64,000 bases of DNA. Source: Desulfobacteraceae bacterium Eth-SRB1 (lineage in GTDB: Bacteria > Desulfobacterota > Desulfobacteria > Desulfobacterales > ETH-SRB1). The notes beneath the pieces are model-generated. The model was not told the DNA's origin. It was given only the letters and a program-made list of their open reading frames with translations, and searched no databases. How positions within the stretch are numbered: position 1 is the first letter of the stretch; every line of letters starts with the position of its first letter. Shown here in pieces: positions 1 through 64,000 of the stretch. The stretch lies in contig RPGP01000029.1 of the NCBI GenBank assembly GCA_004193555.1, positions 140,976 to 204,975 on the forward strand. Direction: 5' to 3'. Position numbers and translations under genes: made by a program.

Positions 1-59
1 ATATCTACGCTCCTTTCATCGCTCCGGATAACGACACACCAACAAGGAAAATACAATGA
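1..59 (+). pseudogene. 3' end of an upstream ORF whose last residues (IYAPFIAPDNDTPTRKIQ*) duplicate HsdR residues about 24-38
   Basis: nt 1-47 align by eye to 1147-1193 (YIYAPSIAPDSETPER in hsdR). Its TGA (57-59) overlaps the rhuM ATG as ATGA. Confidence 0.4.
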
Positions 60-1084
60 AAAACAATTTGCCTGCTAAACAGTCAAACTTCCTTCTCTAC
101 ACAGGAAACGATGGGAAGGTGAATGTTGAAGTCTTTCTTAAAGACGAAACGGTTTGGCTTACGCAAAAGGCTATGGGCTTACTTTTTGGCGTTGAAAGCC
201 ACACGATCACCTATCATTTAAAAGAGATTTTCAGGTCAGGTGAACTTGATGAAAAAGCAACTACTCGAAAAATTCGAGCAGTTCAAAATGAAGGTAAAAG
301 GCAGGTAACAAGAAAACTTGATTTCTACAACCTCGATGCCATCATTTCGGTCGGTTACCGCGTCAACTCTTACCAGGCCACGCAGTTTCGCATCTGGGCT
401 ACCAGAACCCTGAAAGAATTCATCATCAAAGGGTTTGTTTTGGATGATGAGCGGCTCAAACAGGGCAATCAGGTTTTCGGTAAAGATTATTTTGATGAAC
501 TGTTGGAGCGTATACGGGAAATCCGAGCCAGTGAGCGACGCTTTTATCAAAAGATTACCGACATATATGCTCTCTCGGCTGATTATGATAAAAACGCGCT
601 TATTACCAAAGAGTTTTTTGCCACAGTTCAAAACAAGCTGCATTGGGCCATAACTGGAAAAACGGCTGCTGAAATCATTTATGATTCAGCAGATGCGACT
701 AAAATTTACATGGGTCTGACCAACTGGAAACATGCGCCGGACGATAAAATCTTAAAATCCGATGTTGCCGTTGCCAAAAATTACCTGAACAAAGCCCACA
801 TCAAGGAACTTAATCAGATCGTCTCAGCTTATCTTGATTTGGCGGAAAACAGAGCACAGCGGCAGATTTTGATGAAAATGACGGACTGGATTGAATTTCT
901 GCACAACTTTTTGGAATTGTCTAAGTATCCTATCTTACAGGACAAGGGTAAAGTCAGCGCATTGGAGGCCAGACTCAAAGCTGAACAGGAATATGAGGAG
1001 TACCGTATCGGGCAGGATAAAGACTATCTCTCTGATTTTGACAAAGAAATAAGGCGTATTACAGGCAAAAAAGATGGAAGATAA
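56..1084 (+). CDS. rhuM: RhuM-family protein
   Basis: N-terminal LLYTGNDGKVNVEV...ETVWLTQKAMGLLFG and YNLDAIISVGYRVNSYQATQFRIWATRTLKEFIIKGFVLDDERLKQG are typical of the RhuM family, which is often embedded in type I R-M loci. Confidence 0.85.
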   Translation: MKNNLPAKQSNFLLYTGNDGKVNVEVFLKDETVWLTQKAMGLLFGVESHTITYHLKEIFRSGELDEKATTRKIRAVQNEGKRQVTRKLDFYNLDAIISVGYRVNSYQATQFRIWATRTLKEFIIKGFVLDDERLKQGNQVFGKDYFDELLERIREIRASERRFYQKITDIYALSADYDKNALITKEFFATVQNKLHWAITGKTAAEIIYDSADATKIYMGLTNWKHAPDDKILKSDVAVAKNYLNKAHIKELNQIVSAYLDLAENRAQRQILMKMTDWIEFLHNFLELSKYPILQDKGKVSALEARLKAEQEYEEYRIGQDKDYLSDFDKEIRRITGKKDGR

Positions 1085-4000
1085 AATAACTGAAAATGCT
1101 ATTGAAAAATTTGCTATCGAACTCCTTGAAAAGCAGGGCTACCAATACATCTACGCCCCTTCCATCGCCCCGGACAGCGAGACACCGGAAAGAGAATCCT
1201 TTGAAGATGTGCTGCTCATGGAGCGATTGCAAACAGCCGTCGGCAGGATCAACCCGTCTATTCCAGCGGATATCCGGGAAGACGCTATCAAGCAGATTCT
1301 AAGGCTTAATTCACCGGAACTCATTGCTAACAATGAAGCATTTCACCGAATGCTGACAGAGGGAATAAAAGTCACTTATCAAAAAGACTGGGCCAGCCGG
1401 GGTGATCTGGTCTGGCTCATTGATTTCAAAAATCCGGAAAATAATGATTTTGTCGTTGCCAACCAATTCACCGTTATTGAAAACAATGTAAACAAACGGC
1501 CAGATGTAGTTCTTTTTGTGAACGGCCTGCCTCTGGTTGTTATTGAACTTAAAAATCCGGCTGATGAAAACGCAACCATAAGATCGGCATTCAAACAACT
1601 GCAAACATATAAACAGGAAATCCCCAGCCTGTTTATCTATAACGGCTTTATGATTATTTCCGATGGCTTGGAAGCAAAAGCCGGTTCTATTTCTGCTGGT
1701 TTAACCCGTTTTATGGCATGGAAAACATCGGACGGCAAAGTAGAAGCATCCCCATTGATCGGACGAGTGGAAACCCTGATAAAGGGAATGCTAAACAAAG
1801 AAACGCTTTTGGACGTCATCCGTCATTTTGTTGTGTTTGAAAGGTCAACAAAGTTGACTCCCTCCCTCAATCCCTCCCAGCGGGAGGGAAGCCATTATCG
1901 TGGTGGAATGAATTTCACCGGTATGATAAAACAAGTCAGAGATTTACGAAAAAATCAGACTGAAGCGGAAAGTATTTTTTGGGAGCTGGTGAGAAACAAA
2001 AAGTTCTTCGGATTGAAGTTTAGACGACAACATCAAATTGGACACTACATTGTTGATTTTTACTGTCACTCGGAGAAGTTGATAATTGAGTTAGATGGTG
2101 AAGTTCATAATATTCAGGAACAAAAGAACAAAGACGAGAAAAGGGATAAGTATCTGAAAAGTCTCGGCAATAGAATGTTGAGATTTAAAAATACAGAATT
2201 ATTTGAGAATACAGAAAATGTGCTGAAAACAATTGAAAAAAACCTCTCTCCCTCTGGGAGAGACGGAAGAGAGGGTGGTATAACGACAGTTACTACCATC
2301 AAAAAACTGGCTGCCTATCATCAATATTATGCTGTAAACAGAGCTGTTGAATCTACGTTAAGAGCCGCTGAATATTTGCCTGTGCAGAAAAAAACACAGC
2401 GGGAACAAATAGCGGAATCCCCTGAAAGTTATGGCCTGCCGGGTGTAAAAAAACAGCCTTCAGGAGACCGGAAAGGCGGCGTGGTATGGCACACTCAAGG
2501 AAGCGGCAAATCGCTTTCCATGGTTTTTTATACTGGAAAGATTGTCCTGGTAATGGATAACCCCACGGTTCTGGTCATTACCGACAGAAACGATCTGGAC
2601 GATCAGTTGTTTGATACCTTTGCCGCATCAAAACAACTGCTCAGGCAGGAACCGGTGCAGGCGGAAGACAGAGGCCACTTGAAGGAGCTGCTCAAAGTCG
2701 CATCTGGCGGAGTGGTGTTTACCACCATCCAGAAATTCCAACCCGATGAAGGCAATGTTTATGAAACCCTTTCGGAAAGAAGAAACATCATTGTCATTGC
2801 CGATGAAGCCCACCGGACTCAGTATGGTTTTAAAGCCAAGACCATTGATGCCAAAGATGAAAACGGCAATATTGTCGGTAAAAAAATTGTGTACGGTTTT
2901 GCCAAGTATCTGCGGGATGCGCTACCGAACGCTACTTATCTTGGCTTTACCGGAACGCCCATTGAAAGCACCGATGTTAACACCCCGGCTGTATTTGGCA
3001 ACTATGTTGATATTTACGATATCCTGCAAGCGGTTGATGATGGTGCAACAGTCAGAATCTTTTACGAAAGCAGACTGGCAAAGATTAACCTCAGTGAAGA
3101 AGGCAAGCAACTCATCAAAGATTTTGATGAGTTACCCCTCTCCCAACCTCTCCCAGAGGAAGAGGAGAGTTTGCTCCCTTCTCCTTCTGGGGGAAGGGCT
3201 GGGGATGGGGGTTTTGTTTCCAACAAAATCAAGGCCAAATGGACACAATTAGAAGCGCTCATCGGCAGTGAAGACCGGATAAAACAGGTTGCTCAAGATA
3301 TTATCAATCATTTTGAGCAGCGTCAGGAAGTTTTTGAAGGCAAGGCCATGATTGTTGCCATGTCCCGCCGGATCGCCGCCGATTTATACAAGGAAATCAT
3401 CAGCATCAGACCGCAATGGCATAACGACGATCTGAAAAAGGGCGTCATTAAAGTGGTAATGACATCCGCATCCTCTGATGGCCCTGAAATTTCCAAACAT
3501 TACACTACCAAAGATCAACGCAGAGCATTGGCCGACAGGATGAAAGACCCTGAAGATGAACTCAAACTGGTCATTGTCCGGGATATGTGGCTGACCGGTT
3601 TTGATGTGCCTTGCATGCACACTCTTTACATAGACAAACCCATGAAAGGCCATAATCTGATGCAGGCCATTGCGCGGATCAATCGCGTCTATAAGGATAA
3701 ACCCGGCGGGCTTGTGGTAGATTATCTTGGCATTGCGTCAGACCTTAAAAAAGCGTTGTCGTTTTATTCGGACAGCGGAGGGAAAGGCGACCCGGCAATC
3801 GCACAGGAAAAAGCGGTTCAAATGATGCTGGAGAAACTGGAAGTCGTTTCCCAGATGTTTCACGGGTTTGCCTATGAAGAATATTTCGAGGCTGACACAA
3901 GGGAAAAACTTTCTCTGATACTTGCCGCAGAAGAACATATTCTGGGCCTGGAAAACGGGAAAAAGCGATACATCAATGAGGTAAACGCCCTGTCCCGTGC

Positions 4001-4778
4001 TTTTTCCATTGCCATACCACACGAACAAGCCATGGATGTTAAAGATGAGGTCTCGTTTTTTCAGGCGGTAAAATCCCGATTGGCCAAATTTGACAGCACC
4101 GGCTTTGGCAAAACAGACGAAGAAGTTGAAACAGCGATTAGACAGGTTATTGACAAAGCATTGGTAACAGAAAAGGTTGTGGATGTTTTCGATGCCGCTG
4201 GAATCAACAAACCTGATATTTCAATACTTTCAGAAGAATTCCTTTTGGAAGTCAAAAACATGGAGCATAAAAATATTGCTCTGGAAGTTTTGAAAAAACT
4301 GCTGAATGACGAAATAAAGATGAGAACCAAAAAGAATCTGATACAAAGCAAATCCCTCATGGAAATGCTGGAAAATTCCATTAAGAAATATCACAACAAA
4401 ATTTTAACAGCAGCAGAAGTCATTGAAGAATTAATTGAATTGAGCAAAGAAATTCAGAAGATGGACAAAGAGCCTCAGGAAATGGGGCTGTCTGATTTTG
4501 AATATGCTTTTTATACGGCCATTGCCAATAACGACAGCGCTCGTGAGTTAATGGAAAAAGACAAGCTGAGGGAATTGGCAATTGTATTGTTTAAAAAGGT
4601 AAAGGCCAATGCTTCCATCGACTGGACAATCAAGGAAAGCGTAAAAGCAAAATTAAAGGTCATTGTAAAAAGAACATTACGGCAGTATGGCTATCCACCG
4701 GATATGCAGAAATTGGCAACTGAAACAGTTTTAAAACAAGCTGAATTAATAGCGGAAGAAATTACACGTGGAGAATAA
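1074..4778 (+). CDS. hsdR: Type I restriction enzyme R subunit (HsdR), 1234 aa, with two in-frame insertions
   Basis: PD-(D/E)XK nuclease core DVVLFVNGLPLVVIELK; helicase motifs TQGSGKS, DEAHRTQ, GFTGTP, MWLTGFDVP, QAIARINR; KKLAAYHQYYAVNRAV linker. The start overlaps the rhuM stop. Confidence 0.92.
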   Translation: MEDKITENAIEKFAIELLEKQGYQYIYAPSIAPDSETPERESFEDVLLMERLQTAVGRINPSIPADIREDAIKQILRLNSPELIANNEAFHRMLTEGIKVTYQKDWASRGDLVWLIDFKNPENNDFVVANQFTVIENNVNKRPDVVLFVNGLPLVVIELKNPADENATIRSAFKQLQTYKQEIPSLFIYNGFMIISDGLEAKAGSISAGLTRFMAWKTSDGKVEASPLIGRVETLIKGMLNKETLLDVIRHFVVFERSTKLTPSLNPSQREGSHYRGGMNFTGMIKQVRDLRKNQTEAESIFWELVRNKKFFGLKFRRQHQIGHYIVDFYCHSEKLIIELDGEVHNIQEQKNKDEKRDKYLKSLGNRMLRFKNTELFENTENVLKTIEKNLSPSGRDGREGGITTVTTIKKLAAYHQYYAVNRAVESTLRAAEYLPVQKKTQREQIAESPESYGLPGVKKQPSGDRKGGVVWHTQGSGKSLSMVFYTGKIVLVMDNPTVLVITDRNDLDDQLFDTFAASKQLLRQEPVQAEDRGHLKELLKVASGGVVFTTIQKFQPDEGNVYETLSERRNIIVIADEAHRTQYGFKAKTIDAKDENGNIVGKKIVYGFAKYLRDALPNATYLGFTGTPIESTDVNTPAVFGNYVDIYDILQAVDDGATVRIFYESRLAKINLSEEGKQLIKDFDELPLSQPLPEEEESLLPSPSGGRAGDGGFVSNKIKAKWTQLEALIGSEDRIKQVAQDIINHFEQRQEVFEGKAMIVAMSRRIAADLYKEIISIRPQWHNDDLKKGVIKVVMTSASSDGPEISKHYTTKDQRRALADRMKDPEDELKLVIVRDMWLTGFDVPCMHTLYIDKPMKGHNLMQAIARINRVYKDKPGGLVVDYLGIASDLKKALSFYSDSGGKGDPAIAQEKAVQMMLEKLEVVSQMFHGFAYEEYFEADTREKLSLILAAEEHILGLENGKKRYINEVNALSRAFSIAIPHEQAMDVKDEVSFFQAVKSRLAKFDSTGFGKTDEEVETAIRQVIDKALVTEKVVDVFDAAGINKPDISILSEEFLLEVKNMEHKNIALEVLKKLLNDEIKMRTKKNLIQSKSLMEMLENSIKKYHNKILTAAEVIEELIELSKEIQKMDKEPQEMGLSDFEYAFYTAIANNDSARELMEKDKLRELAIVLFKKVKANASIDWTIKESVKAKLKVIVKRTLRQYGYPPDMQKLATETVLKQAELIAEEITRGE
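1857..2279 (+). mobile_element. In-frame, hairpin-flanked cassette encoding a DUF559 (Vsr-like) endonuclease domain inside hsdR
   Basis: LRKNQTEAESIFWELVRNKKFFGLKFRRQHQIGHYIVDFYCHSEKLIIELDGEVH...RDKYLKSLGNRMLRFKN matches DUF559. It is flanked by hairpins tccctccc-agc-gggaggga (1871-1889) and ctctccc-tct-gggagag (2246-2262). It interrupts the HsdR nuclease-helicase linker. Boundaries are approximate. Confidence 0.7.
3133..3213 (+). repeat. Solo-end (endonuclease-less) derivative of the same cassette, in frame in hsdR (about 27 codons, PLSQPLPEEEESLLPSPSGGRAGDGGF)
   Basis: ctctcccaacctctcccagaggaagaggagag plus ctcccttctccttctgggggaagggctggggatgggg resemble the left and right ends of the 1857-2279 cassette placed side by side. 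Confidence 0.6.
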
Positions 4779-5052
4779 CCATTTTGGCCATAGTCTGTTC
4801 GGCGGTAAAAATCACGAGGGAAATCGAATAAAAGGACTAACAGACGCATGGGGGAGATATTCGGGACATACTGAACTATTCAACTTAATTAATGATGTGC
4901 AATATGTTATTCGGATTACACGCCTAAAAAATTACGAATAGATATTCCTGAAGCTTTGCACTATATAATTGATATGGGATCTGTACAATCCATTTCCTAT
5001 GACCTTCGAAGCTGAAAACGGAGTTTGAAGAGCAGTTTATAGAGGTGAGAAA

Positions 5053-5463
5053 ATGAGTGAGAAGGATATACGCTGGAAACAGCGATTTCAGAATTTTGAG
5101 AAAGCATATATGCGTTTGAAAGAAGCAATGGAAATGGAAGAATTAAACGAACTTGAAAGAAATGGATTGATTCAGCGTTTTGAGTTTACACTTGATCTTT
5201 CGTGGAAGGTAATGAAAGATTTTTTGGAAGAAAAAGGATTTGTTTTTAAACCTTCACCCAAAGACACATTGCGGATGGCCCAACAGAGCAATTATATTAC
5301 TTATGCGCAAGAGCTGATTGATGGGTTAGATATAAGAAATGAGCTTTCACATGATTATAGCGGTGAAAAATTTGAACGTTTGGAGCAGAAATTAAGAGAA
5401 GAAACCTTTGTTGCATTAGAAAAACTGCACCTTTTTTTTGTAAATGAAAAAACAAATGGTTAG
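5053..5463 (+). CDS. HI0074-family nucleotidyltransferase substrate-binding protein (HEPN toxin-like)
   Basis: RWKQRFQNFEKAY...RFEFTLDLSWKVMKDFL...RNELSHDY is typical of the HI0074/HEPN family. It is paired with an MNT gene. Confidence 0.8.
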   Translation: MSEKDIRWKQRFQNFEKAYMRLKEAMEMEELNELERNGLIQRFEFTLDLSWKVMKDFLEEKGFVFKPSPKDTLRMAQQSNYITYAQELIDGLDIRNELSHDYSGEKFERLEQKLREETFVALEKLHLFFVNEKTNG

Positions 5464-5821
5464 GCCCAATTATCCCATGAATAAAAAAGAAAAAAATGTT
5501 TTTGGACTTACCGATAGGGATATTAGAACATTTCAGGATATTTTTAAAAAATACCCTGGCGTGAAAAACGTTTTTATATTTGGGAGCAGGGCTAAGGGAA
5601 CTTACAAGCAAGGTAGTGATATTGACCTGGCAATAATGAATGAAGGGGTGAAAGATACGGTTACCGGCAAAATGAAAAGCGATTTTGAAGACAGCAGCCT
5701 GCCCTATACCGTTGATTTGGTAAACTACCACACCATAAAACATCCCGAACTGAAAAATCATATTGATAGGGTTGGAGTGGCTTTTTATGAAAAAATGGGG
5801 GATAAAGATAAAACTATTTGA
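5444..5821 (+). CDS. Minimal nucleotidyltransferase (MNT antitoxin-like)
   Basis: The FIFGSRAKGTYKQGSDIDLAI motif (GS...DxD). The start could instead be the ATG at 5477. Confidence 0.8.
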   Translation: MKKQMVRPNYPMNKKEKNVFGLTDRDIRTFQDIFKKYPGVKNVFIFGSRAKGTYKQGSDIDLAIMNEGVKDTVTGKMKSDFEDSSLPYTVDLVNYHTIKHPELKNHIDRVGVAFYEKMGDKDKTI

Positions 5822-5860
5822 GAAGAATTCCCAGGATGGAACCCTGGTGGGAAGAGATAG

Positions 5861-6115
5861 ATGACAAAAGAGAATAAGGACAAGTTAAAAAATCAGCGCG
5901 TGTTTCAGCATACAAACGGCAGCTACATCCTGCTCACAAAGGCAGGCAGGGCGGTTTCCTTTCGGGTTGATGAACGAGATCGGATTCATGTTTTGGAAGA
6001 GCTGGAAGGTGTTGACTTTAAGGCAACCGGAACCCAGTTGAAGAAAGAAGGGTGGCGATGCATCGGGCCGGGGATTGAATTTGATGCGTTGCTTAAAGAA
6101 GAAAGTTTGAAATAA
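5861..6115 (+). CDS. Hypothetical protein (84 aa)
   Basis: ORF only; no motif recognised. Confidence 0.35.
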   Translation: MTKENKDKLKNQRVFQHTNGSYILLTKAGRAVSFRVDERDRIHVLEELEGVDFKATGTQLKKEGWRCIGPGIEFDALLKEESLK

Positions 6116-6171
6116 TAAAGGATTGATTGTTTGCAACCATTTGACGATGTCAATAGTAAAGGAGAACAGAT

Positions 6172-6426
6172 ATGCCGTTATTTGATTTTTTATGTTTGGA
6201 CTGCGGAAAACAGAGCGAAATACTCGTAACCGGTTCAAGTGATAAACCGCGATGCCTGGCGTGCGGCAGCAGGAACCTTGATAAATTACTTTCCGCTCAT
6301 TCATCATTGTCAGGGCCTTCCCATAACAGTATGCCCGGTCCCGGCGACACAACATGTTGCGGGTCCAGCCCGAGCGAAGCGGGATGCGCAGGTCCCGGAA
6401 GTTGTTGCGGGCATAAGCCGTCCTAA
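6172..6426 (+). CDS. FmdB-family zinc-ribbon protein
   Basis: MPLFDFLCLDCGK...PRCLACGS (CxxC...CxxC) with a Cys/Gly/Ser-rich tail; GGAG-like RBS upstream. Confidence 0.75.
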   Translation: MPLFDFLCLDCGKQSEILVTGSSDKPRCLACGSRNLDKLLSAHSSLSGPSHNSMPGPGDTTCCGSSPSEAGCAGPGSCCGHKPS

Positions 6427-6704
6427 AATAAATATGGATTATCTCCCGATTAGTTGTAGTTAAGGCAAAAAAGCGGATTATCTCCAATTGAGCAGGTGTG
6501 ATCACAGAGGGTGCAAGGGGTCAAGGATTCAAGGGTTCAAGTGACACGTAATGAAGCGAAAACGCCAACCATAAATTCGGGCAATCTCCGGAAACATAAT
6601 CGGATTGTGAGCGCTAGAACTTATTGAGAAGTTACCAATTTATATCCTGAATATCCGGTAATCCTGTCAAAAAATATATTTTAAGAACAAAAGTAGTACG
6701 AATT

Positions 6705-7316
6705 ATGAATTCTTACCACAAAGAGCAGTCAGATGCGCTGGAAATGGTGCAGCGGTATCTTGCGGGCATTTCCGTGCCGGAAAGGAAAAAGCTTGAAGCA
6801 GAGGTGTCGGATTATCTTTTGTTCCGGGATGAGGTTGGCTTTTTTCTTTCCACCCATTTCAGTGAAGTCTGCACTCAAAAATGCTACCAGAGTAAACTGA
6901 GCGCCTGTTGTTCCCGTGAAGGAATTATTACTTTTTTTGGGGAATTTGTTGTCGATGCTCTGGTTTCTCAGGAAAAGGAGATTAAAGTGCTGCTGTCTGT
7001 CTTGAAAAAGCCGAATGAGGGGTTTAAGTGTGTCTATCTTGGAGAAAACGGGTGCATGTGGAAAGTAAAACCGATTGTCTGTGAGATGTTTCTCTGTGAG
7101 CAGGCAAAAAAAGATGTGTTTGGTTTAAATCCTGGCGCCGCGCAGGTATGGGAAGAGCTGAAAAAGAGAAAAAAGCTGTATACATGGCCGGACAGGACAG
7201 TACTGTTTGATACACTTGAGAACTATTTTCTGAATGCAGGATATTTATCACCTCTTATGTATATGCACAATAGTCCCGGACTGTTGCGTGTGAAGCGCAG
7301 GGCGCAGGTTGTATGA
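6705..7316 (+). CDS. Cysteine-rich hypothetical protein (possible Fe-S/Zn binding, loosely YkgJ-like)
   Basis: C-x3-C-x7-CC, then C-x8-C-x9-C-x4-C. It overlaps the helicase gene start by 8 nt. Confidence 0.5.
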   Translation: MNSYHKEQSDALEMVQRYLAGISVPERKKLEAEVSDYLLFRDEVGFFLSTHFSEVCTQKCYQSKLSACCSREGIITFFGEFVVDALVSQEKEIKVLLSVLKKPNEGFKCVYLGENGCMWKVKPIVCEMFLCEQAKKDVFGLNPGAAQVWEELKKRKKLYTWPDRTVLFDTLENYFLNAGYLSPLMYMHNSPGLLRVKRRAQVV

Positions 7317-8679
7317 TATTTTGAAAATTACCATTAAAAATAATCTCCGCCTTATCGATATTCCGCCGGACTTCAGAAAAATTCTAATTAAAAAGCTAAC
7401 CGTTTCTAATCCCAAATGGATTGAAAACGCGAGAATGAGCCGCTGGAACAGGGGCACTCCAAAGGTGTTGCAGTTTTATGATAAAACCAAAGCAGACGGC
7501 TTGTGGATTCCACGCGGTTATATGCGTCAGTTGGTATTGCTGTGCAGACATTACGGCATAAAACATCAACTTGACGACCAGAGGCGCGCCTTGGAGATAG
7601 TGGATTTTAATTTTGCCGGCAGGTTGAAGCAATTCCAGAAGGAAGCTGTCAATGTTATGCTTGCAAAAGACTTTGGCACATTGTGCGCTCCCACTGGAAG
7701 CGGGAAAACAGTAATGGCTTTGAATATGATAGCAGCGCGTCGACAGCCTGCATTGATTGTGGTGCACACAAAAGATCTGGCTTTTCAATGGGTTGACCGG
7801 ATAAGCGCTTTTCTTGGAATTCCGGCCGATGATGTTGGTTTTATAGGCGGGGGAAAGAAAAATATAGGGCAAAAGGTCACTGTCGCGCTTGTGCAGTCAC
7901 TTTATAAATTTGCTGAAACAGCGGCTAAAAAAACAGGCTTTCTCATCGTTGATGAATGTCATCGGTGCCCAAGCAGGACATTTACAGAAGCTGTAACCTG
8001 TTTTGATTCTAAATATATGCTCGGACTGTCTGCCACACCCTGGAGGCGTGACAATCTGTCAAAATTAATATTCTGGCATCTCGGAGATGTGCATCACGAG
8101 GTGGATAAAAACCGTTTGATTGAAAAAGGATATGTTCTGTCTGCTGAAGTAATAGTCAGGGAAACAGATTTTGAGCCATATTATGATCCGGTAAATGAAT
8201 ACAGCAAAATGCTTTCAGAACTTACGACGGATGATGTTAGAAACAGGCTTATAGCTTCGGACGTAGCGCTGGAATCACGGAATATTGCAGGTGTATGTCT
8301 AATTATGTCTGACAGGAAGAAACACTGCGAGACTCTCCAGGCGCTTTTAAAATATAAGCACAAAGTGGCATCCGAACTGCTGACAGGAGATCTTAAAGAC
8401 AGCGAGAGGCAGAAGGTGCTTGAAAGATTGAATCAGGGACAGGTCAAGGTGCTTATTGCCACAGGCCAGTTGATAGGGGAGGGGTTTGACTGTAAGAATT
8501 TGTCAACCCTGTTTTTTGCAACCCCTGTCCGGTTTAGCGGCCGTGTGATACAATACCTTGGAAGGGTACTCAGGCCGGCGCCGGGAAAGCAGAAAGCAAT
8601 GGTTTATGATTATGTTGATGTTAAGGTTGATGTTTTGAGAAAGGCCGCTATGGCGAGGCAAAAGGTATATAACAGCTAA
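7309..8679 (+). CDS. SF2 DEAD/DEAH-box helicase (XPB/Rad25-like, 456 aa)
   Basis: APTGSGKT (motif I), VDECHR (II), SATP (III), TGQLIGEGFD (V), QYLGRVLR (VI). Confidence 0.85.
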   Translation: MYDILKITIKNNLRLIDIPPDFRKILIKKLTVSNPKWIENARMSRWNRGTPKVLQFYDKTKADGLWIPRGYMRQLVLLCRHYGIKHQLDDQRRALEIVDFNFAGRLKQFQKEAVNVMLAKDFGTLCAPTGSGKTVMALNMIAARRQPALIVVHTKDLAFQWVDRISAFLGIPADDVGFIGGGKKNIGQKVTVALVQSLYKFAETAAKKTGFLIVDECHRCPSRTFTEAVTCFDSKYMLGLSATPWRRDNLSKLIFWHLGDVHHEVDKNRLIEKGYVLSAEVIVRETDFEPYYDPVNEYSKMLSELTTDDVRNRLIASDVALESRNIAGVCLIMSDRKKHCETLQALLKYKHKVASELLTGDLKDSERQKVLERLNQGQVKVLIATGQLIGEGFDCKNLSTLFFATPVRFSGRVIQYLGRVLRPAPGKQKAMVYDYVDVKVDVLRKAAMARQKVYNS

Positions 8680-8683
8680 ATAC

Positions 8684-8820
8684 AGGTTGTTAGGCTGTAG
8701 GCTGAAGGCTGTAGGATATCTCTCAAACATCAAAAGTCGAATTTGGGAATAGTGTGCTTGAATGGCTATGCTATATTATTGGGTTTTGTGAGTTTTTTCC
8801 CTAAAAGCCTTCAGCCTGTC
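8684..8820. repeat. Nested palindromic word-repeat element (arms built of aggctgt/aggctga words)
   Basis: Left arm aggttgttaggctgtaggctgaaggctgtagg, right arm cctaaaagccttcagcctgtc. Same family as 62964-63155. Confidence 0.75.
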
Positions 8821-11800
8821 TAACTGAGTAGTTTGGCTGAGTAGTTTGGCTGAGTAGTTTGGCCGGACTTGAACGCATTGATAAGCGAATCATCTATTAT
8901 GGCTTCGTAACCGGTTAACAGGGCAACAACGACATTGTCTTGATCAAGGAAAGTAAAATCGCATTTCATTTTATGTCTGGTTGTTTTCTTTACCTCAAGT
9001 ACCGCTGTGACCCCATCTGATGGAAAATCATTTCTATATTGTCGATAAGAGGCTGTATAGCTGGGGAGTGAAACTGCCCCTGTTTTTTCAAAGGACCATA
9101 TAATCGCCATCTGAAAGGCGCAGTCGAGGACAAGCGGATCTGTCAGCCATTTACTTCTCAGTGGATTTGATATCCATTTTGCTGGTTGAGGAGCTGATGA
9201 AATCCTGGCTGCCATTTTATTGGATGAATAATATATTATCTCTTTGATTCCGCGAAGCTCGGCGCCGTGGAATAGTATTTTTTCGTATATTTCTTCAATG
9301 CTCATGGGGAAAGGTTTTGAATCGATGTCATCCAATCCGCTGAAAACCGGCGGCTGAGCAGGTCTATCAGTCAAAATAGCCTTTGCCCTGGAGTGAATCA
9401 TCTCTACTCCATCCTTAATGCCGTTTCTAATTTCAACATCTACTTCAAAAATCGAACCTTTTTTTCTGGATTTTCCTGCCATGAGACGGATCATCTTTTT
9501 GTTGTTATTAAGCTTGATCCCGCTTAAGATCCGCATGTCATCAAGACCATGGAAGAAAAGACCCGGGTTTTCATGAAGGGCTCCATGCCCCAGCCATTCT
9601 GTTATGAGAGCAAAAGGCACAACAGGTTTTCCGTCAAGTATATGAGATTCAAGAACAGGGTAACTGTTAATATCAATTTCACATTTTGCGGTAAGTGAAA
9701 GATTTTTTTTTGTATCGGAAAGCGAGACCTGTTTTCCTCCTGAAATAAGCTTTTTTGCAGGCATTATATTCGCGCCCATAACAACTTCTACAGGAGAGCT
9801 TTTATCTCCCATCATCTCATAGAGCATACACATGGCTCCTGAATCTAAGGGGATCAGCTCAATTTTGCTGCGGGCAAATTCTCGTTTCAGGGCAGATGAT
9901 ACCATGCCTCCATCCCATGGCCCCCAGTTTATGGAAATCACTTTGCAATCAGGCCTGACAATCGATTCATACCGGGCAATCTTGTTTAAAACCTCATTAG
10001 CCATGGCATAGTCAGCCTGCCCCCTGTTTCCAAATCTCGCTGTTATAGATGAAAAAAGGACAATATATTTTAGCTTATCCTGTTTTGTCGCCTCAAGAAG
10101 TGTTTTAAGCCCTTTAACCTTTGTATCGAACACCATTTCAAACTGCTTCAAAGTTTTTTCAACTATAAGCCGGTCTTTAAGGGTTCCGGCACCATGAATA
10201 ACACCCTTAATCGGGCCATGGTTTGATCTGACATTATCAAGGATCGATTTAACCATGTCAGAATCACGAATATCAACAGAATAATAGAGTACGGTTGAGC
10301 CGGTTTCTTCAAGCTTAACAATGTTTCCTGTAATTTCACGATTCGCCATATGATTTTTGTATGATTTTTCCAACTGAACCGGAGATGCATGATTTCCGCT
10401 GAATTCGTTTTTTAGGATTGCTTTTTTAATGGCAGGCTCATCATTTATGGTTGCGAGCCATTCCGGTTCGGGAGACGGATTTGGAGATCGTCCAAGCAGA
10501 ACAAGGGTCGGCTTCGAGTGCTTTGCAAGGGCAAGAGCCGAAGCAGCGGTAACACCTCTTGCGCCTCCGGTTATAACAACGACATCATTCTGGTTGAGGT
10601 CGATTTTTCCATGGTGATAAGGAGAAGGTTCAAGCTCAAGCATTAATCTTGAATCAGGGTTCAGTCCCGTTTCAACAGGAGCTGAAAGATCAGGATTTAA
10701 AAGTTCATATACAACGGCTTTTGCTATCTCTTTATTATTTTTCCAGTCCGGCGATATGTCTATGGCATGACAGTTGACCTTTTCCCATTCAATCGAGGCT
10801 GTTTTTGCAAGGCCTGCAAGACCGCCCTGCAAAGGATTAAAAATGTTCTTGCCTTTAAAACCGAAAGCGCCGTCAAGGGAGGTGATTGTTGTAAATACTG
10901 CTCCGCCTTTTTCTGCGGAATCAAGAAGTTCCACTGCAACACGGCTTGTAAGCTCAAAGGCCTTTTTCAGGAATGCGTCATCAGGCAAATTCGCCCTGTT
11001 GTTCTGGGAATAATCAGCTCCAATCATTTTACTGTCAGGAAGAATTATGAGCCCTCCTGCCGGTGGCAGATCTTTTTTGTTTTTTAATATATCGTTTGAA
11101 ATAACAGATGCATCGATATTAAAGGATGCCAGCTCTCTGGCAATTGCCTTTGAAAGGCCTGCTCTGTCGTCAGTAATTAATACTTTTCTCCCATTGGGAA
11201 TACTTAATTTGTTGTCATAGTGAAGCGGTTTTTCAGATAGAGATACGACTCTTTTATCTATTTTAACGGCTGTTTTTTCATCTGTTTTATTTTTAGATAA
11301 AACTTTTTCATTCTGTTTTTTATGCGCATCGCCATTATCAGATCCCGTGAGATATTCAGCGATCTGCCCTAATGTTTTAAAGTTGCCCATGATTTCCGGC
11401 GAAACAGAAGGCAGGTCAGGCATCTTTTCCTCAAGAGCAGAGAGTATTTCCACCCTTTTGATTGAATCTATGCCCAAATCCGATTCAATATCCATGTCAA
11501 GCTCAAGCATCTCAACAGGATACCCTGTAAGCCGGCTGACTACTTCGAGCATTTCGTTTTGTATTTTTTGACCGGTTTGAGAGGCATGCTCCCGGGGCGC
11601 ACTTTCTTGTATTTTCTTTTCTTTTGGTCTGGATTGGGGCTCTTTTTTTTCAGATCCGGTTAAATATTCAGCGATTTGCCCCAATGTTTTGAGGCTGCCC
11701 ATGATTTCCGGCGAAACAGAAGGCAGGTCGGGCATCTTTTCTTCAAGTGTGGAGAGTATTTCCACCCTTTTGATTGAATCTATGCCTAAATCCGACTCAA

Positions 11801-14800
11801 TATCCATATCGAGTTCCAGCATTTCTACAGGATACCCTGTAAGCCGGCTGACTACCTCTAACATATTATTTTGGATTGAAGATTGCTGAACTCCGACCTC
11901 AGACTCATTTTGTTGCCGGTTGCCGGTTGCTGGTTGCTCGTTACTGGTTGCTGGATTCTGGATGTTGGTTGATTGTTGATTGTTTATTTCGGATTGCTGA
12001 CCTCTGACCTCTGACATCTGACTTCCGGTTTCCAGCTTTAAGCTTTCCGCTTTGAGCTTTGAGCTTTGAGCTTCTTCCCAGCTTCCAGTTTCCAGTTTCC
12101 AGTTTCCAGTCTTCAGCTTAAGCCCCAGTGAAACTTCTGCCAGGCGCTGTGTGTTTTCCATCATGTTTTGCAGCGCGCGATTAGCCTCTGTCTGCGTTTC
12201 CAGAAACTTTTTGTGCGCTTCGGCGGTTTGTGCCTGGAGAGCCTGTATCGACTTTAAGCCTTCCCGGGTAATCTTTAATGCATCTGCAATTAAGTTTGTG
12301 TTTTTCGTTTTGTCCCTGTTCGTATTGTTTGGGTTCGTATTGTTTGGGTTTGTATTGTCTGGGACAGTTTTGTTTTTATATGCGCTCATAGCTTTATCCG
12401 GTTTGTTGATGTGTTGAGTGTGGGCAAACTCCTCATTGGGTGGGGTTTTTGTTTGTATGCTGTTTATAACTTTTTTACTCTTTTTTTTGTTTTTTAGTAT
12501 TTGTTCCGGCTCCGTTCTGTAGTTTGCTCCAGTGATAGGTATGCTCATCAGCTGCTTCCTGGTTTCGAAAACAGGATGTTCCCATCCGGCTAATTCAACA
12601 TGGTGACCTATTGATGCGAGATGGCAAAGTGTTTTAGCGAGATCCGCCACTCCGAATTGTTTTCCTGAAGAACAGTCCATTGGAATCACATGAAAATTTT
12701 GATCTTTTAATATCGATTTTACAAGACCGGTCAGAACTCTTTTGGGCCCTATCTCTATAAATGTGCGAACACCTGTTTTGAATTGATTTTTAATTTCACT
12801 TACAAAATCCACAGGACATAAAATCTGTTTGCCAAGCAAATCTTTTGCCTTGGCCGGATCATAAGGGTATGGTTTGCCTGTTGTGTTGGAAAAAACCGGG
12901 ATGTCTGAAGGGGTTATTCCGGCTTTTTTAACGATCTTTGCAAACGGTTTTTGAGCATCTTTTACAAGATTGCTGTGAAAAGCGGCGGATACCGGCAGTT
13001 TTATTGTTTTATATCCTTTTTCTATGCATATTTTGTCTGCCCGGTCAACAGCCTCGATTGTGCCGGATAGAACTCCCTGGTCAGGGCTGTTTTTGTTTGC
13101 AAGGATAACGCCTGTATCCGTATTCTCAACAAGCTTGGCAAGTTCGTCAACCGGCGCTTTTACAGCTAACATAGCGCCATTCTGGTTTTTGTTCCGGCTC
13201 GCATCAGCCATTAAATTGCCCCGTGCGATTGAGAGGTCGAAAAGGGTATCGATGTCGATCCAGCCTGCTGCATAAAGGGCGGGCAGTTCGCCATAGCTGT
13301 GTCCGCAGACAGCATCATGTTTTACCCCAAACTTTTGAAGGGTTTTCAGCATTGACAGGCTTACAGCGCCGATGGCAGGTTGAGCAATATCGGTCCTTCT
13401 TAAAGTTTCTTCCTGAACCAGCTTTTCTTTATCGGATTGAGAGGGAAGAGGGTAGATGTATTCGCATAAGGAATATGAATTATCGTATTTTGCATTTGCA
13501 ATTTCCAGGATATCGAAAGCTTCGGGAAACCAGCAAGCAATGTCCCGGCCCATGCCGGTATATTGACTTCCCTGGCCTGGAAACATGAATCCGATTTTAC
13601 CGGCTTTTTCGGAGCCAGCATAATCGGGGCCCCCGTAAAAGATATTTTTCAGATTCCAGGCCGGTTTGCCGCTGTTTTTTTCAAGGCCATCCAATGCAGC
13701 GGTAAACAAATCGGATATTTCTTTCAAGTTGTCTGAAGACCGTTCAATAACAAGAAGGAGCCTGTGCTTATCTTTTCTTGAAAATTGTGATCTTGAGCTA
13801 AAAGCTTTTTTCGAGAATTTTTTTCCCGGCAGCCCATGTTCAATAGAGCTTTTGAGGGAGCTGAGAGCTGCGGCAAGTTCCTTTTTTGTTGAAGCAGACA
13901 GCGCAAAAATTTCAACCGAGCCGTCCCATGATATTTCAGTTTTGTTTTGCTTATATTCTTCGAGAATCACATGAAAATTGCTTCCTCCGAACCCGAAAGA
14001 GCTTACACCGGCGCGTCGCGGATGTTCTTTTTTTGAGAACCATGGTTTGGACGCTGTGCTGAGATAAAAAGGTGTTTCATTGATCTTGAGATTTGGATCA
14101 GGCTTATCGGCTTTCAAGGTGGGTGGAAGCACTTTGTTATAAAGAGATAAAGCGGTTTTTATAATGCCGGCAGCTCCGGCAGCAGCCTTGGTATGCCCGA
14201 TCATGGATTTAACCGAGCCTAATGCGCACCATTTGCCGGATTTTTTATTAGATTCGCCAAAAACCCGGCTTAAAGCCTGAAACTCAACCATGTCGCCGAC
14301 CCTGGTGCCGGTGCCGTGAGCCTCGATAAGTTCGATAGTGGACGGGTCAATACCTGCATTACTGTGTGCCATTCGGAGCGCTTTTGCCTGTCCTTCAGGT
14401 TTTGGGGCATATATGCTTTGCGCTTTGCCGTCGCTTGAAGAACCTATGCTTTTTACAACAGCATAGATTCTGTCATTATTTTTTTCCGCATCATCAAGCC
14501 TTTTTAAAACAAGTATTCCGACACCTTCCCCAAGAACTGTGCCGTCCGCATCCTTTGAAAAAGGCCTTGCATCCCCGGTTGGTGAAAGAACATGACTTTT
14601 TGAAAAGCACATATGCATGAAGATGTCGTTCAAGGTGTCAATGCCGCCCGTGAGAACTGTGTCGCTGCGACCGGATACAAGTTCCAGGACGGCGAGATGG
14701 ATTGCGCCCATTGAACTGGCGCATGCGGCATCAATAACACAGTTGGTGCCCCCCAGGTCAAGGCGGTTGCATATTCTTCCGGCTACGACGTTTCCCAGGA

Positions 14801-15356
14801 GTCCGGGAAATGAGCTTTCCTGCCAGGAAACGTATGAGTCTGATATATCTTTTATGATTTCTTCTGTTTTTTCAGGAGAGATACCTGAGTTTAAAAGAGC
14901 TTTCCGCCATTTTGGATGCCCTAACCTGGCACCCAGAGGAATAACAAGCTCCTGTGTTCCTGTTATTCCTAAAATTACGCTTGTTCTGTCTTTGTTATAT
15001 TTTTTTCCTTCTCCATAGCCTGAGTCATGAAGCGCCATTTTTGCGGCAGTCAGGCCGAAGAGCTGGGATGTGTCGGTTGCTTCAATGGAGGCTGGAGGAA
15101 TGCCGAATTCTGTTGGATCAAATGAGACAGGTGATAGAAATCCGCCCCGTTTACAGTAAACATGGTCCGGTTTTTTGGGGTCCTTATCAAAGTAATCCTC
15201 TGACAGCCAGTGTGTTTTCGGGACATCGGTAATTCCGTTTTCGCCGTGAAATATCAAACGCCAGTATTCTTTTAATTCAGACGATTTTGGAAAGAGGCAT
15301 CCGATTCCAATGATGGCAATGGGAGTATTCTGGTAAGTATTTTTATTTGATTTCAA
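8820..15356 (-). CDS. Type I polyketide / PfaA-like synthase, KS-AT-ACP-ACP-KR-DH (2178 aa)
   Basis: KS: DAACASS, HGTGT, GHT. AT: GHSYGE. Two ACPs: LGIDSIKRVEIL twice. KR Rossmann fold: VITGGARGVT. C-terminal hot-dog DH: HILDGKPVVP. Confidence 0.9.
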   Translation of the reverse strand: MKSNKNTYQNTPIAIIGIGCLFPKSSELKEYWRLIFHGENGITDVPKTHWLSEDYFDKDPKKPDHVYCKRGGFLSPVSFDPTEFGIPPASIEATDTSQLFGLTAAKMALHDSGYGEGKKYNKDRTSVILGITGTQELVIPLGARLGHPKWRKALLNSGISPEKTEEIIKDISDSYVSWQESSFPGLLGNVVAGRICNRLDLGGTNCVIDAACASSMGAIHLAVLELVSGRSDTVLTGGIDTLNDIFMHMCFSKSHVLSPTGDARPFSKDADGTVLGEGVGILVLKRLDDAEKNNDRIYAVVKSIGSSSDGKAQSIYAPKPEGQAKALRMAHSNAGIDPSTIELIEAHGTGTRVGDMVEFQALSRVFGESNKKSGKWCALGSVKSMIGHTKAAAGAAGIIKTALSLYNKVLPPTLKADKPDPNLKINETPFYLSTASKPWFSKKEHPRRAGVSSFGFGGSNFHVILEEYKQNKTEISWDGSVEIFALSASTKKELAAALSSLKSSIEHGLPGKKFSKKAFSSRSQFSRKDKHRLLLVIERSSDNLKEISDLFTAALDGLEKNSGKPAWNLKNIFYGGPDYAGSEKAGKIGFMFPGQGSQYTGMGRDIACWFPEAFDILEIANAKYDNSYSLCEYIYPLPSQSDKEKLVQEETLRRTDIAQPAIGAVSLSMLKTLQKFGVKHDAVCGHSYGELPALYAAGWIDIDTLFDLSIARGNLMADASRNKNQNGAMLAVKAPVDELAKLVENTDTGVILANKNSPDQGVLSGTIEAVDRADKICIEKGYKTIKLPVSAAFHSNLVKDAQKPFAKIVKKAGITPSDIPVFSNTTGKPYPYDPAKAKDLLGKQILCPVDFVSEIKNQFKTGVRTFIEIGPKRVLTGLVKSILKDQNFHVIPMDCSSGKQFGVADLAKTLCHLASIGHHVELAGWEHPVFETRKQLMSIPITGANYRTEPEQILKNKKKSKKVINSIQTKTPPNEEFAHTQHINKPDKAMSAYKNKTVPDNTNPNNTNPNNTNRDKTKNTNLIADALKITREGLKSIQALQAQTAEAHKKFLETQTEANRALQNMMENTQRLAEVSLGLKLKTGNWKLETGSWEEAQSSKLKAESLKLETGSQMSEVRGQQSEINNQQSTNIQNPATSNEQPATGNRQQNESEVGVQQSSIQNNMLEVVSRLTGYPVEMLELDMDIESDLGIDSIKRVEILSTLEEKMPDLPSVSPEIMGSLKTLGQIAEYLTGSEKKEPQSRPKEKKIQESAPREHASQTGQKIQNEMLEVVSRLTGYPVEMLELDMDIESDLGIDSIKRVEILSALEEKMPDLPSVSPEIMGNFKTLGQIAEYLTGSDNGDAHKKQNEKVLSKNKTDEKTAVKIDKRVVSLSEKPLHYDNKLSIPNGRKVLITDDRAGLSKAIARELASFNIDASVISNDILKNKKDLPPAGGLIILPDSKMIGADYSQNNRANLPDDAFLKKAFELTSRVAVELLDSAEKGGAVFTTITSLDGAFGFKGKNIFNPLQGGLAGLAKTASIEWEKVNCHAIDISPDWKNNKEIAKAVVYELLNPDLSAPVETGLNPDSRLMLELEPSPYHHGKIDLNQNDVVVITGGARGVTAASALALAKHSKPTLVLLGRSPNPSPEPEWLATINDEPAIKKAILKNEFSGNHASPVQLEKSYKNHMANREITGNIVKLEETGSTVLYYSVDIRDSDMVKSILDNVRSNHGPIKGVIHGAGTLKDRLIVEKTLKQFEMVFDTKVKGLKTLLEATKQDKLKYIVLFSSITARFGNRGQADYAMANEVLNKIARYESIVRPDCKVISINWGPWDGGMVSSALKREFARSKIELIPLDSGAMCMLYEMMGDKSSPVEVVMGANIMPAKKLISGGKQVSLSDTKKNLSLTAKCEIDINSYPVLESHILDGKPVVPFALITEWLGHGALHENPGLFFHGLDDMRILSGIKLNNNKKMIRLMAGKSRKKGSIFEVDVEIRNGIKDGVEMIHSRAKAILTDRPAQPPVFSGLDDIDSKPFPMSIEEIYEKILFHGAELRGIKEIIYYSSNKMAARISSAPQPAKWISNPLRSKWLTDPLVLDCAFQMAIIWSFEKTGAVSLPSYTASYRQYRNDFPSDGVTAVLEVKKTTRHKMKCDFTFLDQDNVVVALLTGYEAIIDDSLINAFKSGQTTQPNYSAKLLS
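11345..11890 (-). repeat. Tandem duplication (period about 342 nt) encoding the two ACP domains
   Basis: Near-identical blocks NEMLEVVSRLTGYPVEMLELDMDIESDLGIDSIKRVEILS(T/A)LEEKMPDLPSVSPEIMG occur twice. Confidence 0.85.
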
Positions 15357-15496
15357 TTCAAAACCTCAATTAAATCACGAAAACACGAAAGAATGAAAGC
15401 ACGAAACAGGAAAGGTCAAAAAACCGATTTTTACGAATTTATAATTTATTAATATAAAACACAAATAAAATTATTGCAAGACATTGACAAAATATT

Positions 15497-15524
15497 TTAG
15501 TTGATATATTGGTATATCAACTAA
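15497..15524. promoter_or_regulatory. Perfect 12-bp inverted repeat ttagttgatata-ttgg-tatatcaactaa (operator-like)
   Basis: Seen directly. It sits 15 nt upstream of the ATG at 15539 and next to ttgaca at 15484, in the PKS-divergent intergenic region. Confidence 0.6.
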
Positions 15525-15538
15525 TCAAGAGGCGGATT

Positions 15539-16111
15539 ATGATAAAGTACTATATAAACAGGGAACTTTCCCAAAAACTTGGAATAAACCTGGCGAAATG
15601 GAAAAGGTGGTCACGGGAGTTTTTAGCGCCTGATCCATTGGGTGGAATGCAGTCCGGCTACGCAAGGCAATATAGCATTGAAAATGCTTTTACTGTTTAT
15701 CTTGGAGGTCATTTGGTGGCTGATATAAAGTTTGCCGTGCCGGAGGCAAAACAAATCCTTAATGATTTACATAAATGGCTTACAGAAAACCGGTTTTACT
15801 CTATTGCCAGAGCCGGTTCAAAACCTTTTGAATGTGGGGATAATTTGGTAAAAAGATACATAATCTTTATCTGTTGTATGCAGTTAGAGAGAGTAACAGT
15901 TGGTTTTCATTATAAAATCAGAGGAATAATTTCTGACAAAACTGTTGATTACAAGGGTTTTCAGGTCAGGCAAGAGCATTTTATAGAAACAATAATTTGC
16001 CCACAAACAAATAAGCAGGCAATGCTCGATTTGGTTAATGTTAAAATGCTGAATATTACAGAGTTACATAAGAAATTTTTAGTAAATCTTGAGATCACAC
16101 CGTCTGCCTGA
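15539..16111 (+). CDS. Hypothetical protein, possible N-terminal HTH
   Basis: ELSQKLGINLAKWKRWSREF resembles a short HTH. ATG at 15539 is preferred over the TTG at 15509. Confidence 0.45.
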   Translation: MIKYYINRELSQKLGINLAKWKRWSREFLAPDPLGGMQSGYARQYSIENAFTVYLGGHLVADIKFAVPEAKQILNDLHKWLTENRFYSIARAGSKPFECGDNLVKRYIIFICCMQLERVTVGFHYKIRGIISDKTVDYKGFQVRQEHFIETIICPQTNKQAMLDLVNVKMLNITELHKKFLVNLEITPSA

Positions 16112-16207
16112 CGGACCGCGAGTTCTTCAATCTTTCCCGGAATAAATGAGCGCTTCCATAGTCCTTTCTGTTTAGTTGTATTTATGTCTTCTTGAGATAC
16201 GTAAATA

Positions 16208-16281
16208 TTACATAAATGCAGTCTGTCTCTTATATTGTCACATATTTGTAGTTTGTCGCTTACATTATTACATATTTGTAA
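16208..16281. promoter_or_regulatory. Three TTACA-N4-TGTAA-type palindromes phased exactly 30 bp apart
   Basis: ttacataaatgcag (16208), tcacatatttgtag (16238), ttacatatttgtaa (16268), lying 100-175 nt upstream of the TGGCAC element at 16383. Confidence 0.5.
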
Positions 16282-16382
16282 CGCAGCAACTTTTTTCTTC
16301 ATATATGTAACCACCTTCCATAATATTTTTATTCCATTAACATCTTATAGTTATAGTGATTCGTCGTGGCATTTATCCTTTG

Positions 16383-16398
16383 TGGCACATATCTTGAT
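16383..16398 (+). promoter_or_regulatory. Sigma54-like -24/-12 element TGGCAC-atatc-TTGAT (non-canonical -12)
   Basis: tggcacatatcttgatat has the same architecture as the elements at 57672 and 58731. Confidence 0.4.
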
Positions 16399-16464
16399 AT
16401 ATAGTTTTATAACTTTGTAACGAAATCTCGAAATATGCCAAATTAAAATGAAAGGGGGTTAGAA

Positions 16465-16497
16465 ATAAAAAAGATCGAGGCGATCATTAAACCTTTT
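16465..16497 (+). pseudogene. Relic of the first 11 codons of a PII (glnB/glnK) gene, with ATG mutated to ATA
   Basis: ataaaaaagatcgaggcgatcattaaacctttt versus glnB atgaagaaaatcgaggcgatcatcaaacctttt ([10 protein letters not shown]), preceded by aaggggg. Confidence 0.55.
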
Positions 16498-16540
16498 GTG
16501 GATGGACACTAACTCATTAAAAAATAGAGGAGAAAGATTG

Positions 16541-17353
16541 ATGAAGAAATATTTGCAAGACAAGAAGCTTTTTGTGGCGGTGATTACTGCTTTGATTTGT
16601 GCTGTTGTTATGGTTTTTCCAGCCTTGGCCGAAGAGGATAAGCCGTCAGCTGATCTTTCGGTAGCGGTTCTAAGTGATTACATTTGGCGCGGACAGGAAT
16701 TGAGCCGCGACAGCGTGGTTATCCAACCGTCCATGACGATCAGCTATATGGGCTTTTCAACCAATATTTGGGGTAACATGGATACCGATCCCTATACATC
16801 CAGCGGGCAAGATGATCCGGCCAAATGGAACGAGACTGACTTCACGTTTTCTTATGCCAAAGACTTTGATCTTGTGAGCGTAGAAGGGGGTTATATCTAT
16901 TATGGCCTGGACGGCGCTGATGATTCCCAAGAGTTTTTCCTGAGCCTGGGTATGGATATTTTTCTTTCTCCTGGATTGACTATATATAAGGATTGTGACA
17001 CCTATCCGCACTGGTATCTCCTTTTTGGTATCTCCCATTCCTTAGGGATCACCGAGGCTGTTTCTTTGGAGCTTTCGGCTTCGGCGAGCTATTTAAAAAG
17101 TGAGGATGCCGACGACTACCCAGAGATTAACGATAGTGGGGCAACTACCGGCGATAAATTTAATGGTTTTCACGACGGTATTATTTCGGCAAGCCTTCCC
17201 ATATCGGTGGCAAAGTACATCACCGTCACCCCGTCGCTGTCATATATCTTCCCGCTTTCAAGTGATGCAGGCGACGAAATGAAGTGGCGCAGCAAGAAGG
17301 GGGACGACGATAACTTTATTTATGGCGGTGTGACCCTAAGCATGGCCTTTTAA
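16541..17353 (+). CDS. TIGR02001-like outer-membrane beta-barrel protein
   Basis: Signal peptide MKKYLQDKKLFVAVITALICAVVMVFPALA, then LSVAVLSDYIWRGQELS...STNIWGNMD and a terminal F. RBS agaggag. Confidence 0.7.
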   Translation: MKKYLQDKKLFVAVITALICAVVMVFPALAEEDKPSADLSVAVLSDYIWRGQELSRDSVVIQPSMTISYMGFSTNIWGNMDTDPYTSSGQDDPAKWNETDFTFSYAKDFDLVSVEGGYIYYGLDGADDSQEFFLSLGMDIFLSPGLTIYKDCDTYPHWYLLFGISHSLGITEAVSLELSASASYLKSEDADDYPEINDSGATTGDKFNGFHDGIISASLPISVAKYITVTPSLSYIFPLSSDAGDEMKWRSKKGDDDNFIYGGVTLSMAF

Positions 17354-18075
17354 GTTTAACCGGTATCCATCCACAAATGGCATCTTTCGGCTCCTGGCGG
17401 CGTTCTCGCTTTTTTAATAGGCGCACTATGCCTGCGGTTGCAAAAACGCTTGAGCCTTGCCAGGAACCAAAATCTAGCATTTGTGGATGGATACAAACTA
17501 ACTTTCAAGTTTCGCATCCTTGATTTCTATCAAGGTCAAGACGGTAAGGGCTAAAAATAAATTTTTAAAGCGAAATATACTGTCTGTAGTTTTAACGACG
17601 GCCCCAATCAATAAAGATGAGAGGGTATGATATTACGGGCAGACCCACTTGAACTCGTCTTCAGTAATTATATGAAACTAATATCGTGACAACCCTGCAT
17701 ATTTTCACTATTCTTATTTAAATTTTTCCTGCAATCAATGACCGCTTTTGTGGCGCTTTCTGCTTAAGAATGTGATCATCTTCCTTTTTATATTGTAAAT
17801 CAAATATTTTGACATATATATTGCACTTATAGTAATTAATTCCGAAACCTGAGACCTTTGAAAAATGTTTAATTTTGTTCGAGTACAAGGAAGGCGAAAA
17901 TTTCAACCGGAGGAATATATTGAATATTTCGAGGATAGCGCTAAAGTTTCACTCCGTGCCGAAATTTGAGCCTGACGCAGTAATCGGGCAGATAAGCGCA
18001 GACTTTGAAAGGGGACGTTTTGCAAAGGTCTCAACTTGTGTGCATCGAGCCGGCAAATTATATAGGAGGGATAAT

Positions 18076-18537
18076 ATGGCGCTTTTACTTGTGCAGCATG
18101 GCAAGAGCCTGCCAAAGGATAAAGATCCTGAAAAGGGCCTTTCCGATGAAGGGAACATTGATGTTAAGCGTATAGCGGATGCAGCTAAGAAATACGGCGT
18201 TAATGTATCATGTATTAAGCACAGCGGCAAAAAAAGGGCGCGTCAAACTGCCGATATATTTGCATCTGCCTTACAACCCGCACTTGGCGTTCAGGAAATT
18301 GGCGGAATAAATCCAATGGATGACATTGCAAGCTTTGCCGACAGTATAAGCAGCGGAGAAGATTTAATGATTGCAGGTCATTTGCCTTTTATGGAAAAAT
18401 TGGTCTCTTTTCTGATAACAGGGTCTATTGCAAAGCCGGTGATAAAATTCCAGAATGGAGGCATTGTGTGTCTAAATGAAGATCCGGATAGCCATTCCTG
18501 GGTAATAAAATGGGCGCTTATGCCGGATATTAAATAA
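18076..18537 (+). CDS. sixA: SixA-like histidine phosphatase (RHG motif reads QHG)
   Basis: MALLLVQHGKS...GLSDEG...RARQTA...IAGHLPF. RBS aggaggg. The ORF-track N-terminal extension is rejected. Confidence 0.65.
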   Translation: MALLLVQHGKSLPKDKDPEKGLSDEGNIDVKRIADAAKKYGVNVSCIKHSGKKRARQTADIFASALQPALGVQEIGGINPMDDIASFADSISSGEDLMIAGHLPFMEKLVSFLITGSIAKPVIKFQNGGIVCLNEDPDSHSWVIKWALMPDIK

Positions 18538-18711
18538 TGATATAGCCGCAAAATTGCTCAAAATAGGCAAAAAATAAAATCTACATTCTTTAATATCAAT
18601 AGGTTATAAGTAATAATAACTTAAAGTCAGACTTTTTACGAATTTATCTATAACAGTCGGCGCATCCTGTAGTTTACCCCGGTATTGTTTGTTTTTATAA
18701 AGGAACGCTTA

Positions 18712-20046
18712 ATGACCAATATTTTATTAATTTCTATTGTCCTTATCTCTATTGCTTCGCTTGTCCTGCTTTTGATTCTCAATAAGGGTAAATCGGATGA
18801 ATGGATAAAAAAGATTGCAGGCCGGTTTGATCTTCTGAAAAACGGACAGGAGGATACCGGCCGCATTGTAAAGGAAGAAATTGCTCTGAACAGGGAGGAA
18901 ACAGCCAGGAATTCTAAAAATGCCAGGGAAGAATTAGGCAGATACCTCAAGGATTCCAGCGATTCCCTTCTTAAGCGGATGACGGAAAATGCCGGAATGC
19001 AGAAAGATCAGCTCGATTCCTTTTCAAAACTGCTGGGAGATATGACCAAACTGCATGAAGAAAAATTCAATGCAATGCGCAGGACACTGGAAAATCAGTT
19101 GAGGTCGCTTCAGGAAAATAACAGCAGGAAGCTGGATCAGATGAGGCTGATTGTTGATGAGAAGCTCCAGTCAACCCTTGAAGCCCGCCTCGGTGAGTCC
19201 TTTAAACAGGTCAGTGAACGGCTTGAGCAGGTATATAAAGGGCTGGGAGAAATGCGCAGCCTGGCTGCCGGTGTGGGTGACCTGAAGAAAGTATTAACCA
19301 ACGTGAAGACGCGTGGTACCTGGGGAGAGATCCAGTTAGGCAATATTCTGGAACAAATTTTAACTCCGGATCAATATGGTGTTAATGTGGCGACAAAGAA
19401 AAACAGCAATGACAGGGTTGAATTTGCCATAAAATTGCCGGGACAGGGCGCTGATAAGGAACAGATTGTCTGGATGCCTATTGACTCCAAATTTCCCCAG
19501 GAGGATTACCAGCGCCTGATAGATGCGCAGGAGGCGGCAGATAAAGAGCTGGCAGACAAGTCGATGAAAAATCTGGAAATCCGTATAAAGGCGGAAGCCA
19601 GGAATATTAAGGAAAAGTATCTTGACCCTCCCAATACAACCGATTTTGCCATTATGTTCTTGCCTGTGGAAGGGTTGTATGCAGAGGTATTACGGATGCC
19701 CGGGTTATGCGATTTTTTGCAGCGGGAATACCGTATTACCGTTACCGGCCCAACAACCCTGGCAGCATTGCTAAACAGCCTCCAGATGGGTTTCAGGACG
19801 CTTGCAATACAAAAGCGTTCCAGCGAAGTCTGGGAACTTCTGGGTGCTGTTAAAACAGAATTTGGTAAATTTGGTGAAGTTCTGGACAAAACCAAGAAAA
19901 AACTTAAGGAAGCTACAAACATTATTGGTCAGGCGGAAGTCCGCACCAGGGCCATTGAAAGAAAGCTTAGGAAAGTCCAGGAAATACCGCAGAACGGATC
20001 TGATGTTGATCAGGATCAAGTTAGCGCACCTTCGGTGCGGACATAA
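18712..20046 (+). CDS. rmuC: DNA recombination protein RmuC
   Basis: N-terminal TM helix, long coiled coil, then TRGTWGEIQLGNILEQ...FAIMFLPVEGLYAE, typical of RmuC. Confidence 0.85.
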   Translation: MTNILLISIVLISIASLVLLLILNKGKSDEWIKKIAGRFDLLKNGQEDTGRIVKEEIALNREETARNSKNAREELGRYLKDSSDSLLKRMTENAGMQKDQLDSFSKLLGDMTKLHEEKFNAMRRTLENQLRSLQENNSRKLDQMRLIVDEKLQSTLEARLGESFKQVSERLEQVYKGLGEMRSLAAGVGDLKKVLTNVKTRGTWGEIQLGNILEQILTPDQYGVNVATKKNSNDRVEFAIKLPGQGADKEQIVWMPIDSKFPQEDYQRLIDAQEAADKELADKSMKNLEIRIKAEARNIKEKYLDPPNTTDFAIMFLPVEGLYAEVLRMPGLCDFLQREYRITVTGPTTLAALLNSLQMGFRTLAIQKRSSEVWELLGAVKTEFGKFGEVLDKTKKKLKEATNIIGQAEVRTRAIERKLRKVQEIPQNGSDVDQDQVSAPSVRT

Positions 20047-20258
20047 GTGCCTAAAGTGAGCTAAAGTGCCTAAAATGCCTAAAGTTGTGGTACGCCTTCG
20101 GCGTGTTAGAGATTTTCAGGGCTTGGTTATAAGTTCAGGTAGAAACAAAGTGAGCAAAATTGTATGGTGAAAAAAATTAAAATTGGCAGCGCCGAAGGTG
20201 CATTCCTTAACTTTAGGCACTTTAATATACTTTAGTTCACTTTAGACACTTTTTACTT
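20045..20258. repeat. Nested palindromic word-repeat element (gtgcctaaag words)
   Basis: gtgcctaaagtgagctaaagtgcctaaaatgcctaaag ... ctttaggcactttaatatactttagttcactttagacac, with inner arms gtacgccttcggcgtg / gcgccgaaggtgc. Confidence 0.75.
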
Positions 20259-20266
20259 ATATAATT

Positions 20267-20980
20267 ATGGATAAAATCATATCAGAAACCAAGGATAAAT
20301 ACATCAAAGCTTTGATGGATATCAGCAGGGCAATAACTTCCGACCTTTACCTTGAAGATATTCTTAGACTGATCGTGATGGTTACCGCCAGGGTTACCGG
20401 GGTTGAAATTTGTTCTTTATGGCTTATTGATGAAACAGTCAGTCCCCCAATGATTCGGCTTAAAGCCACACAGGCAATTGATTCCGATTATGTGCGTGAC
20501 AGATCTTTAAACCTGGATGAAGGTGTGGTCGGCTATGTGGCTACACATAAATCCCCTCTTATTATTAAAGATGTTTTGAAGGAGTCAAAGTTTAAGGAAA
20601 AAGAGATGGCCAGGAAGCTTGGACTTGTATCTATGCTAAGTGTTCCGCTTCAGGTAAAGGATGAAAAGGTGATCGGTGTGTTTAACTGTTTTACGGCACA
20701 CCCTCATAAATTTTCAGAAACAGATGTGAATATGATAACCACGGTTGCAAACCAGGCAGCTCTGGCAATCCTTAATACTGAATTAATAGTTAAAACCAAG
20801 GTTATTCAGGAAGAGCTGGAAACGCGCAAGATGGTTGAGCGGGCCAAGGAAGTACTTATGCATCGCCGCAATAAGACCGGAGAAGAGGCATATTCCTGGA
20901 TTAGAAAACGGAGTATGGATACACGCAAATCCATGCGTTGCGTAGCCGATGCAATTCTGCTTTCAGAAGAGCTCGAATAG
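20267..20980 (+). CDS. GAF + ANTAR RNA-binding antitermination regulator
   Basis: GAF region (SLWLIDE...VVGYVATHKSPLIIKDV) plus a C-terminal ANTAR helix pattern (LETRKMVERAKEVLM...EEAYSWIRKRSMDTRKSMRCVADAIL). Confidence 0.85.
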   Translation: MDKIISETKDKYIKALMDISRAITSDLYLEDILRLIVMVTARVTGVEICSLWLIDETVSPPMIRLKATQAIDSDYVRDRSLNLDEGVVGYVATHKSPLIIKDVLKESKFKEKEMARKLGLVSMLSVPLQVKDEKVIGVFNCFTAHPHKFSETDVNMITTVANQAALAILNTELIVKTKVIQEELETRKMVERAKEVLMHRRNKTGEEAYSWIRKRSMDTRKSMRCVADAILLSEELE

Positions 20981-21056
20981 ATTTGCAAAAAAAAATATCT
21001 TGACATATTTGCTGTGTTTGGCTTAAAAAAATCAGTTTAATAATTTTACGAAAACT

Positions 21057-21109
21057 CTGTACAATGGAGTGCAGAATTTTTTTGAATATGGAAGACAAAG
21101 GCGTCTTTT
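21057..21109 (+). promoter_or_regulatory. Dual hexaloop ANTAR-target RNA (two hairpins, loops AAUGGA and AAAGGC)
   Basis: ctgtac-aatgga-gtgcag (21057-21074) and ggaagac-aaaggc-gtctttt (21090-21109). Both loops have A1 and G4. Confidence 0.7.
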
Positions 21110-21140
21110 CCCTGTAAGAGGATAGACGTCTTTTTTATTT
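21100..21140 (+). terminator. Intrinsic terminator overlapping ANTAR hairpin 2
   Basis: ggcgtcttttc (21100-21110) pairs with ggatagacgtc (21120-21130) with 1 mismatch and 2 GU pairs, followed by ttttttattt. Confidence 0.7.
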
Positions 21141-21174
21141 CTATAACAACTTAGGTAAGGAGGGTAAACAAGTT

Positions 21175-22740
21175 ATGTCATTTAGTAAACCAAATCGTAG
21201 CGCAGCTACAGTTAGTTTAACACGGGTTGATCCGGCTCCTGGGTCCGGCATTTGTGTAACCTGTCTTGATGGTTGTGAGGGGCCGTGTGAAATAGGGCGC
21301 TCTGCCTTGAAGGGACGCGAGATGCTTTATCCGCAACCCTTTGGCAAGGTCACATCAGGTTCGGAAAAGGATTATCCGATCGATTTTTCCCATTTTAATA
21401 TTCAGGGTACCTGTGTTGGAGCGGTTGGAATTGAAGCCGATTCTGATGTCGCCATATTTTCTGCAGTTGACTGTTCAACAGCCGTTGGAAAGGATAGCAG
21501 CATAAAACTTGATTTTCCTGTATTTACAGGCGCTGTTGGATCAACCGAAATTGCCAGGGTCAATTGGGAAGAGATGGCTGTCGGCGCAGCTATATCCGGC
21601 ATTATAGTGGTAGCAGGAGAAAATATATGCGGCATGGATTCGCAGGCCGAGTTTAAAAATGGTAAAATCAGCAAGTCTCCTGAGATGGAGCGCAGGATAG
21701 ACGCCTTTAAAAGATGGTATGACGGCAAGGGCGGCATCATCATTCAAGCTAATGTTGAAGATACAAAGCTTGGTGTGCCGGAATATGTAATAGAAAAGCT
21801 CGGCATAGAGATATTCGAGCTCAAATGGGGCCAGGGCGCCAAAGATATTGGCGGTGAGGTTAAACTGCCAAGCCTTGAGAGAGCATTAGAGCTAAAAAAA
21901 CGAGGGTATATTGTTTTGCCCGATCCGACCAATCCAGCTGCCCAGGAGGCCTTTAAGACAGGTGGAATCACTGAATTTGAAAGACACTCACGACTTGGAA
22001 TGGTTGATGAGGAGTCTTTTCATAAATCTGTTGAATATCTTCGCGGTGTTGGAGCAAAATATGTTACCCTTAAAACTGGTGCTTATCGTCCGGCCGATCT
22101 TGCAAGAGCCATTAAATATGCTTCAGACGCTAAAATAGACATGCTGACTATTGATGGCGCCGGCGGCGGAACAGGTATGAGTCCCTGGAGAATGATGAAT
22201 GAATGGGGCATCCCTACTGTTGAGCTCGAATGTATGGCTTACCAGATGTGTGAACGTCTGAAATCAAAGGGCGCCTATATTCCGCCTATTGCTATTGCCG
22301 GCGGTCTTTCATTAGAAGATCATATATTTAAGGCCATTGCCCTTGGAGCGCCTTATGTCAAGGCTATCTGTCTGGGAAGAGCCATGATGACAGCGGCTAT
22401 GGTGGGAAAAACTCATGGCAAATTAATGGCAGAGAAAATGGACTTGGAAGGGGAAGACATTGAAGCAGGATATCTCAAGCTGTTTGCAGTGGGCGCACAA
22501 TTAAAAGAACGTTTTGGCGCGGATTTCAGCAAACTTCCGGCCGGCGCCATTGGAATGTACTCTTATGTGGATCGCTTGCGCCAGGGCCTGCAGCAGTTTA
22601 TGGCCGGCGCAAGAAAATTTGCTCTTCAGCATGTAGATAGAAACGATCTGGTTGCTTTGACAAGAGATGCGGCTGACATATCAGGCATCCCGTATGTTAT
22701 GGAATCTGATCAAGAGGAAATTGACAAGATACTGGGATAA
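21175..22740 (+). CDS. Glutamate synthase FMN-domain (GltB domain 2) family protein, archaeal split type
   Basis: N-terminal Cys cluster CVTCLDGCEGPCEIG; WGQGAKDIGGEVKL; DGAGGGTGMSPW FMN-site motifs. Confidence 0.8.
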   Translation: MSFSKPNRSAATVSLTRVDPAPGSGICVTCLDGCEGPCEIGRSALKGREMLYPQPFGKVTSGSEKDYPIDFSHFNIQGTCVGAVGIEADSDVAIFSAVDCSTAVGKDSSIKLDFPVFTGAVGSTEIARVNWEEMAVGAAISGIIVVAGENICGMDSQAEFKNGKISKSPEMERRIDAFKRWYDGKGGIIIQANVEDTKLGVPEYVIEKLGIEIFELKWGQGAKDIGGEVKLPSLERALELKKRGYIVLPDPTNPAAQEAFKTGGITEFERHSRLGMVDEESFHKSVEYLRGVGAKYVTLKTGAYRPADLARAIKYASDAKIDMLTIDGAGGGTGMSPWRMMNEWGIPTVELECMAYQMCERLKSKGAYIPPIAIAGGLSLEDHIFKAIALGAPYVKAICLGRAMMTAAMVGKTHGKLMAEKMDLEGEDIEAGYLKLFAVGAQLKERFGADFSKLPAGAIGMYSYVDRLRQGLQQFMAGARKFALQHVDRNDLVALTRDAADISGIPYVMESDQEEIDKILG

Positions 22741-22773
22741 TTTTTGTTTTGACGAGGTCTGAAAGGAGATAAA

Positions 22774-22980
22774 ATGCTTAATGTAATTTGTAAACATAAC
22801 TGCAAGGATTGTTATGCGCTTAGAGTTTGTGCAGTACAGGCCATAAAAGATCAGCAGGGTTCAATCTATGTGGAAACTGATGATTGTATCGGCTGTGGTT
22901 GCTGCAAAACAGCCTGTGTCACCTTTGGTTACAAGGCCCTTGAAGACAAGACACCTGAATGGTTAAAAGGGGCTGCTTAA
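22774..22980 (+). CDS. Small 4Fe-4S ferredoxin-like protein
   Basis: CKDCYALRVC and CIGCGCCKTAC motifs. Confidence 0.65.
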   Translation: MLNVICKHNCKDCYALRVCAVQAIKDQQGSIYVETDDCIGCGCCKTACVTFGYKALEDKTPEWLKGAA

Positions 22981-23078
22981 CCGATTTATTGATTTCGGAA
23001 TGCGGAGTGCGGAATGCAGAGAAAAAATCCGAAATCCGCATTCCGAAATCCAGAATTATAAGACAGGGAGAATAAGAG

Positions 23079-24920
23079 ATGCACGGTTGGATTGGTCGGT
23101 GTCTGAGGGTTAACCTGACTAAAAATGATTTTAAGCTCGAAGAAATTTCTCAGGAACTCATGAATAAATTTTTAGGGGGGCGTGGGCTCGGGGTTAAAAT
23201 TCTTTTCGATGAAATTGATCCCATGGTTGATCCATTATATCCTGACAATAAGCTTATATTTGTTTCAGGCCCGCTTGTAGGCACAGGTGCTGTAACCGGA
23301 GCATCATGCAATGTGATAACAAAGAGCGCTCTTTCAGGGACAATTGCGTGCGCAAAATTGCGAGGGCATTTCGGCGCGGAATTAAAATACTCCGGTCTGG
23401 ATATGATTATCGTGGAGGGCAGGGCTGAATTTCCCGTTATTCTTTCCATTCTTGACGATAAAATTGTCATCCAGCCTGCGCTTGAGTATTGGGGCCGTAC
23501 TACATCTGAAACGGAAAACATGTTTAAAAGCAGCCTGAGCGACAGATGGGCGGCTCGTGACACATATCTCTTATCCATCGGCCCTGCAGGAGAGAAACTT
23601 GTGCCGATGGCTAATGTTATCAACGACGGTTTTTTGTCGGTTGGGGGCGCTGGTATCGGCGCAGTAATGGGCTCTAAAAATCTTAAGGCAATTGCGGTCA
23701 AGGGTAATCACTCGGTGACAGTAGCCGACGGAAACCGTTTTGTGCAGGTTGTAACAACCTTGATCAACAAACTAAACAGCGCACCCCTGACCTCTCAATC
23801 CATGTCTTCCTGGGGTTCCGCTTTTCTTGTAGGTCTTTGTAATCAAAAAGCGATATTGCCGTTTAAGAACTTTCAGAGTTCTTCATTTGAGGAATCAAAA
23901 CAGATTGGAACAGAAGCTCTGTCCAGCGCCTTTGCACTTAGAAGCAGGGGCTGTTTTGCGTGCCCGATTGCATGCATAAAGAAAGCGGATGTGGATAACC
24001 GGTTTTATAAAGGCAAAGGAATGGCTCCAACCTACCTTGCTATTGGCGCTCTGGGACTTAATTGCGGCATTACAGATCTTACCAACATCGGGATAGCCAA
24101 CATGATTTGCGGTGAAATGGGCCTGGATCCTGTTGCAGCAGGTGGAACTATTGCCACTGCCATGGAGCTTGAGAGAAAAGGGCTTTTAACAAAGGATTCT
24201 TTAAAGCTTGATTTGCGGTTTGGTAATGGAGAAGATCTGATCCAGGCGTTAACCCTTATGGCGACAAAAAAAGGGCATGTTAAAAGAATAGGGCGGGGAG
24301 CAAAGGCATTGGCAGAGGAATATGGGCATCCGGAACTTTTTATGGGCGTCAAAAATATACCACTTGCCCCGTTTGACCCACGTGCAATCCAGGGAATGGG
24401 ACTTCACTTCGCAACATCCAATTATGGCCCACACCACCTCTATGCATACACTTTTATTGATGAAGTCCTGAATGTACATGAAAAATCGGATCCATGGACT
24501 ACGGAAGGAAAACCTGAACTGGTAAAGCGGTTCCAGGATATTACTGCTGTGATGGATTCATTAGGGTTGTGCAACTGGTCGTTGATGGGGCTTAAATTCA
24601 ATAATTTTGTACCCTTGATTAATAGCTGCTTAGGCACAAGCTACAAGGCTGAAGATTTACTCCAGACAGGTGAGAGGGTCTGGAATCTGGAGAGGCTGTT
24701 CAATATGCGAGCCGGGTTTAATCGAAGTCATGATAGCCTGCCTGAGAGATTTTATAATGAGCCGATTGAAGATGGGCCTGCCAAGGGGCAAATCAGCAAG
24801 GCCAATGAAATGCTGGATGACTACTATGGACTTCGTGGTTGGGATAATAAAGGCCAGCCGTCCGCAGAGATCTTAAGAGCATTAGAACTGGAGAGTAGAG
24901 ATGCCAAGAATAAAGATTGA
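23079..24920 (+). CDS. aor: Tungsten-type aldehyde:ferredoxin oxidoreductase (AOR family)
   Basis: N-terminal GRCLRVNLT...GGRGLG, the CFACPIAC 4Fe-4S motif, and GLCNW near the C-terminus. Confidence 0.85.
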   Translation: MHGWIGRCLRVNLTKNDFKLEEISQELMNKFLGGRGLGVKILFDEIDPMVDPLYPDNKLIFVSGPLVGTGAVTGASCNVITKSALSGTIACAKLRGHFGAELKYSGLDMIIVEGRAEFPVILSILDDKIVIQPALEYWGRTTSETENMFKSSLSDRWAARDTYLLSIGPAGEKLVPMANVINDGFLSVGGAGIGAVMGSKNLKAIAVKGNHSVTVADGNRFVQVVTTLINKLNSAPLTSQSMSSWGSAFLVGLCNQKAILPFKNFQSSSFEESKQIGTEALSSAFALRSRGCFACPIACIKKADVDNRFYKGKGMAPTYLAIGALGLNCGITDLTNIGIANMICGEMGLDPVAAGGTIATAMELERKGLLTKDSLKLDLRFGNGEDLIQALTLMATKKGHVKRIGRGAKALAEEYGHPELFMGVKNIPLAPFDPRAIQGMGLHFATSNYGPHHLYAYTFIDEVLNVHEKSDPWTTEGKPELVKRFQDITAVMDSLGLCNWSLMGLKFNNFVPLINSCLGTSYKAEDLLQTGERVWNLERLFNMRAGFNRSHDSLPERFYNEPIEDGPAKGQISKANEMLDDYYGLRGWDNKGQPSAEILRALELESRDAKNKD

Positions 24921-25275
24921 TCACAATAAGTGCACCGGTTGCAGGCATTGCGAAACCGCCTGTTCTCTCAATCATGTGGCCGGAGTCGCCAATCCGAGAA
25001 GATCTCGAATAAGAGTTTTTAGAGAAGGCACAACCTATTTTCCGACTATTGCCGGTCCTTTTGTGGATGCTGCCTGCACCTCAAAAAATGATCTGATTAT
25101 CGGTGATCATACTTACGATATGTGTCTGATCTGCAGGGCATCCTGTCCTGAGAAGCCATTTTTTATTGAAGCTGAAACAGGTTTCCCTCTAAAATGCGAT
25201 TTTTGCGGCATTCCTCCAAGTCCTTCCTGCGTAAGGTGGTGCAATAGCGGGGCATTGGAGCTGGTGGAAGATTAA
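24901..25275 (+). CDS. 4Fe-4S dicluster electron-transfer protein (AOR-associated)
   Basis: CTGCRHCETAC, CLICRASCP and CDFCG motifs. It overlaps the AOR 3' end by 20 nt. Confidence 0.7.
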   Translation: MPRIKIDHNKCTGCRHCETACSLNHVAGVANPRRSRIRVFREGTTYFPTIAGPFVDAACTSKNDLIIGDHTYDMCLICRASCPEKPFFIEAETGFPLKCDFCGIPPSPSCVRWCNSGALELVED

Positions 25276-25505
25276 ATATGTGGTCGAGTGGTGGTTGGGC
25301 CGTCCTACGTGGCGACTGGTCGAGCGGTGAATTGGTCGAGTGGTGAATTTGGTCAAAAGAACAAATTAAAAGATGAACGTCCAACATCCAACATCGAATT
25401 TTCAATAAGGTATTCTGCCAATTTGTAAACCGGCGGAGAGAAGCGATTTCATCATTCGATGTTCGACGTTGGATGTTCGATGTTGGACGTTCAAAAAAAT
25501 TCACC
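25276..25505. repeat. Nested palindromic word-repeat element (ggtcgagtggtg and ccaacatccaacatcg words)
   Basis: aacgtccaacatccaacatcgaa ... ttcgatgttcgacgttggatgttcgatgttggacgtt. Outer ggtcgag(t/c)ggtgaat repeats. Confidence 0.75.
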
Positions 25506-25622
25506 TATATCCTATGATACCGAATTCATTAGGCATAAAATGGAAATTTCTATACTATCAAGTTAAGAAAAATGATTTGAACCCTGAACCTCTGAACGGT
25601 TACTTTTATAATTTCTTGTACA

Positions 25623-28600
25623 ATGAAAAATAATAATAGACATAACAATCTTGTTGGAGCTGTAATGGTGGTTGGCGGAGGAATTGCCGGCATCCAGGCA
25701 TCTCTCGATCTTGCCGATTTGGGATATTTTGTTTACCTGGTAGAAAAAAGCGCTTCTATTGGCGGAGTTATGGCCAGGCTGGACAAAACTTTTCCGACCA
25801 ATGATTGCGCCATCTGAATTCTTGCGCCCAAGCTGGTCGAGGCCGGTCGGTCTCCAAATATTAAGATTATCACCAATGCGCAGCTCATGTCAGTGGATGG
25901 CAATGCCGGAAATTTTATCGCCGGCGTCCGTTGCATTCCAAGATATGTGGACGAAAAACTTTGCACAGCCTGTGGAACCTGCACCAGTTACTGTCCTGTA
26001 ACCATCAAGGATCAATTTAACGACGGACTCTCTTTAACAAAAGCCATACATATAGATTATCAGCAGGCCATACCCGCGGCAAACGTTGTGAATGCAGACT
26101 TTTGTCTATTTTTGACAAGGCGTGAATGCAAACAGTGTGAGAGGGTCTGCCTTGCTAATGCTATCGATTTTAAACAGCAGCCGCAGGTTATTGATATAAA
26201 TGTCGGCGCTATTATTCTGTCTCCCGGCTTTGGCAGGATAGATAAAAAAGTCTTATGTAAATATGGTTACGGGATATCTCCCGATGTAATGACCGGTATG
26301 GAATTTGAGCGCATAACATCGGCTTCCGGGCCGTTCATGGGCAAAATTGTCAGGCCCTCAGATGGCCGGCATCCTGAACGGATTGCCTTTTTTCAGTGTA
26401 TCGGCAGTAGAGATCTGCCAAGTGGCAATGGATATTGTTCATCAGTTTGCTGTATGTATGCCATCAAGGAGGCGCTTGTTGCCAAAGACCATGCCCCGGA
26501 TATTGATATAGCCATTTTTTACATGGATATGCGAACCCAGGGCAAGGAATTCGATTATACAAGGATCCGGGCCAGGGAGAAGGGCATCCGTTTTATAAGG
26601 AGTCGCGTCGGCGGTGTTCACGCCAAAGACAAAATTTTCGAAGTTTTTTATGTAAATGAGCAGGGGGAGCATATAAGAGAAGATTTTGATATGATAGTTC
26701 TTCCCGAAGGTCTTGAATCACCAAAGGATGCTAAACTGCTGGCAGGAGCAGCCTGTATTGATTTAAATAAGTATGATTTTTGCATGACCAGCTCATATGC
26801 TCCTCTGGAAGCAAATCGCTCGGGAATATTTGTGGCAGGGGCGTTTCAGGGGCCAAAAGATGTGCCTGAGAGCGTGACAGATGCAAGCGGCGCAGCGGCC
26901 CTTGTCTCGGAACTGCTTTGCAAAGCCAGGGATACCCAGGTTAAAGCACGAATTTATCCCGAAGAGAAAGAGATCGAAAAGGAGCTTCGCATTGGAGTGT
27001 TTATTTGCTCCTGTGGAAGTAATATCGGTGGTGTGGTTGATGTGCCGGCTGTTGCCGGGTATGCAGCCGGTCTTGAAAATGTCGTCGCAGTTGATACAAA
27101 TCTTTATAGCTGTGCTCAAAACACTCAGGAGGCAATTACTGAAAAGATCAAGGTAAATGGATTAAATCGTGTAGTTGTTGCGGCCTGTAGCCCGAGAACA
27201 CACGAGCCCTTATTCCAGGAGACACTTAAAAACGCCGGATTAAACCGGAGCCTGTTTGAAATGGCCAATATCAGGGATCATTGCTCATGGGTTCATGTAA
27301 ATACTCCTGAGGAGGCTACTGAGAAATCAAAGGACCTTGTAAGAATGGCTGTTGCCAAGGCGAGCCTGCTTCAACCTATGAGAGAACAGGAAATTCCCGT
27401 GATACCAAAAGCTCTCGTTATTGGAAGCGGCATTTCCGGGATGACGGCTGCTTTAAGTATCGCCAGGCAGGGTTTTGAGTGTTATCTTGTTGAAAAATCA
27501 CACAAACTCGGAGGCAATATAAAACGTCTTCGGTATCTGATAACCGGCGATGACCCCGGTAGAATTTTTACTGAGCTGGAAAGTGATGTCAGATCAAACC
27601 CTTTAATACATGTATATGAGAATGCTGTTATAGATAACATAACAGGTTATATCGGAAATTTTGCTACTACTTTGCAGATGCCGGAACATTCAGAAATGTT
27701 GGAGCATGGCGTAGTTGTTATAGCAACAGGCGGAATGCCTTATGAGCCCAAACAATACCTTTATGGAAAATCAAAACAGGTTGTCACACAGCTTGAACTG
27801 GAAGAAATGATAGCCGGCGGTAAAGGATTAGAAAATGTTCATGATATCGTAATGATACAGTGTGTCGGTTCCAGAGGTGAAGATCTGTCTTATTGCAGCA
27901 AGGTGTGTTGTTCACAGGCCATAAAAAATGCTTTAAAGATTCTGGAATATAATCCAGCGGCAAATATTACAATCCTTTACAGAGATATCCGCACTTATGG
28001 ATTTGATGAAGACTACTATCAATTAGCCAGGGAAAAGGGGGTAACTTTCATCCGTTTTGAAAAAGATTATCCTCCTGAAGTGACTGAAAAGGATGGTTTT
28101 ATCAATGTAGATGTTTTTGACAGGATATTGGGGGCAAAATTATCTATAAAACCGGATCTAATTATCCTTAGTGTAGGGATAACTCCAGCTCCTGCGCAGG
28201 ATCTGGCTAAAATGCTCAAGATTCCTTTAACCCGGGACGGGTTTTTTCTGGAGGCACACCCAAAACTCAGGCCGGTTGAATTTTCAGTGGAGGGAATCTA
28301 CCTTTGCGGCGCAGCCCATTCACCAAAACCTGTATCAGAGTCTATTGCCCAGGCAAAGGCAGCGGCAGGTAAAGCTTGCGTTCCGTTGACCAGGGGGTTT
28401 GTTGCTGTAGAACCTATTGTATCATCTGTTGATATGGATGCCTGTATCGGATGCAGGATTTGTGAAAGCCTGTGCCCGTATGCAGCTATCAGGATGATAA
28501 AGGCAGGCAAAAGGAAAAAGGCCGAAACTATTTCCGCTTCGTGTAAGGGATGTGGGATATGTGCTTCACACTGCCCGGCAATGGCTATATCAATGGCTGG

Positions 28601-28649
28601 ATTCACTAACGAACAGATTTTGTCACAAATACATGCTTTTGGAGAATGA
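25623..28649 (+). CDS. hdrA: HdrA-like heterodisulfide reductase flavoprotein with two FAD domains; selenocysteine at in-frame UGA 25815-25817
   Basis: ORFs 25623-25817 and 25887-28649 are in the same frame. Reading through gives [18 protein letters not shown], matching the conserved HdrA CSMC-ILxPK site with Cys replaced by Sec. GGGIAGIQ and GSGISGM dinucleotide folds; several CxxCxxCxxxCP motifs. Confidence 0.8.
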
Positions 28650-28652
28650 ATT

Positions 28653-29300
28653 TTGAGCAGTATGATGAAAAATAAATCATTTGAACCAAAAATACTCGGC
28701 TTTCTTTGCAACTGGTGTTGTTATGCAGCCGCCGATTCCGCCGGCATTGCACGATTTCAATATCCGCCCAATATCCGCGTCGTAAGAGTGATGTGTACCG
28801 GAAGAATAGATCCTCTGTTTATTGTCGAAGCCTTTTCTGCCGGCGCAGACGGCGTATTTGTAGGCGGGTGACAGCTCGGTGAATGTCATTACCAGGTTGG
28901 TAATTATGACGCAATGGTAACTGCCTGTTTTATTCAGGAAATATTAAACTGCTTGCAGATAAATTCAGATAGATTGCTTCTGGATTGGGCATCTGCGGCT
29001 GAAGCGCCGCTGTATGTTGAGTTAATAACCGCATTTACAAACCGGATAAAAGAATTAGGGCCTTTAGGGCATGTTGAAGGAATAGAACTTAATGATTTGC
29101 AATCAAAACTTTCAGCGGCCGGCAGGGCTGTTAAAAGTATTAAAATGCGGACACGATTCGCAAAGTTAACCCGGTATTTTCGTGAGTCAAAAGACTACTC
29201 TAAAAGTGTTATTCAGGCCAGAATTGTCGAAAAGCTAAGGGGTCCAATCTGCCAGGAAATTGAAAAGCAGGAAGTAGCAGTTCGGAGGATGGATAATTGA
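28653..29300 (+). CDS. mvhD: MvhD-like (methyl-viologen hydrogenase delta / Hdr-associated) protein; selenocysteine at in-frame UGA 28869-28871
   Basis: ORFs 28653-28871 and 28914-29300 share a frame. Reading through gives [22 protein letters not shown], matching the MvhD GC-HxGDCHY motif. The start may be the ATG at 28662. Confidence 0.8.
28885..28910 (+). promoter_or_regulatory. Candidate bacterial SECIS hairpin 14 nt downstream of the mvhD UGA
   Basis: gtcattacc-AGGUU-ggtaattatgac: a 6-bp upper stem plus a bulged lower stem, with GGU in the apical loop. Confidence 0.45.
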
Positions 29301-31075
29301 CAATTACTTCTCATAAAGTGGACCCGCGATTCAAATTTGAAGTAGCCTCCATGGCAGGTGGTGAACTGGTCAAAGGTTGTTTTGACTGCGGAACATGCAC
29401 TGGTGTATGCCCTGTCAGTGAAGTTGAACCAGGCTTTGATCCAAGAAAAATCCTTCATATGATTCGGCTCGGGCTTAAAGAGCAGGTCCTGAGTTCTACT
29501 GCTATATGGTTTTGCACACACTGTGACACATGCGCATTGGTATGTCCGCAGAATGTGCGGTTCAGCAGCATTGTGGATGTTCTTCGCGAATTAGCTGTCA
29601 AGGAAGGTTATGCGGAACTCAAAACAAAGGAACCATTTGCCACAAGCCCGTGCAAGGCAGCCTGTCCCGCCCATATAAGCATACCTGGTTTTATTGCGGC
29701 AGTTTTACAGGGGAAATACAGAGAAGGCCTGAGGCTGATAAAAGAAGAGATGCCCTTTCCGGCAATTTGCGGTCGTGTCTGTCCCCACCCATGCGAAGCG
29801 GCATGCAACAGGAACAGTTCAGATAAACCTGTAGCAATTGAGTATTTAAAACGTTTTCTGGCTGATGAGGATATTTTGTCGGATGAATCATATATCCCTC
29901 AAAAAAAGCAAAGTAGAACAGAAAAAATCGGTGTTGTCGGATCCGGGCCGGCTGGCTTAACTGTCGCTTATTATCTGTCTATTGAAGGTTATCCTGTTAC
30001 GGTTTTTGAAAAACTCCCTGTAGCAGGCGGCATGATGGCTGTTGGCATACCGGAATTCCGCCTTCCACGAAATATTCTCAACGCTGAAATAGATATTATC
30101 AAGAAATTAGGCGTTGATATCAAACTCAATTTTTCAATCGGAAAGGATTGCAGCCTTGCCGAGCTGCAAAAGAATTATAGAGCCGTTTTTATTGGTGCAG
30201 GATGTTGCAAATCAATGAAACTCGGTATTGCCGGTGAAGATGTCAGAGAAGATGAGGATACAGGTATTATTGACGGTCTTATGTTCTTACAGGATATACA
30301 TCTCGGAAACCTTCCTGCTTCCAGAGGCAGGCTAATTGTTATCGGCGGCGGCAATACGGCGGTTGATTGCGCGCGTGTAGCTATACGGCTGGGTTATAGA
30401 AATGTTGCTGTTTTGTATAGAAGAACCAGGGAGGAGATGCCGGCAAACTCATGGGAGGTTGATGAAACAATTGAGGAGGGAATAGACATTCAGTTTTTGA
30501 CGGCGCCGGTGCGAATTATATCGGATGACGGGAAGGTGTCAGGCGTGGAATGTGTTCGAATGGAATTGGGTGAGCCGGATGAATCAGGAAGACGAAGACC
30601 TGTGCCTGTCCAGGGATCTGAATTTATCGTTAAAACAAACGTTATAGTATCGGCTATCGGACAGACGCCTGATTTGAAATGCATGACTGACAAATGCGAA
30701 ATTAATATTTCAAACAGGGGGCTTGTTGCGGCTGATCTTCAAACAGGCCTTACAAATATTCCCGGAATATTTGCCGGAGGTGATGTGGTCTCAGGCCCCA
30801 GAACGGTCGTGGAAGCGGTTGCGTTTGGGAAAAGAGCGGCGTTAAGTATTGATAAATATTTAAGAGGTAAAGATATTAGCTCGGGACGCAAAATGAATTG
30901 GACTGGAATTAAACTGATATCTAATGAGATAATATATAAGGAAAGGGAGCAAATGCCCCGGCTTCCTCTTGCCGAGTGTACAAAAAGTTTTAAAGAAATA
31001 GAGTCAGGTTTTAACAGGGAACAGGCCAAAAGAGAAGCCGAACGCTGTTTAAAAATATGTGGTCTTCAAAAATGA
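29297..31075 (+). CDS. HdrC-like 4Fe-4S domain fused to a GltD/NfnB-like NAD(P)H:FAD oxidoreductase
   Basis: CFDCGTCTGVCP...CTHCDTCALVCP (HdrC-like); CKAACPAH...CGRVCPHPCEAACNR and VGSGPAGL, GGGNTAVDCAR (GltD-like). The TTG start overlaps the mvhD stop; an alternative ATG is at 29351. Confidence 0.8.
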   Translation: MTITSHKVDPRFKFEVASMAGGELVKGCFDCGTCTGVCPVSEVEPGFDPRKILHMIRLGLKEQVLSSTAIWFCTHCDTCALVCPQNVRFSSIVDVLRELAVKEGYAELKTKEPFATSPCKAACPAHISIPGFIAAVLQGKYREGLRLIKEEMPFPAICGRVCPHPCEAACNRNSSDKPVAIEYLKRFLADEDILSDESYIPQKKQSRTEKIGVVGSGPAGLTVAYYLSIEGYPVTVFEKLPVAGGMMAVGIPEFRLPRNILNAEIDIIKKLGVDIKLNFSIGKDCSLAELQKNYRAVFIGAGCCKSMKLGIAGEDVREDEDTGIIDGLMFLQDIHLGNLPASRGRLIVIGGGNTAVDCARVAIRLGYRNVAVLYRRTREEMPANSWEVDETIEEGIDIQFLTAPVRIISDDGKVSGVECVRMELGEPDESGRRRPVPVQGSEFIVKTNVIVSAIGQTPDLKCMTDKCEINISNRGLVAADLQTGLTNIPGIFAGGDVVSGPRTVVEAVAFGKRAALSIDKYLRGKDISSGRKMNWTGIKLISNEIIYKEREQMPRLPLAECTKSFKEIESGFNREQAKREAERCLKICGLQK

Positions 31076-31086
31076 TGGCTTTGTAT

Positions 31087-31509
31087 CTATAATACCGCAA
31101 CCTTTGGGGCAGTACCTTCTTGAACCCGTGTTTTACCGCGGCGGATCTTGACACGTGGAAAATCGATAGCTGCTTTTTGGGAATAGTCTAATTCCTTTCT
31201 TCCTCTCAATAAGGCTATAAGCAAACCCTCTTCGCGACAGCGACCTTCATGAGCACATTTCATTCGAGTTTTTTCAAAGTAATTAAGGGGGGCAAGGCAG
31301 TTGAATGCACTGGCATTTACGCTGTCTTCCGAATGAGCCATACCATCGTAAACCAGCTTCTTTTTCTTTCGCAGTATTTCTACCCCCAGGGCAAGATCGG
31401 GGCAATCATCCTTAAATCTGGGACATGAGAAGCAGCGCTCATAAAATTTCAGAGGGGCCTGACAGTCAAATTCGAGGGCATGGATTATTCCTGACGTGGC
31501 ATTTTTCAT
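31087..31509 (-). CDS. Cysteine-rich hypothetical protein with an internal duplication
   Basis: Two modules: ALEFDCQAPLKFYERCFSCPRFKDDC... and ASAFNCLAPLNYFEKTRMKCAHEGRC... Confidence 0.45.
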   Translation of the reverse strand: MKNATSGIIHALEFDCQAPLKFYERCFSCPRFKDDCPDLALGVEILRKKKKLVYDGMAHSEDSVNASAFNCLAPLNYFEKTRMKCAHEGRCREEGLLIALLRGRKELDYSQKAAIDFPRVKIRRGKTRVQEGTAPKVAVL

Positions 31510-31869
31510 AATTCATCCTTTTTTAGTTCGGTATTAGTGTTTATATACAACATTAGGCACTTCATATTCTATGCCGAAGATAGAAACCACCTTTCAAAAG
31601 TGTAAACTACTTTTTGGCCTATATGAAAGATGCGCAAAATAATATTATTTTTACTAACTTTTGTTAATATATGTTAGCAATACTAATTGTCAAGTTATTA
31701 TTAATTGTAGCTGTTTACGGCTTGAAATTGGAATTTAGAAATTAAGATTTTTCCCTTTGGTCGAAATGACAAATAACGGCAGTTGTACAAAGCTCTCGAG
31801 TTAACAGTATAAAAAGATAAAGGCCAAATTTCCAATTTCTATTTTCTAATTTCAACGTTCCGTGAACGC

Positions 31870-33171
31870 CTACTTGATCTTTATCCAGAGCAACCTGGCT
31901 AAACCAGGTCCGGGATTTTTCCACTGGGTAGGTATATCGGAGGATAGATAGATAACATCGCGCGCACGAACTGTGTATACAGCCTTATCTAATTTAAGCT
32001 GTAATTTGCCTGACAATAAATAACCGATCTCTTCGCCTTTATGGATGAAGAAATGGGAAGGCAGGGTTTTTTGAGGCGGAATTTTAATTATATATGGTAT
32101 TGCTTTAGGCATAAAGTCCACAGGGGTTAACAGGCTTGCATAAATACTTCCATCCGGCATGTCGGGAAAGTTTACATCAACGGCTTCAGCGTAAGGAAAA
32201 ATCATCCTGTTTGTCATGTCTGCTGATTTTTGGAAAAATGAGCCTACTTCGACGCCAAGAACTTCTGCTATTTTAAGCAGTCCGGGCAACGAAGGATAAA
32301 TTAAATTGCTTTCAATTTGAGAGATCGAACTCGGTGTCACACCTGTGAGTTTTGCCAGCTCTGTTTGGCTCAAGCCTCGCTTTATGCGGAATTCTTTCAG
32401 GCGCAATCCAAGATCAAACCATCCTGTTGAAGGCTTTTCCGAATCAAAGGTAATTCTCAAATCTTTGCTCCGGTAATTAACCGCTTTATTCAGGGTGTCA
32501 AGATCGCGTTTTTCAGCCTTTAAGATTGTCAAAGAGGTTTTGCCTTTCCTGGCTGAAAGCTCAAAGGCGACCTGTGCAATCTGATTGATCTTGGCTCTGA
32601 GACGTGGAGTATGAGCTTTTTTTTCCATTACCCAGTAGGCGATAGTATTCAATTCGTATAATAACGGACAGGAGTGGGAATAAAAATTAATGATATGTTC
32701 CTCCCCGCCCCATAATTCCTGCATTCCGGTCAGGCTTTCGAAAACCAACCGAACATCGCCTGTCGTTGTTTTGTGGATTTCAAAAAAGGCATCTAACACG
32801 CTTTCTACTTTTCGAGGGTCGTTTAAACTAATAATCCGGCATGGGTATTTAACGCTATATTTTTCATAGAAATTTAGAAAAACATCGTAGCCCCCTCCTT
32901 TGCCATAAGTAAAGCAGTCAACAATGGTTAATTGCTTATAATCAGCCAGATGTCCGAGTTTTTCCAGAAGATTTTTCGGGGAACGGTCGAAACTGAAGTA
33001 GATGATTGATTTGTTTTGCGCCTGGGAGGTCTGGATAAAGTTCAGGCAAAATACAGATGCCAGGCTGCCGGCATCATCTTGCCATACTACGTTGTCACCG
33101 ATATAAAGCCCACCAAGAAGGCGATCAAGATGGCTTATTCCGGAAGCCACTCGTATTTTTTCTGAAACCAT
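31870..33171 (-). CDS. Regulator with a degenerate KaiC/RecA-like domain + XRE HTH + cupin
   Basis: SGISHLDRLLGGLYIGDNVVWQDDAGS (KaiC-like fold with no GxxGxGKT); LSQTELAKLTGVTPSSISQIESN (XRE); C-terminal cupin (HFFIHKGEEIGYLLSG). Start taken at MVSEK; the 33258 ATG lies inside the glnA coding sequence. Confidence 0.65.
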   Translation of the reverse strand: MVSEKIRVASGISHLDRLLGGLYIGDNVVWQDDAGSLASVFCLNFIQTSQAQNKSIIYFSFDRSPKNLLEKLGHLADYKQLTIVDCFTYGKGGGYDVFLNFYEKYSVKYPCRIISLNDPRKVESVLDAFFEIHKTTTGDVRLVFESLTGMQELWGGEEHIINFYSHSCPLLYELNTIAYWVMEKKAHTPRLRAKINQIAQVAFELSARKGKTSLTILKAEKRDLDTLNKAVNYRSKDLRITFDSEKPSTGWFDLGLRLKEFRIKRGLSQTELAKLTGVTPSSISQIESNLIYPSLPGLLKIAEVLGVEVGSFFQKSADMTNRMIFPYAEAVDVNFPDMPDGSIYASLLTPVDFMPKAIPYIIKIPPQKTLPSHFFIHKGEEIGYLLSGKLQLKLDKAVYTVRARDVIYLSSDIPTQWKNPGPGLARLLWIKIK

Positions 33172-33229
33172 TGAACCCTCATATTTAATATGATAAAAGT
33201 CTTTTCGGTTTTTTCCTAAAATATTCGGT

Positions 33230-34642
33230 CTATATGTCAAAGTAAAGAAAGAATTCATGTGGATGCGGACGAAGTTTAACAGGATTTACTTCGTGTTCAG
33301 TCTTGTATTCAATCCACGTATCAATAACATCCTGAGTAAAAACATCACCTTTCAGCAGGAAAGCGTTGTCTTCTTTTAAGGCGGTAAGAGCCTCTTCGAG
33401 AGAGCCCGGAGCAGATGGTATATTGGCAAGCTCTTCCGGCGGAAGGCCGTATATGTCTTTGTCTAACGGTTCACCCGGATCAATCTTGTTTTCGATGCCG
33501 TCTAATACAGCCATAAGAATAGCTGAAAAGGCCAGATAACCGTTACAGGACGGGTCAGGAGTTCTGAATTCAATCCGTTTTGCCTTTGGTGATGCAGAGT
33601 ACATCGGGATGCGGATTGCCGCGCTCCGGTTGCGGCTTGAGTAGGCCAGATTTACAGGCGCCTCAAAGCCGGGGACAAGCCGTTTATATGAGTTTGTAGT
33701 TGGATTCGTAAGCGCACAAAGCGCCCTGCAGTGTTTCAATATTCCTCCGATTCCGTAAAGAGCTTCCTGAGAAACCCCGGCATACTTATCACCTGCAAAT
33801 AAGGGCTCTCCATCTTTCCAGATGCTGATATGTGTATGCATTCCGGTGCCGTTATCTTCAAAAAGAGGTTTCGGCATAAATGTGACCGTACGATTATCCC
33901 GTTGGGCCACATTTTTCAGCACATACTTAAACCACATGAGCTGGTCACCCATTTGAACAAGCGGTTTAAAGCGCATATCAATCTCCGCCTGGCCGGCTGT
34001 TGCGACTTCATGATGCTGACATTCAACATCTATCCCCAGTTTTTCAAGTGTAAGAAGCATTTCGGTTCGAAGATCCTGGAACTTATCGGTGGGCGGAACA
34101 GGAAAGTATCCCTGTTTATGTTTGGGCTTATACCCTAAATTAGGAAATTCTTCCCTGCCGCTGTTCCAGATTCCTTCTACAGAATCAATTTCATAGAAGG
34201 ATCCGTTTGTTGAGGAATCAAAACGGACATCATCGAAGATAAAAAATTCAGCTTCAGGACCGATGTATGCTGTGTCGCCAATTCCGCTGCCTTTCAGGTA
34301 TAGTTCAGCCTTTTTAGCAATATAGCGCGGGTCGCGAGAATAAGGTTCACGAGTAAGCGGGTCGGCTATATCTCCGATAAGAACCAGAGTTGGAACCTCA
34401 AAAAATGGATCCATTTTTGCTGTTGAAGGGTCTGGTATCACAAGCATGTCGCTGGCATGAATCGGCTGCCATCCCCTGATGCTTGAACCGTCAAACCCGA
34501 AACCATCCTCAAAGCCGGACTCATTAAGTTCGCATATAGGCACGGTAAAATGCTGCCATACCCCCGGAAAGTCAAGAAATCGTAAATCAACAACCCTGGC
34601 CTCATTTTCTTTTGCCATTTCCAATACCTGTTTTGGTGTCAT
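33230..34642 (-). CDS. glnA: Glutamine synthetase type I, copy 1
   Basis: [33 protein letters not shown] and [11 protein letters not shown] motifs. Start at MTPKQ with RBS caggagat. Confidence 0.93.
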
Positions 34643-34708
34643 AATTTGAATCTCCTGATTATATAAATTGTTAAATATTTGAGTCCACTCGACCACTCAA
34701 CCACTTAA

Positions 34709-35071
<363 letters not shown>

Positions 35072-35082
35072 TCAAATTTTGA

Positions 35083-35220
35083 TAAATTCGTAAAAAGTCG
35101 AAAAGTTCTCTTTTCCATCATTCCGGCGAAAGTCCGCCAAAGCGCTCTGGCGGATAAATTCAATGCGTTCTGGATGCCGGATCAAGTCCGGCATGACGAT
35201 TTCGAGACTTTTTACGAGTT
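35083..35220. repeat. Palindromic element with tcgtaaaaagtc-type arms and inner hairpins
   Basis: aaattcgtaaaaagtcgaaa ... tttcgagactttttacgagttt. Inner hairpins tccgccaaagcgctctggcgga and gccggatcaagtccggc. Confidence 0.7.
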
Positions 35221-35330
35221 TATCATTTAAAAATAACCATGAAAAATTCATTTATCATATATTAAATTGTAAAGTTTTTTCAACATATGATATTAAAAAT
35301 TCGAAAAAGAATTTTTTTAAATAGCTTTTC

Positions 35331-35346
35331 AGCAATAGATATGCCA
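35331..35346 (-). promoter_or_regulatory. Canonical sigma54 promoter TGGCAT-atcta-TTGCT upstream of glnB copy 1
   Basis: The reverse complement of agcaatagatatgcca gives GG/GC spacing that fits TGGCAC-N5-TTGCW. Identical 18-mer to 42161-42178. Confidence 0.65.
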
Positions 35347-35792
35347 TAAAAGTGAAAAAATGGAGGTTATACAGGCTTCGGATACAGAAAATACGGATTT
35401 CAGGCCATTGCAAGGAGTGCAACGACGAAGCAGTCATTTGATAAACTCGTAAAAAGTCGAAATCCAGTCAATTTTTGATGCATTCGTAAAAAGTCAAAAA
35501 GGCGCACTTTCGTTATTTTTGGAAAGCTTGGAATAAAATAATTACAAATAGTTATCTCTGTGTTCTCTGTGCGCTCTCTGGTAAATGGTACTTTTTACGA
35601 ATTCAAAAAGGGAGGTAGCTGCTATGCTGCCCTTGTAGCAGCGCCGAACCCCATTGACAATGGGAAACAAATTGTCATTTCGAACGAATGTGAGAAATCT
35701 TAGCATTAAGTAGCGTGGGGCCTTTGTGCCCCACAGAGCATCGGGACCGTCTCCCCGACCAGACAACCAGATCATGTCCGGGAGCTTCAAAC

Positions 35793-37205
35793 CTATATGT
35801 CAAAGTAAAGAAAGAATTCATGTGGATGCGGACGAAGTTTTACAGGATTTACTTCGTGTTCAGTCTTGTATTCAATCCACGTATCAATAACATCCTGAGT
35901 AAAAACATCACCTTTCAGCAGGAAAGCGTTGTCTTCTTTTAAGGCGGTAAGAGCCTCTTCGAGAGAGCCCGGAGCAGATGGTATATTGGCAAGCTCTTCC
36001 GGCGGAAGGCCGTATATGTCTTTGTCTAACGGTTCACCCGGATCAATCTTGTTTTCGATGCCGTCTAATACAGCCATAAGAATGGCTGAAAAGGCCAGGT
36101 AACCATTGCAGGATGGGTCAGGAGTTCTGAATTCAAGCCGCTTTGTTTTTGGCGATGCCGAATACATCGGGATACGGATTGCGGCGCTCCGGTTGCGGCT
36201 TGAGTAGGCCAGATTTACAGGCGCCTCAAAGCCTGGGACAAGCCGTTTATATGAGTTTGTAGTTGGATTCGTAAGCGCACAAAGCGCCCTGCAGTGTTTC
36301 AATATTCCTCCGATTCCGTAAAGAGCTTCCTGAGAAACCCCGGCATACTTATCACCTGCAAATAAGGGCTCTCCATCTTTCCATATGCTGATATGTGTAT
36401 GCATTCCGGTGCCGTTATCTTCAAAAAGAGGTTTCGGCATAAAGGTAACCGTGCGATTATCCCGTTGGGCCACATTTTTCAGCACATACTTAAACCACAT
36501 GAGCTGGTCACCCATTTGAACAAGCGGTTTAAAGCGCATATCAATCTCCGCCTGGCCGGCCGTTGCGACTTCGTGATGTTGACATTCAACATCTATCCCA
36601 AGTTTTTCAAGGGTAAGAAGCATTTCGGTTCGAAGATCCTGAAACTTGTCTGTCGGCGGAACAGGAAAGTATCCCTGTTTATGTCTGGGCTTATACCCTA
36701 AATTAGGAAATTCTTCCCTGCCGCTGTTCCAGATTCCTTCTACAGAATCAATTTCATAGAAGGATCCGTTTGTTGAGGAATCAAAACGGACATCATCGAA
36801 GATAAAAAATTCAGCTTCAGGACCGATGTATGCTGTGTCGCCAATTCCGCTGCCTTTCAGGTATAGTTCAGCCTTTTTAGCAATATAGCGCGGGTCGCGA
36901 GAATAAGGTTCACGAGTAAGCGGGTCGGCTATATCTCCGATAAGAACCAGAGTTGGAACCTCAAAAAATGGATCCATTTTTGCTGTTGAAGGGTCTGGTA
37001 TCACAAGCATGTCGCTGGCATGAATCGGCTGCCATCCCCTGATGCTTGAACCGTCAAACCCGAAACCGTCTTCAAAGCCGGCCTCATTGAGTTCGCATAT
37101 AGGCACGGTAAAATGCTGCCATACCCCCGGAAAGTCAAGAAATCGTAAATCAACAACCTTAGCCTCATTTTCTTTTGCCATTTCCAGTACCTGTTTTGGT
37201 GTCAT
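35793..37205 (-). CDS. glnA: Glutamine synthetase type I, copy 2
   Basis: Differs from copy 1 at 5 of 470 residues in the ORF-track translations. Confidence 0.93.
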
Positions 37206-37545
37206 GATAATTATTCTCCTTAAAGTATCGTCATAGTTTATGTCTTTCAAAAAGACTTTTTTGACAGGATTAACAGGATATTCACGATTAAAACATCAAA
37301 ACTCATCCTGTCAATCCTCATTAAAATTCTTTACTTTGCTTTTGATTTATGCACAACCAATGATCTTTCAATCAATTCTTTGTATTTCATTTTTACACCT
37401 TACCCAGATAATGATTTTTATGATTTACTGGATAGCTAAAGTAAGGCTTAATCTCGTTTGTTCACTTGAAACCTGTCTGCGTGCTACGCACAGGCAGACA
37501 AAATCTTGTTTATCCTGTGTTATCCTGTCTGATTTTTTTAAAGGG

Positions 37546-37908
<363 letters not shown>

Positions 37909-37988
37909 TCAAATTTGATACATTATATTAATTAGATATAGTAATCACCACGTGAAAAGTCCAGCTTTTAGTTTATTATAAATTACTT

Positions 37989-39287
37989 TTAAAATGTAAT
38001 CTCAAAACCCCTCTCACCATGTAGTGAACTGTCAAGACCTTTTATTTCATTTTCCAGCTCTACCCTGATGCCCCCGGTAATAAAACGTGTCACATACACC
38101 ACGATGAGCGTTCCGACCGCTGTAAAAGATGCGGTCGCAAGAATTGAAACAACCTGAATCCAAAGCTGTTTCGGGTTTCCATAAAACAGCCCTGCTGCTC
38201 CTTCGGTTATAGCAGGATTTGCAAAGAGACCTGTTGCAAGAGCGCCCCAAACTCCACACATTCCATGCACTCCGAATGCATCCAAAGAATCATCATAGCC
38301 CATTTTTTTCTTAACTATTGCAACACAGTAAAAACCGAAGATTCCTGCAATCAGCCCAATAATCAGGGAGGCGGGCAAATTTACAAATCCGGCTGCCGGG
38401 GTAATTGCAACCAGTCCGGCAACTACTCCGGATGCGATCCCCAAGACCGTCGGCTTCTTATTAACACACCATTCAGCAAACATCCATGAAAGCGCACCCA
38501 TTGCTGCAGAGGTATTTGTCGCTATGAATGCTGATCCGGCAACACCATCCGCAGCGAGTTGACTTCCGGCATTAAAGCCAAACCAGCCAAACCATAAGAG
38601 AGCCGCGCCAAGAGTGGTTAATGTAATACTTGAGGGAAACATTGCCTCCTTACCATAACCTGACCGTTTTCCAAGAACCAGGGCGAGCACAAGACCTGCT
38701 ACACCTGCATTTATATGCACAACAGTTCCACCTGCGAAATCAAGGGCGCCCATCTTTCCCATCCATCCTCCTCCCCATACCCAGTGGGCAATGGGGCAGT
38801 ATATAAAGGTAACCCATAGAGCTGCAAAGACAATCCATGAAGAAAATTTCATTCTGTCAACTATAGAACCGAGAACAAGCGCGACAGTAATGCAGGCAAA
38901 TGTCATCTGAAAAAGAACAAACACATAAGTTGGAATGGTTCCTGACAGGCTATTCACAGTAATTCCATTTAAAAACAGGTGGTTCAGCCCCCCTATAATG
39001 CCCGCATTATCCGTTCCAAAGGCAAATGTATATCCCCACATCATCCATATTACACTTGCTATGCAGTATGAGACAAAGGTCATTGCAATGGTATTGAGAA
39101 GGTTTTTATACCTTGACATTCCACCGTAAAAGAGAGCAAGACCGGCAGGCGTCATAACCATAACCAGAGCTGTTGCCACTATTATCCATGCAGTGTCGCC
39201 TGAATCCAAAACCTCTTTGCCGGCAAAAGCTGAGGAAAATGGTATAAGAGAAACACATGCAGATAGAATTAAACTTTTTAGTTTCAT
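37989..39287 (-). CDS. amtB: Ammonium transporter
   Basis: Signal peptide, 11-12 TM pattern, and DFAGGTVVHINAG, FGFNAGS and DDSLDAFGVHG motifs. Confidence 0.93.
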   Translation of the reverse strand: MKLKSLILSACVSLIPFSSAFAGKEVLDSGDTAWIIVATALVMVMTPAGLALFYGGMSRYKNLLNTIAMTFVSYCIASVIWMMWGYTFAFGTDNAGIIGGLNHLFLNGITVNSLSGTIPTYVFVLFQMTFACITVALVLGSIVDRMKFSSWIVFAALWVTFIYCPIAHWVWGGGWMGKMGALDFAGGTVVHINAGVAGLVLALVLGKRSGYGKEAMFPSSITLTTLGAALLWFGWFGFNAGSQLAADGVAGSAFIATNTSAAMGALSWMFAEWCVNKKPTVLGIASGVVAGLVAITPAAGFVNLPASLIIGLIAGIFGFYCVAIVKKKMGYDDSLDAFGVHGMCGVWGALATGLFANPAITEGAAGLFYGNPKQLWIQVVSILATASFTAVGTLIVVYVTRFITGGIRVELENEIKGLDSSLHGERGFEITF

Positions 39288-39301
39288 TTTTTTCCTACTT
39301 C

Positions 39302-39465
39302 CTTAGGGCTCGCTCAAAAATAACTTTACATTTTAAGCGCCGATACATCCCGTCTGGCTACGTTCCGAAAGCTCAGCAATATCTTGATATTCCTAATCTT
39401 TCGCGCCTTGCCGGCCAGGCGCCTCAACACTTAAAATTGCTAATTTATTTTTGAGCGAACCCTTA
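39302..39465. repeat. About 165-bp MITE-like palindromic element (cttaggg.tcg..caaaaataa termini)
   Basis: Terminal inverted repeats cttagggctcgctcaaaaataa / ttatttttgagcgaaccctta. Internally homologous, in inverted orientation, to 45782-45946. Confidence 0.75.
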
Positions 39466-39484
39466 TTTAAATATCAATTTAGGT

Positions 39485-42112
39485 TCAAGCTGCTTGCCGC
39501 TCTGTTTTTATTAGCATTTGTTTGATACCAGCCTTTATTTTAGCGATATGAGTGTCTGAATCCACCTTTTGTCCCTCAAAATCCCTGACATAAAATATGT
39601 CGACCACCTGATCAACCTTAGTAGTAATTTTAGCAACCCGGATATCGAGTCTGGAGTTGAAAAGAACATCTGTAATCCTGAAGAGAAGCCCTGGGAAATC
39701 ATAAGTGAACACCTCGATAATGGTAAAAAAACTGGAGCTCTTATTATCGACAACGATTCGATGCGGTCTTTTAGATATTAGATGTTTTACAGGTGGGTAA
39801 TCGGATATCCTTTTGTTAACCGCCTCCGCAAGATCAAGCTCTCCGGCAAGAGCGGATTTTAAATCTTTTTCCGTTTGATTCCATTTTTCATCTTCAAAAA
39901 TTAGATCAGCAGGCGACATAACTTCGAAAATATCAAGAGCAATATTATTTCGCCACGTGTAAATTTTAGCATCAAGAACATTTAGACTGTTTAAAGTAAA
40001 TACGCCTGCAATTTTTGAAAAGAGTCCCAGACGGTCTTTTGCACAGATTGTGACGGTTCTTGTGTTTGAATTGGGTGTTTTGGTTACTTTCCGAGTAAAA
40101 TCGGTGTCTTCTAAAGTTTTGTGCAGTCTGATATGTTCCAGTATGTCTTTTCCAGGCGTGTAAAGAAGGTATCTTGTCGACATGAAATTAATAAGTTTTT
40201 TTAGATTTTGTCTGTCATGCAGCGATATTGCAGCCAAAATCTTTTTCTTTTTTTCTTCAACAAGCCGGACGGCTTCTTGAGTCGCCAGTTCTCCTTTTTC
40301 AAGAATGCGAAAAACTTTAAGAAATAAACCCCTTAAAAGATCTGCGGTCCAGCTCGACCATGCCTTTGGCCCTGTGGCCATGGAGTCTGCAACAGTCAGG
40401 AGGTAGAGCATTTTTAACCGCTCAATATCCTTTATCTCTCTGGCACAGGAAACAGCGGTTGACTCATCATTAAGATCCCTTCTTGATGCGGTTTTTATCA
40501 GAAGCAGATGCTTTTCAACTAAAAAAGATATAGTATCGATATCGTTTTGCTTAAGCCTTTTTTTTGCAAGCAACCGTCGAACGATCTCTCCGCCTTTCTG
40601 CGCGTGGCTTTTACCAGGCTTGCCTTTGCCAATATCATGAAGAATGGCCGCCCAGAGCAGCAATTTCCGGTTGGAAAGCTCTTTATACAGATTACCGCAC
40701 AGGCTGTCGTTTGAGCGGTCTTCTGAGGTGCCGAAATTTTTTATTGTTTGAACAGTGCGCAGCAAATGCTTATCCACAGGATAGATGTGATATTCGTCGT
40801 ACTGGATTCTATTAACTATTGCTTTAATTTCCGGAATAAATTTTGCCAGAAAGCCGGTATTTATCATTTCATTCAGCACATTGAATGTCGGGGCATGAGT
40901 AACCAGGATTTTTTCAAATGATTTAACTGCGGAAGCGGAGGTTCTGAAATCCTCGTTAACCATATGGGTAAATTCTTTTACAAGCCTTTTAGCCTCCATA
41001 CTTAAAGGCATTTCAAGGCGTGCGCTTTCTTCAAATATCTTTATCAAAAGAGCCGGAGACTTAAGGATTTCCTCGGAAGAAGTAAAGTTAAGCATATCCC
41101 TTTGTACTTCCAGACCGTTTATGCCGGTTGATTTTGCAACCTTTCTTTTTATATGAAAGCCTTTTTTTGCAGTCTCATGTTCGTAAAGAAACATAAGATT
41201 TTGCTGTTTAATAAATTCCATTTCGCCGTGCAGCTTTCCCAGGAATCTTTCAACAGGTTGCAGAGCCTCTTTTTTGTTGAACTTCAGAGAGCCGGCAAGT
41301 TTCGGCTGATACTCAAAGTATAATTGATCACATTTTTTTCCGGTCATGTGATGCAAGTAATTTCTTACATCCCATATAAAGGAAAGGGCTTTTGTCATGG
41401 TTTGAAACTCGTTTTGTGAAAGACAACCGAAATATTCAAGGTCTCTGGGCTCCTTTAAGTTGTATTTTGTCCGAGCGATCCAAAGCATTGTGTGGTAATC
41501 CCTTAACCCTCCCTGACCTTCTTTTAAATTTGGTTCAAGAAGATACGTAGAGTCTCCAAAACGCTGATGGCGGTTCCTGCTATTTTCGATGAGACATAGA
41601 ATAATTTTATTGGCCTGTTTTAGGATGACTTTTTTACGAAGTTGTTCCATAAGCTCTGAATATAGAAGGGATATTCCGCATATATAACGGGCGTCCAGAA
41701 TGGAAGTCAGCACTTCTAAGTCCTCGCCCGCCAATTTTACCGACTCCTTAAGCGATCTGGTAGCATATCCGATATCGAGACCGATATCCCAGAGGGGGTA
41801 GAGAATTTCACGGATAAGATCGTCGGTTTTGTCAGGAATCCTTTTTTTGAAAAGAAAAAGAAGGTCAACATCTGAATGGACGCACTGTTCCTTCCTTCCG
41901 TAACCACCAACAGCAATGATGGCATAGGGGTTCTTATTTATTTCCATACTGGGTCCGACCATGCTTTTTTCAAAACTTTCACAGAAATAATCGTCTAAAA
42001 TCTGAGCATGATTTTCTAAGAAATCAGGCTCCTTTCCTTTTAAGAGGCTTGAGATAAGCCTTTCTCTTTTTTCTTTGAGCCTCTTTGAGGCATGTTCGTA
42101 TTTATTTTGCAT
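39485..42112 (-). CDS. glnD: [Protein-PII] uridylyltransferase/uridylyl-removing enzyme
   Basis: NT domain (GGYGRKEQCVHSDVDLLFL), HD domain (LLWAAILHDIGKG) and two C-terminal ACT domains. Confidence 0.9.
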   Translation of the reverse strand: MQNKYEHASKRLKEKRERLISSLLKGKEPDFLENHAQILDDYFCESFEKSMVGPSMEINKNPYAIIAVGGYGRKEQCVHSDVDLLFLFKKRIPDKTDDLIREILYPLWDIGLDIGYATRSLKESVKLAGEDLEVLTSILDARYICGISLLYSELMEQLRKKVILKQANKIILCLIENSRNRHQRFGDSTYLLEPNLKEGQGGLRDYHTMLWIARTKYNLKEPRDLEYFGCLSQNEFQTMTKALSFIWDVRNYLHHMTGKKCDQLYFEYQPKLAGSLKFNKKEALQPVERFLGKLHGEMEFIKQQNLMFLYEHETAKKGFHIKRKVAKSTGINGLEVQRDMLNFTSSEEILKSPALLIKIFEESARLEMPLSMEAKRLVKEFTHMVNEDFRTSASAVKSFEKILVTHAPTFNVLNEMINTGFLAKFIPEIKAIVNRIQYDEYHIYPVDKHLLRTVQTIKNFGTSEDRSNDSLCGNLYKELSNRKLLLWAAILHDIGKGKPGKSHAQKGGEIVRRLLAKKRLKQNDIDTISFLVEKHLLLIKTASRRDLNDESTAVSCAREIKDIERLKMLYLLTVADSMATGPKAWSSWTADLLRGLFLKVFRILEKGELATQEAVRLVEEKKKKILAAISLHDRQNLKKLINFMSTRYLLYTPGKDILEHIRLHKTLEDTDFTRKVTKTPNSNTRTVTICAKDRLGLFSKIAGVFTLNSLNVLDAKIYTWRNNIALDIFEVMSPADLIFEDEKWNQTEKDLKSALAGELDLAEAVNKRISDYPPVKHLISKRPHRIVVDNKSSSFFTIIEVFTYDFPGLLFRITDVLFNSRLDIRVAKITTKVDQVVDIFYVRDFEGQKVDSDTHIAKIKAGIKQMLIKTERQAA

Positions 42113-42162
42113 GGCAGATTTGTAAATCTTATTTAGTTTGTAATATAATATGAGAATGAATC

Positions 42163-42178
42163 AGCAATAGATATGCCA
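42163..42178 (-). promoter_or_regulatory. Canonical sigma54 promoter TGGCAT-atcta-TTGCT about 50 nt upstream of the glnD ATG
   Basis: Reverse complement of agcaatagatatgcca. Confidence 0.65.
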
Positions 42179-42199
42179 AAAAATATATTTGAGTTAAAA

Positions 42200-42379
42200 C
42201 TAAGTTGAGCGATTTTTTGCGAAGATATGCGCTGAGATCTTGATGCATAAGGATTTGCAGGTAAGCGAGTTTACGAACTCCGAAAACCGCAGGTCCGCCT
42301 GAGGCGGATCGAGGATTTTTGCGAAGCCTTTATGCGCAAGAGATCGGCGCAGATCGAGTAAAAAATCGCTCAATTTAGG
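42200..42379. repeat. Long imperfect palindromic element in the glnD / nifA-like divergent spacer
   Basis: ctaagttgagcgattttttgcgaag ... cgagtaaaaaatcgctcaatttagg. Inner arms gcgctgagatcttgatgcataagg / cctttatgcgcaagagatcggcgc. Confidence 0.7.
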
Positions 42380-42635
42380 TTATATTAATTAGATATGCGT
42401 ATCAAGGTCTGAGGGTTAAATAGAAAAGTCACAAATATGTAATATGTAAATGTAATAATTTACAAGTTTGTAATTTTGATTGCTCAATTCAGGTTAAAAC
42501 CAGCACCGAGAATTACTTTTTAATAATTTGACACAGGTTATCAATATCGGTATTAATTAAATTCAATTTCAGACTTATAAGCGTGCATCGGCTCAAGGCG
42601 ATGCCTTTTTCCCCACACAAAATATTCAGGTTGGC

Positions 42636-44159
42636 ATGAAACGTATAGAAGAAGTTACTCTGCTTTATGAAATCAGCAAGGCTTTAAACAAGCATTTTGA
42701 TCTTAGAAAGAGCTTGTATGATGTTTTGGATATTCTGTCCAGTTCAATGGAGATGGTACGCGGTACAATTACGATATTACACCCTTTGCGGAATGAAATT
42801 TTTATAGAAGTGGCGCACGATCTTTCCAAAAGCACTATTAAAAGAGTGAAATACAAACTGGGTGAGGGGGTTACCGGCAAAGTAATTCAAACCGGCAGGG
42901 CGGTTGCGATTCCGAAAATCGGTGAGGAACCTCTGTTTCTTAATCGCACGGCCTCCAGAAAAAGCAGAAAGGATCGGGGATTTTCCTTTATATGTGTGCC
43001 GGTAATGAAGGGAAGCAAGGTGATTGGAGCAATAAGCGTTGATAAATCCTTTGACGAATCTTATTCTTTAAAGGAAGGGAAAAAGCTCATGTCTGTTGTT
43101 GCGACCATGGTTGCAAGGCATGTTATCAATCTGGAAACAATCCGCCTTGAAGAGGAGCGATTAAGAGAAGAAAACCAGAGGCTTAGAAACGAACTGGGGA
43201 ATAAATATTGTATTACCGGTATCATAGGTAACAGCAACAAGATGCGGGAAGTCTTTCAAATGATATCCCAGGTTTCCAGAAGCAATGCCACAGTGCTTAT
43301 TCGTGGAGAGAGCGGAACAGGCAAAGAGCTGGTGGCGAACTCAATACATTATAACAGCCTGAGGGCAAAGAGAGCCTGCGTTAAAGTAAATTGCGCGGCG
43401 CTTCCTTCACACCTCATAGAAAGCGAACTGTTTGGGCATGAAAAGGGTGCGTTTACCGGCGCCATAAACCAAAAGTTAGGAAAATTTGAGCTGGCTAATA
43501 AGGGAACGATATTCCTTGATGAAATTGGTTCTGTTGGTCTTGACGTTCAGACAAAACTCCTTCGCGTTTTGCAGGAAAAGGAGTTTGAACGTGTAGGCGG
43601 TCTGAGAACCATTAAGACCGATGTTCGAGTAATTGCTGCAACCAACAAGAATCTTGAACAGGGAGTAGAGGAAGAAACCTTCAGGGGCGATTTGTATTAT
43701 CGTTTGAATGTTTTTCCGATATACTTGCCTCCACTGAGAGAACGCAAGACAGATATTTTACTTTTGGCCGATCATTTTCTTGAAAGATATGCAAAGGAAA
43801 ACAGCAAGGATATCCGGCGATTTTCAACACCTGCCATAGACATGCTTATGGATTACCACTGGCCGGGAAATGTCAGAGAACTGGAAAACTGTATAGAGCG
43901 GGCGGTTATTTTGTGTGAAGAGGGTGTGATTCACAGCTACCATCTTCCTCCCACACTGCAGACAGGTGTGGAATCGGGTACTTTGCTTGCGCTGTCCCTG
44001 GAAGAAGCGGTGGAAAACCTGGAAAGGGATATGATAATTGATGCCCTTAAAAATGCCAGGGGGAACAGCGCAAGGGCGGCAAAAATACTAAATACAACTC
44101 CCCGTAAATTCAGCTATAAGGCACAAACGTATGGCATTGACTACCATAAATTTCGTTAA
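42636..44159 (+). CDS. nifA: GAF + sigma54-interaction (AAA+) + Fis-type HTH enhancer-binding protein, NifA-like
   Basis: [13 protein letters not shown]-terminus; [26 protein letters not shown]; C-terminal [21 protein letters not shown]. Confidence 0.8.
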
Positions 44160-44285
44160 ATTTGATGGCCTTTCGAGCTATAAATACAATTTCGTAAAAA
44201 ATATAGCAAATAATAACGGAAATGTAGTTTTATATCCTGCTTTTTTCACACCAGCGCAGTCATGCCTTAAAAACTTTTAGTCTAA

Positions 44286-44915
44286 AATAGAAACCTTGGC
44301 CCTCAGGGCCAGGTCAGAGTGCAGAGGCTTTGCCATCTGTACGACTCAATGTTACTCAATGGTCAAGTTGTCCCCACAACTTTCAACCAAGGAGTAACAA
44401 ATGAGCCGATTTAGGAAATTAACACAAACTATCTGGCATTGCCAATATGATATTGTCTGGGTTCCTAAATATCGTTTTCGGATATTAAGCGGAGCGGTAG
44501 CCATAGAAGTTGGTAACTGTATCAGGGCTTTTTCTGAACAGAAAGAATGCGAAATTGTAGAGTTGAATGTTCAGATTGATCATGTACACCTGCTTGTAAT
44601 GGTTCCGCCTAAAATATCGATATCTGATTATGTTGGGATGATAAAAGGTAGAACGGCAATTCGAGTGTTTAATAAGTTCAAAAAGTTAAAGACCAAGCCG
44701 TATTGGGGTAACAAGTTTTGGTCAAGAGGTTACTGTGTTGATACAGTAGGTTTGGATTCGGATATGATCCGAAAATACGTAAAATATCAGGAAAAGAAAG
44801 AGAAAAAAACAGACCAACGGAATTTGTTTGATTAACAGAAAAACGGGGGCAAGGTATACTTATCCCCTTTCAGGGGTAACCCAAAGCCTGGCCCTTTGGG
44901 CCAGGCTTCTTTACT
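44286..44915 (+). mobile_element. IS200-type (IS200/IS605 family, tnpA only) insertion
   Basis: Subterminal hairpins ggccctcagggcc (about 44298) and cctggccctttgggccagg (about 44888) flank a Y1 transposase gene. Ends are approximate. Confidence 0.75.
44401..44835 (+). CDS. tnpA: IS200/IS605-family Y1 (HUH) transposase TnpA
   Basis: IVWVPKYRF, DHVHLLV (HUH) and the catalytic Tyr region YVKYQ. Confidence 0.9.
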   Translation: MSRFRKLTQTIWHCQYDIVWVPKYRFRILSGAVAIEVGNCIRAFSEQKECEIVELNVQIDHVHLLVMVPPKISISDYVGMIKGRTAIRVFNKFKKLKTKPYWGNKFWSRGYCVDTVGLDSDMIRKYVKYQEKKEKKTDQRNLFD

Positions 44916-45768
44916 CTTAAATGACCTGTCCTGAAGGGACATGACCTGGGCATCCATGATCGCTTCATCTTGCCCGGACATATCTTTTACGCGTCTGGCA
45001 AGAGCTACGATTTCTTCCTGAGAGCGTGCAAACGCGGCTTCAAGCCTGCTGATTTCAGATACTATATCCTCTGCCTCATCATATTCTATCTGGTCAAAGC
45101 CGATACTTTCTCCGAGAGAGTGCGCATGACCTTCGGCGACACCGGGCGACACAGGCAGGCCTCTAATCAGCCCCCTTTTTCCCTTTTTCGCTGTTTTTTC
45201 AGCGTGTATTTCCACTTCTTCCAGCAGCTTTTCCTCTAAGTCTCGCCTATCCTGCCGCTCCTTTTTCAGGTTTTCAAGAAGACCGGTATAGGCTACCGTT
45301 GCAGAAATTTGGCTGGCTATGGTTGAAAACAGGCCGATGTCTGATTTGGTGACAGCGTCTTCGCGCACGGTTTGAACAACGAGTACGCCGAGCGGATTCC
45401 GGAGATGGACCAGGGGGACACCCAAATATGTGCTGTAGATCTCTTCGCCGCTTTTTTCGAAAAACTTGTATCTGGGATGTGTAGCCGGATTTACAACAAA
45501 CACAGGCTGCATTTTTTTCTAAAACGAGCCCGGTGAGTCCCTCATGGACGCTCATTCGGACTCTGCCTATCGATTCTTTACGCAACCCCACGGTTGCTTG
45601 GAGAATAAGAGAGAGCTTATCCGTATCCAGAAGATATACGGAACATACATCTGTATTAAATTTGTCGGCAACAAGTTCGACAATTTTTTCCAGCGTTCTG
45701 TGCGGCCGGGCAGACTCGGTTATTATCCTCCCGATTTCCTCCAGTATGCTTATCTTATCTCTTTCCAT
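44916..45768 (-). pseudogene. ptsP: ptsP (EI-Ntr) N-terminal remnant: GAF domain plus start of the PEP-utilizer domain, frameshifted and 3'-truncated
   Basis: MERDKISILEEIGRIITES...VHEGLTGLVLEK continues in another frame as MQPVFVVNPATHPRYKFFEKSGEEIYSTYLGVPL. The shift is at an A7/T7 run (45512-45518). The coding sequence ends in the IS right-end hairpin. Confidence 0.75.
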
Positions 45769-45781
45769 TTTTGGCTCACTC

Positions 45782-45946
45782 CTTAGGGTTCGGCAAAAAA
45801 TAAGTTCGCAATTTCAGGTGTTGAGGCACTCGGCTGACAAGGCGCGAAAAAGCATGAATATCAAGCATATTCAGAATTTTCGCAACGCAGTCAGGCGGGA
45901 TGCATCGGCGCCTGAAATGTAAAGTTATTTTTTGTCGAGCCCTTAG
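45782..45946. repeat. Second copy of the about 165-bp MITE-like element
   Basis: cttagggttcggcaaaaaataa ... ttattttttgtcgagcccttag. Confidence 0.75.
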
Positions 45947-46635
45947 TATTGATAAACCGAGCGCATCCCTTGATCGCTCACTATCAGCAAATAAGAAAGT
46001 TTTATTATATATATCATACCAAATTCCTCAAGAAACATACAGCAATTCTAATTATGGCATTTTTTTCTTTTATCCGCCAAAGCCCTCTGGCGGATGTTAT
46101 TCTTCAAAATTAGAATTGCTGAATGGGCAATAGGGACATCAACTATTAAACTTAGCGGGGAGCTGGGACGGCTATTATGATCTTTTTGCGATCAGCAAGG
46201 TTCTTCCGACGGTTCCTAAAATACGTTTGTCCTGCATTTTCTGCACCCCTGTCTGCGTGCACCGCACAGGCAGGTGGTTTCCGCTCAGGCGAGGCGGGCG
46301 GGCAAGCGCAAGATCCATGTGGTAATGCCTTGCAATATAATCCATGTCATGACCTTGGGAGAGCAAATTACCAATTTCACTAAAATTGGTATTATTGGTA
46401 ATTTGAGAGATTCTTTTCAATGGTCAATGGGGGTTGGGCCACGCTATGTTCAGGACTCCCCAACCTTTCGGCCCTTTGCCCGAATACCTGCACGCCAGTG
46501 CCAGGCTTTGGCAGGCGGGCCGTTTTGTTCTTGCCATTTGCCCGTGCTCTTGGCCATAAAAATGGCCAGTTAAAGCTTTATTTAACACAAGATTTTAACG
46601 ATGTTGCTGTGGCCCGACCCCCATTCAGACCCCGC

Positions 46636-48852
46636 CTAAAATCCTATATGTTTTCGCCCGCTATGAAATCTCTTAACATCAGCTTCTTCCTGCAATGCCT
46701 GTATCAATGATTGAGGACTAAGCTCTTCAGGGTGATAAAAGAAATTCTTGTCCCGCACAACCTTGAAATCTCCTGGGGCAAGATCAATAATTTTTTTCAA
46801 TGCTTCTTTGGTAGTTTTATTTAGTGAGGAGTTGGTCAGAGGCTCCAGAAGTCTTTGGTAAAATATAACATTGCCGTTCGGTTTGAGGTAATTAAAACCG
46901 ATCTTGTAATTAAATCTGCGTATCGAAGCGTTATCGAGACCTTTCAGTCTGTTTGTCGTGCAGATAAGGATTCCCCTGTATCTTTCCATCTGGGTCAGGA
47001 ATTCATTTGTAAAACTGATTTCCCAGGATCGCTGTGCCTGATCACGGCTGAAAAGTAGAGAATCAACTTCATCTATTATCAAAACAGCCTCTTCCGACTC
47101 GGCTTCTTCAAACGCTTCTTTGATGTTCTGCTCTGTGCCTCCTACAAAGCTATCAAGAATATCGCTGGTTTTCTTGCAGATTAGTTCTTTGTCCAGATTA
47201 CACGCAATATAACGCGCAAGTTCACTCTTGCCGGTTCCAGGAGGGCCAAAGAAGAGAAGATTCATATTTATCCTGCTTTTTCCATCAGATTGCTGAAGGT
47301 AGTTATCGAACTTTTCAAGCTGCTGCATCATGAACTGTATATTCCCTTGAACATTCAATCCTTTCAGGGAATAGTCCTTTTCTACTGTGTCTTTATCCTT
47401 GTGCTTTTTACCATGATTAAGCAGACTTTCATGTGAATCAAGGGTCAGGGTTACGGCTTTATGAAATCTTTTTTTCGATTTTGCGTTTTTTTCAACAGCT
47501 TTTTTCACTGCTATGTCCATAGCACCGGCGCTGACCTTATAATGTCCGGCAAGATTCGTAATATCAGCATTTGACAAGAAATGTTCGGCCATGTTGTTTT
47601 TCAACACAGAGTCCCAGAGACGGATGCGCTGTTTCCGGTTAAATGGTTTGAAGCAAAGGCTATAGGCAAAACGTCTCAAAACCGATTGCTCAACGCCATC
47701 TATCGAGTTTGTAATCCATATCATTCTTGTTCCCGGTTCTTCAAGTATCTGGTTGAGCCAGCCCTTATCCTGAGTTTCGCCCCTCATAAACCACGAAAAA
47801 TATGTGTTCAGAATATTATCCGCTTCATCGATTAGAATAAGGGAACCTTTCTCTGAATTTGTCATGTTGAGAGATGCTATAATCGCGGCTCGCCTCTGGC
47901 TGGTCTTATTGTCATTTCCCCTCACAATTTCATAGGCCGGTATTCTTAATTTTTCGGCCAGCCCATAGGCATAGCTTGTTTTTCCTGTACCCGGCGAGCC
48001 ATAAAGAAGGATATGCGTTGCTGTTTCCGGCTTGTGTTTTAAAAGCTCCAGGATATGTTCGGTTTGTTCCTGCTCAACAAAATGATACTCAAGCGGCACG
48101 GTATTAGGCGGCATTTTGGAGAAAAAAGTTTTTGTAAATGAGCGGGTTGAGGAATTCTGGATTAAACTTATAAGGTCATCTGTAATGCTCAAATCAAAGC
48201 CGCTTATTTCCAGCAAACCTGTTCTTGCAAGAGTTCCTTCTAATATCTTGTTGAATTCCCTTTGAGTCAAATTCAGGATATTGACCAAATTTTTTCTTCC
48301 CGCAAATTCGTCGCATTTTAAGTGGTAAGTGAAAAAATCGCGGGGAATTTCGTAACCTGCGGTTATAAAGAGGAATAAACTAAACTCAACCTCCTGATCT
48401 GTAAGATCAAACATTTTTTTAATTGCAGTTATGGTTTTTTCTATGTCAGATTTACCACTGTACTGAAACTTTTTGAGATTCTGCTCCAACAGGTGAAAGA
48501 TAAAATGTTTGAATTTGTGGAGGTAACCTGTTTTGACCTTTGCCAGCATGCGGGCAGCAAGATCGGGATACTCTTCGGGATCAAGCCCGCATTCGGAAAG
48601 CTCTTCTTTAAATCTCATTTTCCGGGAATCATCTAACAAATCTAAAATATATTCGTTTACCCTTGTCATTTCACCTCTCAAAGTATAGCAGAGTATCTTC
48701 ATGGTTTCCTCATCCAGGGTAAAATAGCGGTCTAAGTGTTGCCGCAGATATAAAGCGCACTTTTTCAAGGCAAAGCATTCGTTTTTATCAAGGGTTGCTT
48801 TGACATCCGTTAGCATTTGCTTTTTTCTTCGATGTTTTTTAGGCGTGACCAA
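46636..48852 (-). CDS. Protein with two classical AAA+ ATPase modules (738 aa) and an unassigned 270-aa N-terminal region
   Basis: Walker A GSPGTGKT and GPPGTGKS; Walker B LILIDEAD and VLIIDEVD; the second region shows arginine fingers SIRRF. Confidence 0.8.
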   Translation of the reverse strand: MVTPKKHRRKKQMLTDVKATLDKNECFALKKCALYLRQHLDRYFTLDEETMKILCYTLRGEMTRVNEYILDLLDDSRKMRFKEELSECGLDPEEYPDLAARMLAKVKTGYLHKFKHFIFHLLEQNLKKFQYSGKSDIEKTITAIKKMFDLTDQEVEFSLFLFITAGYEIPRDFFTYHLKCDEFAGRKNLVNILNLTQREFNKILEGTLARTGLLEISGFDLSITDDLISLIQNSSTRSFTKTFFSKMPPNTVPLEYHFVEQEQTEHILELLKHKPETATHILLYGSPGTGKTSYAYGLAEKLRIPAYEIVRGNDNKTSQRRAAIIASLNMTNSEKGSLILIDEADNILNTYFSWFMRGETQDKGWLNQILEEPGTRMIWITNSIDGVEQSVLRRFAYSLCFKPFNRKQRIRLWDSVLKNNMAEHFLSNADITNLAGHYKVSAGAMDIAVKKAVEKNAKSKKRFHKAVTLTLDSHESLLNHGKKHKDKDTVEKDYSLKGLNVQGNIQFMMQQLEKFDNYLQQSDGKSRINMNLLFFGPPGTGKSELARYIACNLDKELICKKTSDILDSFVGGTEQNIKEAFEEAESEEAVLIIDEVDSLLFSRDQAQRSWEISFTNEFLTQMERYRGILICTTNRLKGLDNASIRRFNYKIGFNYLKPNGNVIFYQRLLEPLTNSSLNKTTKEALKKIIDLAPGDFKVVRDKNFFYHPEELSPQSLIQALQEEADVKRFHSGRKHIGF

Positions 48853-48858
48853 TCTCCA

Positions 48859-49013
48859 ATAATTCTAATTATAGCCTGTTATTCACCACGAAGCACACGA
48901 AGAACGCGAAGTATAGATTTTACTATTTTCTTATTTCTTCGTGATTTTCGTGTGCTTCGTGGTATTCCATGTCTTTTGATTCGCAAAAATTATTCCATAA
49001 TTAGAATTGCTGG
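48859..49013. repeat. Nested palindromic word-repeat element (cacgaag words; aattctaatt outer arms)
   Basis: caccacgaagcacacgaagaacgcgaag ... cttcgtgattttcgtgtgcttcgtggt. Outer arms ataattctaattatagc / ccataattagaattgctgg. Confidence 0.75.
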
Positions 49014-49102
49014 AACAATCTCCTTTTAACTTGTTTTTTCATATTATAACAGGTTAGTGTTCCATATTGCGGAATGGAAATCCTTTTTTCTGGAGGTGTT
49101 TT

Positions 49103-50110
49103 ATGCCTAAAAAATTAAGCCCTTATATGAGTTATGGTGAAAAACTGATCAGCCTGTTCGCAAGCCTTATGTTTTCAGGAAAAAACCATTCACTCACCAA
49201 TCTTTCTAAAATGCTCCAGTGTTCAAAACAGACAGTATTACGATTGGTAAACGATATACGAAAGTCGTATGGCGTAGATATTGAGGAGAGCATGCAGGGA
49301 AACAAAAGATATTACCGGATAAAAAAGCCGCGACAGATGCTCCCTGCCATAAATCTTACAGAAACCGAGATGAACGTTCTGAGGATGTGCAAAGCCTTTT
49401 CAGAGCATTTATTGGGCAAAGAGCTTTTTAAAGAGGCAACACGGGCGCTTGAGAAAAGTCAGGCGCTTCTCCCGAAAGATAAAGCGCTGTCGTCATATTC
49501 TTTTGCCTCATTTAGCCCCGGAAGCATCGACTACACTCCTTATCAGGAAAGCATTCGCATGCTGTTGGAAGCAATGGAGAAAAAAAGGATATGCAAAATC
49601 AATTACAGAGCCATTATGTCAGAAAAGCTAAAGACCTTTTACATAAAACCGCTCAAGATTTTTTCACATCATGACACAATCTACCTCCACGCGGGTATGG
49701 CGAGAAAACCCGGAAAAACTTACAAAGAACCCGATTTTGATCCCTTATTAGCAATGCACAGAATCAAAAATGTTGAACTGACGGAAAGGATGTTCAAATT
49801 CCCCAAAAAATATGACTTTGAGAAAATCTTTAACCAGGATTTCGGAATCATAAAAGAGGATTCCTTCAAGGCAGAGGTGGAATTCACTGGCTGGTCAGCC
49901 AGATACGTATCCGAGAGAATATGGAGTCCTGATCAGAAGATCATTAAAAAAGCCGATGGAAAAATAAGACTCATCTTCAGCGCTTCATCTGAATACGAGC
50001 TAAAAGGATGGGCGCTTTCTTTTGCCGATGAGGCAAGAGTGGTTAAGCCGAAGTGGCTGGTGGAAAAAGTAAGTCAGACCATCAAGAGGATGAAAAAGGT
50101 GTATTCGTAA
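49103..50110 (+). CDS. WYL-domain (YafY-like) transcriptional regulator
   Basis: N-terminal HTH (LTNLSKMLQCSKQTVLRLVNDI), WYL region (ICKINYRA...KTFYIKPLKIFSHHDTIYLHAG) and a C-terminal WCX-like region. RBS ggaggtg. Confidence 0.8.
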   Translation: MPKKLSPYMSYGEKLISLFASLMFSGKNHSLTNLSKMLQCSKQTVLRLVNDIRKSYGVDIEESMQGNKRYYRIKKPRQMLPAINLTETEMNVLRMCKAFSEHLLGKELFKEATRALEKSQALLPKDKALSSYSFASFSPGSIDYTPYQESIRMLLEAMEKKRICKINYRAIMSEKLKTFYIKPLKIFSHHDTIYLHAGMARKPGKTYKEPDFDPLLAMHRIKNVELTERMFKFPKKYDFEKIFNQDFGIIKEDSFKAEVEFTGWSARYVSERIWSPDQKIIKKADGKIRLIFSASSEYELKGWALSFADEARVVKPKWLVEKVSQTIKRMKKVYS

Positions 50111-50237
50111 TCAATTATAAATCAACCTGCATAACTTTGTATTTGACGTGGCTGCGCAGCTTAATGGATAAAAACCTTGGCATTGTTCAACCAGATAAAC
50201 GGCCGAACCTTCAAGGCCAGGGAGGAGCCGAAAGTAG

Positions 50238-50585
50238 TTACCTGTTTCTTGCAGCTTTTTGCAGGATATCGACAACAGCATTTACGATATTGTTGAATGC
50301 AATTGCATTGAGCCTGCCGACTTCACGTTCTATCAAGGAACTATTGGCGGTGAAAAGCTTGGTTGGTCTTGCATAGCTCAACCTTTGCAAGGTTCCTGTT
50401 TCGAAATCGTCATCAGTAATCTGAATGGCTTCTGGATCAGCATAGGGATTGCTGGTCACTTGGCAAAGGATCCAATCATCTCGACCAACAGAAGCAATAG
50501 CCACTGCAGGACGCAGCTTTGAGGAAGAAAGATCTGAAAAAGGGAATCTGACGAGTACTATTGAACTTTCTGAAGGTGAGACCAT
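50238..50585 (-). CDS. PemK/MazF-family toxin
   Basis: IVLVRFPFSDLSSSKLRPAVAIA...ILCQVTS...ARPTKLFT pattern. Confidence 0.75.
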   Translation of the reverse strand: MVSPSESSIVLVRFPFSDLSSSKLRPAVAIASVGRDDWILCQVTSNPYADPEAIQITDDDFETGTLQRLSYARPTKLFTANSSLIEREVGRLNAIAFNNIVNAVVDILQKAARNR

Positions 50586-50773
50586 GCTTCCTCCTCCTCT
50601 GGACGATTCCAGTCAGAAAGAGCTGCCTCGCTTAGGAGGGCTGTTTCACTGATAAATTTCGATTTTTCATCAAGAATCGTAACTATCGCTCGACAAGGCG
50701 AACTCAGGTGAATAGGTTTCTGAAGGCGAACTTTCCCATTTTTTTCGATAATTGCTTCTACGGCTGTGAGCAT
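50558..50773 (-). CDS. DUF104-like antitoxin
   Basis: VEAIIEKNGKVRLQKPIHL...AIVTIL resembles AF2212/DUF104 antitoxins. Sits upstream of, and overlaps, the MazF-like gene. Confidence 0.55.
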   Translation of the reverse strand: MLTAVEAIIEKNGKVRLQKPIHLSSPCRAIVTILDEKSKFISETALLSEAALSDWNRPEEEEAWSHLQKVQ

Positions 50774-50856
50774 AACTTTTTTCCTCCTTATAATTAATAT
50801 AATTTTACCATTCCAATGAGGCTATTGCAACGAAATTATCCTCATTCGTTTTTATC

Positions 50857-51067
50857 AGCCGAATACGTGGCCGAGAGAATATGAAGTCCTGATCAAAAGA
50901 TCATTAAAAAAGCTGATAGAAAAATAAGACTTATCTTCAGTTCTTCATCCGAGTACGAGCTAAAAGGATGGGCGCTTTCCTTTGCAGATGAGGCAAGAGT
51001 GCTTAAGCCAAAGTGGTTGGTGAAAAAGTAACTCAGACCATTCAAGAAGATGGAAAAGGTGTATTCT
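50857..51067 (+). pseudogene. Duplicated 3' fragment (about 210 nt) of the WYL regulator gene, copy 2
   Basis: Aligns by eye to 49905-50108 with scattered substitutions and indels. Confidence 0.8.
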
Positions 51068-51095
51068 GCAAAGAATTTGAAGAAGGTAAAAATTA

Positions 51096-51866
51096 ATGGC
51101 TGAGAATAAAATTGTTAATGCTGACAAGCTCCAAGGTCTTATTTATACCATTCGGGGTGTTCAAGTAATGTATGATAGTGATTTAGCTGAGTTGTATGGC
51201 GTGGAAATAAAAAGGCTTAATGAACAAGTAAAAAGAAACAGGGAAAGATTCCCTGAAGAGTTTATGTTTCAACTCACTGATGAAGAGTTTGCATCTCTAT
51301 GGTCGCAAAATGCGACCTTAGAAACCGGCATGCGTAAATTCATTACGACAAATGCTCAGATTTTTCACAGGCTTGATGCAGTGGAACAAAAGCAGCTTGA
51401 GCACAAAGCTGAAACAGATAAAAAATTTGACCGGATATTTAACGCCATAGAATCAAAAGAAATCACACCGAAGCAAGGGGTCTTTTTTGACGGACAGATT
51501 TTTGATGCCTATAAATTTGTTTCTGATCTTATCAGAACAGCGAAAAAATCGATCATTATTATTGATAATTATATTGACGATTCAGTTCTGCTGTTGCTTG
51601 CAAAAAGAAAAAAGAGTGTAACGGTTCAAATCTTTACAAAAACAATTTCAAAGCAGATGGCTCTGGATGTGAAGAAATATAATTCTCAATATCTGCCTGT
51701 GGAAATAAAAAAGTTTAAATACGCGCATGACAGGTTCATTATAATAGATGACAAAGAGGTTTTTCATTTTGGGGCATCATTAAAAGATCTTGGAAAAAAA
51801 TGGTTTGCCTTCTCAAAGCTTGAAAAAGACGCCTTCAGGCTTATGGAAAGGCTGAAGGGGAAATGA
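51096..51866 (+). CDS. ORF6N-domain protein
   Basis: IYTIRGVQVMYDSDLAELYGVEIKRLNEQVKRNRERFPEEFMFQLTDEE. Confidence 0.8.
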   Translation: MAENKIVNADKLQGLIYTIRGVQVMYDSDLAELYGVEIKRLNEQVKRNRERFPEEFMFQLTDEEFASLWSQNATLETGMRKFITTNAQIFHRLDAVEQKQLEHKAETDKKFDRIFNAIESKEITPKQGVFFDGQIFDAYKFVSDLIRTAKKSIIIIDNYIDDSVLLLLAKRKKSVTVQIFTKTISKQMALDVKKYNSQYLPVEIKKFKYAHDRFIIIDDKEVFHFGASLKDLGKKWFAFSKLEKDAFRLMERLKGK

Positions 51867-51870
51867 ATAA

Positions 51871-52116
51871 CGGAAAATTGATAATTATAAAGTCAGGATC
51901 AATATCAGCCTGCTTCAAACCGAGGATCTTTTCAAAAGCCAAAATTATCAGTTTGAGCCGCTGAGCTTTGAGATTCTTAAAACAGCTTTCGAAATCGACG
52001 ACACCCCCGAGTTGCACGACCGGCTTATTGCCGCAACTGCCAGATATCTTGACTTGCCAATTATTACCAATGATCCCGTGATCCTGGATTCCAGGTTTGT
52101 TGAAGTTATGAAATGA
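51871..52116 (+). pseudogene. vapC: vapC (PIN) 3' fragment, no start codon
   Basis: Open frame ...FEPLSFEILKTAFEIDDTPELHDRLIAATARYLDLPIITNDPVILDS...*. Confidence 0.65.
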
Positions 52117-52249
52117 TTTTAAAATGAACTGTCAATGGACAATAATTTTGACCCACTACCGGACAATAAAACTGACCCACCCCCTGCACTTAGTTTAAAT
52201 TGATTTTTTGTTTGAGCCGATAGCTTTCTCCACCCATCATAAAAATATG

Positions 52250-53409
52250 TGTTGGACGAAGTACGTCTTTGCATGGATTGAGAATCAAATTAATGGGGCG
52301 AGAGTGCAACATTCCAAGGCTGACGCTAAATCCCAAGAGGGACATCTACAGGGAATTATTAAAGACAATTCTGCATTAGAGGCTTATAAAGAGATGCTGA
52401 AACATGAAGCGTTTTGGAAGAATGGAAATTTTTTTAAAATTAAAGGAATAATCAACATTATAGAACAAAACCAGCTTTGCTTAATGCCGTGGGCCCGGAA
52501 TTTCAGATAAAAATTAGTCACAGGCGGGTAAAAGGGTGGATATCACCATGTTTGGAGTGGGGCTAATGAACTATCCATTTTATCGAGAATAAGTTTGGTA
52601 GTTTGGAAGGTGAAGACCAAACAGAATATTTCAAAAATTAGAAAAGTGGATTAAAAAATCCAGGATCACTTACCGGCTACTATATTTCTTGATTATAATA
52701 AAGGGGAACAAAGCTAAGAGCAAAGATTGGATCAGTCTAAATTACGATTGGTTGCAGAATGCCTTGAAACAACTCATTGACCGTGATGCCTATACCTACT
52801 TTTAGTGTTAGTATGTTTTGAAAGGATACTATGAGTATCTGAGCGATGATCGCTCGCTTCAATCCACCCATAGCGGTCCCAGAAAAGCATTTGGCTACGA
52901 GGTATCAAGGGTATGAGGGAAAACATAAAATGGCAAAACAAACACTGAACGATTGCTATTGGATGAAGACAAAAAATTGAGGATAAAGCTGCCTACTTGC
53001 TATATTGGCAGCCCATCGTTTTTTCTGGGGTTTATTCGACTATACTGGTTGGGAATATATTGGCGAACGGTGGAACGAACGATTGGAGTAAATATTTCCG
53101 AATACGTTGATTCTGGAAGATTGGTTTGTATTCATAAGAAGTCTTGAGTCGTTATTATAAAGATAATGACGAATGGGGCATTCAACTTCCGTGAATAAGA
53201 ATTAGCGGCATCAACTACCCCATATCTTATTTTCAAGCGGGATGAATTTAAGGAGAATATGCCAAAAGAGAAGTTTTGCAAAGGCCAAAATTTAGATGAA
53301 GTTAAAAATTATTGTCACAATCATGAAAGATTGTCAAATGATGACATACATTGTTAAAGGGCTTGCAAAGTATGTGTATAAGATGGTAAAAACATTGGAT
53401 CCTCATTAA
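52250..53409 (+). pseudogene. Decayed, inverted paralogue of the PD-(D/E)XK nuclease gene at 54974-56263
   Basis: Recognisable blocks (EGHLQG, DITMFG..NELSI, EGEDQT.EYFK, SLNYDWLQNALKQLIDRDA, IVKGLAKYVYKMVK) interrupted by stops and frameshifts. Confidence 0.8.
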
Positions 53410-53487
53410 CAACAAGTTTGTCATTTCAACCGGAAACAATTCTTCGTCGCTTGCTCCTCAAGAATAACAACTTGCGCTGTAGTGTTC

Positions 53488-53654
53488 CCATATTACCCTT
53501 GTATAAATTTCTTGCATCCCTGCCTACTGTTTCCTCCATCTCCACCAGCCACTTTGGCTAACCACTCTTGCCTCATCTGCAAGACAGCACCCATCCTTTT
53601 AGCTCGTATTTAGATGAAGCGCTGAAGATAAGTCTTATTTTTCCATCAGCTTTT
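53488..53654 (-). pseudogene. WYL-gene 3' fragment, copy 3 (inverted)
   Basis: Reverse complement matches copy 4 (54717-54890). Confidence 0.75.
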
Positions 53655-54716
53655 AATCCACAGATTTCGCAGATTACAGATTACTATAATCGCGAGTGCG
53701 GGGATCATGTCATAACCTAAATGCAAAATCTGTAATTGAAGTTAATTTCCATATGACGATAGAGTAAAACACTTATTTTTGATACCCGCTGTTTGCGGCG
53801 GGGTAGTTCGACCAGCGGTCATAATGACCCAGTAGCGAACAATAAAACTGAGTACCAAACAAATTGAACGGCATAATGAAGTATTTGTATTATGAATTAA
53901 TATGTTGCTTAAAGTTCCTCATTATTTTCAATAAGGAACAGATGAGATTGGAATGTGATTCATAAGATTAAATTGCTCTATGATGATGGCAGCGAAGTCA
54001 TTCTATCCGTGCCATTTGCTAATGAACTTCGGGTATCGGGGGTACAATCCGAGATACCTGCAATGAAATGAGGGGAAGAGATCACCTGAATATCTTAAAA
54101 CAGGCGGACGAAGAACTCGATAAATATAAAAAGTATATTATCTCCCTGCTTGAAAATATGAGAAAATTATCTGCTGTTAAAATCAAAACTTAAAGCCAAG
54201 GATAGTTTTAACTGTCTCTAACAAGGTCTGTAAGGCGCTACGTAAAACAGAATCAGGCAAACCTTAGCCGTGAAACCCAGAAACATATTATGAAGACCTA
54301 TTATAGATATGGTTCAGGAGTTCAGTGCCAGGTGAATCGGAATCAGGAATATTCCTGTTGGCGATAAATTTATCACTGTCTATTTGTAGTATTTGTTCTC
54401 TTTTCGACAAATATGAGGAACTTTAAGCAACATATTAATTATAATACAAATACTTATTATGCTGCCTGTAAAAGTTAATTGTTTGAGGTGGGTCAGTTTT
54501 ATTGTCCGCTACTGGGTCATTATAAATGACCGCTAACAATGAACTACCCCGCCGCAAACAGCGGGGGTATCAAAATAAGTGTTTTAATATTTCCTATCGC
54601 CGCAAGTAGCGGGAAATTAACCACTACAGATTTTGCATTTAGGGGGTTATGACATATGATCCCCTCGCACTTCAAGTGATTATAGTAATCTGTGTAATCT
54701 GCGAAATCTGTGGATT

Positions 54717-54890
54717 AAAAAAGCTGATGGAAAAATAAGACTTATCTTCAGCGCTTCATCTAAATACGAGCTAAAAGGATGGGTGCTGTCTTTTGCAGAT
54801 GAGGCAAGAGTGGTTAAGCCAAAGTGGCTGGTGGAGGAGATGGAGGAAACAGTAGGCAGGATGCAAGAAATTTATACAAGGGTAATATAA
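54717..54890 (+). pseudogene. WYL-gene 3' fragment, copy 4, with an alternative C-terminus
   Basis: KKADGKIRLIFSASSKYELKGWVLSFADEARVVKPKWLVEEMEETVGRMQEIYTRVI*. The first roughly 125 nt are close to 49935-50060. Confidence 0.75.
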
Positions 54891-54973
54891 CACTACAGCG
54901 CAAGTTGTTATTCTGAGGAGCAAAGCGACGAAGAATCTGTTTTCCGGGTTGAAATGACAAACTTGCTGTAGGG

Positions 54974-56263
54974 CTATTTGTTATCGAGGGATCCAATGTT
55001 TTTTACCATCTTTTTATACATACTTGCAAGCTCCTTAACAATGGCGTCATCATTTGCGACAATCTTTTTCTTTATGATTGTGACACAATTCTTTAACTTC
55101 ATCTTACCTCCCATGGCCTTTGCAAAACTTTCAAGTTTTTTGGCATATTCTTCCTTAAATTCATCCCGCTTGAAAATAAGATATAAGTAGTTGATGCCGC
55201 TGGGTTCTTGGTCTACGGAAAGTTGAATGCCCCATTCGTCATTATCTTTTTTATAATAACGACTCCAAGACTTCTTATGAATACAAAACCACCTTTTTCC
55301 AGAATCGTATTCGAAATATTTATTTCCAATCGTTCGTTCCAATCGTTCGCCAATATATTCCCAACCAGTATAGTCGAATAAACCCCAGAAAAACGATGGG
55401 TGCTGCCAATATAGCAAGTATAGCTTATCCTCAATTTTTTTTGGTTCATCCAATAGCAATCGTTCAGTAGTTTGTTTTGCTAATTCATTTTTATGTTTTC
55501 TCATAAATTTCAAGAGATTTTGATGCTTACGAGCAATTGCAGCCAAATGCTTTTCTGGACCGCTATGGTAAGGATTTGAAGAGCGATCATCGCTCAGATA
55601 CTCATAGTATCCTTTCAAAACATACTCAACACTAGCAGGTATAGCATCACGGTCAATGAGTTGCTTCAAGGCATTCTGCAACCAATCGTAATTTAGACTG
55701 ATCCAATCTTTGCTCTTAGCTTTGTTCTCATTATAATCAAGAAATATATATAGCCGGTAAGGATCCCTGGATTTTAATAATTCTTCTAATTTTTTGAAAT
55801 ATTCTAAGGTTTGGTCTTCACCTTCCAAACTACCAAACTTATTCTCGATAAAAATGGATAGTTCATTAGCCCCATCAAACATGGTGATATCCACCCTTTT
55901 ACCCGCCTGTGACTCACTTATCTGAAATTCCGGCCATACCACGGCATTAGCAAAGCTGGTTTGTTCTATATCAAAGACATTCCACTCTTTAAAAAATGCA
56001 TTCTTCTCTAAAACGCTTATGTTTTCAGCATCTTTATAAGTTTCTAATGCAGTGCGAATTAAGGCCTTAATAAAATAATCTCCCTGTAGATGTCCCTCTC
56101 TGGGATTTAGCAGCCATGCAAGTATTCTGGAATGTTGCACTTCGCCCGGTTCTATTAACGTAAATGGATTTCTTTCTTTTCCCCAATCCATGCAAAGACG
56201 TACTTCTTCGTCTAACAGAAAGTTTTCTATTTCCTTTGTGCTAATTTTCTTAGCTTTTTTCAT
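54974..56263 (-). CDS. PD-(D/E)XK-superfamily nuclease-like protein (429 aa)
   Basis: HSRILAWLLNPREGH...RVDITMF...LSIFIENKFGS (D...E-x-K core). Confidence 0.65.
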   Translation of the reverse strand: MKKAKKISTKEIENFLLDEEVRLCMDWGKERNPFTLIEPGEVQHSRILAWLLNPREGHLQGDYFIKALIRTALETYKDAENISVLEKNAFFKEWNVFDIEQTSFANAVVWPEFQISESQAGKRVDITMFDGANELSIFIENKFGSLEGEDQTLEYFKKLEELLKSRDPYRLYIFLDYNENKAKSKDWISLNYDWLQNALKQLIDRDAIPASVEYVLKGYYEYLSDDRSSNPYHSGPEKHLAAIARKHQNLLKFMRKHKNELAKQTTERLLLDEPKKIEDKLYLLYWQHPSFFWGLFDYTGWEYIGERLERTIGNKYFEYDSGKRWFCIHKKSWSRYYKKDNDEWGIQLSVDQEPSGINYLYLIFKRDEFKEEYAKKLESFAKAMGGKMKLKNCVTIIKKKIVANDDAIVKELASMYKKMVKNIGSLDNK

Positions 56264-56280
56264 AAACTGCCCCCATTAAT

Positions 56281-56346
56281 CTAACAAATAACCGCTAATC
56301 GTTTATTTTTTCTTTTGGTTACACAAGTGTCTAACAGGTATTTCAT
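56281..56346 (-). pseudogene. vapC: vapC 5' relic (MKYLLDTCV then out of context), ATGA-overlapping the phd stop
   Basis: The canonical PIN N-terminus MKYLLDT is followed by 12 unrelated codons and a stop. Confidence 0.55.
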
Positions 56347-56606
56347 AATTCTATATCTCGCGGCAAATCCTTATTTCTTTTTATGTCTAAATTAATTTTT
56401 GAAAGAGGAAAATTTTGAAAGAATTTCAACAGGTTGGTTTTCGGTTTTATTAATTTTTTGTATTCATCAATTGATAGAACAACAACAGCATCTTTGCCAT
56501 GTCTGGTTACTACTTGAGGACCATTATGTTGAGCTTTATCAACAAGGTTGCTGAATTTATTTTTTGCATTCTGAAGTTGCCATGAATTTTCTATCATTTT
56601 CATCAC
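56343..56606 (-). CDS. Phd/YefM-family antitoxin
   Basis: WQLQNAKNKFSNLVDKAQHNGPQVVTRHGKDAVVVLSIDEYKKL. Confidence 0.8.
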   Translation of the reverse strand: MMKMIENSWQLQNAKNKFSNLVDKAQHNGPQVVTRHGKDAVVVLSIDEYKKLIKPKTNLLKFFQNFPLSKINLDIKRNKDLPRDIEL

Positions 56607-56881
56607 CCCGCAGGATTATATTTTGTATGGTTCTGGCTAACCTGTCTAAAAATAGTCTTTTGGGGAGTTAAATGTCAATGATATTGTTTTTAAAAGGGCT
56701 GCCTATAAGAGCCTTTTGGATTTTTTTGGCATAAAACCGTGCCCGAAAAAAAGCTTTTTCATTCCGCAATATGGAATATCCTTATGGTATGATGCAATAA
56801 AGCAGATTAAAGAAGAAAGCAATAATGCTAAATGTGCGTCGGACAATCTCCGGAAAATTAAATCACATGGAGGATATCACC

Positions 56882-57424
56882 ATGAAAAAAGAAACAACAA
56901 GACGTAAATTTTTATGCGGCGCAGGAGCAATGTGTTTGCTAGGCAGTTATGGCTGGTGTGAAGAAAATCCGCCGGCTGTCAAGAAGAAATCTATAATATG
57001 TTCAAAAGAATTATCCATGCATGGAGCAAGTGATGCGGAAGTAGAAAAGCTATTTAAAGACACTGAGCCATTGCTTGCCAATATTGGATTAACCACAGTT
57101 GTAAAAATTATACACATTAACAGTTATGAATTTCCCGGTTCCCAATTTCAGGTCTCGGTTGATTGTAAGGCGTTGGATAATTTTGGGGCAGTACAAAACA
57201 TCTGCATGGAATTTTTCCCAAGGGCAGTCGAACAAAGAGACAAAATAGTCAAAGACCTGAAGGCCGATTCCATATTTCTGATAAAAGGAGAGTATGGCAT
57301 GCTTAAAGATATTTCTGTCACGCTTTATGAACCGGACTACAGCAGGACTAAGCCAAAATCTTTAGAGAATAAAATGAGAAAACTGTTTCAGATATTTGAA
57401 GATTCAATGAAAATCAAAATTTAA
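56882..57424 (+). CDS. Hypothetical exported protein with a Tat-like signal (TRRKFLCGAGA)
   Basis: Twin-arginine motif plus an h-region; ATG at 56882 is preceded by ggagga. Confidence 0.5.
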   Translation: MKKETTRRKFLCGAGAMCLLGSYGWCEENPPAVKKKSIICSKELSMHGASDAEVEKLFKDTEPLLANIGLTTVVKIIHINSYEFPGSQFQVSVDCKALDNFGAVQNICMEFFPRAVEQRDKIVKDLKADSIFLIKGEYGMLKDISVTLYEPDYSRTKPKSLENKMRKLFQIFEDSMKIKI

Positions 57425-57671
57425 CATTATGTTACAAAAAAGGAGATGTAATTATGTCCCATGGGGACGCCCATGCAATTATGCGTTTCCCTAAATTAAC
57501 CTATGGCAATTCTCAGGAAATTGGATCAGGTAAGCTATTGACCCGTGAGCAAATAATAACGGAAATGTAGTTTTATATCCTGCTTTTCTCACACCAGCGC
57601 AGTCCTGCTTTAAGAACTTTTAGTAATAATATCTTCTGATTGTAATGATTTTCCACAACATCTACCATTTT

Positions 57672-57687
57672 TGGCACGCCTCTTGAT
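57672..57687 (+). promoter_or_regulatory. Sigma54-like element TGGCAC-gcctc-TTGAT
   Basis: tggcacgcctcttgatatat, 100 nt upstream of the ATG at 57786. Confidence 0.4.
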
Positions 57688-57785
57688 ATATAGCTTTACA
57701 ACAAGATCGTCAAAATTGAGAAGCCTTGCCGGATAGTACCGGAATACTTCCAATAATAACCACATCATTTATGGAGTTCAGCAAT

Positions 57786-58505
57786 ATGACAAAACGATTT
57801 CTTGTCTTCCAGCACATGTCCTGGGAAGGACCGGGAATACATCTCATCCGATCAGCAGAGAAATGTGATGTTAGGCTTGATGTCGTCGAGGTATGGCACA
57901 AGCCTATTCCGGATACTGCTTCATATGACGGGCTGATCGTTTTGGGTGGCGGCCCCAATGTGGATCAAGAAAAGGAATATCCATTTCTAAAAAACGAAAA
58001 GGAAATCATACGTCGATCCCTTGAAGCAGATAAGCCCTATCTTGGGTTTTGTCTTGGCCACCAGCTTCTTGCGGACGCTCTCGGAGCTGAGACAGGCTCT
58101 AATTTTTGCCGTAGTGTCGGCTTTATTACAGGTCATCTTACGAAAAATGGTCGCAGACATCCCCTGTTTAACGGCGTTTTCAGCTCTTTTCCTCTCTTCA
58201 AATGGCATGCTCAAGCAGTCCTGCCACCCATGCCCAAGGAGATTGAGGTGTTGGTTACTTCTGCGGAATGCCAGGTAGAGGCTATTTCTGTAAAAGATCG
58301 GCCATACATTGTCGGACTCCAGTTCGATAATCAGGCTGCCACTGTTTCAGATGTTAAAGATTGGGTGAAAGGCGATGAAAGATGGCTGTCACAACCTCCT
58401 TCTATAGATATATCGGCTTTATTGAAAGATGCTGAGAAACACGAGGCCCTCATGGACGAGCAGTTTGAATTCATATTCAGCAATTACATGAACTTGATAT
58501 CGTAA
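57786..58505 (+). CDS. Class I glutamine amidotransferase-like protein with a degenerate catalytic triad
   Basis: The nucleophile elbow GFCLGHQLL is present, but the usual FHPE reads LQFDNQ. Confidence 0.65.
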   Translation: MTKRFLVFQHMSWEGPGIHLIRSAEKCDVRLDVVEVWHKPIPDTASYDGLIVLGGGPNVDQEKEYPFLKNEKEIIRRSLEADKPYLGFCLGHQLLADALGAETGSNFCRSVGFITGHLTKNGRRHPLFNGVFSSFPLFKWHAQAVLPPMPKEIEVLVTSAECQVEAISVKDRPYIVGLQFDNQAATVSDVKDWVKGDERWLSQPPSIDISALLKDAEKHEALMDEQFEFIFSNYMNLIS

Positions 58506-58618
58506 CTATTCACTGCGTCGACATCTTTTGTCCTTCCTTTTGAAAAAAATCGAAGAAACGATCTTACCCTTCCTAAATTCCTTTCCTACATTCCGGTAGC
58601 AATAGCCTTCGACTTTAC

Positions 58619-58634
58619 TGTCTCGTAGGATACA
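58619..58634 (+). promoter_or_regulatory. NifA-type UAS TGT-N10-ACA
   Basis: tgtctcgtaggataca, about 100 nt upstream of the nifH -24 element. Confidence 0.45.
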
Positions 58635-58698
58635 ACGCTATCATATTGCCACCGGACAAAGAATATATGCCGTCACTTTTATCTATCATATAAAGTAG

Positions 58699-59631
<933 letters not shown>

Positions 59632-59799
59632 TTGTGTTGTTAATCCACAGATTACGCAGATTACACGGATTACTCTGAGGGCAGAGATCGTCAAGTGGTT
59701 AAGTGGCTGTTATTATTCAAGCAAGCAGACTGTTGAAAGCTCAAAAGAAAAAGGACTCGAGCAATCGACTATTTAACGATATTTGAAGGGAGAAAAAAG

Positions 59800-60117
59800 A
59801 TGAAGATGGTAAAGGGAATAATCAGACCTGAAAAGGTGGAAGCTGTGGTGGATGCCCTGGCCGAGGCAGGCTTTGTGGCGCTTACAAAGATAGATGTAGT
59901 CGGGAGAGGCAAACAAAAAGGACTGGATGTCGGCAGTATTCATTATGACGAATTGCCAAAAACCATGCTCATGATCGTAACAGAGGATGAAGATGCTGAT
60001 AACATAGCAGATATTATTATAGACAATGGCAGAACGGGTCACTATGGCGATGGAAAGATATTTGTTACGCCGGTTGAAGAGACATATACGATTCGAACTG
60101 CCGCAAAAGGTGTATAG
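59800..60117 (+). CDS. nifI1: PII-family nitrogenase regulator NifI1
   Basis: 105-aa PII fold (MVKGIIRPEKVEAVVDAL...GDGKIFV) between nifH and nifD. Confidence 0.85.
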   Translation: MKMVKGIIRPEKVEAVVDALAEAGFVALTKIDVVGRGKQKGLDVGSIHYDELPKTMLMIVTEDEDADNIADIIIDNGRTGHYGDGKIFVTPVEETYTIRTAAKGV

Positions 60118-60504
60118 GTGAAAAAAATGAAAGAGATTTACGCCATTATTCGAATAAATAAGGTCTATGATACGAAGAAGTCTTTGGAGAAAATGGGTTT
60201 TCCGTGCCTTACCGCTTTTAGCTACAGGGTGTTTGGCAGGGGAAAGCAAAAAGGGCTTATTGATGAAGTGAGTTTTGCAATAAGCCCGGAGGTGACTGAA
60301 TCAGCCAAAGGTGGCGGAATGAAGTATATCCCCAAACGTCTTCTGTATCTCGCAGTGAATGATGAAGATCTTACCAGAGTGGTAGATGCCGTTATCCAGG
60401 CTAATCAAACCGGACACCATGGCGATGGGCGCATCTTTGTCTGTCCCCTGGAAGAGGCAGCCAGAATCAGAACAGGCGAAAAGGATGCACAGGCAATAAA
60501 GTAG
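60118..60504 (+). CDS. nifI2: PII-family nitrogenase regulator NifI2
   Basis: 128-aa PII fold with an extended T-loop (GRGKQKGLIDEVSFAISPEVTES...); GTG start abuts the nifI1 stop. Confidence 0.85.
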   Translation: MKKMKEIYAIIRINKVYDTKKSLEKMGFPCLTAFSYRVFGRGKQKGLIDEVSFAISPEVTESAKGGGMKYIPKRLLYLAVNDEDLTRVVDAVIQANQTGHHGDGRIFVCPLEEAARIRTGEKDAQAIK

Positions 60505-60569
60505 AGGAAGGGGTAAGGATTATAAAATGCTGTAGGGGCGAACCTTGTGTTCGCCCTTGAGAGGGAATT

Positions 60570-61442
60570 ATGAATTTTAAAGGAGGAGCCATGTGGTTAC
60601 CACATCCGTGTTATGACTCAAAAGCACATTATGAAATTGGCCGTATTCACCTTCCGGTTGCACCGTTTTGCGATATCCAGTGTAATTATTGTGTGAGAGG
60701 CATAAACAGCGCTGAAAATCGCCCGGGATTGACGACGGCTATCATCAGTCCCAAAAAGGCGCTGCACCGGCTGGACTGGGCGATTCGCTCAGACCCCCGC
60801 ATCCAGATTGCCGCTATTGCCGGCCCCGGAGAGCCATTGGCCAATGAGGCCACCTTTGAGACCTTTGCCCTTGTTAACCAGCGTTTTCCTGAATTGAGCA
60901 AATGTTTGAGCACCAACGGCTTAACCCTGTCAGATAAACTGCCAAGACTAAAAGAGGTAGGAGTAAAATATCTTACAGTAACACTGAATGCAGTAGATCC
61001 GAAGATTTCCGGGGCCATATATGCGCATGTCTGCTGGGAAAGACAGTTTTATCACGGCGTACAGGCAGGCCGAATTCTTCTGGAGCGTCAATTAGAGGGT
61101 ATCTATCAAGCCAGCCAAAGAGGATTTATGGTAAAGGTTAATACAGTGCTTATTCCTGGTATCAATTCTGATCATCTGATGGAAGTAGCCCAAACAATAA
61201 AAACAGCAGGGGCATGTATTATGAATATCATGCCCTTAATTCCTGTTGGCCGCTTTTCCGGGTTGCGCTTCCCGACAACGGAAGAGCTGAAAAAATCGCG
61301 CGCCGAGTGTGAACCCATTATCAAGCAATGGTATCTCTGCAAGCAGTGCCGGGCTGATGCGGTGGGAGTGCCGGGAGAAGAGACCGGAAAAGTGATGCAA
61401 CAGGAAGTATATCCTCAAGTCTGCGCCACTTGCGGTTATTAG
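60570..61442 (+). CDS. nifB: Minimal radical-SAM NifB-like FeMo-cofactor biosynthesis protein (290 aa, no NifX-like domain)
   Basis: HPCY...H...IHLPVAPFCDIQCNYC (CxxxCxxC), ENRPG, GPGEPL, TNG and NTVLIPGIN. Confidence 0.75.
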   Translation: MNFKGGAMWLPHPCYDSKAHYEIGRIHLPVAPFCDIQCNYCVRGINSAENRPGLTTAIISPKKALHRLDWAIRSDPRIQIAAIAGPGEPLANEATFETFALVNQRFPELSKCLSTNGLTLSDKLPRLKEVGVKYLTVTLNAVDPKISGAIYAHVCWERQFYHGVQAGRILLERQLEGIYQASQRGFMVKVNTVLIPGINSDHLMEVAQTIKTAGACIMNIMPLIPVGRFSGLRFPTTEELKKSRAECEPIIKQWYLCKQCRADAVGVPGEETGKVMQQEVYPQVCATCGY

Positions 61443-61527
61443 CACAAGATCTGTAGGGTCTGTTCTCCGAACAGTCAGGCAGTAACCTCTGCTACTAATT
61501 GAGAGATAAAAAGAAAGGAAAAGAAGA

Positions 61528-62961
61528 ATGTCTGTTCCAGAAAAATATAAATTAAAATGTGATATTAGCATACCTGAAAGATACAAGCACCATGTGCTTA
61601 CCAATGCAGAAAAACCTAATATTCCTGCCTGCAATGTCAAAACCATTCCAGGAGATATGACAGAACGTGGCTGTGCCTTTGCCGGGTCACGCGGGGTAGT
61701 TGGAGGGCCGATTGGCGACTGCATCCAGATTATACATTCGCCGGCCGGATGTGCCTGGTATCAATGGGGCACCAGGCGCAACCTTTCAGCCGTTTACGCC
61801 TGGGCAGGGCAGGATACGCTTTGCAATGATTCGCATAATCGCAGGCGGGCAATCACCACCGACCTTCAGGAAAAGGATGTGGTTTTTGGCGGTATGGAGA
61901 AGCTGGAGAAGACCTGCTTTGAGGCATGGCGACTTATCCCCGGCGCAGCGGGTATCCTGATTTATACTACCTGCACCAGCGGGCTTATCGGGGATGATTG
62001 TTATTCTGTGGCTCGAAGAGTTGAAAAAAAGATAGGCAGGCCCGTCTTTGTCATTGACGCACCGGGCTTTAGCGGAGTGAGCCAGTCCACGGGCCACCAT
62101 CATTTCAATGTCCAGTTTTATGATCAGATGTTGGAGTACAGGAAGAAATGCCCTGAAGTCTGCATGAAAAAAGATGAAATGGGACCTTACGACATTGCAA
62201 TTATCGGCGAATTTAATATGGACTGGGATCTGGTCTATATCAAACCCCTTTTTGAAAAACTTGGTTGCCGTATCGTATCGGTCTTTACCGGAGGCGAGCG
62301 CATGGAAAATCTTTTGAAGATACCGGACGTCAAGCTGAACGTCCTTCATTGCCAGCGTTCCTGCACCTACATTTCCAAACTTATCAAGGAGGGTTTTCAG
62401 GTTCCCTATATAGATGCGAGCTTCTTTGGAATTGAACAAACAGCGAGCGCTCTCAGGGGTGTGGCGGATTTTTTCGGTTCTCAGAAAATGAAGGAAAAGG
62501 CGGAGCAGATCATTGAGGAGGAAATCAGATGCATTACACCGGCCATTGATTTCTATCGTGAAAAGCTGACAGGCAAAAAGGTGGGCATGTATGTGGGAGG
62601 TCCAAGGGTGTGGCACTGGCAAAGGGTCATGAAAGAATTAGGAATGGAGGTGGTCTTCAGTATGTGCACCTTTGCCCATGAAGATGATTATGAAAAGATC
62701 AATGCCAGGTCAAAAAATGGCCTCTTTGTTGTAGATAATCCAAATGAATTTGAGATTGAGGAGTGTCTGGAGAAGTTTAAGCCAGATCTGTTTCTCACTG
62801 GTTTGAAGGAGAAATATCTGTGCCGCAAGCTTGGTGTGCCGACGGTAAATTCACATTCCTATGAAAAAGGCCCCTATGCCTGCTTCAGAGGCATGGTGAA
62901 CTTTGCCAGGGATATCTACCAGGGAGTTTATGCACCCGTGTGGAAATTTGTAAATTTGTAA
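61528..62961 (+). CDS. nifD: Nitrogenase MoFe protein alpha chain
   Basis: P-cluster Cys: CAFAGSRGVV, HSPAGC, TCTSGLIGDD. GVSQSTGHH (Gln191/His195 equivalents). HCQRS (Cys275 equivalent). NSHSYEKGPY (His442 equivalent). Confidence 0.9.
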   Translation: MSVPEKYKLKCDISIPERYKHHVLTNAEKPNIPACNVKTIPGDMTERGCAFAGSRGVVGGPIGDCIQIIHSPAGCAWYQWGTRRNLSAVYAWAGQDTLCNDSHNRRRAITTDLQEKDVVFGGMEKLEKTCFEAWRLIPGAAGILIYTTCTSGLIGDDCYSVARRVEKKIGRPVFVIDAPGFSGVSQSTGHHHFNVQFYDQMLEYRKKCPEVCMKKDEMGPYDIAIIGEFNMDWDLVYIKPLFEKLGCRIVSVFTGGERMENLLKIPDVKLNVLHCQRSCTYISKLIKEGFQVPYIDASFFGIEQTASALRGVADFFGSQKMKEKAEQIIEEEIRCITPAIDFYREKLTGKKVGMYVGGPRVWHWQRVMKELGMEVVFSMCTFAHEDDYEKINARSKNGLFVVDNPNEFEIEECLEKFKPDLFLTGLKEKYLCRKLGVPTVNSHSYEKGPYACFRGMVNFARDIYQGVYAPVWKFVNL

Positions 62962-62963
62962 AT

Positions 62964-63155
62964 TAGGTTGTTTAGGCTGTAGGCTGTTAGGCTATAGGCT
63001 GTTAGGCTGTAGGATACTGATATCCTCTCAATGGAAAAAAACTGCATTTTCCCCGCTGCTTGCGGCGGGGGCTTCAATGGAGAGGCTATTATTTTTTGTG
63101 AGTCTTTTCCTAACAGCCTATAGCCTAACAGCCTTCAGCCTAACAGTCTAACACC
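62964..63155. repeat. Nested palindromic word-repeat element in the nifD-nifK spacer (same family as 8684-8820)
   Basis: aggttgtttaggctgtaggctgttaggctataggctgttaggctgtagg ... cctaacagcctatagcctaacagccttcagcctaacag. Central hairpin ccccgctgcttgcggcgggg. Confidence 0.8.
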
Positions 63156-63178
63156 CTTCACTCTAAAAAAGGAGGAAA

Positions 63179-64000
63179 ATGATGCCAGCACAATTAAAAT
63201 TAAACGGAAGATTGACCATAGAAGACCTCAACGCTCTCACGGAGATGCCGGTTGAGGGTATTACCTATGACCAGATGTATATAGAAAAGGAACCTATCTG
63301 CCCTGAATATAAGGAGCCGGATCAGGATATTATCCCTTCATCCAAAAGGACAGTTGTTGTGGACCCTGGCCGGATCTGCATGCCCTTTGGGGCGATGTGG
63401 GCAAGCGTAGGAATACATAAATGCATCCCCTTTGTCCAGGGCGCACAGGGTTGCACCACCTATCCCCGTTATACCTTCTCTCGCATCTTCAGGGAGCCTG
63501 TTTCCATTGCCACGGCTTCCTTTCATGAAGATACCGCCGTATTCGGGGGACGTAAGAATTTCATTGAGGGAATTCGCAATCTCATTATCCGTTATCATCC
63601 CGAGGTTATTGCCATCATTACCGTATGCTCGAGCGAGATCATCGGAGACGATATGGAAGGCTACCTCGATGAATCCATTGATGAACTGGAAGAAGAATTC
63701 GGCCCGGAGATAACAGATGAGGTTAAATTTGCCATCATCCATACCCCAAGTTTTACCGGTTCTCATGTAGAGGGATATAACCGCGCTGCCGCAGCTTTCT
63801 TAAAAGCATTGGCTAAAAGGAGTACTCCTGAACCTAAGGTAAATATTATCCCCGGCATGATTACACCCGGAGATATCAGGGAAATAAAACATATCTTAAG
63901 ACTGATGGATATAGAAAGTACTATTCTTTTCGATATATCCGAGACCCTTGATTGCCCGTTGCGTCTCCCGCAGACCATGCCATATTATCCCAAAGGCGGC
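63179..64000 (+). CDS. nifK: Nitrogenase MoFe protein beta chain (partial; runs off the window)
   Basis: Open frame to the window end: CMPFGAMWASVGIHKCIPFVQGAQGCTTY...ITVCSSEIIGDD...HTPSFTGSH. RBS aaggagga. Absent from the ORF track because it has no stop. Confidence 0.9.
   Translation, partial: MMPAQLKLNGRLTIEDLNALTEMPVEGITYDQMYIEKEPICPEYKEPDQDIIPSSKRTVVVDPGRICMPFGAMWASVGIHKCIPFVQGAQGCTTYPRYTFSRIFREPVSIATASFHEDTAVFGGRKNFIEGIRNLIIRYHPEVIAIITVCSSEIIGDDMEGYLDESIDELEEEFGPEITDEVKFAIIHTPSFTGSHVEGYNRAAAAFLKALAKRSTPEPKVNIIPGMITPGDIREIKHILRLMDIESTILFDISETLDCPLRLPQTMPYYPKGG

Follow-up and report, generated by a model that had tools for sequence, protein, structure and literature searches.

In the Hdr and Bam complexes, the high-potential output is carried by HdrC-type clusters. 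Judged by gene content, the closest known architecture to the locus described here is class II benzoyl-CoA reductase (BamBCDEFGHI), for the mechanism of which our source is a preprint (10.64898/2026.04.10.717634); the catalytic ends of the two systems differ. [quoted passage not shown] An hdr locus of D. autotrophicum has been drawn with 'ferredoxin, Fe/S protein, Aor5' as an energy-metabolism context (PMC2702500), and in Geobacter there is a precedent for nitrogen-fixation genes under ANTAR control, the target sequence being similar (PMC2995071). We found no published description of the present combination of a GltB-like protein (GltBl), an altered AOR and a selenocysteine (Sec) bifurcation module. 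The first-pass annotation had likewise not recognised it as a described system; it left the close analogue, class II benzoyl-CoA reductase, unnamed.

The locus occupies positions 20267-31075 of a 64,000-nucleotide stretch of the Desulfobacteraceae bacterium Eth-SRB1 genome (hereafter, the window). It appears to be a conserved nitrogen-linked operon joining a remote relative of the GltS FMN core, an altered tungsten enzyme and a Sec bifurcation module, and we tentatively read it as a single nitrogen-status-gated putative operon for a multi-subunit W/Se/flavin/Fe-S redox complex. All the genes listed by the first-pass annotation were found, every one on the + strand and with coordinates equal or close to those that it had assigned, in the order GAF-ANTAR, leader, GltBl, Fd68, AOR, polyferredoxin, HdrA, MvhD and HdrC::NfnB-like fusion. 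The features of the block and of its downstream flank are as follows.

20267..20980, + strand, GAF-ANTAR antiterminator protein (Pfam GAF_2 75.5 bits, ANTAR 63.5 bits)
21056..21075, + strand, leader hairpin P1 (7-bp stem, hexaloop AATGGA)
21089..21109, + strand, leader hairpin P2 (hexaloop AAAGGC, core GACAAAGGCGTC; 3' arm common to the terminator)
21097..21139, + strand, intrinsic leader terminator (stem AAAGGCGTCT/AGACGTCTTT, then a T-run; mutually exclusive with P2)
21175..22740, + strand, GltBl, FMN/Fe-S TIM-barrel protein (Pfam PF01645, Glu_synthase, 56.9 bits, partial)
22774..22980, + strand, Fd68, small ferredoxin-like protein of 68 aa (weak Fer4 matches; nine Cys, two clusters)
22986..23055, no strand, 28-nt inverted repeat in the Fd68-AOR spacer (no T-run)
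23079..24920, + strand, AOR-family tungstopterin subunit (AFOR_N and AFOR_C)
24901..25275, + strand, BamC-like polyferredoxin, small subunit of the tungsten enzyme (top PDB match BamC, 4z3w_E, 1.4e-30)
25276..25622, no strand, repeat-rich 347-nt polyferredoxin-HdrA spacer (25-nt inverted repeat at 25375-25478, plus direct repeats)
25623..28649, + strand, fused double HdrA (BamE-like), 1008 aa, two FAD units (NCBIfam HdrA2, 976 bits, three stretches)
28662..29300, + strand, extended MvhD (BamF-like), 212 aa (VhuD, 119.6 bits)
29297..31075, + strand, fusion protein, HdrC-like domain plus NfnB/GltD-type FAD-NAD(P)H domain (Pfam Fer4_8/17, Fer4_20, Pyr_redox_2)
31087..31509, - strand, Cys-rich 140-aa protein (F-x-C-x-A-P-L motif present twice)
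31870..33258, - strand, KaiC/RecA-like, HTH_3 and cupin regulator (Pfam)

The block had been placed inside a nitrogen regulon. Two glnA, two PII, amtB and glnD genes adjoin the block but are convergent, on the - strand. The + strand carries nifA, and farther along the window come nifH and a nifD-like gene. The upstream side is occupied by RmuC, PKS and restriction genes, which places the block at the edge of the nitrogen cluster and not within it. The operon is broken up in the window by spacers of 98 and 347 nt with strong hairpins and promoter-like matches inside, so that the back half is only putatively co-transcribed. In the relative L085 the operon is tightly packed (12-46 nt spacers), with only 30 nt between Fd68 and AOR. 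The 347-nt spacer is probably the junction of a cassette swap.

The RNA switch proposed to follow the GAF-ANTAR gene proved to be a genuine antiterminator leader, with hexaloops, terminator and covariation, placed ahead of GltBl, which it would control. Its two hexaloop hairpins (21056-21109) have A at loop position 1 and G at position 4. Across 10 leaders, P1 pairing is kept at 94 per cent with compensatory changes at three pairs, the core and loop of P2 are invariant, and the terminator is paired at 86 per cent, against 42-75 per cent when its partners are slid. The MFE fold of the terminator is -30.1 kcal/mol (z = -4.59). The dual 7+7 bp hexaloop motif, which is kept with covariation in relatives, occurs only here in the window, compared with about 0.3 occurrences per shuffle; the P2 core, likewise present just once in the window as an exact copy, is similar to the Geobacter GnfR target CAGGCAANGGCGCC. 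The GAF domain of the regulator most resembles the one at the N-terminus of NifA (E = 1.4e-14 against the NCBIfam model of the nifA N-terminal region). Of the 68 loci with enough upstream sequence, 13 have an ortholog of the regulator ahead of GltBl in the same orientation.

GltBl had been described as a stand-alone GltB FMN protein with an N-terminal Cys cluster. The cluster is present (C27-x2-C30-x3-C34-x3-C38, all four residues invariant in the alignments), as are the GltS FMN-domain signature motifs, in order; C80, C152 and C399 are invariant in a 22-sequence alignment and at least 90 per cent conserved in a wider one. However, the CX5CX4C 3Fe-4S motif of GltS is absent, the Glu_synthase match is confined to positions 185-310 of a 369-position model, NCBIfam gives no match, and neither the sequence nor a family profile matched any GltS in PDB. 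Foldseek returned generic FMN barrels only; the AF2 model is mediocre (pLDDT 68.9) and does not include the N-terminal 96 residues. GltBl is a distant member of the FMN-domain family of glutamate synthase, only remotely GltS-like. It is 66-95 per cent identical across many phyla, in which it is linked to nitrogen genes (GAF-ANTAR, NrpR, glnA, amtB, PII, a NifA-like gene, GDH, NadE). Amination of 2-oxoglutarate is a plausible candidate activity. Canonical GOGAT genes adjoin GltBl in L083, L087, L045, L048, L064 and L074, which indicates that it is not simply 'the' glutamate synthase and that its substrate may differ from 2-oxoglutarate. The reported absence of Ntn glutaminase and GXGXG domains was confirmed throughout the window, and the operon encodes no glutaminase. 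In other phyla NuoEFG-like genes directly follow GltBl, suggesting that it acts as an electron acceptor for NADH modules. Of 75 loci, 29 have Fd68 directly after GltBl, among them every one of the 22 with an AOR; Fd68 is 74-94 per cent identical in the closer relatives (L017, L085-L089).

A tungsten-type AOR and its polyferredoxin are both present, as annotated, and the AOR keeps its AFOR domains, Fe-S Cys residues and pterin motifs; its active site, however, is altered, Glu313 being replaced by Leu320 and NRGGCH by NYGPHH in the alignment. These changes, found in 14/14 orthologs of the HdrA-associated clade and in 117 of the 120 nearest homologs, form a private active-site signature, and the loss of the catalytic Glu313 argues against ordinary aldehyde oxidation. 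The top PDB match is 1aor (529 bits; BamB, 139 bits). The polyferredoxin, 77-91 per cent identical in syntenic loci, resembles BamC and matches AorA more weakly (1.8e-10).

The HdrA (1e-192 against 5odc_A, in three stretches) begins at 25623, a start at 25887 having been rejected. The assignment of HdrA and MvhD as selenoproteins is upheld by their relatives. The in-frame TGA of HdrA (25815-25817, motif TNDCAI-U-ILAPK), followed by a SECIS-like hairpin at 25839-25854, is found at the same codon with a conserved hairpin in 14/14 orthologs, and that of MvhD (28869-28871, in GG-U; hairpin at 28888-28904) in 9/9. The fused HdrA dimer and extended MvhD, both with Sec, are the likenesses of BamE and BamF, as the polyferredoxin is of BamC, and the HdrC-like and NuoEFG-like genes of relatives correspond to BamD(part)/GHI. 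The gene content bears out the earlier reading of the set as the parts list of a flavin-based bifurcating complex.

The last gene joins a two-cubane HdrC-like domain (about residues 20-110) to a C-terminal domain that scores closer to NfnB/Stn-type modules (9bov, 458 bits; NfnB 4ylf_B, 342) than to GltD (2vdc_G, 237); the HdrC match is 8rvu_c (69 bits). This, together with the NuoEFG-like replacement described below, speaks against a conserved pairing of GltB-FMN and GltD as the two halves of GOGAT. The fusion recurs in L088 and L089 (64 per cent identity), while the nearest relative, L085, has HdrC and NuoEFG-like genes in its place. Between the window and L085, identity is 92-93 per cent over the front half of the operon but 52-55 per cent over the back half. 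The comparison shows that lineages exchange the back cassette whole: the Sec proteins HdrA and MvhD, together with HdrC and an NAD(P)H module that is NfnB-type in the window and NuoEFG/Bfu-type in L085. Neither MvhD nor HdrC is found in loci that lack the NAD(P)H module, and both are missing in L017 and L087.

The co-conservation on which the first-pass annotation had staked its proposal was found. The order GltBl-Fd-AOR-polyferredoxin-HdrA recurs in about 20 loci of several lineages, and HdrA follows in all loci with a Glu313-less AOR and enough downstream sequence. The only exceptions without HdrA, L039 and L041, have a divergent AOR (42 per cent identity) that retains Glu313. Overall, the earlier interpretation is partly supported: the co-oriented block, the ANTAR leader, the co-conservation, the nitrogen link and the bifurcating parts list stand, while its GOGAT-halves pairing, AOR type and closeness to GltS are unsupported or call for correction. 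Where 2.5 kb or more of sequence is available downstream of GltBl (66 loci), AOR comes next in 21, and the majority of GltBl genes lack AOR or Hdr, which makes these accessory to GltBl and not obligatory.

Such synteny, with the conserved TGA codons and their hairpins and the compensatory changes of the leader, indicates that the block is not a chance neighbourhood. The lack of any functional link, local genome history having brought GltBl-Fd68 next to an unrelated AOR/Hdr unit of energy metabolism, would fit the repeat-rich spacers and the promoter-like sites that separate the sub-blocks in the window, and the D. autotrophicum hdr locus with Aor5 offers it a parallel; it is nevertheless very improbable, and already disfavoured by the same order in MAGs labelled Thermodesulfobacteriaceae, Nitrospirota and Deferribacteres, by GltBl-Fd68 lying directly upstream in 5/5 look-ups begun from the AOR side, and by the private signature of the AOR clade.

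We propose instead, with some reserve, that NAD(P)H feeds HdrA, which would send low-potential electrons to the tungsten site and high-potential electrons to GltBl; this wiring and both substrates are putative. At high 2-oxoglutarate (nitrogen limitation), the GAF domain would activate ANTAR, P2 would be stabilised and the terminator bypassed. Electrons from NAD(P)H would pass from the variable module through the HdrC clusters and MvhD to the bifurcating FAD of HdrA. The low-potential electron would then reach the tungsten site through the polyferredoxin and serve a reduction at about -500 mV or lower, and the high-potential one the FMN of GltBl through Fd68 and the N-terminal Cys cluster, where it would drive an exergonic reductive amination, most likely that of 2-oxoglutarate with NH3 to give glutamate. 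The E0' of this couple (about -0.14 V) is near that of the CoM-S-S-CoB couple which drives canonical Hdr. The variable NAD(P)H partner would fit an input role. The HdrC clusters are assigned to the input on the strength of their fusion to the NAD(P)H module and their co-variation with it; this departs from Hdr and Bam, and could be wrong. Weighing against the proposal are the distant likeness of GltBl to GltS, its presence beside canonical GOGAT genes, the lack of a glutaminase in the operon, the many GltBl genes that have neither AOR nor Hdr, and the spacers that break up the operon in the window.

Alternatively, the tungsten subunit may be a donor: AOR, polyferredoxin, HdrA, MvhD and the NAD(P) module would form a WOR1-Bfu-like bifurcating oxidoreductase that oxidises an aldehyde-like substrate to yield NAD(P)H and reduced ferredoxin, with GltBl-Fd68 a separate ferredoxin-dependent amination enzyme merely co-regulated with, or fed by, this supply unit. 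The AOR falls within the true AOR clade, WOR1-Bfu is a precedent, GltBl mostly occurs without AOR, and in L039 and L041, where GltBl-Fd68-AOR-polyferredoxin lacks Hdr and Glu313 is retained, the AOR can only be a donor. We still consider a donor role rather unlikely here, since Glu313 is lost and the NRGGCH loop changed in every HdrA-linked AOR, the polyferredoxin is not AorA/WorS-like, the operon has no aldehyde-generating enzyme or transporter, and the strict order with GltBl across lineages under a single ANTAR leader points to more than loose co-regulation. The same missing Glu, needed for aldehyde oxidation, weighs against a catabolic scavenging pathway, in which GltBl would be an oxidative FMN amine or amino-acid dehydrogenase releasing NH3, the tungsten enzyme would oxidise the resulting aldehyde and the Hdr module would distribute the electrons. 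Nitrogen-scavenging catabolic operons are the classic targets of ANTAR regulators (AmiR, EutV, NasR), a TIM-barrel flavin dehydrogenase paired with an aldehyde oxidoreductase follows a PutA-like logic, and the adjoining regulator is a PuuR-like HTH-cupin (NCBIfam); yet scavenging is quite improbable given the lack of transporter or substrate-specific genes, the assimilatory neighbours of GltBl (glnA, amtB, PII, GDH, NadE) and its extreme conservation across phyla, which suggests a central metabolite. It is also improbable that the two outputs serve consecutive steps on one substrate, the tungsten site reducing a carboxylate (or amide) to an aldehyde (or imine) and GltBl carrying this to the amine (net, R-COO- + NH4+ + 2 NAD(P)H -> R-CH2-NH3+). 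The invariant pairing of GltBl and AOR with HdrA, the altered tungsten site, suggestive of a non-standard substrate, and imine reduction, established chemistry for GltS-type FMN sites, all fit, and NAD(P)H lies between the potentials of the two steps (about -0.58 V for acid/aldehyde and about -0.1 V for imine/amine). However, most lineages have GltBl (66-80 per cent identity) without AOR, for example directly with NuoEFG, so that its substrate cannot depend on the tungsten step; the neighbouring genes point to no candidate substrate, and we know of no acid-to-amine route in nitrogen assimilation.

Two genes on the - strand flank the block downstream. The Cys-rich 140-aa protein has no match in Pfam or NCBIfam, and its homologs adjoin GltBl-Fd68 in L003, L009, L017 and L088. 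The KaiC/RecA-like-HTH_3-cupin regulator is a common neighbour, lying near GltBl in 24 loci.

The block at 20267-31075 is a real, conserved, ANTAR-gated and selenocysteine (Sec)-dependent operon. Its architecture is a new variant of the Bam/Hdr-type bifurcating tungsten complex, joined to a widespread nitrogen-linked relative of the FMN domain of glutamate synthase (GltS). It consists of nine co-oriented genes on the + strand, the leader regulator included, with the following features.

20267-20980, + strand: GAF-ANTAR regulator
21175-22740, + strand: GltBl, GltB-like FMN protein of 521 aa; Pfam Glu_synthase at 56.9 bits over part of the model; N-terminal CX2CX3CX3C
22774-22980, + strand: Fd68, ferredoxin of 68 aa
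23079-24920, + strand: AOR-family protein; AFOR_N and AFOR_C at 382 and 220 bits
24901-25275, + strand: polyferredoxin of 124 aa
start at 25623, + strand: double HdrA of 1008 aa, in-frame TGA at 25815
28662-29300, + strand: MvhD of 212 aa, TGA at 28869
29297-31075, + strand: HdrC-like two-cubane domain fused to an NfnB/GltD-type flavoprotein, 592 aa

All the parts named in the first-pass annotation (GAF-ANTAR, RNA switch, GltB-like protein, ferredoxin, AOR, polyferredoxin, HdrA, MvhD and HdrC fusion) were found again in the window; its observation is confirmed, and its interpretation as a GOGAT-like bifurcating module in a nitrogen regulon is partly supported. The HdrA gene was recognized correctly, but reading through the TGA moves its start to 25623, upstream of the ORF start at 25887. 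On the 3' side, the opposite strand carries a Cys-rich 140-aa ORF, a KaiC-like/HTH/cupin regulator, two glnA-PII pairs, amtB and glnD; past glnD lies nifA (+ strand), and more distantly nifH and a nifD-like gene. The 5' side holds RmuC, a phosphatase-like ORF, PKS and restriction genes. The block therefore abuts the nitrogen cluster convergently, at its edge: the adjacency described earlier holds, the location inside the nitrogen cluster does not.

A scan with GltBl, limited to one genome per species, yielded 80 related loci (L numbers below denote GltBl-bearing loci), whose gene content was read by tblastn with all window proteins. Fd68 and then AOR come next in 21 of the 66 loci with at least 2.5 kb of sequence 3' of GltBl, or 16 of 61 when loci fetched later from the AOR side are left out. 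The polyferredoxin is present in all AOR loci with sequence to spare. Where the AOR lacks Glu313 (P. furiosus AOR numbering), HdrA follows wherever the downstream sequence is long enough; the AOR of L039 and L041, which have no HdrA, is divergent and keeps Glu at 313. In the search started from the AOR side, the best 120 homologs were all at least 72% identical, and GltBl-Fd68 lay directly 5' of AOR in five of the five contexts read (GAF-ANTAR in four of them). Labels of the MAGs among the syntenic loci include Desulfobacterales, Thermodesulfobacteriaceae, Nitrospirota and Deferribacteres. Gene order is thus conserved, which removes the earlier concern that the genes might not be co-conserved elsewhere.

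The 194-nt leader between the GAF-ANTAR gene and GltBl contains two hexaloop hairpins, P1 (21056-21075, loop AATGGA) and P2 (21089-21109, loop AAAGGC). They were found by a custom scan; a search of the whole window against Rfam at gathering thresholds gave no match, and so no curated SECIS or ANTAR-target model. Both loops carry the ANTAR signature, A at position 1 and G at position 4, and the 3' arm of P2 doubles as the 5' arm of a terminator (21097-21139, fold z = -4.6). This is the sole 7+7 bp dual motif with a downstream T-run in the window, about 0.3 being expected per shuffle. The same arrangement precedes GltBl in L004, L005, L006, L008, L013, L017, L085, L088 and L089. P1 pairs at 94% over the ten leaders, and three of its pairs show compensatory changes; the core and loop of P2 do not vary, and the terminator pairs at 86%. 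The block thereby combines an ANTAR-domain protein with a dual A1/G4 hexaloop RNA overlapping an intrinsic terminator, as do the ANTAR systems GnfK/GnfR of Geobacter, AmiR, NasR and EutV. With the GnfK/GnfR type it also shares a nitrogen-regulon setting and a P2 core, GACAAAGGCGTC, that is similar to CAGGCAANGGCGCC, the target of GnfR in the Geobacter nitrogen-fixation regulon (PMC2995071). It differs from these systems in having a NifA-like GAF sensor, and not REC, NIT or AmiC control. No further copies of the target beyond chance were detected in the window, this operon being the only target seen.

The in-frame TGA is used in 14 of 14 HdrA orthologs recovered (motif FPTNDCxx-TGA-ILxPK) and in all nine MvhD orthologs recovered (GG-TGA-xxGECHY). 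A small conserved hairpin with GGU in its loop lies 20-25 nt 3' of each codon (GAGGCC-GGUC-GGUCUC in HdrA, CAUUACC-GGUCC-GGUAAU in MvhD). The Sec assignment rests on the positional conservation of TGA together with these hairpins, minimum free energy folding 3' of both TGAs being no better than that of shuffles (z = +0.96 and -0.35).

The tungsten subunit belongs to the true AOR clade; with 529 bits against 1aor and 139 bits against BamB (4z3w_A), it was rejected as a BamB ortholog. The 4Fe-4S cysteines and both pterin motifs are kept, with CFACPIAC, EMGLDP and DSLGLC conserved. In alignment with four solved AORs, the catalytic Glu313 is replaced by Leu320 (PEYE to PTYL); His448 is retained, but the NRGGCH loop has become NYGPHH. 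The changes at Glu313 and NRGGCH are found in 14 of 14 HdrA-linked syntenic orthologs and in 117 of the 120 nearest homologs (the best 120), position 313 being Leu, Trp or Met in the changed proteins. This Glu313-less clade would be a second tungsten oxidoreductase, after BamB, whose chemistry lies outside ordinary aldehyde oxidation. The polyferredoxin is of the BamC type, its best PDB match being 4z3w_E (1.4e-30, versus 1.8e-10 for AorA/WorS). The NAD(P)H module has the Fer4_20 plus Pyr_redox_2 architecture and scores 342-458 bits against NfnB/Stn-type chains versus 237-241 bits against GltD. On these scores the identification of this protein as the GOGAT beta subunit was rejected in favour of an NfnB type, and the proposed pairing with GltBl as the two redox halves of glutamate synthase is not conserved, relatives using other NAD(P)H modules. 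No NfnA partner is present with the NfnB-like module.

With class II benzoyl-CoA reductase (BCRII, BamBCDEFGHI, 'Class IV WOR'), one of the closest known systems, the block shares an AOR-family tungstopterin subunit with its BamC-type polyferredoxin, a fused HdrA dimer and an extended MvhD-type adaptor, each with Sec, and an HdrC-type two-cubane element. The 1008-aa HdrA, whose family matches fall in three stretches, and the 212-aa MvhD, both with conserved TGAs, are likened to BamE and BamF by description. NuoEFG/Bfu-type input genes are shared with BCRII by the nearest relatives of the block, which match Bam gene for gene: B, C, E, F, (D), G, H, I. The block departs from BCRII in the AOR clade of its tungsten subunit, in the two extra conserved genes at its head, GltBl and Fd68, and in its nitrogen-type regulators, with no aromatic-catabolism genes nearby. 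The window also lacks the CCG/HdrB-like part of BamD and NuoEFG; in place of BamGHI it has an NfnB-type module, fused to the HdrC-like domain. According to a 2026 cryo-EM study of BCRII, ferredoxin and NADH are confurcated by BamGH, and BamE, the fused HdrA dimer, is fed by BamI together with BamF, which is an extended, Sec-containing MvhD; low-potential electrons pass via BamC to the tungsten site and high-potential electrons leave via BamD (preprint 10.64898/2026.04.10.717634).

The HdrA-type FAD core (5odc, 1e-192), the MvhD adaptor and the HdrC-type clusters are likewise shared with the HdrABC-MvhAGD and Fdh-Hdr-Fmd complexes of methanogens. Sec-using methanogens have Sec at the same HdrA and MvhD positions, and a polyferredoxin leading to a W/Mo-pterin enzyme recalls Hdr-Fmd. 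Unlike these complexes, the block has no HdrB, hydrogenase or Fdh, its HdrA is a fused dimer, and GltBl is the candidate high-potential acceptor in place of heterodisulfide. WOR1-Bfu and AorABC (WOR classes III-IV) resemble the block in their AOR-clade large subunit, polyferredoxin small subunit and NAD(P)-linked module, Bfu-type NuoEFG homologs also occurring in its relatives, but the block interposes HdrA/MvhD and has lost Glu313. Descriptions of WOR class IV and of the Bfu family are given by PMC13328260 (the 2026 WOR classification) and PMC9304861 (the 2022 Bfu survey). The searchable main and supplementary text of both papers mentions no GltB-like partner and no nitrogen control, that of the survey names neither glutamate synthase nor GltB, and the text of the two supplements contains no glutamate synthase, Glu_synthase, GltB or GOGAT. 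An hdr locus of D. autotrophicum was drawn in 2009 with 'ferredoxin, Fe/S protein, Aor5' without functional comment (PMC2702500). The literature searched, with subscription journals largely outside it, held no description of a GltB-like plus AOR plus HdrA cluster, an absence that is not proof. Compared with WOR1-Bfu and AorABC, the link to GltBl and nitrogen regulation is new.

The genes downstream of HdrA vary among relatives. After MvhD most have a stand-alone HdrC-like gene and then NuoE-, NuoF- and NuoG-like genes (L004, L008, L015, L038, L073 and L085); L088 and L089 share the HdrC::NfnB fusion of the window (64% identity), and in L017 and L087 the operon ends at HdrA. L014 (15554-18109) has, after HdrA, a 560-aa membrane Fe-S protein resembling DsrM/NarI and a 289-aa protein with a CCG domain, a DsrM/K-like pair that replaces MvhD and the NAD(P)H module and suggests a quinone-linked version. 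Between the window and L085, ANTAR and AOR are 92-93% identical and GltBl 92.9% over the best-matching stretch, whereas HdrA and MvhD are 52-55% identical; the latter reach 64-70% with L088 and L089. This pattern marks the back half (HdrA-MvhD-HdrC-NAD(P)H module) as an exchanged cassette, with the 347-nt repeat-rich spacer at 25276-25622 as its likely junction. Strong inverted repeats (28- and 25-nt arms) occur in the spacers 22986-23055, 25280-25345, 25375-25478 and 20040-20260, which also hold short direct repeats (TGGTCGAGTGGTG; CTAAAGTG-type). These repeats, which may be REP-like insertions, RNA-processing sites or recombination scars, are missing from the compact L085 operon, with its spacers of 12-46 nt. 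The swappable input cassettes (NfnB-type, Bfu/NuoEFG-type, DsrMK-like or none) offer a natural experiment in rewiring bifurcating modules.

Conservation of GltBl is exceptional, with identities of 66-95% over Thermodesulfobacteriota, Dehalococcoidia, Nitrospirota, Actinomycetota, Ammonifex, Poribacteria, Armatimonadota, Elusimicrobia and Omnitrophica. The family is compact and isolated, 1112 of 1.84 billion representatives matching at E <= 1e-3. Its Pfam score for PF01645 exceeds the gathering cutoff of 20.4 over model positions 185-310 of 369 only; no NCBIfam model matches. The FMN motifs of GltS (bacterial GltBD, Fd-GltS and archaeal split GOGAT) are kept in order (GE..., K-x-x-QGAK-x-x-GGE, DG-x-GGGTG-x-SP, AGGL...LGA): AGENxCGMD corresponds to SGEGGE, KWGQGAKDIGGE to KxAQGAKPGEGG and DGAGGGTGMSP to GYDGGTGASP, followed by AGGL...LGA. 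GltS and GltBl also have glnA, amtB, PII and nitrogen regulators alongside. GltBl differs in its N-terminal CX2CX3CX3C and in the site of the GltS 3Fe-4S motif, C-x5-C-x4-C after the last barrel strand, where only the first Cys (C399) is present and all 22 aligned members read AIC(L/M)GRAxxTAAMVG. Neither phmmer nor the GltBl family profile matched any solved GltS structure in the PDB at E <= 10, these searches returning only de novo TIM barrels, and hhalign with E. coli GltB gave a marginal 72 columns at 28% probability. In the AF2 model the Cys-rich N-terminus is unmodelled, and the 50 best Foldseek hits are to lactate oxidase, IDI-2, DHODH and IMPDH; since the model is of moderate quality (pLDDT 68.9) and matched only generic FMN barrels, we draw no active-site inference from it. 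The description of a stand-alone GltB FMN-domain protein with a Cys cluster is upheld by Pfam and the motifs, but not the closeness to GltS that it implied; judged from sequence, the tie is real but remote.

As first reported, the window has no Ntn glutaminase (GATase_2) or GXGXG domain, fused or adjacent, tblastn with E. coli GltB recovering only a weak FMN stretch (E = 0.2). The glutaminase and GXGXG domains in L083 and L087 belong to separate canonical GOGATs: L083 has a complete gltB-gltD beside GltBl, an archaeal-type Fer4+FMN subunit accompanies GltBl in L045, L048, L064, L074 and L087, the last with a GXGXG::GltD gene as well. GltBl is thus more than a local stand-in for GOGAT. PurF-like genes lie near GltBl in L003, L009, L025, L030 and L088, where a class II amidotransferase/PRTase with a DDSIVRGS motif follows the operon (18229-19707). 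A PurF-like GATase was rejected as the missing glutaminase, having no window homolog, and the L088 copy starts MDGIVG, with Asp for the nucleophilic Cys1. The flanks of L087 (1-7256 and 16881-21815) hold glutamine amidotransferase genes (asnB, hisH/hisF, carA/carB, guaA) and an archaeal-type split GOGAT that includes a 776-aa GXGXG::GltD fusion, the whole being termed a 'glutamine super-locus'.

Unbiased neighbour clustering linked GltBl to nitrogen through GAF-ANTAR, NrpR (15 loci) and the KaiC-HTH-cupin regulator (24 loci), with glnA, amtB, PII, NifA-like genes, GDH and NadE as other neighbours. In Dehalococcoidia, Nitrospirota and Actinomycetota, GltBl is directly followed by NuoE/F/G-like genes (L052, L056, L057, L065, L066 and L078, around 8.4-12.5 kb; L070, L077, L079 and L071); it would therefore be an acceptor for NADH-type modules. 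These loci look like a Bfu-family enzyme with GltBl as third module. The Dehalococcoidia operon runs NrpR, HisF-like gene, GltBl and NuoE/NuoF/NuoG-like genes; in Nitrospirota and Actinomycetota the genes are of the Bfu type, with a BfuA-like subunit of up to 896 aa.

The wiring that follows, with its substrates and its direction of electron flow, is a proposal inferred from gene content. By parsimony, the invariant parts (GltBl, Fd68, AOR, polyferredoxin and HdrA) should be the bifurcating core with two outputs, and the variable parts, with MvhD and HdrC co-varying, the input. Reductive amination at the GOGAT-related FMN subunit would provide an exergonic 'pull', the role of heterodisulfide reduction in methanogens, and so allow a tungsten-catalysed reduction at less than about -500 mV to be driven by NAD(P)H. 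The AOR-type site would be remodelled for a non-aldehyde or reductive reaction, and a 2-oxoglutarate-type signal, acting through the GAF-ANTAR riboregulator, would turn the entire system on. The acid/aldehyde couple lies at about -0.58 V, the 2-oxoglutarate + NH4+/glutamate and CoM-S-S-CoB couples each at about -0.14 V, and the physiological E' of NADPH at about -0.37 V; averaged, the two proposed outputs would come close to the NADPH potential. Such an amination-pulled, NAD(P)H-driven and GAF-ANTAR-switched tungsten reduction would add to flavin-based bifurcation a new class that serves nitrogen assimilation specifically, a tentative proposal that we regard as rather unlikely to be right as a whole.

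The AOR could instead be a donor, supplying electrons from aldehyde oxidation in the manner of WOR1-Bfu; L039 and L041, Hdr-less loci with a Glu313-bearing AOR, speak for this and the loss of Glu313 in the HdrA-linked clade against it, and we consider it a possibility to be taken seriously, though not a probable one. A tandem scheme from acid through aldehyde to amine is chemically neat, but GltBl works without AOR in most lineages, which makes it distinctly unlikely. Catabolic nitrogen scavenging would fit poorly with the assimilatory neighbours and with an operon devoid of transporters and is, in our judgement, very unlikely, and chance adjacency of the sub-blocks, against which the synteny argues, is highly improbable.

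The reactions known to drive flavin-based bifurcation form a short list. If the complex works in the amination-pulled way modelled here, 2-oxo acid amination would be a new high-potential partner for it, and nitrogen assimilation would be coupled directly to the way in which energy-starved anaerobes spend low-potential electrons. GltBl itself, conserved across phyla and almost always beside nitrogen regulators, is without an assigned reaction, and so marks a sizeable blind spot in anaerobic nitrogen metabolism.

Of the genes 3' of the block, the Cys-rich 140-aa protein (31087-31509, - strand) has a duplicated motif F-(D/N)-C-x-A-P-L-(K/N)-(F/Y)-(Y/F)-E and no family match; homologs lie beside GltBl-Fd68, on either strand, in L003 (11990-12382), L009 (11877-12263), L017 (11292-11684) and L088 (19704-20120). 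The regulator with an N-terminal KaiC/RecA-like domain, HTH_3 and a C-terminal cupin (PuuR-like), among the commonest GltBl neighbours across lineages, is encoded at 31870-33258 (- strand). The tandem glnA-PII pairs (33230-35047 and 35793-37884, both - strand) encode glutamine synthetases of 488 and 485 aa and two PII proteins of 112 aa, and are followed by amtB and glnD. An ORF of 226 aa (44832-45512, - strand), abutted by an IS200/Y1 transposase gene (44401-44835, + strand), holds only part of a GAF domain and the PEP-utilisers_N domain and resembles a truncated ptsP (EI-Ntr) that the insertion may have disrupted. Within 57726-59631 a gene for a 259-aa class I glutamine amidotransferase lies directly 5' of nifH, and a radical-SAM gene (60570-61442) separates nifH from the nifD-like gene. 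The other end of the window (1-15356) is unrelated to nitrogen metabolism and encodes RhuM, a type I restriction R subunit with an inserted DUF559 domain, a helicase and, on the - strand, a 2178-aa PKS (KS-AT-ACP-KR-DH).

Follow-up and report, generated by a model that had tools for sequence, protein, structure and literature searches.

The 195-nt spacer between a GAF-ANTAR regulator gene and a gene with a Glu_synthase domain very likely encodes an ANTAR-class transcription attenuator, worked by the adjacent GAF-ANTAR protein, whose GAF domain probably reads carbon/nitrogen status. Judged from its letters, the leader is a canonical ANTAR dual-hexaloop attenuator set in a regulon for nitrogen assimilation, a situation predicted in other phyla by Ramesh et al. 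(2012). Its elements and the neighbouring genes are given below by their positions in the window, which is the whole 64-kb stretch of DNA analysed.

20267–20980, + strand: GAF-ANTAR one-component regulator, 237 aa (GAF ∼29–168, long linking helix, ANTAR 181–231)
21000–21029, + strand: candidate sigma-70 promoter of the leader (−35 TTGACA at 21000–21005; weak −10 TTAAAA/TAAAAA at 21023–21029)
21056–21075, + strand: P1 hairpin, 7-bp stem, hexaloop L1 AAUGGA at 21063–21068
21076–21089, + strand: U-rich linker between P1 and P2
21090–21109, + strand: P2 hairpin, the predicted antiterminator (stem ggaagac/gtctttt, hexaloop L2 AAAGGC at 21097–21102)
21097–21140, + strand: intrinsic terminator (5' arm 21097–21110, 3' arm 21120–21133, U-tract 21131–21140)
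21158–21177, + strand: ribosome-binding site AGGAGG (21158–21163) and ATG start (21175), read from the sequence
21175–22740, + strand: first gene predicted to be regulated, coding for a Cys-rich protein of 521 aa that contains part of a glutamate-synthase FMN domain
22774–22980, + strand: 4Fe-4S ferredoxin, 68 aa (Pfam/NCBIfam)
23079–24920, + strand: aldehyde:ferredoxin oxidoreductase, AOR (Pfam/NCBIfam)
24901–25275, + strand: 4Fe-4S protein (Pfam/NCBIfam)

Structure and conservation of the leader RNA

The initial annotation had described two hairpins with A1/G4 hexaloops, and both are indeed found where it placed them. The core of P1 (ctgtac/AAUGGA/gtgcag, 21057–21074) gains one further pair to span 21056–21075 and is prolonged by A:U pairs to 21050–21081; its loop is closed by an A-U and a C-G pair, and the hairpin folds with −8.9 kcal/mol (z −4.1). 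P2 follows after a stem-to-stem linker of 14 nt, with an L1-to-L2 spacing of 34 nt, and AC/GU closes both loops. An A1/G4 dual hexaloop with both stems of at least 6 bp occurs a single time in the window, the chance rate estimated from dinucleotide shuffles being 0.16 per window, and the pair of hexaloops is not a product of chance. A search of the window for the bare ANNGNN motif is uninformative (7850 matches vs 7835 expected).

The segment 21097–21110, which comprises the L2 loop and the 3' arm of P2, is also the 5' arm of the terminator, and the two folds are therefore mutually exclusive. The longer stem that had been proposed to overlap P2 (21100–21110 with 21120–21130) is present, and RNAfold extends the pairing to 21097–21106 with 21124–21133, followed by UUUUUUAUUU. 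Folded alone, P2 is weak (−5.5 kcal/mol vs −15.5 kcal/mol for the terminator part), and when the two structures are compared by folding 21030–21145, the check suggested at the outset, P1 plus terminator emerges as the minimum-free-energy state (−32.1 kcal/mol, z=−4.0), the terminator being thermodynamically favoured. Upstream, the promoter annotated as ttgaca-17-ttaaaa stands in part: TTGACA, the 17-nt spacer and TTAAAA (21023–21028) are all there, but the −10 hexamer is weak, TTAAAA matching the consensus at 3/6 positions and TAAAAA, with an 18-nt spacer, at 4/6. A consensus promoter scan did not call this candidate; the −35 box CTTGACAT does not vary among 8 related loci, although its flanks do.

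Conservation was analysed in 34 leaders chosen by gene order, namely the GTDB loci (Desulfobacterales) among the best 80 of 522 GAF-ANTAR species loci that carry the GAF-ANTAR gene followed, on the same strand, by a Glu_synthase-like gene. A covariance-model match lies directly upstream of the Glu_synthase-like gene in 34/34 such loci, the homologues behind the leader having 43–95% identity. Loss of the A1/G4 hexaloops or of the terminator overlap from orthologous leaders had been named as grounds for abandoning the proposal, and both traits are kept: 31 of the 34 leaders carry A1/G4 in both loops, the remaining 3 having G1 in one loop, and the P2 core GACAAAGGCGUC is retained. Over the same leaders 96% of the cells of P1 are paired, with both-sided changes in 5 of its 7 pairs, and 94% of those of the terminator, where compensatory changes extend to L2 positions 3 and 5; in slid-alignment controls pairing goes down to 37–76%. 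The AC/GU closing of the loops is shared across the family, with the reservation that the pattern used to pick the 33 seed sequences demanded these letters. The L1-to-L2 spacing is constrained in the family, with a median of 35 nt (range 28–51, mostly 30–38), although the linker sequence is variable. Finally, the leader family is shown to default thermodynamically to the terminated state, P2 averaging −4.0 kcal/mol vs −20.9 kcal/mol for the terminator part, with L1 unpaired in 28 and L2 paired in 31 of the 34 minimum-free-energy folds.

Regulator, target genes and genomic linkage

The position of the leader directly after a GAF-ANTAR gene and ahead of a nitrogen-assimilation gene, as originally noted, is supported by the gene context. 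Pfam recognizes GAF and ANTAR as the only domains of the regulator: GAF_2 (PF13185, 75.5 bits) and PF01590 (71.2 bits) match residues 29–168, both above gathering scores, and ANTAR (PF03861) reaches 63.5 bits vs a gathering score of 27.3, covering profile positions 4–54 of 54. In the AlphaFold model (pLDDT 81.8) a continuous helix (151–200) links the GAF domain to the ANTAR three-helix bundle, whose region is modelled with helices 151–200, 205–219 and 223–236, and the PDB sequence matches of the ANTAR part are Rv1626, a 'Response regulator' chain (6wsh) and NasR. By tblastn this gene is the sole ANTAR-coding stretch within the window, and across the best 80 of 522 species loci the regulator retains 74–93% identity. 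The view that a GAF sensor is unusual on an ANTAR protein has to be dropped, since GAF-ANTAR figures in published lists of common ANTAR architectures (PMC3369931, PMC7496416, PMC12591593) and is in fact the commonest of them in mycobacteria (bioRxiv 10.1101/660928). Our literature search found no characterised GAF-ANTAR protein, nor any known signal for one.

In respect to what is sensed, the best NCBIfam matches of the GAF domain are NifA (TIGR01817, 53.8 bits, cut-off 528.85) and PtsP (47.6 bits, cut-off 583), a likeness at the domain level only and far under the family cut-offs. The best PDB matches (3ci6, 3trc, 4g3k, 8jrc) are GAF structures of PtsP, Nlh1 and NifA, and a fold search with the regulator model returns GAF domains exclusively, with PtsP and NifA ranked high; phytochrome, DosS and PDE GAF domains score almost equal, so that the search does not distinguish GAF subtypes or their ligand. 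PtsP (EI-Ntr) is nitrogen-related and NifA is a nitrogen-status regulator; their GAF domains are the nearest to the sensor, whereas the output is an RNA-binding ANTAR domain here and an AAA+ or PTS enzyme module there. F119 of A. vinelandii NifA is an example of a residue implicated in binding 2-oxoglutarate or glutamine. Since the NifA and PtsP domains are the best matches, the guess of 2-oxoglutarate made in the initial annotation is reasonable, and by analogy sensing of 2-oxoglutarate or glutamine by the GAF domain is plausible. The statement that the domain implies direct small-molecule gating was overstated, such gating being a deduction.

The 521-aa product of the first downstream gene matches Pfam Glu_synthase with 56.9 bits through residues 276–407 only (profile positions 185–310 of 369), and NCBIfam gives no match for it. 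On its domain content it is not a canonical GltB, which combines GATase_2, Glu_syn_central, Glu_synthase (FMN) and GXGXG. An exact look-up of this protein in the assembly collection returned no record, and its PDB sequence matches, TIM-barrel designs alone, were judged spurious. The genes at 22774–25275 are separated by short gaps or have overlapping reading frames, and are probably co-transcribed with the Glu_synthase-like gene; the order of glt, ferredoxin and AOR genes is kept in the close relatives L001, L004, L005 and L048.

Beyond this arrangement, the leader precedes genes for GDH (L031, L105), split GOGAT (L054), full-length GltB (L069), glnA (L091, L153) and a nitrate-type NMT1_2 binding protein (L143). 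In L084 the module lies between glnD, the divergent neighbour of the regulator, and glnA, together with two P-II genes and amtB. The window also holds two glnA genes, amtB and glnD; no further leader was found in it by pattern, dual-hexaloop scan or covariance model, and none lies upstream of these four genes. A pattern scan of metagenomes with 20 specified bases yielded 80 loci, of which ∼36 are real leaders and the rest coding-sequence repeats; as chance matches are expected at that collection size, loci were retained only if confirmed by the covariance model. For 27 of the confirmed loci, all selected by motif, 1 kb or more of upstream DNA is available, and a GAF-ANTAR homologue (30–78% identity) adjoins the motif in 14 of them, stands ∼5 kb off in one (L107), and is absent from the available stretch in 12; the leader, in turn, is absent within 4 kb in 40 of 80 GAF-ANTAR loci (the best 80 of 522). 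The pairing of the GAF-ANTAR protein with the leader RNA is strong and yet not exclusive, as around half of the GAF-ANTAR loci are without leader and around half of the motif loci without GAF-ANTAR.

Comparison with known ANTAR systems

The dual-hexaloop class of ANTAR targets is defined in earlier work (PMC3369931, PMC8934654). With EutV/eutP of Enterococcus faecalis (Ramesh et al. 2012, PMC3369931; Walshe et al. 2022, PMC8934654) the present leader shares two A1/G4 hexaloops with AC...GU closing, a P2 that overlaps the 5' arm of the terminator and a P1 compatible with the terminator, and the regulators have in common a coiled-coil or helix joined to an ANTAR three-helix bundle. The two systems differ in the sensor, which is a phosphorylated receiver there and a GAF domain here, in the targets, which serve ethanolamine use there and glutamate-forming assimilation here, and in geometry, the P1 stems being longer here and L1 standing ∼35 nt from L2 vs 24 nt. 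The eut linker measures 5–12 nt, longer or shorter ones abolish function, and a lengthened eutP linker results in no antitermination (PMC3369931, PMC8934654).

At gathering thresholds Rfam has no match in the whole window, and in permissive mode it returns a sub-threshold P11 match and noise. Against this family (RF00625, P11/NalA) the leader scores 30 bits vs a gathering score of 70 (E ∼4e-5 in a 221-nt search), the alignment being confident for the P2/terminator half only, in which it covers GACAAAGGCGUC and the terminator. P11/NalA is an experimentally proven target of the ANTAR protein NasT (PMC11387622, PMC10783516). As in NasT-NalA (nirBD, Pseudomonas; PMC11387622, PMC10783516) and NasR-nasF (Klebsiella; PMC7496416), the leader is tied to a nitrogen-assimilation operon and is predicted to terminate when unbound, and its P2/terminator core is nearly identical to that of NalA (GGACAAAGGCGUCC... 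in the P11 consensus), although by score it falls outside the Rfam family. Nitrate releases NasT from NasS and is sensed by NasR via a NIT domain, whereas a GAF domain is found here; the targets also differ, being glutamate-synthase-like, GDH and GS genes in the present case.

A similar genetic setting is that of the Firmicutes ANTAR predictions (Desulfotomaculum, Desulforudis, Carboxydothermus; Ramesh 2012, Fig. 9, Table S2), in which the RNA likewise lies between an ANTAR gene and glutamate synthase-like or glutamine synthetase genes; these cases are bioinformatic, as is ours, but they belong to a different phylum and their regulators carry a response-regulator annotation. The supplementary tables of Ramesh 2012, searched for the terms Desulfobacter, Desulfococcus and Desulfatibacillum, gave nothing. 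GnfK/GnfR of Geobacter sulfurreducens (PMC2995071) is an ANTAR antitermination system of Deltaproteobacterial lineage also linked to nitrogen status; unlike the present one-component regulator, it is a two-component pair (kinase and receiver-ANTAR) and controls nif/glnB-type genes, and the gdhA gene of Geobacter is regulated by GnfM at the initiation step and not through ANTAR (PMC2995071).

The RNA mechanism itself is thus nothing new, being an ANTAR dual-hexaloop attenuator in its usual setting of nitrogen metabolism. The value of the case is in the pairing, as GAF-ANTAR is among the most numerous ANTAR architectures and is here represented by a compact example with an unambiguous cis target beside the gene, a coherent regulon (glutamate-synthase-like, GDH, GOGAT and GS genes) and hundreds of near-identical orthologues. 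These three traits bring the question of GAF-to-ANTAR signalling within direct experimental reach, a single protein and a single 60-nt RNA being sufficient.

Proposed mechanism and alternative explanations

In the mechanism that we propose, the transcript would start at the promoter with the conserved −35 box, possibly joined by read-through from the regulator gene, and P1 would fold first. By default, L2 and the 3' arm of P2 would pair with 21120–21133 to form a U-tailed hairpin of ∼13 bp, with termination before the ATG. An active GAF-ANTAR protein, presumably as a dimer, would bind the A1/G4 hexaloops of P1 and then of P2, holding the weak P2 closed and withholding the 5' arm of the terminator, so that transcription would read through into the Glu_synthase-like, ferredoxin and AOR genes. 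The signal read by the GAF domain would most likely be carbon/nitrogen status, for which 2-oxoglutarate and/or glutamine are the foremost candidate ligands, and the module would tune glutamate-forming ammonium assimilation. Points against this mechanism are the L1-to-L2 spacing, longer than that of eutP, the absence of any Rfam family above threshold, the unpaired loci described above, and the glnA and amtB genes of the window, which carry no such leader. This points to a post-initiation control layer for ammonium assimilation in Desulfobacterales, which are abundant marine sulfate reducers, and flags the uncharacterised Glu_synthase-domain Fe-S protein as a predicted nitrogen-regulated one.

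How the protein is gated is a separate matter. That it is a self-contained sensor, in which 2-oxoglutarate (and/or glutamine) bound in the GAF pocket turns the ANTAR dimer on and licenses read-through into the GOGAT-like, GDH and GS genes, is a tentative proposal by analogy; if true, it would supply the large GAF-ANTAR subclass with its first ligand and a first defined regulon, and would describe a nitrogen circuit of sulfate reducers that acts post-initiation without kinase or partner protein. A somewhat less likely possibility is that GAF-ANTAR is indeed the regulator but is gated by a protein partner, likely PII (GlnB/GlnK) set by GlnD, instead of a ligand in its GAF pocket. Precedents exist in the NifA GAF domains, which are controlled via GlnB in Azospirillum and via PII in Rhodobacter (PMC9866876), and in the ANTAR proteins AmiR and NasT, gated by their partners AmiC and NasS (PMC3369931, PMC11387622); glnD next to the regulator and the two nearby P-II genes in L084, the glnD gene of the window, and the unusual conservation of the regulator in the best 80 of 522 loci, which would suit several interaction surfaces, also agree with it. 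However, the A. vinelandii NifA GAF domain binds 2-oxoglutarate directly (Kd ∼60 µM; PMC9866876), the present regulator has no domain beyond GAF and ANTAR, and no partner gene is consistently adjacent across loci.

The assignment of the adjacent protein to the leader bears on a further explanation, in which the attenuator is a true ANTAR target but is worked by another ANTAR protein encoded elsewhere (e.g. a receiver-ANTAR protein of NasT/GnfR/EutV type), GAF-ANTAR serving other targets. We regard this as unlikely: the leader adjoins a GAF-ANTAR gene in every one of the 34 GTDB loci with this synteny and in 14 further, independent loci that were picked by the RNA alone, down to 30–44% protein identity, and the window holds no second ANTAR-coding region, even though the hexaloop core is so close to NalA/P11 that ANTAR domains may not discriminate between such targets, the unpaired loci on both sides (12 of 27 and 40 of 80, besides the one with the gene ∼5 kb off) fit it, and our view of the genome spans 64 kb only. 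It is very improbable, in turn, that there is no switch at all and that the hairpins are tandem intrinsic terminators of the GAF-ANTAR transcript with a coincidental ANTAR likeness. P1 is directly followed by AUUUUUUUG and was flagged as terminator-like, and the terminator belongs to the minimum-free-energy structure; but terminators need no invariant loops, whereas in this family the letters and closing pairs of the loops persist as the stems covary, P1 has a conserved −35 box upstream of it, and the element also precedes GDH, GOGAT and glnA genes with no upstream GAF-ANTAR. The U-run behind P1 is moreover not conserved in distant loci, and a role of P1 and this U-run in terminating the regulator gene was for that reason rejected as the main function. 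A protein-independent metabolite riboswitch (e.g. for glutamine) would also be a conserved structured leader before nitrogen-assimilation genes, yet it is the most improbable reading of all, as no riboswitch family is matched, permissive thresholds included, sequence conservation is found in two exposed hexaloops and not in a pocket-forming junction, and the architecture fits the protein-dependent ANTAR and NalA type.

The leader RNA and its competing folds

The regulator gene is separated from the next gene by a spacer of 194 nt in which, as read from the sequence, two hairpins (P1 and P2) and a terminator segment are found. Indeed, the two hexaloops (L1 and L2) with A at position 1 and G at position 4 (A1/G4), on which the initial annotation had based an ANTAR antiterminator, are present within the following arrangement:

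20267–20980, +, regulator gene, 237-aa GAF-ANTAR protein (Pfam GAF_2, 75.5 bits, residues 29–168; ANTAR, 63.5 bits, residues 181–231)
21056–21075, +, hairpin P1, tctgtac-AAUGGA-gtgcaga
21090–21109, +, hairpin P2, ggaagac-AAAGGC-gtctttt
21120–21133, +, terminator 3' segment, complementary to the L2 loop and the 3' arm of P2, then UUUUUUAUUU
from 21175, first downstream gene, Cys-rich protein of 521 aa that carries part of a glutamate-synthase FMN domain (PF01645, 56.9 bits, residues 276–407)

Folding of 21030–21145 with RNAfold results in a minimum free energy (MFE) structure composed of P1 and the terminator, with −32.1 kcal/mol versus a shuffle mean of −19.0 (z = −4.0). As the terminator part (−15.5 kcal/mol) also outweighs P2 (−5.5 kcal/mol) when the two are folded separately, the naked leader RNA should terminate. 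P1 can form in either state, the competition with the terminator being established by P2 only. In a scan for pairs of ANNGNN-hexaloop hairpins on both strands of the 64-kb window, no pair other than P1/P2 has 6 bp or more in each stem, dinucleotide shuffles yielding 0.16 such pairs per window; the comparative evidence for the leader is far stronger than this chance count. We have also observed that P1 with its flanks (21056–21083) has a terminator-like hairpin score in its own right, which results from AUUUUUUUG 3' and GAAAAC 5' of the stem; the U-run 3' of P1 is kept in AT-rich close relatives only, in which it lengthens the P1 stem via A:U pairs.

Regarding transcript initiation, the TTGACA at 21000, 19 nt past the regulator stop codon, lies within an 8-nt block, CTTGACAT, whose invariance in eight loci with variable flanks supports a −35 element. 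The candidate −10 of the ttgaca-17-ttaaaa promoter initially proposed is poor and was missed by a consensus promoter scan. There is no terminator between the regulator gene and the candidate promoter; read-through from the regulator gene into the leader is possible, and the transcript of the regulator itself probably also stops at the attenuator.

Conservation, covariation and relation to known ANTAR targets

Relatives of the regulator are found in 522 species of the genome collection, and the best 80 loci, from Desulfobacterales and relatives and 74–93% identical, were fetched. In 34 of these 80 a Glu_synthase-like gene (43–95% identical) lies 3' of the regulator on the same strand. We have searched for the leader with a simple A1/G4 hairpin scan, then with a sequence pattern, which found the element in 33 loci, and then with a covariance model (R1) built on a structure-blind MAFFT alignment of leaders (A2). 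R1 matches the window and 40 of the 80 loci, including all 34 with the Glu_synthase-like gene, each time directly upstream of that gene. The consensus comprises P1 (..gcACAAUGGCGUgc..), P2 (..aGACAAAGGCGUCu..) and the terminator 3' arm (..GRCGCCUUUUUUU). Both loops have A1/G4 in 31 of the 34 leaders, the other three having G at position 1 of one loop (counts that include six pattern-missed leaders, read individually). The L1-to-L2 distance has a median of 35 nt (range 28–51) and the linker sequence drifts; on average P2 folds with −4.0 and the terminator part with −20.9 kcal/mol, L2 being paired within the MFE fold in 31/34 leaders. One related locus (L002) carries in the P1–P2 linker a 179-nt insertion (5136–5314), which looks like a miniature transposable element: its 23-nt ends are inverted repeats (91% complementary), and TATG(G) is duplicated. 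This leader is also a natural 'long-linker' variant, in which pairing of the insertion ends could rejoin P1 and P2.

Compensatory changes in orthologous leaders are found in both P1 and the terminator. In A2, P1 is paired in 96% of cells with both-side changes in five of its seven pairs, and P1 and P2 together are paired in 87%, versus 35–57% in slid-register controls, with both-side changes in 41 cells versus 13 in shuffles (0/500 as high). The terminator is paired in 94% of cells, versus 48–76% in slid-register controls, with both-side changes in four pairs. The inner four pairs of P2 argue neither for nor against pairing, since their sequence is essentially fixed. The pattern that selected the A2 seeds fixed loop positions 1, 2 and 4 and the two closing pairs, whose invariance in this alignment is therefore built in; it placed no constraint on the lower P1 stem or the terminator arm. 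Two of the compensatory terminator pairs have as their 5' partner L2 position 3 (A to G, partner U to C) or position 5 (G to A, partner C to U). The claimed mutual exclusion of P2 and terminator is in this way borne out, these pairs being direct comparative evidence that hexaloop nucleotides double as terminator nucleotides.

ANTAR substrates have been defined as two small hairpins with hexanucleotide loops, conserved closing pairs and a constrained linker, in which A1 and G4 are both required for binding and induction and the second hairpin overlaps an intrinsic terminator (PMC3369931); an ANTAR dimer engages first one hexaloop and then the other (Walshe et al., PMC8934654). All of these structural features that could be tested are found in the window's leader, the one difference being a loop-to-loop distance of 34 nt, longer than the 24 nt of eutP. 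In the genome searches of Ramesh et al. such elements were mostly upstream of nitrogen-metabolism genes, and in Desulfotomaculum, Desulforudis and Carboxydothermus they precede glutamate synthase/glutamine synthetase genes directly downstream of ANTAR genes (PMC3369931). A general ANTAR-target family does not exist in Rfam, and no family reaches threshold in the window; with permissive settings the leader has a match to RF00625 (P11), GACAAAGGCGUC and the terminator being aligned at high posterior probability. P11 corresponds to NalA, the leader of nirBD, to which the ANTAR protein NasT binds; antitermination there requires the A1/G4 hexaloops (PMC11387622, PMC10783516). With 30 bits versus a gathering score of 70, the leader is, as judged by sequence, a relative of this proven ANTAR target outside the Rfam family. 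The initial observation is confirmed and an ANTAR antitermination mechanism is supported as far as sequence analysis can go, the leader being an ANTAR dual-hexaloop attenuator of known class in a nitrogen-assimilation regulon.

The GAF-ANTAR regulator and its possible signal

The AlphaFold model of the regulator (pLDDT 81.8) presents a GAF fold, one 50-residue helix and then the ANTAR bundle. The best NCBIfam matches for the GAF region are the NifA N-terminus and the PtsP GAF domain, both far under family cut-offs; by sequence, PtsP GAF domains (3ci6, 3trc) and Aquifex Nlh1 come first in the PDB, and Foldseek places PtsP on top and includes the NifA GAF (8jrc), other GAF types having nearly equal scores. 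The regulator is 78–96% identical in the best 120 database matches and 74–93% identical in the 80 best of 522 species-level genomes, a conservation unusually high for a one-component regulator, which hints at several constrained interaction surfaces. A GAF sensor, initially considered unusual, is in fact among the standard ANTAR combinations (PMC3369931, PMC7496416, PMC12591593) and the dominant architecture in mycobacteria (bioRxiv 10.1101/660928). As of 2012 there was no characterised ANTAR example with a PAS or GAF domain (PMC3369931), as of 2020 the characterised one-component ANTAR proteins cited were PAL and NasR only (PMC7496416), and a Streptomyces ANTAR-GAF protein is still 'of unknown function' in a January 2026 paper (PMC12838073); our literature searches for a characterised GAF-ANTAR protein found no paper. 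The known attenuator class is extended to Desulfobacterales, paired with a common but uncharacterised regulator; the significance is modest, the main value being a tractable protein-RNA pair for learning what GAF-ANTAR senses.

GOGAT-type enzymes and glutamate dehydrogenase (GDH) consume 2-oxoglutarate to form glutamate, and since the leader precedes genes of both types, we infer by analogy that 2-oxoglutarate would be an attractive activating signal. The GAF domain of A. vinelandii NifA binds 2-oxoglutarate (Kd ~60 uM), and that of NifA from other species is controlled via PII proteins (PMC9866876); PII-mediated gating is a serious alternative to a 2-oxoglutarate signal.

Downstream genes and genomic surroundings

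The 521-aa gene is followed by genes for a 68-aa 4Fe-4S ferredoxin, an aldehyde:ferredoxin oxidoreductase (AOR) and another 4Fe-4S protein. In related loci the leader is upstream of GDH (L031), a pair of split glutamate-synthase subunit genes (L054) and full-length GltB (L069), and in L084 the module has divergent glnD on one side, with glnA, two P-II genes and amtB on the other. When metagenome contigs were scanned with a sequence pattern, real leaders came up together with chance matches in coding repeats; R1 confirmed 36 loci. Most of the genes downstream of these belong to three subfamilies of the same Glu_synthase-domain protein, others being glutamine synthetase (L091, L153), GDH (L105), an NMT1_2 nitrate-type binding protein (L143), a C-N hydrolase (L149) and OmpL-like beta-barrel porins from soil samples (Pfam BBP2; L101, L134, L139), to our knowledge a class not usually listed in ANTAR regulons. 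The leaders of these three soil loci (also L121, L128, L151, L159) are a GC-richer variant, ggggaACAACGGCGUuuccc ... GGACAAUGGCGUCC plus terminator; in L151 the gene called downstream encodes a LuxR-type regulator. Although the metagenome loci were picked by RNA alone, a GAF-ANTAR homologue (30–78% identical) adjoins the motif in 14 of the 27 whose upstream DNA extends for 1 kb or more, and in a 15th (L107) it is ~5 kb away: the RNA-protein linkage thus holds both ways and is not exclusive.

The window also contains a nitrogen cluster:

33230–42112, −, whole cluster
33230–34696 and 35793–37250, −, glutamine synthetases
37989–39287, −, amtB
39485–42112, −, glnD

At these two glnA genes, amtB and glnD the ANTAR leader motif is absent by hairpin-pair scan, pattern and R1, and they would therefore be controlled some other way in this genome.

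Among other genes, an HdrA-like flavoprotein gene (25623–28649, +) has its frame broken by a single in-frame TGA (25815–25817), inside a 16-residue motif and at a position where HdrA proteins have a cysteine; this is probably a selenocysteine codon, so that the ORF list splits one gene into 64-aa and 920-aa pieces. Downstream of the AOR and HdrA-like genes, 29297–31075 (+) encodes a 592-aa protein with an HdrC-like N-terminus and a GltD-like (glutamate synthase small subunit / NAD(P)-binding) body, which may serve the Glu_synthase-domain protein as a redox partner or may belong to a separate electron-bifurcating complex. At the left end of the window (56–4778, +) there are a RhuM-family gene and a gene for a type I restriction R subunit into which a DUF559 endonuclease-like domain is inserted, and 8820–15356 (−) encodes a multidomain synthase of 2178 aa (KS-AT-ACP-KR-DH), which is of the polyketide or PUFA-synthase type.

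Follow-up and report, generated by a model that had tools for sequence, protein, structure and literature searches.

An in-frame UGA in a fused double hdrA-like gene of Desulfobacteraceae bacterium Eth-SRB1 is very probably read as selenocysteine and is followed by a conserved SECIS-like hairpin

Gene callers routinely split HdrA selenoprotein genes in two. Selenocysteine (Sec) at the CxxC motif of HdrA has been known in Deltaproteobacteria since 2006, with bacterial Sec-HdrA/HdrL proteins described from Syntrophobacter fumaroxidans, Syntrophus aciditrophicus and Desulfobacterium autotrophicum (Zhang et al., 2006, PMC1794560; Strittmatter et al., 2009, PMC2702500). The occurrence of Sec-HdrA in both methanococci and Deltaproteobacteria, mentioned in a first-pass annotation of the DNA studied here, is documented in the literature (PMC1794560, PMC2702500, PMC13518236). 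In M. maripaludis HdrA the equivalent residue is Sec197 (PMC13518236), and Cys197 is an inter-protomer ligand of the N-terminal cluster (PMC9012536). ANME HdrA3/4 and the HdrA of Moorella thermoacetica consist of a half that has Cys197 and lacks the N-terminal domain, fused to or in tandem with a half of the converse composition, which implies a built-in heterodimer (Chadwick et al., 2022, PMC9012536). For the signal that directs Sec insertion in bacteria, the bSECIS model specifies an apical loop of 3-9 nt with a G within its first two positions, a stem of 4-16 bp, a distance from the UGA of 16-37 nt and a minimum free energy (MFE) of -7.5 kcal/mol or lower (PMC13188914).

We analysed a 64,000-nucleotide stretch of the Eth-SRB1 genome (the window, from whose first letter all unprefixed coordinates are counted), in which an in-frame TGA splits an hdrA-like open reading frame:

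25623..28649, + strand: hdrA-like CDS, fused double HdrA-like flavoprotein (1008 aa, predicted U65; stop TGA 28647-28649)
25806..25817, + strand: CxxU motif (Cys62, TGC 25806-25808; predicted Sec65, TGA 25815-25817)

The TGA at 25815-25817 is the sole internal TGA of the 1008-codon frame 25623-28649; when it is read as U, the frame is open throughout and gives a 1008-residue product. ORF calling with table 11 returns 25623-25817 and 25887-28649 (920 codons), with an ATG present at 25887. The first-pass annotation was correct that these two ORFs lie in the same frame and that the 69 nt between them are free of stops, and its U-containing translation was reproduced exactly on reading TGA as U. 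We consider it very likely that 25623-28649 encodes one 1008-residue fused double HdrA-like protein in which UGA codon 65 is recoded as Sec.

The frame can be read directly from the DNA, and so can the match of the UGA codon to Cys and Sec codons in homologues. In the phmmer alignment (14->146), U65 falls on Cys197 of HdrA 5odc_A without gaps, which bears out the proposal that Sec occupies the conserved Cys of the CxxC-ILxPK motif. Cys is invariant in the columns of both Cys62 and residue 65 in an alignment of 54 full-length homologues. The codon aligned with the UGA was TGA or TGT/TGC, and never a gap, both in 30 loci drawn from 40 related genomes and in 80 additional GTDB loci, so that the homologue alignment suggested beforehand found Cys or Sec in every case; in the GTDB set the position was U 14 times and C 79 times. 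Coding sequence is conserved on both sides of the UGA in these Sec/Cys pairs.

The second line of evidence is a hairpin downstream of the UGA, whose conservation is likewise observed directly:

25839..25854, + strand: candidate SECIS hairpin GAGGCC[GGUC]GGUCUC (stem 25839-25844 with 25849-25854, loop 25845-25848)

This element agrees with the bSECIS model in its 4-nt loop beginning with GG, its 6-bp stem and its UGA-to-loop spacing of 27 nt, and it has a free energy of -7.7 kcal/mol alone and -8.8 kcal/mol as the centroid structure. Codons 73-77 (GAG GCC GGT CGG TCT) are codon-invariant in 15 Sec forms that share 58-91% DNA identity. Gene-wide, only 4 of 200 amino-acid-invariant codons with at least 4-fold degeneracy are also codon-invariant, and all 4 lie inside the hairpin; the longest invariant nucleotide run of the gene among the 15 Sec-type relatives, 17 nt at 25839-25855, begins at its first base. 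Four Cys-type orthologues use the synonymous codons GGC AGG TCA or GGG CGA TCA, which destroy the stem. Loop and register are unchanged in another Sec-HdrA gene of this genome, a paralogue with GGAUGCC[GGUC]GGCAUCC, and in a further locus, L119b (GGAUGUC[GGUC]GGCAUCC). Pairing at the six core positions is 100%, and a compensatory change from G-C to U-A occurs; the covariation amounts to one compensatory pair in two sequences, that same-genome paralogue and L119b. Folding of the 66 nt 3' of the UGA shows no gain in stability over shuffled sequence (z = +0.96), and a permissive Rfam scan of 25600-29400 gave two chance matches and no SECIS family; the SECIS call therefore rests on comparative evidence, which supports the 25839-25854 hairpin as the conserved SECIS element of this hdrA, 6 nt downstream of a stem proposed earlier.

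The genome also carries the machinery to use such a signal. The search for it that the first-pass annotation had recommended found tRNA-Sec, the selC product (76 bits, anticodon UCA, discriminator G73), together with selA (599 bits), selB (382 bits) and selD (373 bits), the last with an in-frame TGA of its own and hence Sec-containing. From these observations we infer SelB binding and selenium insertion by the standard bacterial mechanism: with the ribosome at the UGA at 25815-25817, the mRNA hairpin at 25839-25854 would bind SelB carrying Sec-tRNA-Sec, and the delivered Sec-tRNA-Sec would outcompete release factor 2, placing Sec at codon 65.

Sec may not be the only amino acid inserted at this codon. 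A contig of the genome (C40) has a pair of identical tRNA-Sec-like genes of 92 nt, which score 52 bits against RF01852 and have the anticodon UCA. Both show an A1:U72 pair and discriminator U73 along with an acceptor stem of 8 bp. Behind each lies a selB-like gene; one of these is intact and scores 290 bits, over the cut-off, and the other is split. A selC*-selB* arrangement of this kind has been described for Desulfobacterales (PMC5389517), and the C40 tRNA genes also agree with the tRNA-ReC criteria of PMC13582414, which ask for a tRNA no shorter than 80 nt that has U73 and the anticodon UCA or GCA and is followed by a second selB; in genomes of this description, that work warns, UGA may be read as Cys. 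On these grounds, SECIS-assisted decoding of the UGA could yield Cys in part or under certain conditions, through a tRNA-Sec-shaped tRNA-Cys (tRNA-ReC, encoded by selC*) and a SelB* factor of its own. Against this, the canonical Sec system is complete, Sec-containing SelD included, and genomes with an A1:U72/UCA selC* were reported always to have a dedicated cysS* adjoining selB* (PMC5389517). Beside the C40 selB* we found no CysRS-like gene, the next gene downstream being an HGD-D dehydratase subunit, although a second cysS-like gene lies elsewhere in the genome (C1:153757-155121). We regard such partial or conditional Cys insertion as unlikely, and it would be compatible with Sec insertion as a second route. 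We give the same low but appreciable weight to its fuller form, in which two systems serve one UGA and one GGUC hairpin, SelB inserting Sec and the duplicated selC*/SelB* inserting Cys. If so, HdrA could still be produced under selenium scarcity, and Sec or Cys isoforms of the HdrA-like protein and of its MvhD-like neighbour (see below) would arise from one gene each according to selenium supply, in contrast to Methanococcus, where the Sec and Cys versions are separate paralogues.

A different question is whether the hairpin has been placed in the correct register. The first-pass annotation had tentatively proposed an overlapping stem:

25833..25850, + strand: CUGGUCG[AGGC]CGGUCGG, overlapping the candidate SECIS; probably not a functional helix here

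This stem can be drawn with 7 pairs and a G at the second loop position. Moreover, the guess was a reasonable one, since a sister 'EVGRH' clade of Sec-HdrA keeps the same register as a perfect and invariant helix, CUGGUCG[AGGU]CGGCCGG. In the clade of the present gene, however, its 5' arm varies freely (CUGGUC, UUAGUU, CUGGUG, AUGGUA), which introduces mismatches, and the invariant run begins only at 25839, leaving out 25833-25838. Its 84% of paired cells come with no compensatory change and are no better than those of shuffles or slid controls, and its -3.5 kcal/mol falls short of the required -7.5 kcal/mol (PMC13188914). It is therefore improbable that the functional SECIS is the 25833-25850 stem, and we place it at 25839-25854 instead. 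The hairpin adds a well-supported example to the known SECIS elements, one in which sister HdrA clades differ by 6 nt in the register used.

Still less likely is a pseudogene or a pair of genes, with termination at 25817 and either independent translation of the 920-codon ORF that begins at 25887 or none. Table-11 ORF calling yields precisely such a split, and the second ORF has its ATG. However, the TGA and both flanking frames persist, uninterrupted by further stops, across many lineages at protein identities as low as 47-56%; the 64-residue piece would comprise the FAD-binding GxGxxG and one half of the CxxC, of no use apart from the rest; and synonymous constraint downstream of codon 65 is found precisely in the TGA forms. 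The earlier judgement that recoding is far likelier than a pseudogene is borne out by the same conservation and constraint, and we put the chance of the split being real as very small. Least probable of all, to the point of being negligible, is a TGT/TGC that was misread or misassembled, which the existence of Cys-type orthologues with TGT might suggest: the identical TGA is found in G001 and G013, assembled independently (91% identity), and at more than 25 further loci; its recurrence in separate assemblies with protein identities of 91%, about 64% and about 56% rules out sequencing error; and the synonymous codons that form the hairpin, which Cys forms lack, come with it every time.

The 1008-residue Sec protein is clearly related to HdrA. 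Matches by phmmer to the HdrA chains 8rvu_a (E=2e-192) and 5odc_A (E=8.6e-192) fall in three stretches, and an AF2 model (pLDDT 88.8; low confidence at residues 54-62, immediately N-terminal of the Sec65 region) matched 5odc_A in Foldseek (E=1.9e-60, TMt 0.78). Pfam matches agree with the features of the HdrA superfamily that it has, namely the thioredoxin-reductase-like FAD domain, FPTNDCxxC, an N-terminal [4Fe-4S] domain and ferredoxin domains. It scored 976 bits against a cut-off of 1100 for NCBIfam HdrA2, and we accordingly call it HdrA-like and not an equivalog. With 709 against 1400 bits for NCBIfam HdrA, and with the partners described below, it does not fall within the methanogen-type HdrABC CoM-S-S-CoB reductase equivalog. 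The first half of the protein has the CxxU and lacks the N-terminal domain; the second has the N-terminal Fe-S domain and a Cys cluster in residues 462-554, with Cys462/464/497/522 as the predicted cluster site, and lacks Cys197. Since the CxxU and the N-terminal domain are split between them, the two halves probably act as an intramolecular pseudo-heterodimer. For Sec65, we infer that it takes the place of the second Cys in the CxxC that is invariant in the thioredoxin-reductase-like domain; from homologous structures, it may be a ligand to the N-terminal [4Fe-4S] cluster of the partner protomer, or may form a Cys-Sec redox pair between the FAD and the N-terminal cluster.

The neighbouring genes point to an electron-transfer operon:

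23079..24920, + strand: aldehyde:ferredoxin oxidoreductase (aor), upstream of the hdrA-like gene (1aor, E=1.2e-157)
24901..25275, + strand: BamC-like Fe-S subunit, upstream of the hdrA-like gene (BamC 4z3w_E, 1.4e-30)
28653..29300, + strand: MvhD-like [2Fe-2S] subunit gene, directly downstream (in-frame TGA 28869-28871, predicted Sec codon, U73)
29297..31075, + strand: HdrC-like dicluster domain fused to a GltD/NfnB-like NAD(P)H flavoprotein (Pfam and NCBIfam matches)

U73 of the MvhD-like protein falls on the first Cys of GGC-HLGDC-HY in MvhD 5odc_D and 8rvu_F, and its codon is followed by the hairpin UUACCA[GGU]UGGUAA. The start of the HdrC-GltD-like gene overlaps the end of the mvhD-like gene. 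The HdrA-MvhD-GltD-like gene order is conserved in relatives, and the closest of these (L023, L024, L038-L040) keep aor and the Fe-S subunit beside hdrA. A CCG-domain HdrB was absent from the ORFs at 18685-31509, where HdrC occurs only as the GltD-fused domain. Upstream of the operon there is a GAF-ANTAR regulator, as well as a GltB-FMN-like gene. We also considered a class II benzoyl-CoA reductase Bam cluster and rejected it; the AOR-family subunit matched the Pyrococcus AOR 1aor (1.2e-157) far better than BamB 4z3w_A (1.4e-39), and only the small Fe-S subunit is BamC-like. The finding matters chiefly for annotation. Table-11 calling fragments both the hdrA-like and the MvhD-like gene, and the operon would look damaged or as though it contained small orphan ORFs; read correctly, it would be an intact selenium-dependent HdrA-MvhD-GltD-like electron-transfer module adjoining an aldehyde:ferredoxin oxidoreductase.

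How does this locus compare with known systems? The hairpin resembles the E. coli fdhF-type SECIS and the bSECIS consensus in being short and within the coding sequence, with a 4-nt apical loop starting GGU, spacing within 16-37 nt and an MFE at or below -7.5 kcal/mol. It differs from the fdhF type in its unrelated stem sequence and its loop 27 nt from the UGA, and it has no identified bulged U and no match to an Rfam model. Archaeal SECIS elements lie in an untranslated region, whereas that of the Eth-SRB1 hdrA would be a bacterial in-frame hairpin.

With Methanococcales Sec-HdrA and the Cys forms (5ODC, 8RVU, 7BKB) the protein shares the CxxC/CxxU motif (FPTNDCxxC/U-ILxPK), the same residue, Cys197/Sec197, by ungapped alignment, and the thioredoxin-reductase-like FAD fold, N-terminal cluster domain and ferredoxin domains. 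Methanococcales Hdr likewise has a neighbouring MvhD/VhuD partner that is a selenoprotein too (PMC13518236). Unlike these HdrA proteins, that of Eth-SRB1 joins two incomplete HdrA units in one chain, and its operon has no HdrB and has HdrC only as a domain on the GltD-like protein. Because the protein lies under the NCBIfam HdrA cut-offs, CoM-S-S-CoB reductase function is not implied.

The locus also resembles the Sec-HdrA family of Deltaproteobacteria and Clostridia. The nearest relatives are Desulfobacterales/Desulfobacteraceae MAGs, lineage agrees at phylum level, and fused hdrA-hdrA, a co-located Sec-containing mvhD and the bacterial type of SECIS are held in common. The gene is an ordinary member of this selenoprotein family described in 2006, and in that sense already known. 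Its surroundings differ: the described bacterial Sec-HdrA operons combine glpC-hdrA-frhD-frhG-frhA of a hydrogenase, while that of Eth-SRB1 consists of aor, the Fe-S subunit, hdrA, mvhD and the hdrC-gltD-like gene. Finally, the complementary halves resemble those of ANME HdrA3/4 and Moorella thermoacetica HdrA (Chadwick et al., 2022, PMC9012536), but in Eth-SRB1 their order is reversed, the Cys197-type half coming first, and the Cys197 position itself is very probably Sec.

The frame description in the first-pass annotation proved exact: ORFs 25623-25817 and 25887-28649 share one frame, the TGA lies at 25815-25817, and translation of 25623-28646 with TGA as U yields a single continuous product of 1008 residues without further stops, in which residue 65 is set in the context ...[30 protein letters not shown].... 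TGA is also the normal terminator both of this hdrA-like gene (25623-28649, plus strand) and of the next gene, and has therefore not been reassigned genome-wide. The Ile codon immediately 5' of the UGA (25812-25814) is ATC in 15/15 genes of the Sec type, and Cys forms have either ATC or ATT; the invariant ATC may reflect a codon-context constraint on recoding.

In the product, Pfam recognises two Rossmann modules that bind FAD/NAD(P), at residues 14-57 and 597-716, and at the C-terminus a 2x[4Fe-4S] ferredoxin (935-992). A phmmer search of the PDB matched it to the HdrA chains of three solved complexes, with E from 2e-192 to 4e-189, over three segments:

Residues 14-330: HdrA 146-458, thioredoxin-reductase-like domain with inserted ferredoxin
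Residues 447-606: HdrA 4-163, N-terminal cluster domain
Residues 796-1005: C-terminal part of HdrA

Two HdrA units, both incomplete, are thus fused in this protein. The AF2 model, for which 54 homologues were used (pLDDT 88.8, pTM 0.90), had the solved HdrA chain 5odc_A as its top structural match (E=1.9e-60, TMt 0.78). Since its NCBIfam score falls under the curated cut-offs for methanogen HdrA/HdrA2 and no HdrB gene was found among the neighbouring ORFs, the name HdrA-like is used here, with no heterodisulfide substrate implied.

The alignment to 5odc_A (phmmer) has no gaps from query residue 14 (chain residue 146) through the motif, so that U65 falls on the second Cys of FPTNDC-S-I-C, which is Cys197. 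Through this residue one HdrA protomer ligates the N-terminal [4Fe-4S] cluster of its partner (Chadwick et al., PMC9012536); in the M. maripaludis super-assembly (2026) it is Sec197, and a Cys-Sec selenylsulfide relay between FAD and cluster A3 has been proposed there (PMC13518236). The first half of the fused protein has the CxxU without an N-terminal domain; the second has the N-terminal domain and no Cys at the position matching U65, where the sequence is [20 protein letters not shown]. Complementary halves of this kind are reported for fused HdrAs (PMC9012536); here the order of the halves is reversed. We infer from the sequence that both halves may work as a built-in heterodimer, in which the cluster of residues ~455-560 would be served by Sec65.

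The proposed Sec reading is matched by a full selA/selB/selC/selD set in the source genome, which is 98% complete: a canonical tRNA-Sec (76 bits, anticodon UCA, 8-bp acceptor stem, discriminator G), selA (599 bits), selB (382 bits) and selD (373 bits). The last (C40:928886-929812) encodes a Sec-type SelD with one in-frame TGA of its own, and selenophosphate synthesis thus relies on the recoding system that it supplies.

Insertion of Cys at part of the UGA readings, as a second route beside Sec, is the main alternative. The same contig (C40:940029-944342, minus strand; L002, L003, L011, L015) carries a tandem duplication of a selC*-like tRNA and a selB-like gene, flanked by an FdhB-like Fe-S gene upstream and an HGD-D dehydratase gene downstream, which is the selC*-selB* layout described in Desulfobacterales (PMC5389517). 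The two tRNA-Sec-like genes are identical (92 nt, anticodon UCA, A1:U72, 8-bp acceptor stem, discriminator U73) and fit the tRNA-ReC definition of PMC13582414, a paper which cautions that genomes with tRNA-ReC may decode UGA as Cys. Only the first selB* copy is intact (290 bits); the second is broken into a GTPase ORF and a remainder, and is therefore frameshifted, a pseudogene or an assembly error. A1:U72/UCA selC* is reported to come with cysS* (PMC5389517), and none was found among the genes adjacent to selC*/selB*. Overall, we regard a significant Cys route at the hdrA-like UGA as unlikely. Elsewhere in the genome, a second cysS-like gene (C1:153757-155121; 381 bits, above cut-off, in a 778-codon open frame) lies ~3 kb downstream of a Cys-type HdrA paralogue.

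Homologues bear out the Sec reading. A six-frame search found full-length homologues in 40/40 related genomes, many with exactly one in-frame TGA. At the 30 best loci, 24 genes had TGA at the aligned codon and 9 had TGT/TGC; at 80 further GTDB loci these numbers were 14 and 79. At no locus in either set was there a gap, and the expectation of Cys or Sec at this codon thus held throughout. In the 54-sequence alignment the columns of Cys62 and of position 65 do not vary. The TGA recurs in assemblies made independently, whose proteins are 91%, ~64% and ~56% identical, and this rules out both sequencing error and a pseudogene. The source genome itself has at least one more Sec-type HdrA paralogue (C40:281034-~283500; UILGPKMTDAGRHP, hairpin GGAUGCC[GGUC]GGCAUCC) as well as the full-length Cys-type one (C1:147663-150671, 47% identity), and Sec and Cys isoforms therefore coexist.

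For the SECIS, two registers downstream of the UGA have to be weighed:

25839-25854, plus strand: GAGGCC[GGUC]GGUCUC, the only hairpin in the RNAfold centroid of the 66 nt after the UGA (-8.8 kcal/mol)
25833-25850, plus strand: CUGGUCG[AGGC]CGGUCGG, the overlapping stem tentatively proposed at first pass (-3.5 kcal/mol)

The whole 66-nt region was not more stable than shuffles in RNAfold, and no Rfam family matched the hairpin; it is comparative evidence that is decisive for this predicted element. In a codon alignment of 15 Sec-type genes (58-91% identical in DNA), codons 73-77 (GAG GCC GGT CGG TCT) are the same in 15/15 while all flanking codons vary. Gene-wide, only four of the 200 amino-acid-invariant codons with at least fourfold degeneracy are codon-invariant, and all four (A74, G75, R76, S77) lie inside the hairpin; the longest invariant nucleotide run in the 3-kb gene is the 17 nt at 25839-25855. 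In four Cys-type orthologues the EAGRS peptide is unchanged but uses GGC AGG TCA or GGG CGA TCA, codons that abolish the stem. The GGUC loop also stays in register in two Sec-type paralogues whose stems differ: GGAUGUC[GGUC]GGCAUCC in L119b and GGAUGCC[GGUC]GGCAUCC in the source genome's own C40 paralogue. Across ten distinct sequences pairing at the six core pairs is complete (100% of cells), with one compensatory change (G-C to U-A) and a covariation score reached by only 5/500 shuffles; this covariation is modest because independent changes are few. With a 4-nt loop opened by GG, a 6-bp stem, a spacing of 27 nt and -7.7 kcal/mol alone, the hairpin falls within all four constraints of the published bSECIS model (PMC13188914).

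The coordinates of the hairpin after the UGA shift to 25839-25854: in the window's clade the 5' arm of the 25833-25850 stem varies freely, and that stem is 84% paired with zero compensatory changes, not better than controls. In a more distant Sec-HdrA clade (...PKLVEVGRH...; L042, L043, L046, L047, L050, L051, L102, L105, L111, L119, L120) that register, 6 nt upstream, is a perfect invariant helix, CUGGUCG[AGGU]CGGCCGG (-9.1 kcal/mol); the position of the SECIS thus differs by 6 nt between sister clades over a nearly identical peptide. Neither helix was found in a third clade, VESGRH (L059, L060, L087).

The next gene (28653-29300) is MvhD-like and a candidate selenoprotein too: its in-frame TGA (28869-28871, U73), when aligned to solved MvhD, falls on the first Cys of GGC-HLGDC-HY. 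A hairpin with a GGU loop, UUACCA[GGU]UGGUAA, lies ~20 nt downstream. Its product extends ~75 residues past the MvhD C-terminus. An HdrC-domain/GltD-like NAD(P)H flavoprotein gene follows, and upstream of hdrA lie the genes of a genuine aldehyde:ferredoxin oxidoreductase (AOR) and of an Fe-S subunit resembling BamC. A Bam benzoyl-CoA reductase cluster was considered and rejected, the AOR not being BamB-like. Many relatives share the HdrA-MvhD-GltD-like order, and the upstream pair is conserved in the closest of them, the nearest named ones being Desulfobacterales/Desulfobacteraceae MAGs. Across 23079-28649, a genome of the same genus (G013:C86) is 88-91% identical to the window throughout; in G019:C225 the AOR and Fe-S genes share 88.5% DNA identity with it, while hdrA, between them and mvhD, shares only 66-77% (55% protein). 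The operon is thus a mosaic, and the comparison suggests replacement of the hdrA allele within conserved surroundings.

The value of the analysis lies in annotation repair, refined SECIS coordinates and the coexistence of a predicted Cys-inserting, selC*/selB*-like system. The finding at the hdrA-like UGA is right and cleanly supported, with Sec as the very probable residue, and its biology is ordinary: Sec-HdrA, fused hdrA-hdrA genes and co-located Sec-MvhD/FrhD were catalogued in Deltaproteobacteria in 2006 (PMC1794560), and Sec-HdrA in D. autotrophicum in 2009 (PMC2702500).

Follow-up and report, generated by a model that had tools for sequence, protein, structure and literature searches.

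Reiterated 3' ends of a WYL regulator gene in a variable defence island of Desulfobacteraceae bacterium Eth-SRB1, most likely shuffled by general recombination

Defence hotspots of P2/P4 (PMC9122126), of the Pseudomonas core (PMC10250203) and of E. coli (PMC10121019) have conserved flanks and a strain-variable load of defence and toxin-antitoxin (TA) modules, and exchange at these sites is ascribed to recombination in the flanks. The locus described here is similar in that conserved flanks enclose variable defence and TA modules, but differs in that the flank sequence itself is repeated inside the island, as 3' stubs of a WYL regulator gene and one 5' stub. Additive events can thus be read from the reiterated stubs, which also provide internal recombination points. 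No paper describing flank-gene stubs reiterated inside a defence island was found in the literature searched. WYL regulators of defence loci are known from the BrxR/CapW family (Picton et al. 2022, PMC9122601, cited in PMC11551731). The present locus is alike in having a WYL-WCX protein beside diverse defence genes and a palindrome in the regulator's own 5' region. It differs in that the regulator is partnered by a two-domain AAA+ ATPase encoded divergently, and in that its variable cargo converges on the regulator gene, with a copy of the regulator 5' UTR at its head, through which it may be controlled.

Tandem accretion of ICEs, IMEs and CIMEs at the 3' end of a gene was reportedly described by Bellanger et al. 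in 2014 (cited in PMC11551731). Our locus shares with it the repeated fragments of the target 3' end between successive cargo and the intact target gene, but it has no integrase, apparently no single att core and variable boundaries, one of its junctions shows microhomology, and its elements are single small cassettes. With integron arrays it has in common a fixed platform beside which lie small cassettes poor in promoters, many being TA or defence modules, and a cassette order that is shuffled among relatives; unlike those arrays it has no IntI and no attC structure, coding sequence makes up its 120-330-nt repeats, and its cassettes lie in mixed orientation. Homology-facilitated illegitimate recombination, said to have been described by de Vries and Wackernagel in 2002 in naturally transformable bacteria, likewise adds foreign DNA through one homologous anchor and a microhomology join, whereas here we infer such a process from junction anatomy alone.

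The stretch of DNA analysed, referred to as the window, comprises 64 kb (features in Table 1). All four copies of the WYL 3' end reported in the first-pass annotation were recovered in place by self-BLAST. c1 (49895-50106) and c2 are 89.2% identical over 213 nt, c1 (49943-50064) matches c4 (54714-54835) at 94.3% over 122 nt, and c1 (49948-50064) matches c3 (53654-53541, inverted) at 91.5% over 117 nt. Alignment of the four fragments, proposed earlier as a check, yielded a common core of 122 nt, which is also present in nearly all copies at related loci, the exception being one L019 stub that starts within it. A 48-nt core pattern has three matches in the window, with 0.00 expected (100 shuffles). 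Downstream of ...AAGTGGCTGGTG the copies part abruptly into two tails, A and B, and the different C-terminal tail noted earlier for c4 is indeed seen. Public data contain 19 clusters of WCX-only ORFs (43-118 aa), among which several additional 5' boundaries occur.

The four copies had also been taken for traces of separate integrations, which does not hold for c3 and c4. Self-BLAST aligns 52241-53943 with 56226-54391 in one HSP (81.5% over 1891 columns), an inverted duplication of 1.7-1.8 kb in which the PD-(D/E)XK gene and an IS21-type end were copied along with the stub, and 74 nt of c3 and c4 are 100% complementary. Since c3 and c4 are arms of one duplication, they are not independent events. 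The X sequence abuts the codon-281 stubs on their 5' side, a conserved junction also present in L017, L018, L019, L023 and L024. Where X meets WYL there are 5-7 nt of microhomology (GGATTAA). The TAATCTGYG 9-mer array with GGATTAA recurs as a free copy at 59637-59674.

Table 1. Features of the WYL locus, in window coordinates
Feature	Position	Strand	Description
Two-domain AAA+ ATPase, 738 aa	46636-48852	-	Pfam AAA, two stretches; divergent from WYL gene
WYL 5' UTR block	49058-49113	+	palindrome-like GTTCCATATTGCGGAA, RBS, first four codons; six-locus alignment
WYL-WCX regulator gene, intact	49103-50110	+	335 aa from ATG; tail A ...VEKVSQTIKRMKKVYS*
c1, WYL 3' end inside intact gene	49895-50110	+	self-BLAST
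Common core, 122 nt	49943-50064	+	in all four copies, 88-100% identity
Tail-A trailer, 55 nt	50111-50165	+	moves with tail A in L003, L017, L018, L023
MazF cassette	50180-50854	-	MazF/PemK toxin 50238-50585; presumed 71-aa antitoxin 50558-50773
Stub c2	50855-51066	+	WYL codons 265-335 (tblastn), tail A, frameshift, stop codon lost
ORF6N-PLD cassette	51067-52125	+	gene 51096-51866, PADLOC PDC-S05; then small TA-like pair remnants
IS21-family remnant	52130-52260	-	istB C-terminal codons and terminal repeats; 80% nt identity to annotated ISCfr8 istB
Inverted duplication, left arm	52241-53943		decayed PD-(D/E)XK pseudogene (+), c3, X, IS21-type end
Stub c3	53497-53654	-	inverted counterpart of c4, several indels; WYL residues 283-329 (tblastn)
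Unique spacer, 447 nt	53944-54390		centre of inverted duplication
Inverted duplication, right arm	54391-56226		IS21-type end (to ~54535), X, c4, PD-(D/E)XK gene
X sequence, non-coding	54536-54713	+	GC hairpins, 3x TAATCTGYG array
Stub c4	54714-54890	+	WYL codon 281 to end (residues 281-335, tblastn), tail B ...VEEMEETVGRMQEIYTRVI*
PD-(D/E)XK gene, intact	54974-56263	-	PDDEXK_4 (Pfam), PADLOC PDC-S26; convergent on c4
Phd and VapC/PIN-like remnant	56281-56606	-	Phd 56343-56606 (Pfam PhdYeFM); 22-codon N-terminal remnant 56281-56346
Inverted WYL 5' stub	56720-56792	-	operator-like block and ATGCCAAAAAA; right end of array
199-aa gene, no family match	56825-57456	+	gene 56825-57424; block ends 57456 in L003, L004, L019

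The WYL protein (Pfam WYL 1.6e-5, WCX 1.3e-13; PADLOC WYL 2e-24) has the WYL-then-WCX domain order of BrxR/CapW-like regulators and 920 homologues, the closest of which are 86-93% identical. No N-terminal HTH domain was detected in it, and PF08279 is recorded for only two homologues. The AAA/WYL pair is kept in L001, L003, L010-L015 and L027. The ATPase is IetA-like (PADLOC IetA 2e-40), far under the family cut-off (NCBIfam IteA, 123 bits vs 510). An IetAS defence system was considered and rejected, given this score and the lack of an adjacent protease.

Between the stubs, the window carries WYL, MazF TA, stub and ORF6N-PLD in that order. The first-pass annotation had named a MazF/DUF104 pair; the MazF/PemK toxin stands (Pfam PemK 2.5e-5), and the DUF104 assignment does not, as the 71-aa partner has no Pfam family at E <= 0.1. 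Its ORF6N protein (ORF6N and PLD in Pfam), its PD-(D/E)XK gene with a decayed copy (52243-53397, tblastn) and its Phd gene were all borne out. We take MKYLLDTCV in the VapC-like remnant to be PIN. The MazF cassette and its junction to the next stub are 91.5% identical to L018 (50198-51025 = L018rc 3215-4041), and, compared with L018, the ORF6N-PLD gene has lost 126 nt in frame.

Related loci, all on short metagenome contigs of 3-10 kb, carry alternative cargo, as the cassette-swapping hotspot proposed earlier had led us to expect. With the common WYL gene and/or the right-hand landmark (the inverted WYL 5' stub followed by the 199-aa gene), L003 has 59-, 416-, 101- and 207-aa genes and DUF2779, L004 has 455- and 89-aa genes, L019 has PD-(D/E)XK, HNH and a PIN TA pair in an arrangement orthologous to that around c4, L023 has a PDC-M15A-like gene, HNH and DUF2779, and L024 has unrelated 278- and 203-aa genes and DUF2779. 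At least six different cargo sets occur alongside a common WYL gene and the 5' stub with the 199-aa gene. Overall the cargo matches PADLOC PDC-S05, PDC-S26, PDC-M15A and DrmC-like PLD, as well as HipA and MazF, and the view of the locus as a defence hotspot, with conserved flanks and variable defence and TA cargo, holds. In L018 the intact WYL gene and three direct stubs make four direct 3' copies (WYL, ORF6N-PLD, stub, MazF TA, stub, HipBA, stub); compared with the window, the MazF and ORF6N-PLD modules are permuted and HipBA is additional.

The junctions are re-assorted as well. The window and L018 (fragment 3) share an identical junction of MazF with codon 265, which is followed by tail A and ORF6N in the former and by tail B and HipBA in the latter. 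The junction of X with codon 281 is paired with tail B in the window, L019 and L024 and with tail A in L017, L018 and L023, so that each of the two junctions exists with each of the two tails. Because the same 5' junctions are paired with either tail, crossovers took place inside the core. Each tail stays linked to its downstream cargo: tail A with the trailer and ORF6N in L018 and also in the window, where 219 nt are deleted; tail B-TRVI with PD-(D/E)XK in L019 as in the window; and tail A with the 59-aa ORF in L003 and L023. There are at least four 5' boundaries (codons 227, 265, 281 and 296), with more among the fragment ORFs, and tail-A 3' junctions lie at four positions across ~100 nt. 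Tail-B copies are followed by at least three unrelated sequences, all parting 0-2 nt past TATAC(A/G)AGG, and c2 joins ORF6N at the position equivalent to this divergence point.

Core identity peaks between copies of one locus, irrespective of tail or junction, which points to gene conversion. In L018 the full gene and fragment 3 are 96.7% identical in the core, fragments 2 and 3 are 95.0% identical, and fragment 3 and its junction-mate c2 only 89.2%, differences that rest on 120 nt, in which one base is 0.8%. The core identity of c1 and c4 in the window is 94.2%, and that of L001 and L002 of MAG063, which may be a strain mixture, is 92.5%. Homogenisation extends over whole stubs, up to the junction.

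The stubs most likely record, and assist, the gain and shuffling of modules via ordinary recombination and not a dedicated integrase. It seems reasonably probable that the cassettes accrete and shuffle by homologous and illegitimate recombination on WYL-derived homology, in a hotspot anchored on the AAA-ATPase/WYL module. In this scenario, incoming cargo DNA would also bear WYL sequence, and one crossover would occur within the conserved WYL (or AAA) homology; the other end would be joined illegitimately, or a circle would enter by a single crossover. By either route the WYL gene would stay intact, and the displaced WYL 3' end would become a stub before the older cargo. Stubs could then recombine or undergo gene conversion, via the 122-nt core, both among themselves and with the intact gene, so that cassettes and tails would be permuted, deleted and re-paired. 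Stubs c2 and c4 may be such displaced ends, and c3 a by-product of the later inverted duplication beside IS21 debris. We infer both the need for RecA-type recombination and the route by which the DNA would enter. Before the MazF cassette, the window has tail A, and L018 has tail B and ~190 nt. This difference calls for at least one extra event, which counts against the preferred reading.

As the first-pass annotation had also noted, the window has no integrase, and a Pfam scan of its long ORFs found no integrase, resolvase or reverse transcriptase; the only mobility genes are an IS200 Y1 transposase (44401-44835) and IS21 remnants. No recombinase appears in the gene tables or ORF lists of the related loci either. 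An integron was rejected, as there is no integrase, the repeats between cassettes consist of WYL coding sequence and not attC, and Rfam has no relevant match. A diversity-generating retroelement was set aside too, given the lack of a reverse transcriptase in the window and copy differences that span all four bases and not adenines alone. So was a shufflon, as there is no invertase and the inverted c3 has indels and sits in a 1.7-kb decayed duplication.

The preferred reading has to be weighed against site-specific integration, in which small integrase-less elements, akin to cis-mobilisable elements or integron cassettes, would use a recombinase encoded elsewhere and an att site in the WYL 3' end, bringing surrogate 3' ends with them. 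As in tandem accretion, each cassette lies between direct repeats of the WYL 3' end and the target gene is intact (c1, c2 and c4 in the window, the four copies in L018); the element-side junctions of MazF with codon 265 and of X with codon 281 are fixed and recur across contexts; and the abrupt switch between tails, together with the several unrelated cargoes that begin at TATAC(A/G)AGG, would suit a defined site. The coincident TATAC(A/G)AGG junctions could indeed mark a precise site and so count against general recombination; we attribute them to repeated replacement ratcheting the junction to the functional gene end. However, no cognate integrase or resolvase was found in or beside the elements, in the 64-kb window or on the 3-10 kb contigs, which could miss a recombinase encoded elsewhere, and the cassettes are 0.7-2.5 kb long, lack mobility genes and lie in mixed orientation. 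The varied 5' boundaries, the scattered tail-A junctions, the microhomology at the X junction and the homogenisation of whole stubs are more readily reconciled with general recombination than with a fixed att core. The integrase-driven mechanism resembling that of tRNA islands, favoured in the earlier annotation, thus found no positive evidence here, and we consider site-specific integration unlikely.

The stubs could also be debris of local duplication, inversion and deletion in a junk-rich island, with nothing mobile and no role in cassette exchange. The origin of c3 and c4 in one duplication, the frameshifts in c2 and c3, the internal deletion in ORF6N, the VapC and PD-(D/E)XK pseudogenes and the IS21 and IS200 debris all agree with such decay. 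Yet decay alone yields neither the permuted order of the same cassettes in L018, nor the different cargo that five other loci carry between these flanks, nor identical junctions paired with different tails; it is largely contradicted by these, and we give it little probability. We think it very improbable that the stubs themselves are functional, whether as pilS-like silent donors, as shufflon-like invertible segments changing the WYL tail or as WCX-only modulator proteins. Two tail types exchanged between copies, the evident gene conversion, intact stub ORFs in other loci (e.g., the 74-aa P0122) and the inversion of c3 relative to the gene would be in line with this. But frameshifts interrupt c2 and c3, none of the ORFs listed covers c4, conversion makes the copies alike and not diverse, an invertase is absent, and the variation amounts to two tails only, each tied to its cargo.

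Returning to general recombination as the preferred reading, the right end of the array may extend it. The WYL 5' UTR and start codon are copied there in inverted orientation (49060-49115 vs 56776-56720, 82% in self-BLAST; 57 nt, 56720-56776), a copy absent from the earlier reading. It is kept at 91-94% in L004, L019, L023 and L024, and lies within the L003 match too. In relatives, the counterpart of GTTCCATATTGCGGAA in the six-locus alignment is GTTCC-N7-GGAAC, and the 5' UTR block is a putative operator. A block of this type is found both at the WYL gene and at the cargo head, as the 5' stub heads the rightmost cargo operon; judging from sequence, WYL may control the cargo through the copied operator. 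It is conceivable, if rather unlikely, that the 3' core, together with the inverted 5' stub, forms a homology-based capture platform, an integron analogue with no recombinase or an unknown one, that places cassettes under one WYL regulator. If so, the WYL stubs would be more than scars, and a population could swap and stack defence and TA cassettes with newcomers under the same WYL sensor-regulator. The basic unit of the hotspot, seen at its simplest in L004, consists of the AAA gene, a divergent promoter, the WYL gene and a convergent cargo operon headed by the inverted WYL 5' UTR and start codon.

The last 170-215 nt of the WYL regulator gene (its 3' end is copy c1) recur three more times in the window according to self-BLAST and tblastn, and a 48-nt core pattern gives three matches there vs none in 100 shuffles. 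The four 3'-end copies reported by the first-pass annotation were thereby borne out; the truncated ones (c2, c3 and c4) are referred to here as stubs, and the 122 nt common to all four as the core. Each ends in one of two alternative WYL C-termini, tail A or tail B. Exact-protein look-ups of the WYL protein (two start codons) and of protein P0121 returned no record.

Coordinates of the WYL gene, its 3'-end copies and associated elements in the window
Feature	Position	Orientation	Remarks
77-nt direct repeat	44205-44281 and 57548-57624	direct	95% identical; flanks the island
Island	44282-57547		13.3 kb
IS200-type element	44282-44915		adjoins left 77-nt repeat; Y1 transposase 44401-44835; hairpins near 44293-44312 and 44869-44894
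AAA-WYL pair	46636-50110		
WYL regulator gene (WYL + WCX)	49103 (ATG)-50110	+	Pfam
Core	49943-50064		122 nt
c2, stub	50855-51066	direct	89.2% identical to WYL 3' end
ORF6N-PLD gene	51096-51866		
IS21 remnant (istB end + terminal repeats)	52130-52260	-	outer edge of left arm; 80% nt identity to annotated ISCfr8
c3, stub	53497-53654	inverted	WYL 3'-end copy
c4, stub	54714-54890	direct	94.3% over first 122 nt, different tail after
Free 9-mer array	59637-59674	-	3x TAATCYGYG ending in GGATTAA; just downstream of nifH

The four copies do not stand for four independent events, since c3 and c4 lie in a single inverted HSP (52241-53943 vs 56226-54391, 81.5% identity, self-BLAST) and are products of one event, leaving three independent WYL 3' ends in the window. 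The order in one arm is IS21-type terminal sequence, then X (our name for a stretch without coding capacity), the WYL stub and a PD-(D/E)XK gene; the second arm is its decayed mirror image, with a 447-nt spacer at the centre. We do not claim an IS21-derived MITE at the palindrome centre, because a single inverted duplication including one IS21-type end fits equally well. ISCfr8, the match of the istB remnant, is found on IncHI2 plasmids of Enterobacterales, and the similarity is surprisingly close for a Thermodesulfobacteriota-like genome.

The final 35 nt of X form a threefold TAATCTGYG array terminating in GGATTAA. The same short repeat, present at the junction of X with WYL (54686-54718), occurs as a free copy downstream of nifH and is thus a dispersed element. 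Given that the free copy also ends in GGATTAA, X and WYL ...ATCATTAAAAAAGC share a microhomology of 5-7 nt at their join. The free array explains the end of X better than does its resemblance to WYL codons 265-270, which would have merged the two junction types described below into one. The GC hairpins of X were rejected as CRISPR-like (there are just two, about 46 nt apart, and a single one in the related loci L017 and L018), and as tied to the IS200 Y1 transposase (44401), whose element has end hairpins of different sequence.

Between the copies, the cargo named by the first-pass annotation largely stood: MazF/PemK, ORF6N with PLD (PADLOC PDC-S05), Phd, and PDDEXK_4 (PDC-S26) with its decayed copy were all matched. 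The label DUF104 did not, as the 71-aa MazF partner matched no Pfam family. At the right end of the array, self-BLAST also detected an inverted copy of the WYL 5' UTR and start codon: the segment 49060-49115, which includes GTTCCATATTGCGGAA, the RBS region and ATGCCTAAAAAA, recurs at 56776-56720. Within it, GTTCCATATTGCGGAA occupies 49068-49083 at the gene and 56766-56781 in the copy. This 5' stub heads Phd, VapC' and PD-(D/E)XK, all on the minus strand, and stands immediately before a plus-strand 199-aa gene. It probably serves as the right-hand handle of the array. If its conserved GTTCC-N7-GGAAC block is a WYL operator, it would couple cargo to the regulator. A scan for sigma-70 promoters and terminators gave nothing above shuffled expectation.

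Comparison with related loci, all of them short metagenome contigs, indicates that cargo is swapped between fixed landmarks, in line with the earlier proposal of a cargo-swapping hotspot. In close relatives (85-93% nucleotide identity) the left landmark is WYL and the right is the 5' stub, in most cases accompanied by the 199-aa gene, and the cargo between them differs: five small or unknown genes and DUF2779 in L003, a 455-aa PLD-like gene and an 89-aa gene in L004, PD-(D/E)XK, HNH and a PIN toxin-antitoxin pair in L019, a PDC-M15A-like gene, HNH and DUF2779 in L023, and two unrelated genes with DUF2779 in L024. The simplest form is that of L004, with WYL, convergent cargo and the 5' stub.

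A core-pattern scan of metagenomes also found L018, with four direct copies within 7 kb. In the WYL direction it carries the intact gene with tail A and a 55-nt trailer, an ORF6N-PLD gene with a small toxin-antitoxin-like pair, a tail-B stub starting at codon 227, a MazF toxin-antitoxin cassette, a second tail-B stub starting at codon 265, HipBA, X, and a tail-A stub starting at codon 281. Its MazF and ORF6N cassettes are also present in the window (91.5% and 97-99% identical), in reversed order. Relative to its L018 counterpart, the window ORF6N-PLD gene has an in-frame deletion of 126 nt (42 codons) at 51330, where the ORF6N domain ends, and so may be inactive.

Two 5' junctions recur to the base. 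The junction of the MazF cassette with codon 265 is shared by c2 and L018 fragment 3, and that of X with codon 281 by c3, c4, L017, L018 fragment 4, L019, L023 and L024. Both occur with tail A and with tail B, and the tails are linked to what lies downstream: tail A, trailer and ORF6N in L018 and, with a 219-nt deletion, in the window; tail B-TRVI and PD-(D/E)XK in L019 as well as the window; tail A and a 59-aa ORF in L003 and L023. Crossovers have therefore fallen after the 5' junction and before the tails part, inside the core, where alignment of the copies had been expected to reveal a common segment. Over 120 nt there, on which these contrasts are based, identity is highest among copies of one locus, whatever their tail or junction. 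In L018 the intact gene and fragment 3 are 96.7% identical and fragments 2 and 3 are 95.0% identical, whereas fragment 3 and its junction-mate c2 share only 89.2%; c1 and c4 of the window share 94.2%. Locus-specific substitutions extend right to the junction, and together these are the signature of gene conversion between repeats.

We propose that cargo gain is additive. Incoming DNA with WYL sequence would recombine via that homology while its other end joins illegitimately, or a stub-plus-cargo circle could enter by a single crossover; the intact WYL gene would be retained and the displaced 3' end would remain as a stub. Stubs would then act as portable homology through which deletions, permutations, exchanges of tails and gene conversion take place. 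Excision between two stubs of the L018 type, followed by re-entry into the intact gene, would give the window order and the exact make-up of c2.

The locus is similar in look to tandem accretion at a gene 3' end and to integron arrays. No integrase, resolvase or reverse transcriptase was identified among the long ORFs scanned with Pfam over 64 kb, in agreement with the first-pass annotation as regards the integrase. With no integrase among them and no clear single att core, the likeness to tRNA/tmRNA islands proposed there gained no positive support, and an integron array is disfavoured by the lack of integrase and attC. The 5' boundaries fall at no fewer than four different codons, and tail-A 3' junctions at four positions within about 100 nt. 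Among tail-B copies there are at least three unrelated continuations, all diverging 0-2 nt after TATAC(A/G)AGG, and the corresponding position is where c2 meets ORF6N. This could reflect a precise site, and a recombinase may act in trans. We read the coincidence as a ratchet, in which replacements from the right shift the junction only towards the last needed WYL codon. A diversity-generating retroelement was rejected (no reverse transcriptase, mismatches not adenine-specific), as was a shufflon (no invertase, c3 decayed). The locus behaves like defence hotspots bounded by conserved genes, which have been described previously (PMC9122126, PMC10250203, PMC10121019), and the regulator is a member of the WYL family associated with defence (PMC9122601). 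Regulator-gene stubs that are repeated inside an island in several independent assemblies and evolve in concert are a pattern for which we found no published description.

Defence-island assembly has so far mostly been inferred from presence/absence patterns. Here each addition seems to leave a dated scar, the regulator-gene stub, so that event order, the places of recombination and the part played by gene conversion become readable and comparable between strains. Should a copied WYL operator indeed stand at the head of the cargo, the locus would also show how new modules come under an existing sensor-regulator. Stub-peptide searches also recovered 19 clusters of WCX-only ORFs (43-118 aa) with further 5' boundaries; in one of these ORFs, WYL codons 1-7 are joined directly to codons 293-335. 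L021 has a lone WCX-only ORF of 115 aa (10001-10348), 61% identical to the stub peptide, which indicates that WYL 3' remnants are not limited to the close clade; it sits in a different island (ERCC4, NOV_C, UvrD) whose other called genes gave no WYL-family (WCX) match.

WYL and a two-domain AAA+ ATPase gene, arranged divergently, are conserved together (50-65% protein identity) on a Desulfosarcina plasmid as well as several distant contigs, and the genes on both sides vary. The pair may be an undescribed defence module, which looks widely spread, with exchangeable nuclease or deaminase partners. After the ATPase, L010-L015 and L027 carry differing genes (DUF2779, PLD or a dCMP-type deaminase), and the window has no long ORF (45950-46636). 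In L004-L009 the WYL protein is 87% identical to that of the window (49046-50072) and the adjacent ATPase N-terminus just 40-44%. Such confinement of high similarity to the WYL gene suggests that divergent systems have passed the regulator between them by exchange or conversion.

The window is chromosomal: glnA, glnB, amtB, glnD and a NifA-like sigma-54 activator precede the island, and a GATase gene, nifH and more nif-type genes follow it. The 77-nt repeat on either side of the island resembles a target duplication, or an att pair, left by insertion into the nif regulon. The window contains no tRNA or tmRNA genes and no Rfam family at gathering score, with just a sub-threshold sRNA match within 49000-57700. 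Near relatives are Thermodesulfobacteriota/Desulfobacteraceae MAGs. A phage origin was rejected, as a phage collection gave only weak ORF6N matches and a viral-contig scan nothing; so was a plasmid origin, the plasmid collection yielding a 66% AAA-WYL match (Desulfosarcina BuS5 plasmid) and an IS21 fragment.

Several other features of the window deserve mention. The IS200-type element truncates a frameshifted ptsP-like gene (GAF + PEP-utilisers_N, 44832-45768), upstream of which lies one copy (45785-45946) of a 162-nt inverted repeat, 78% complementary to 39302-39463 and palindromic in itself (45776-45952). Glutamine synthetase and P-II (glnA-glnB) form a tandem duplicate (33230-35047 and 35793-37884), with glnA copies 99% identical over the first 300 nt and P-II copies 89%. 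A 76-nt repeat (16338-16413 and 57627-57702, 71% identical) upstream of two different genes holds TGGCAC-N5-TTGA, a sigma-54 promoter-like motif. A second defence-type cluster (56-8679) comprises RhuM, HsdR of a type I restriction system with an inserted DUF559 domain (1074-4778), a nucleotidyltransferase pair (substrate-binding protein and Pol-beta-type NTase, 5053-5821) and a ResIII/DEAD helicase (7309-8679). Next comes a polyketide synthase of 2178 aa (8820-15356).
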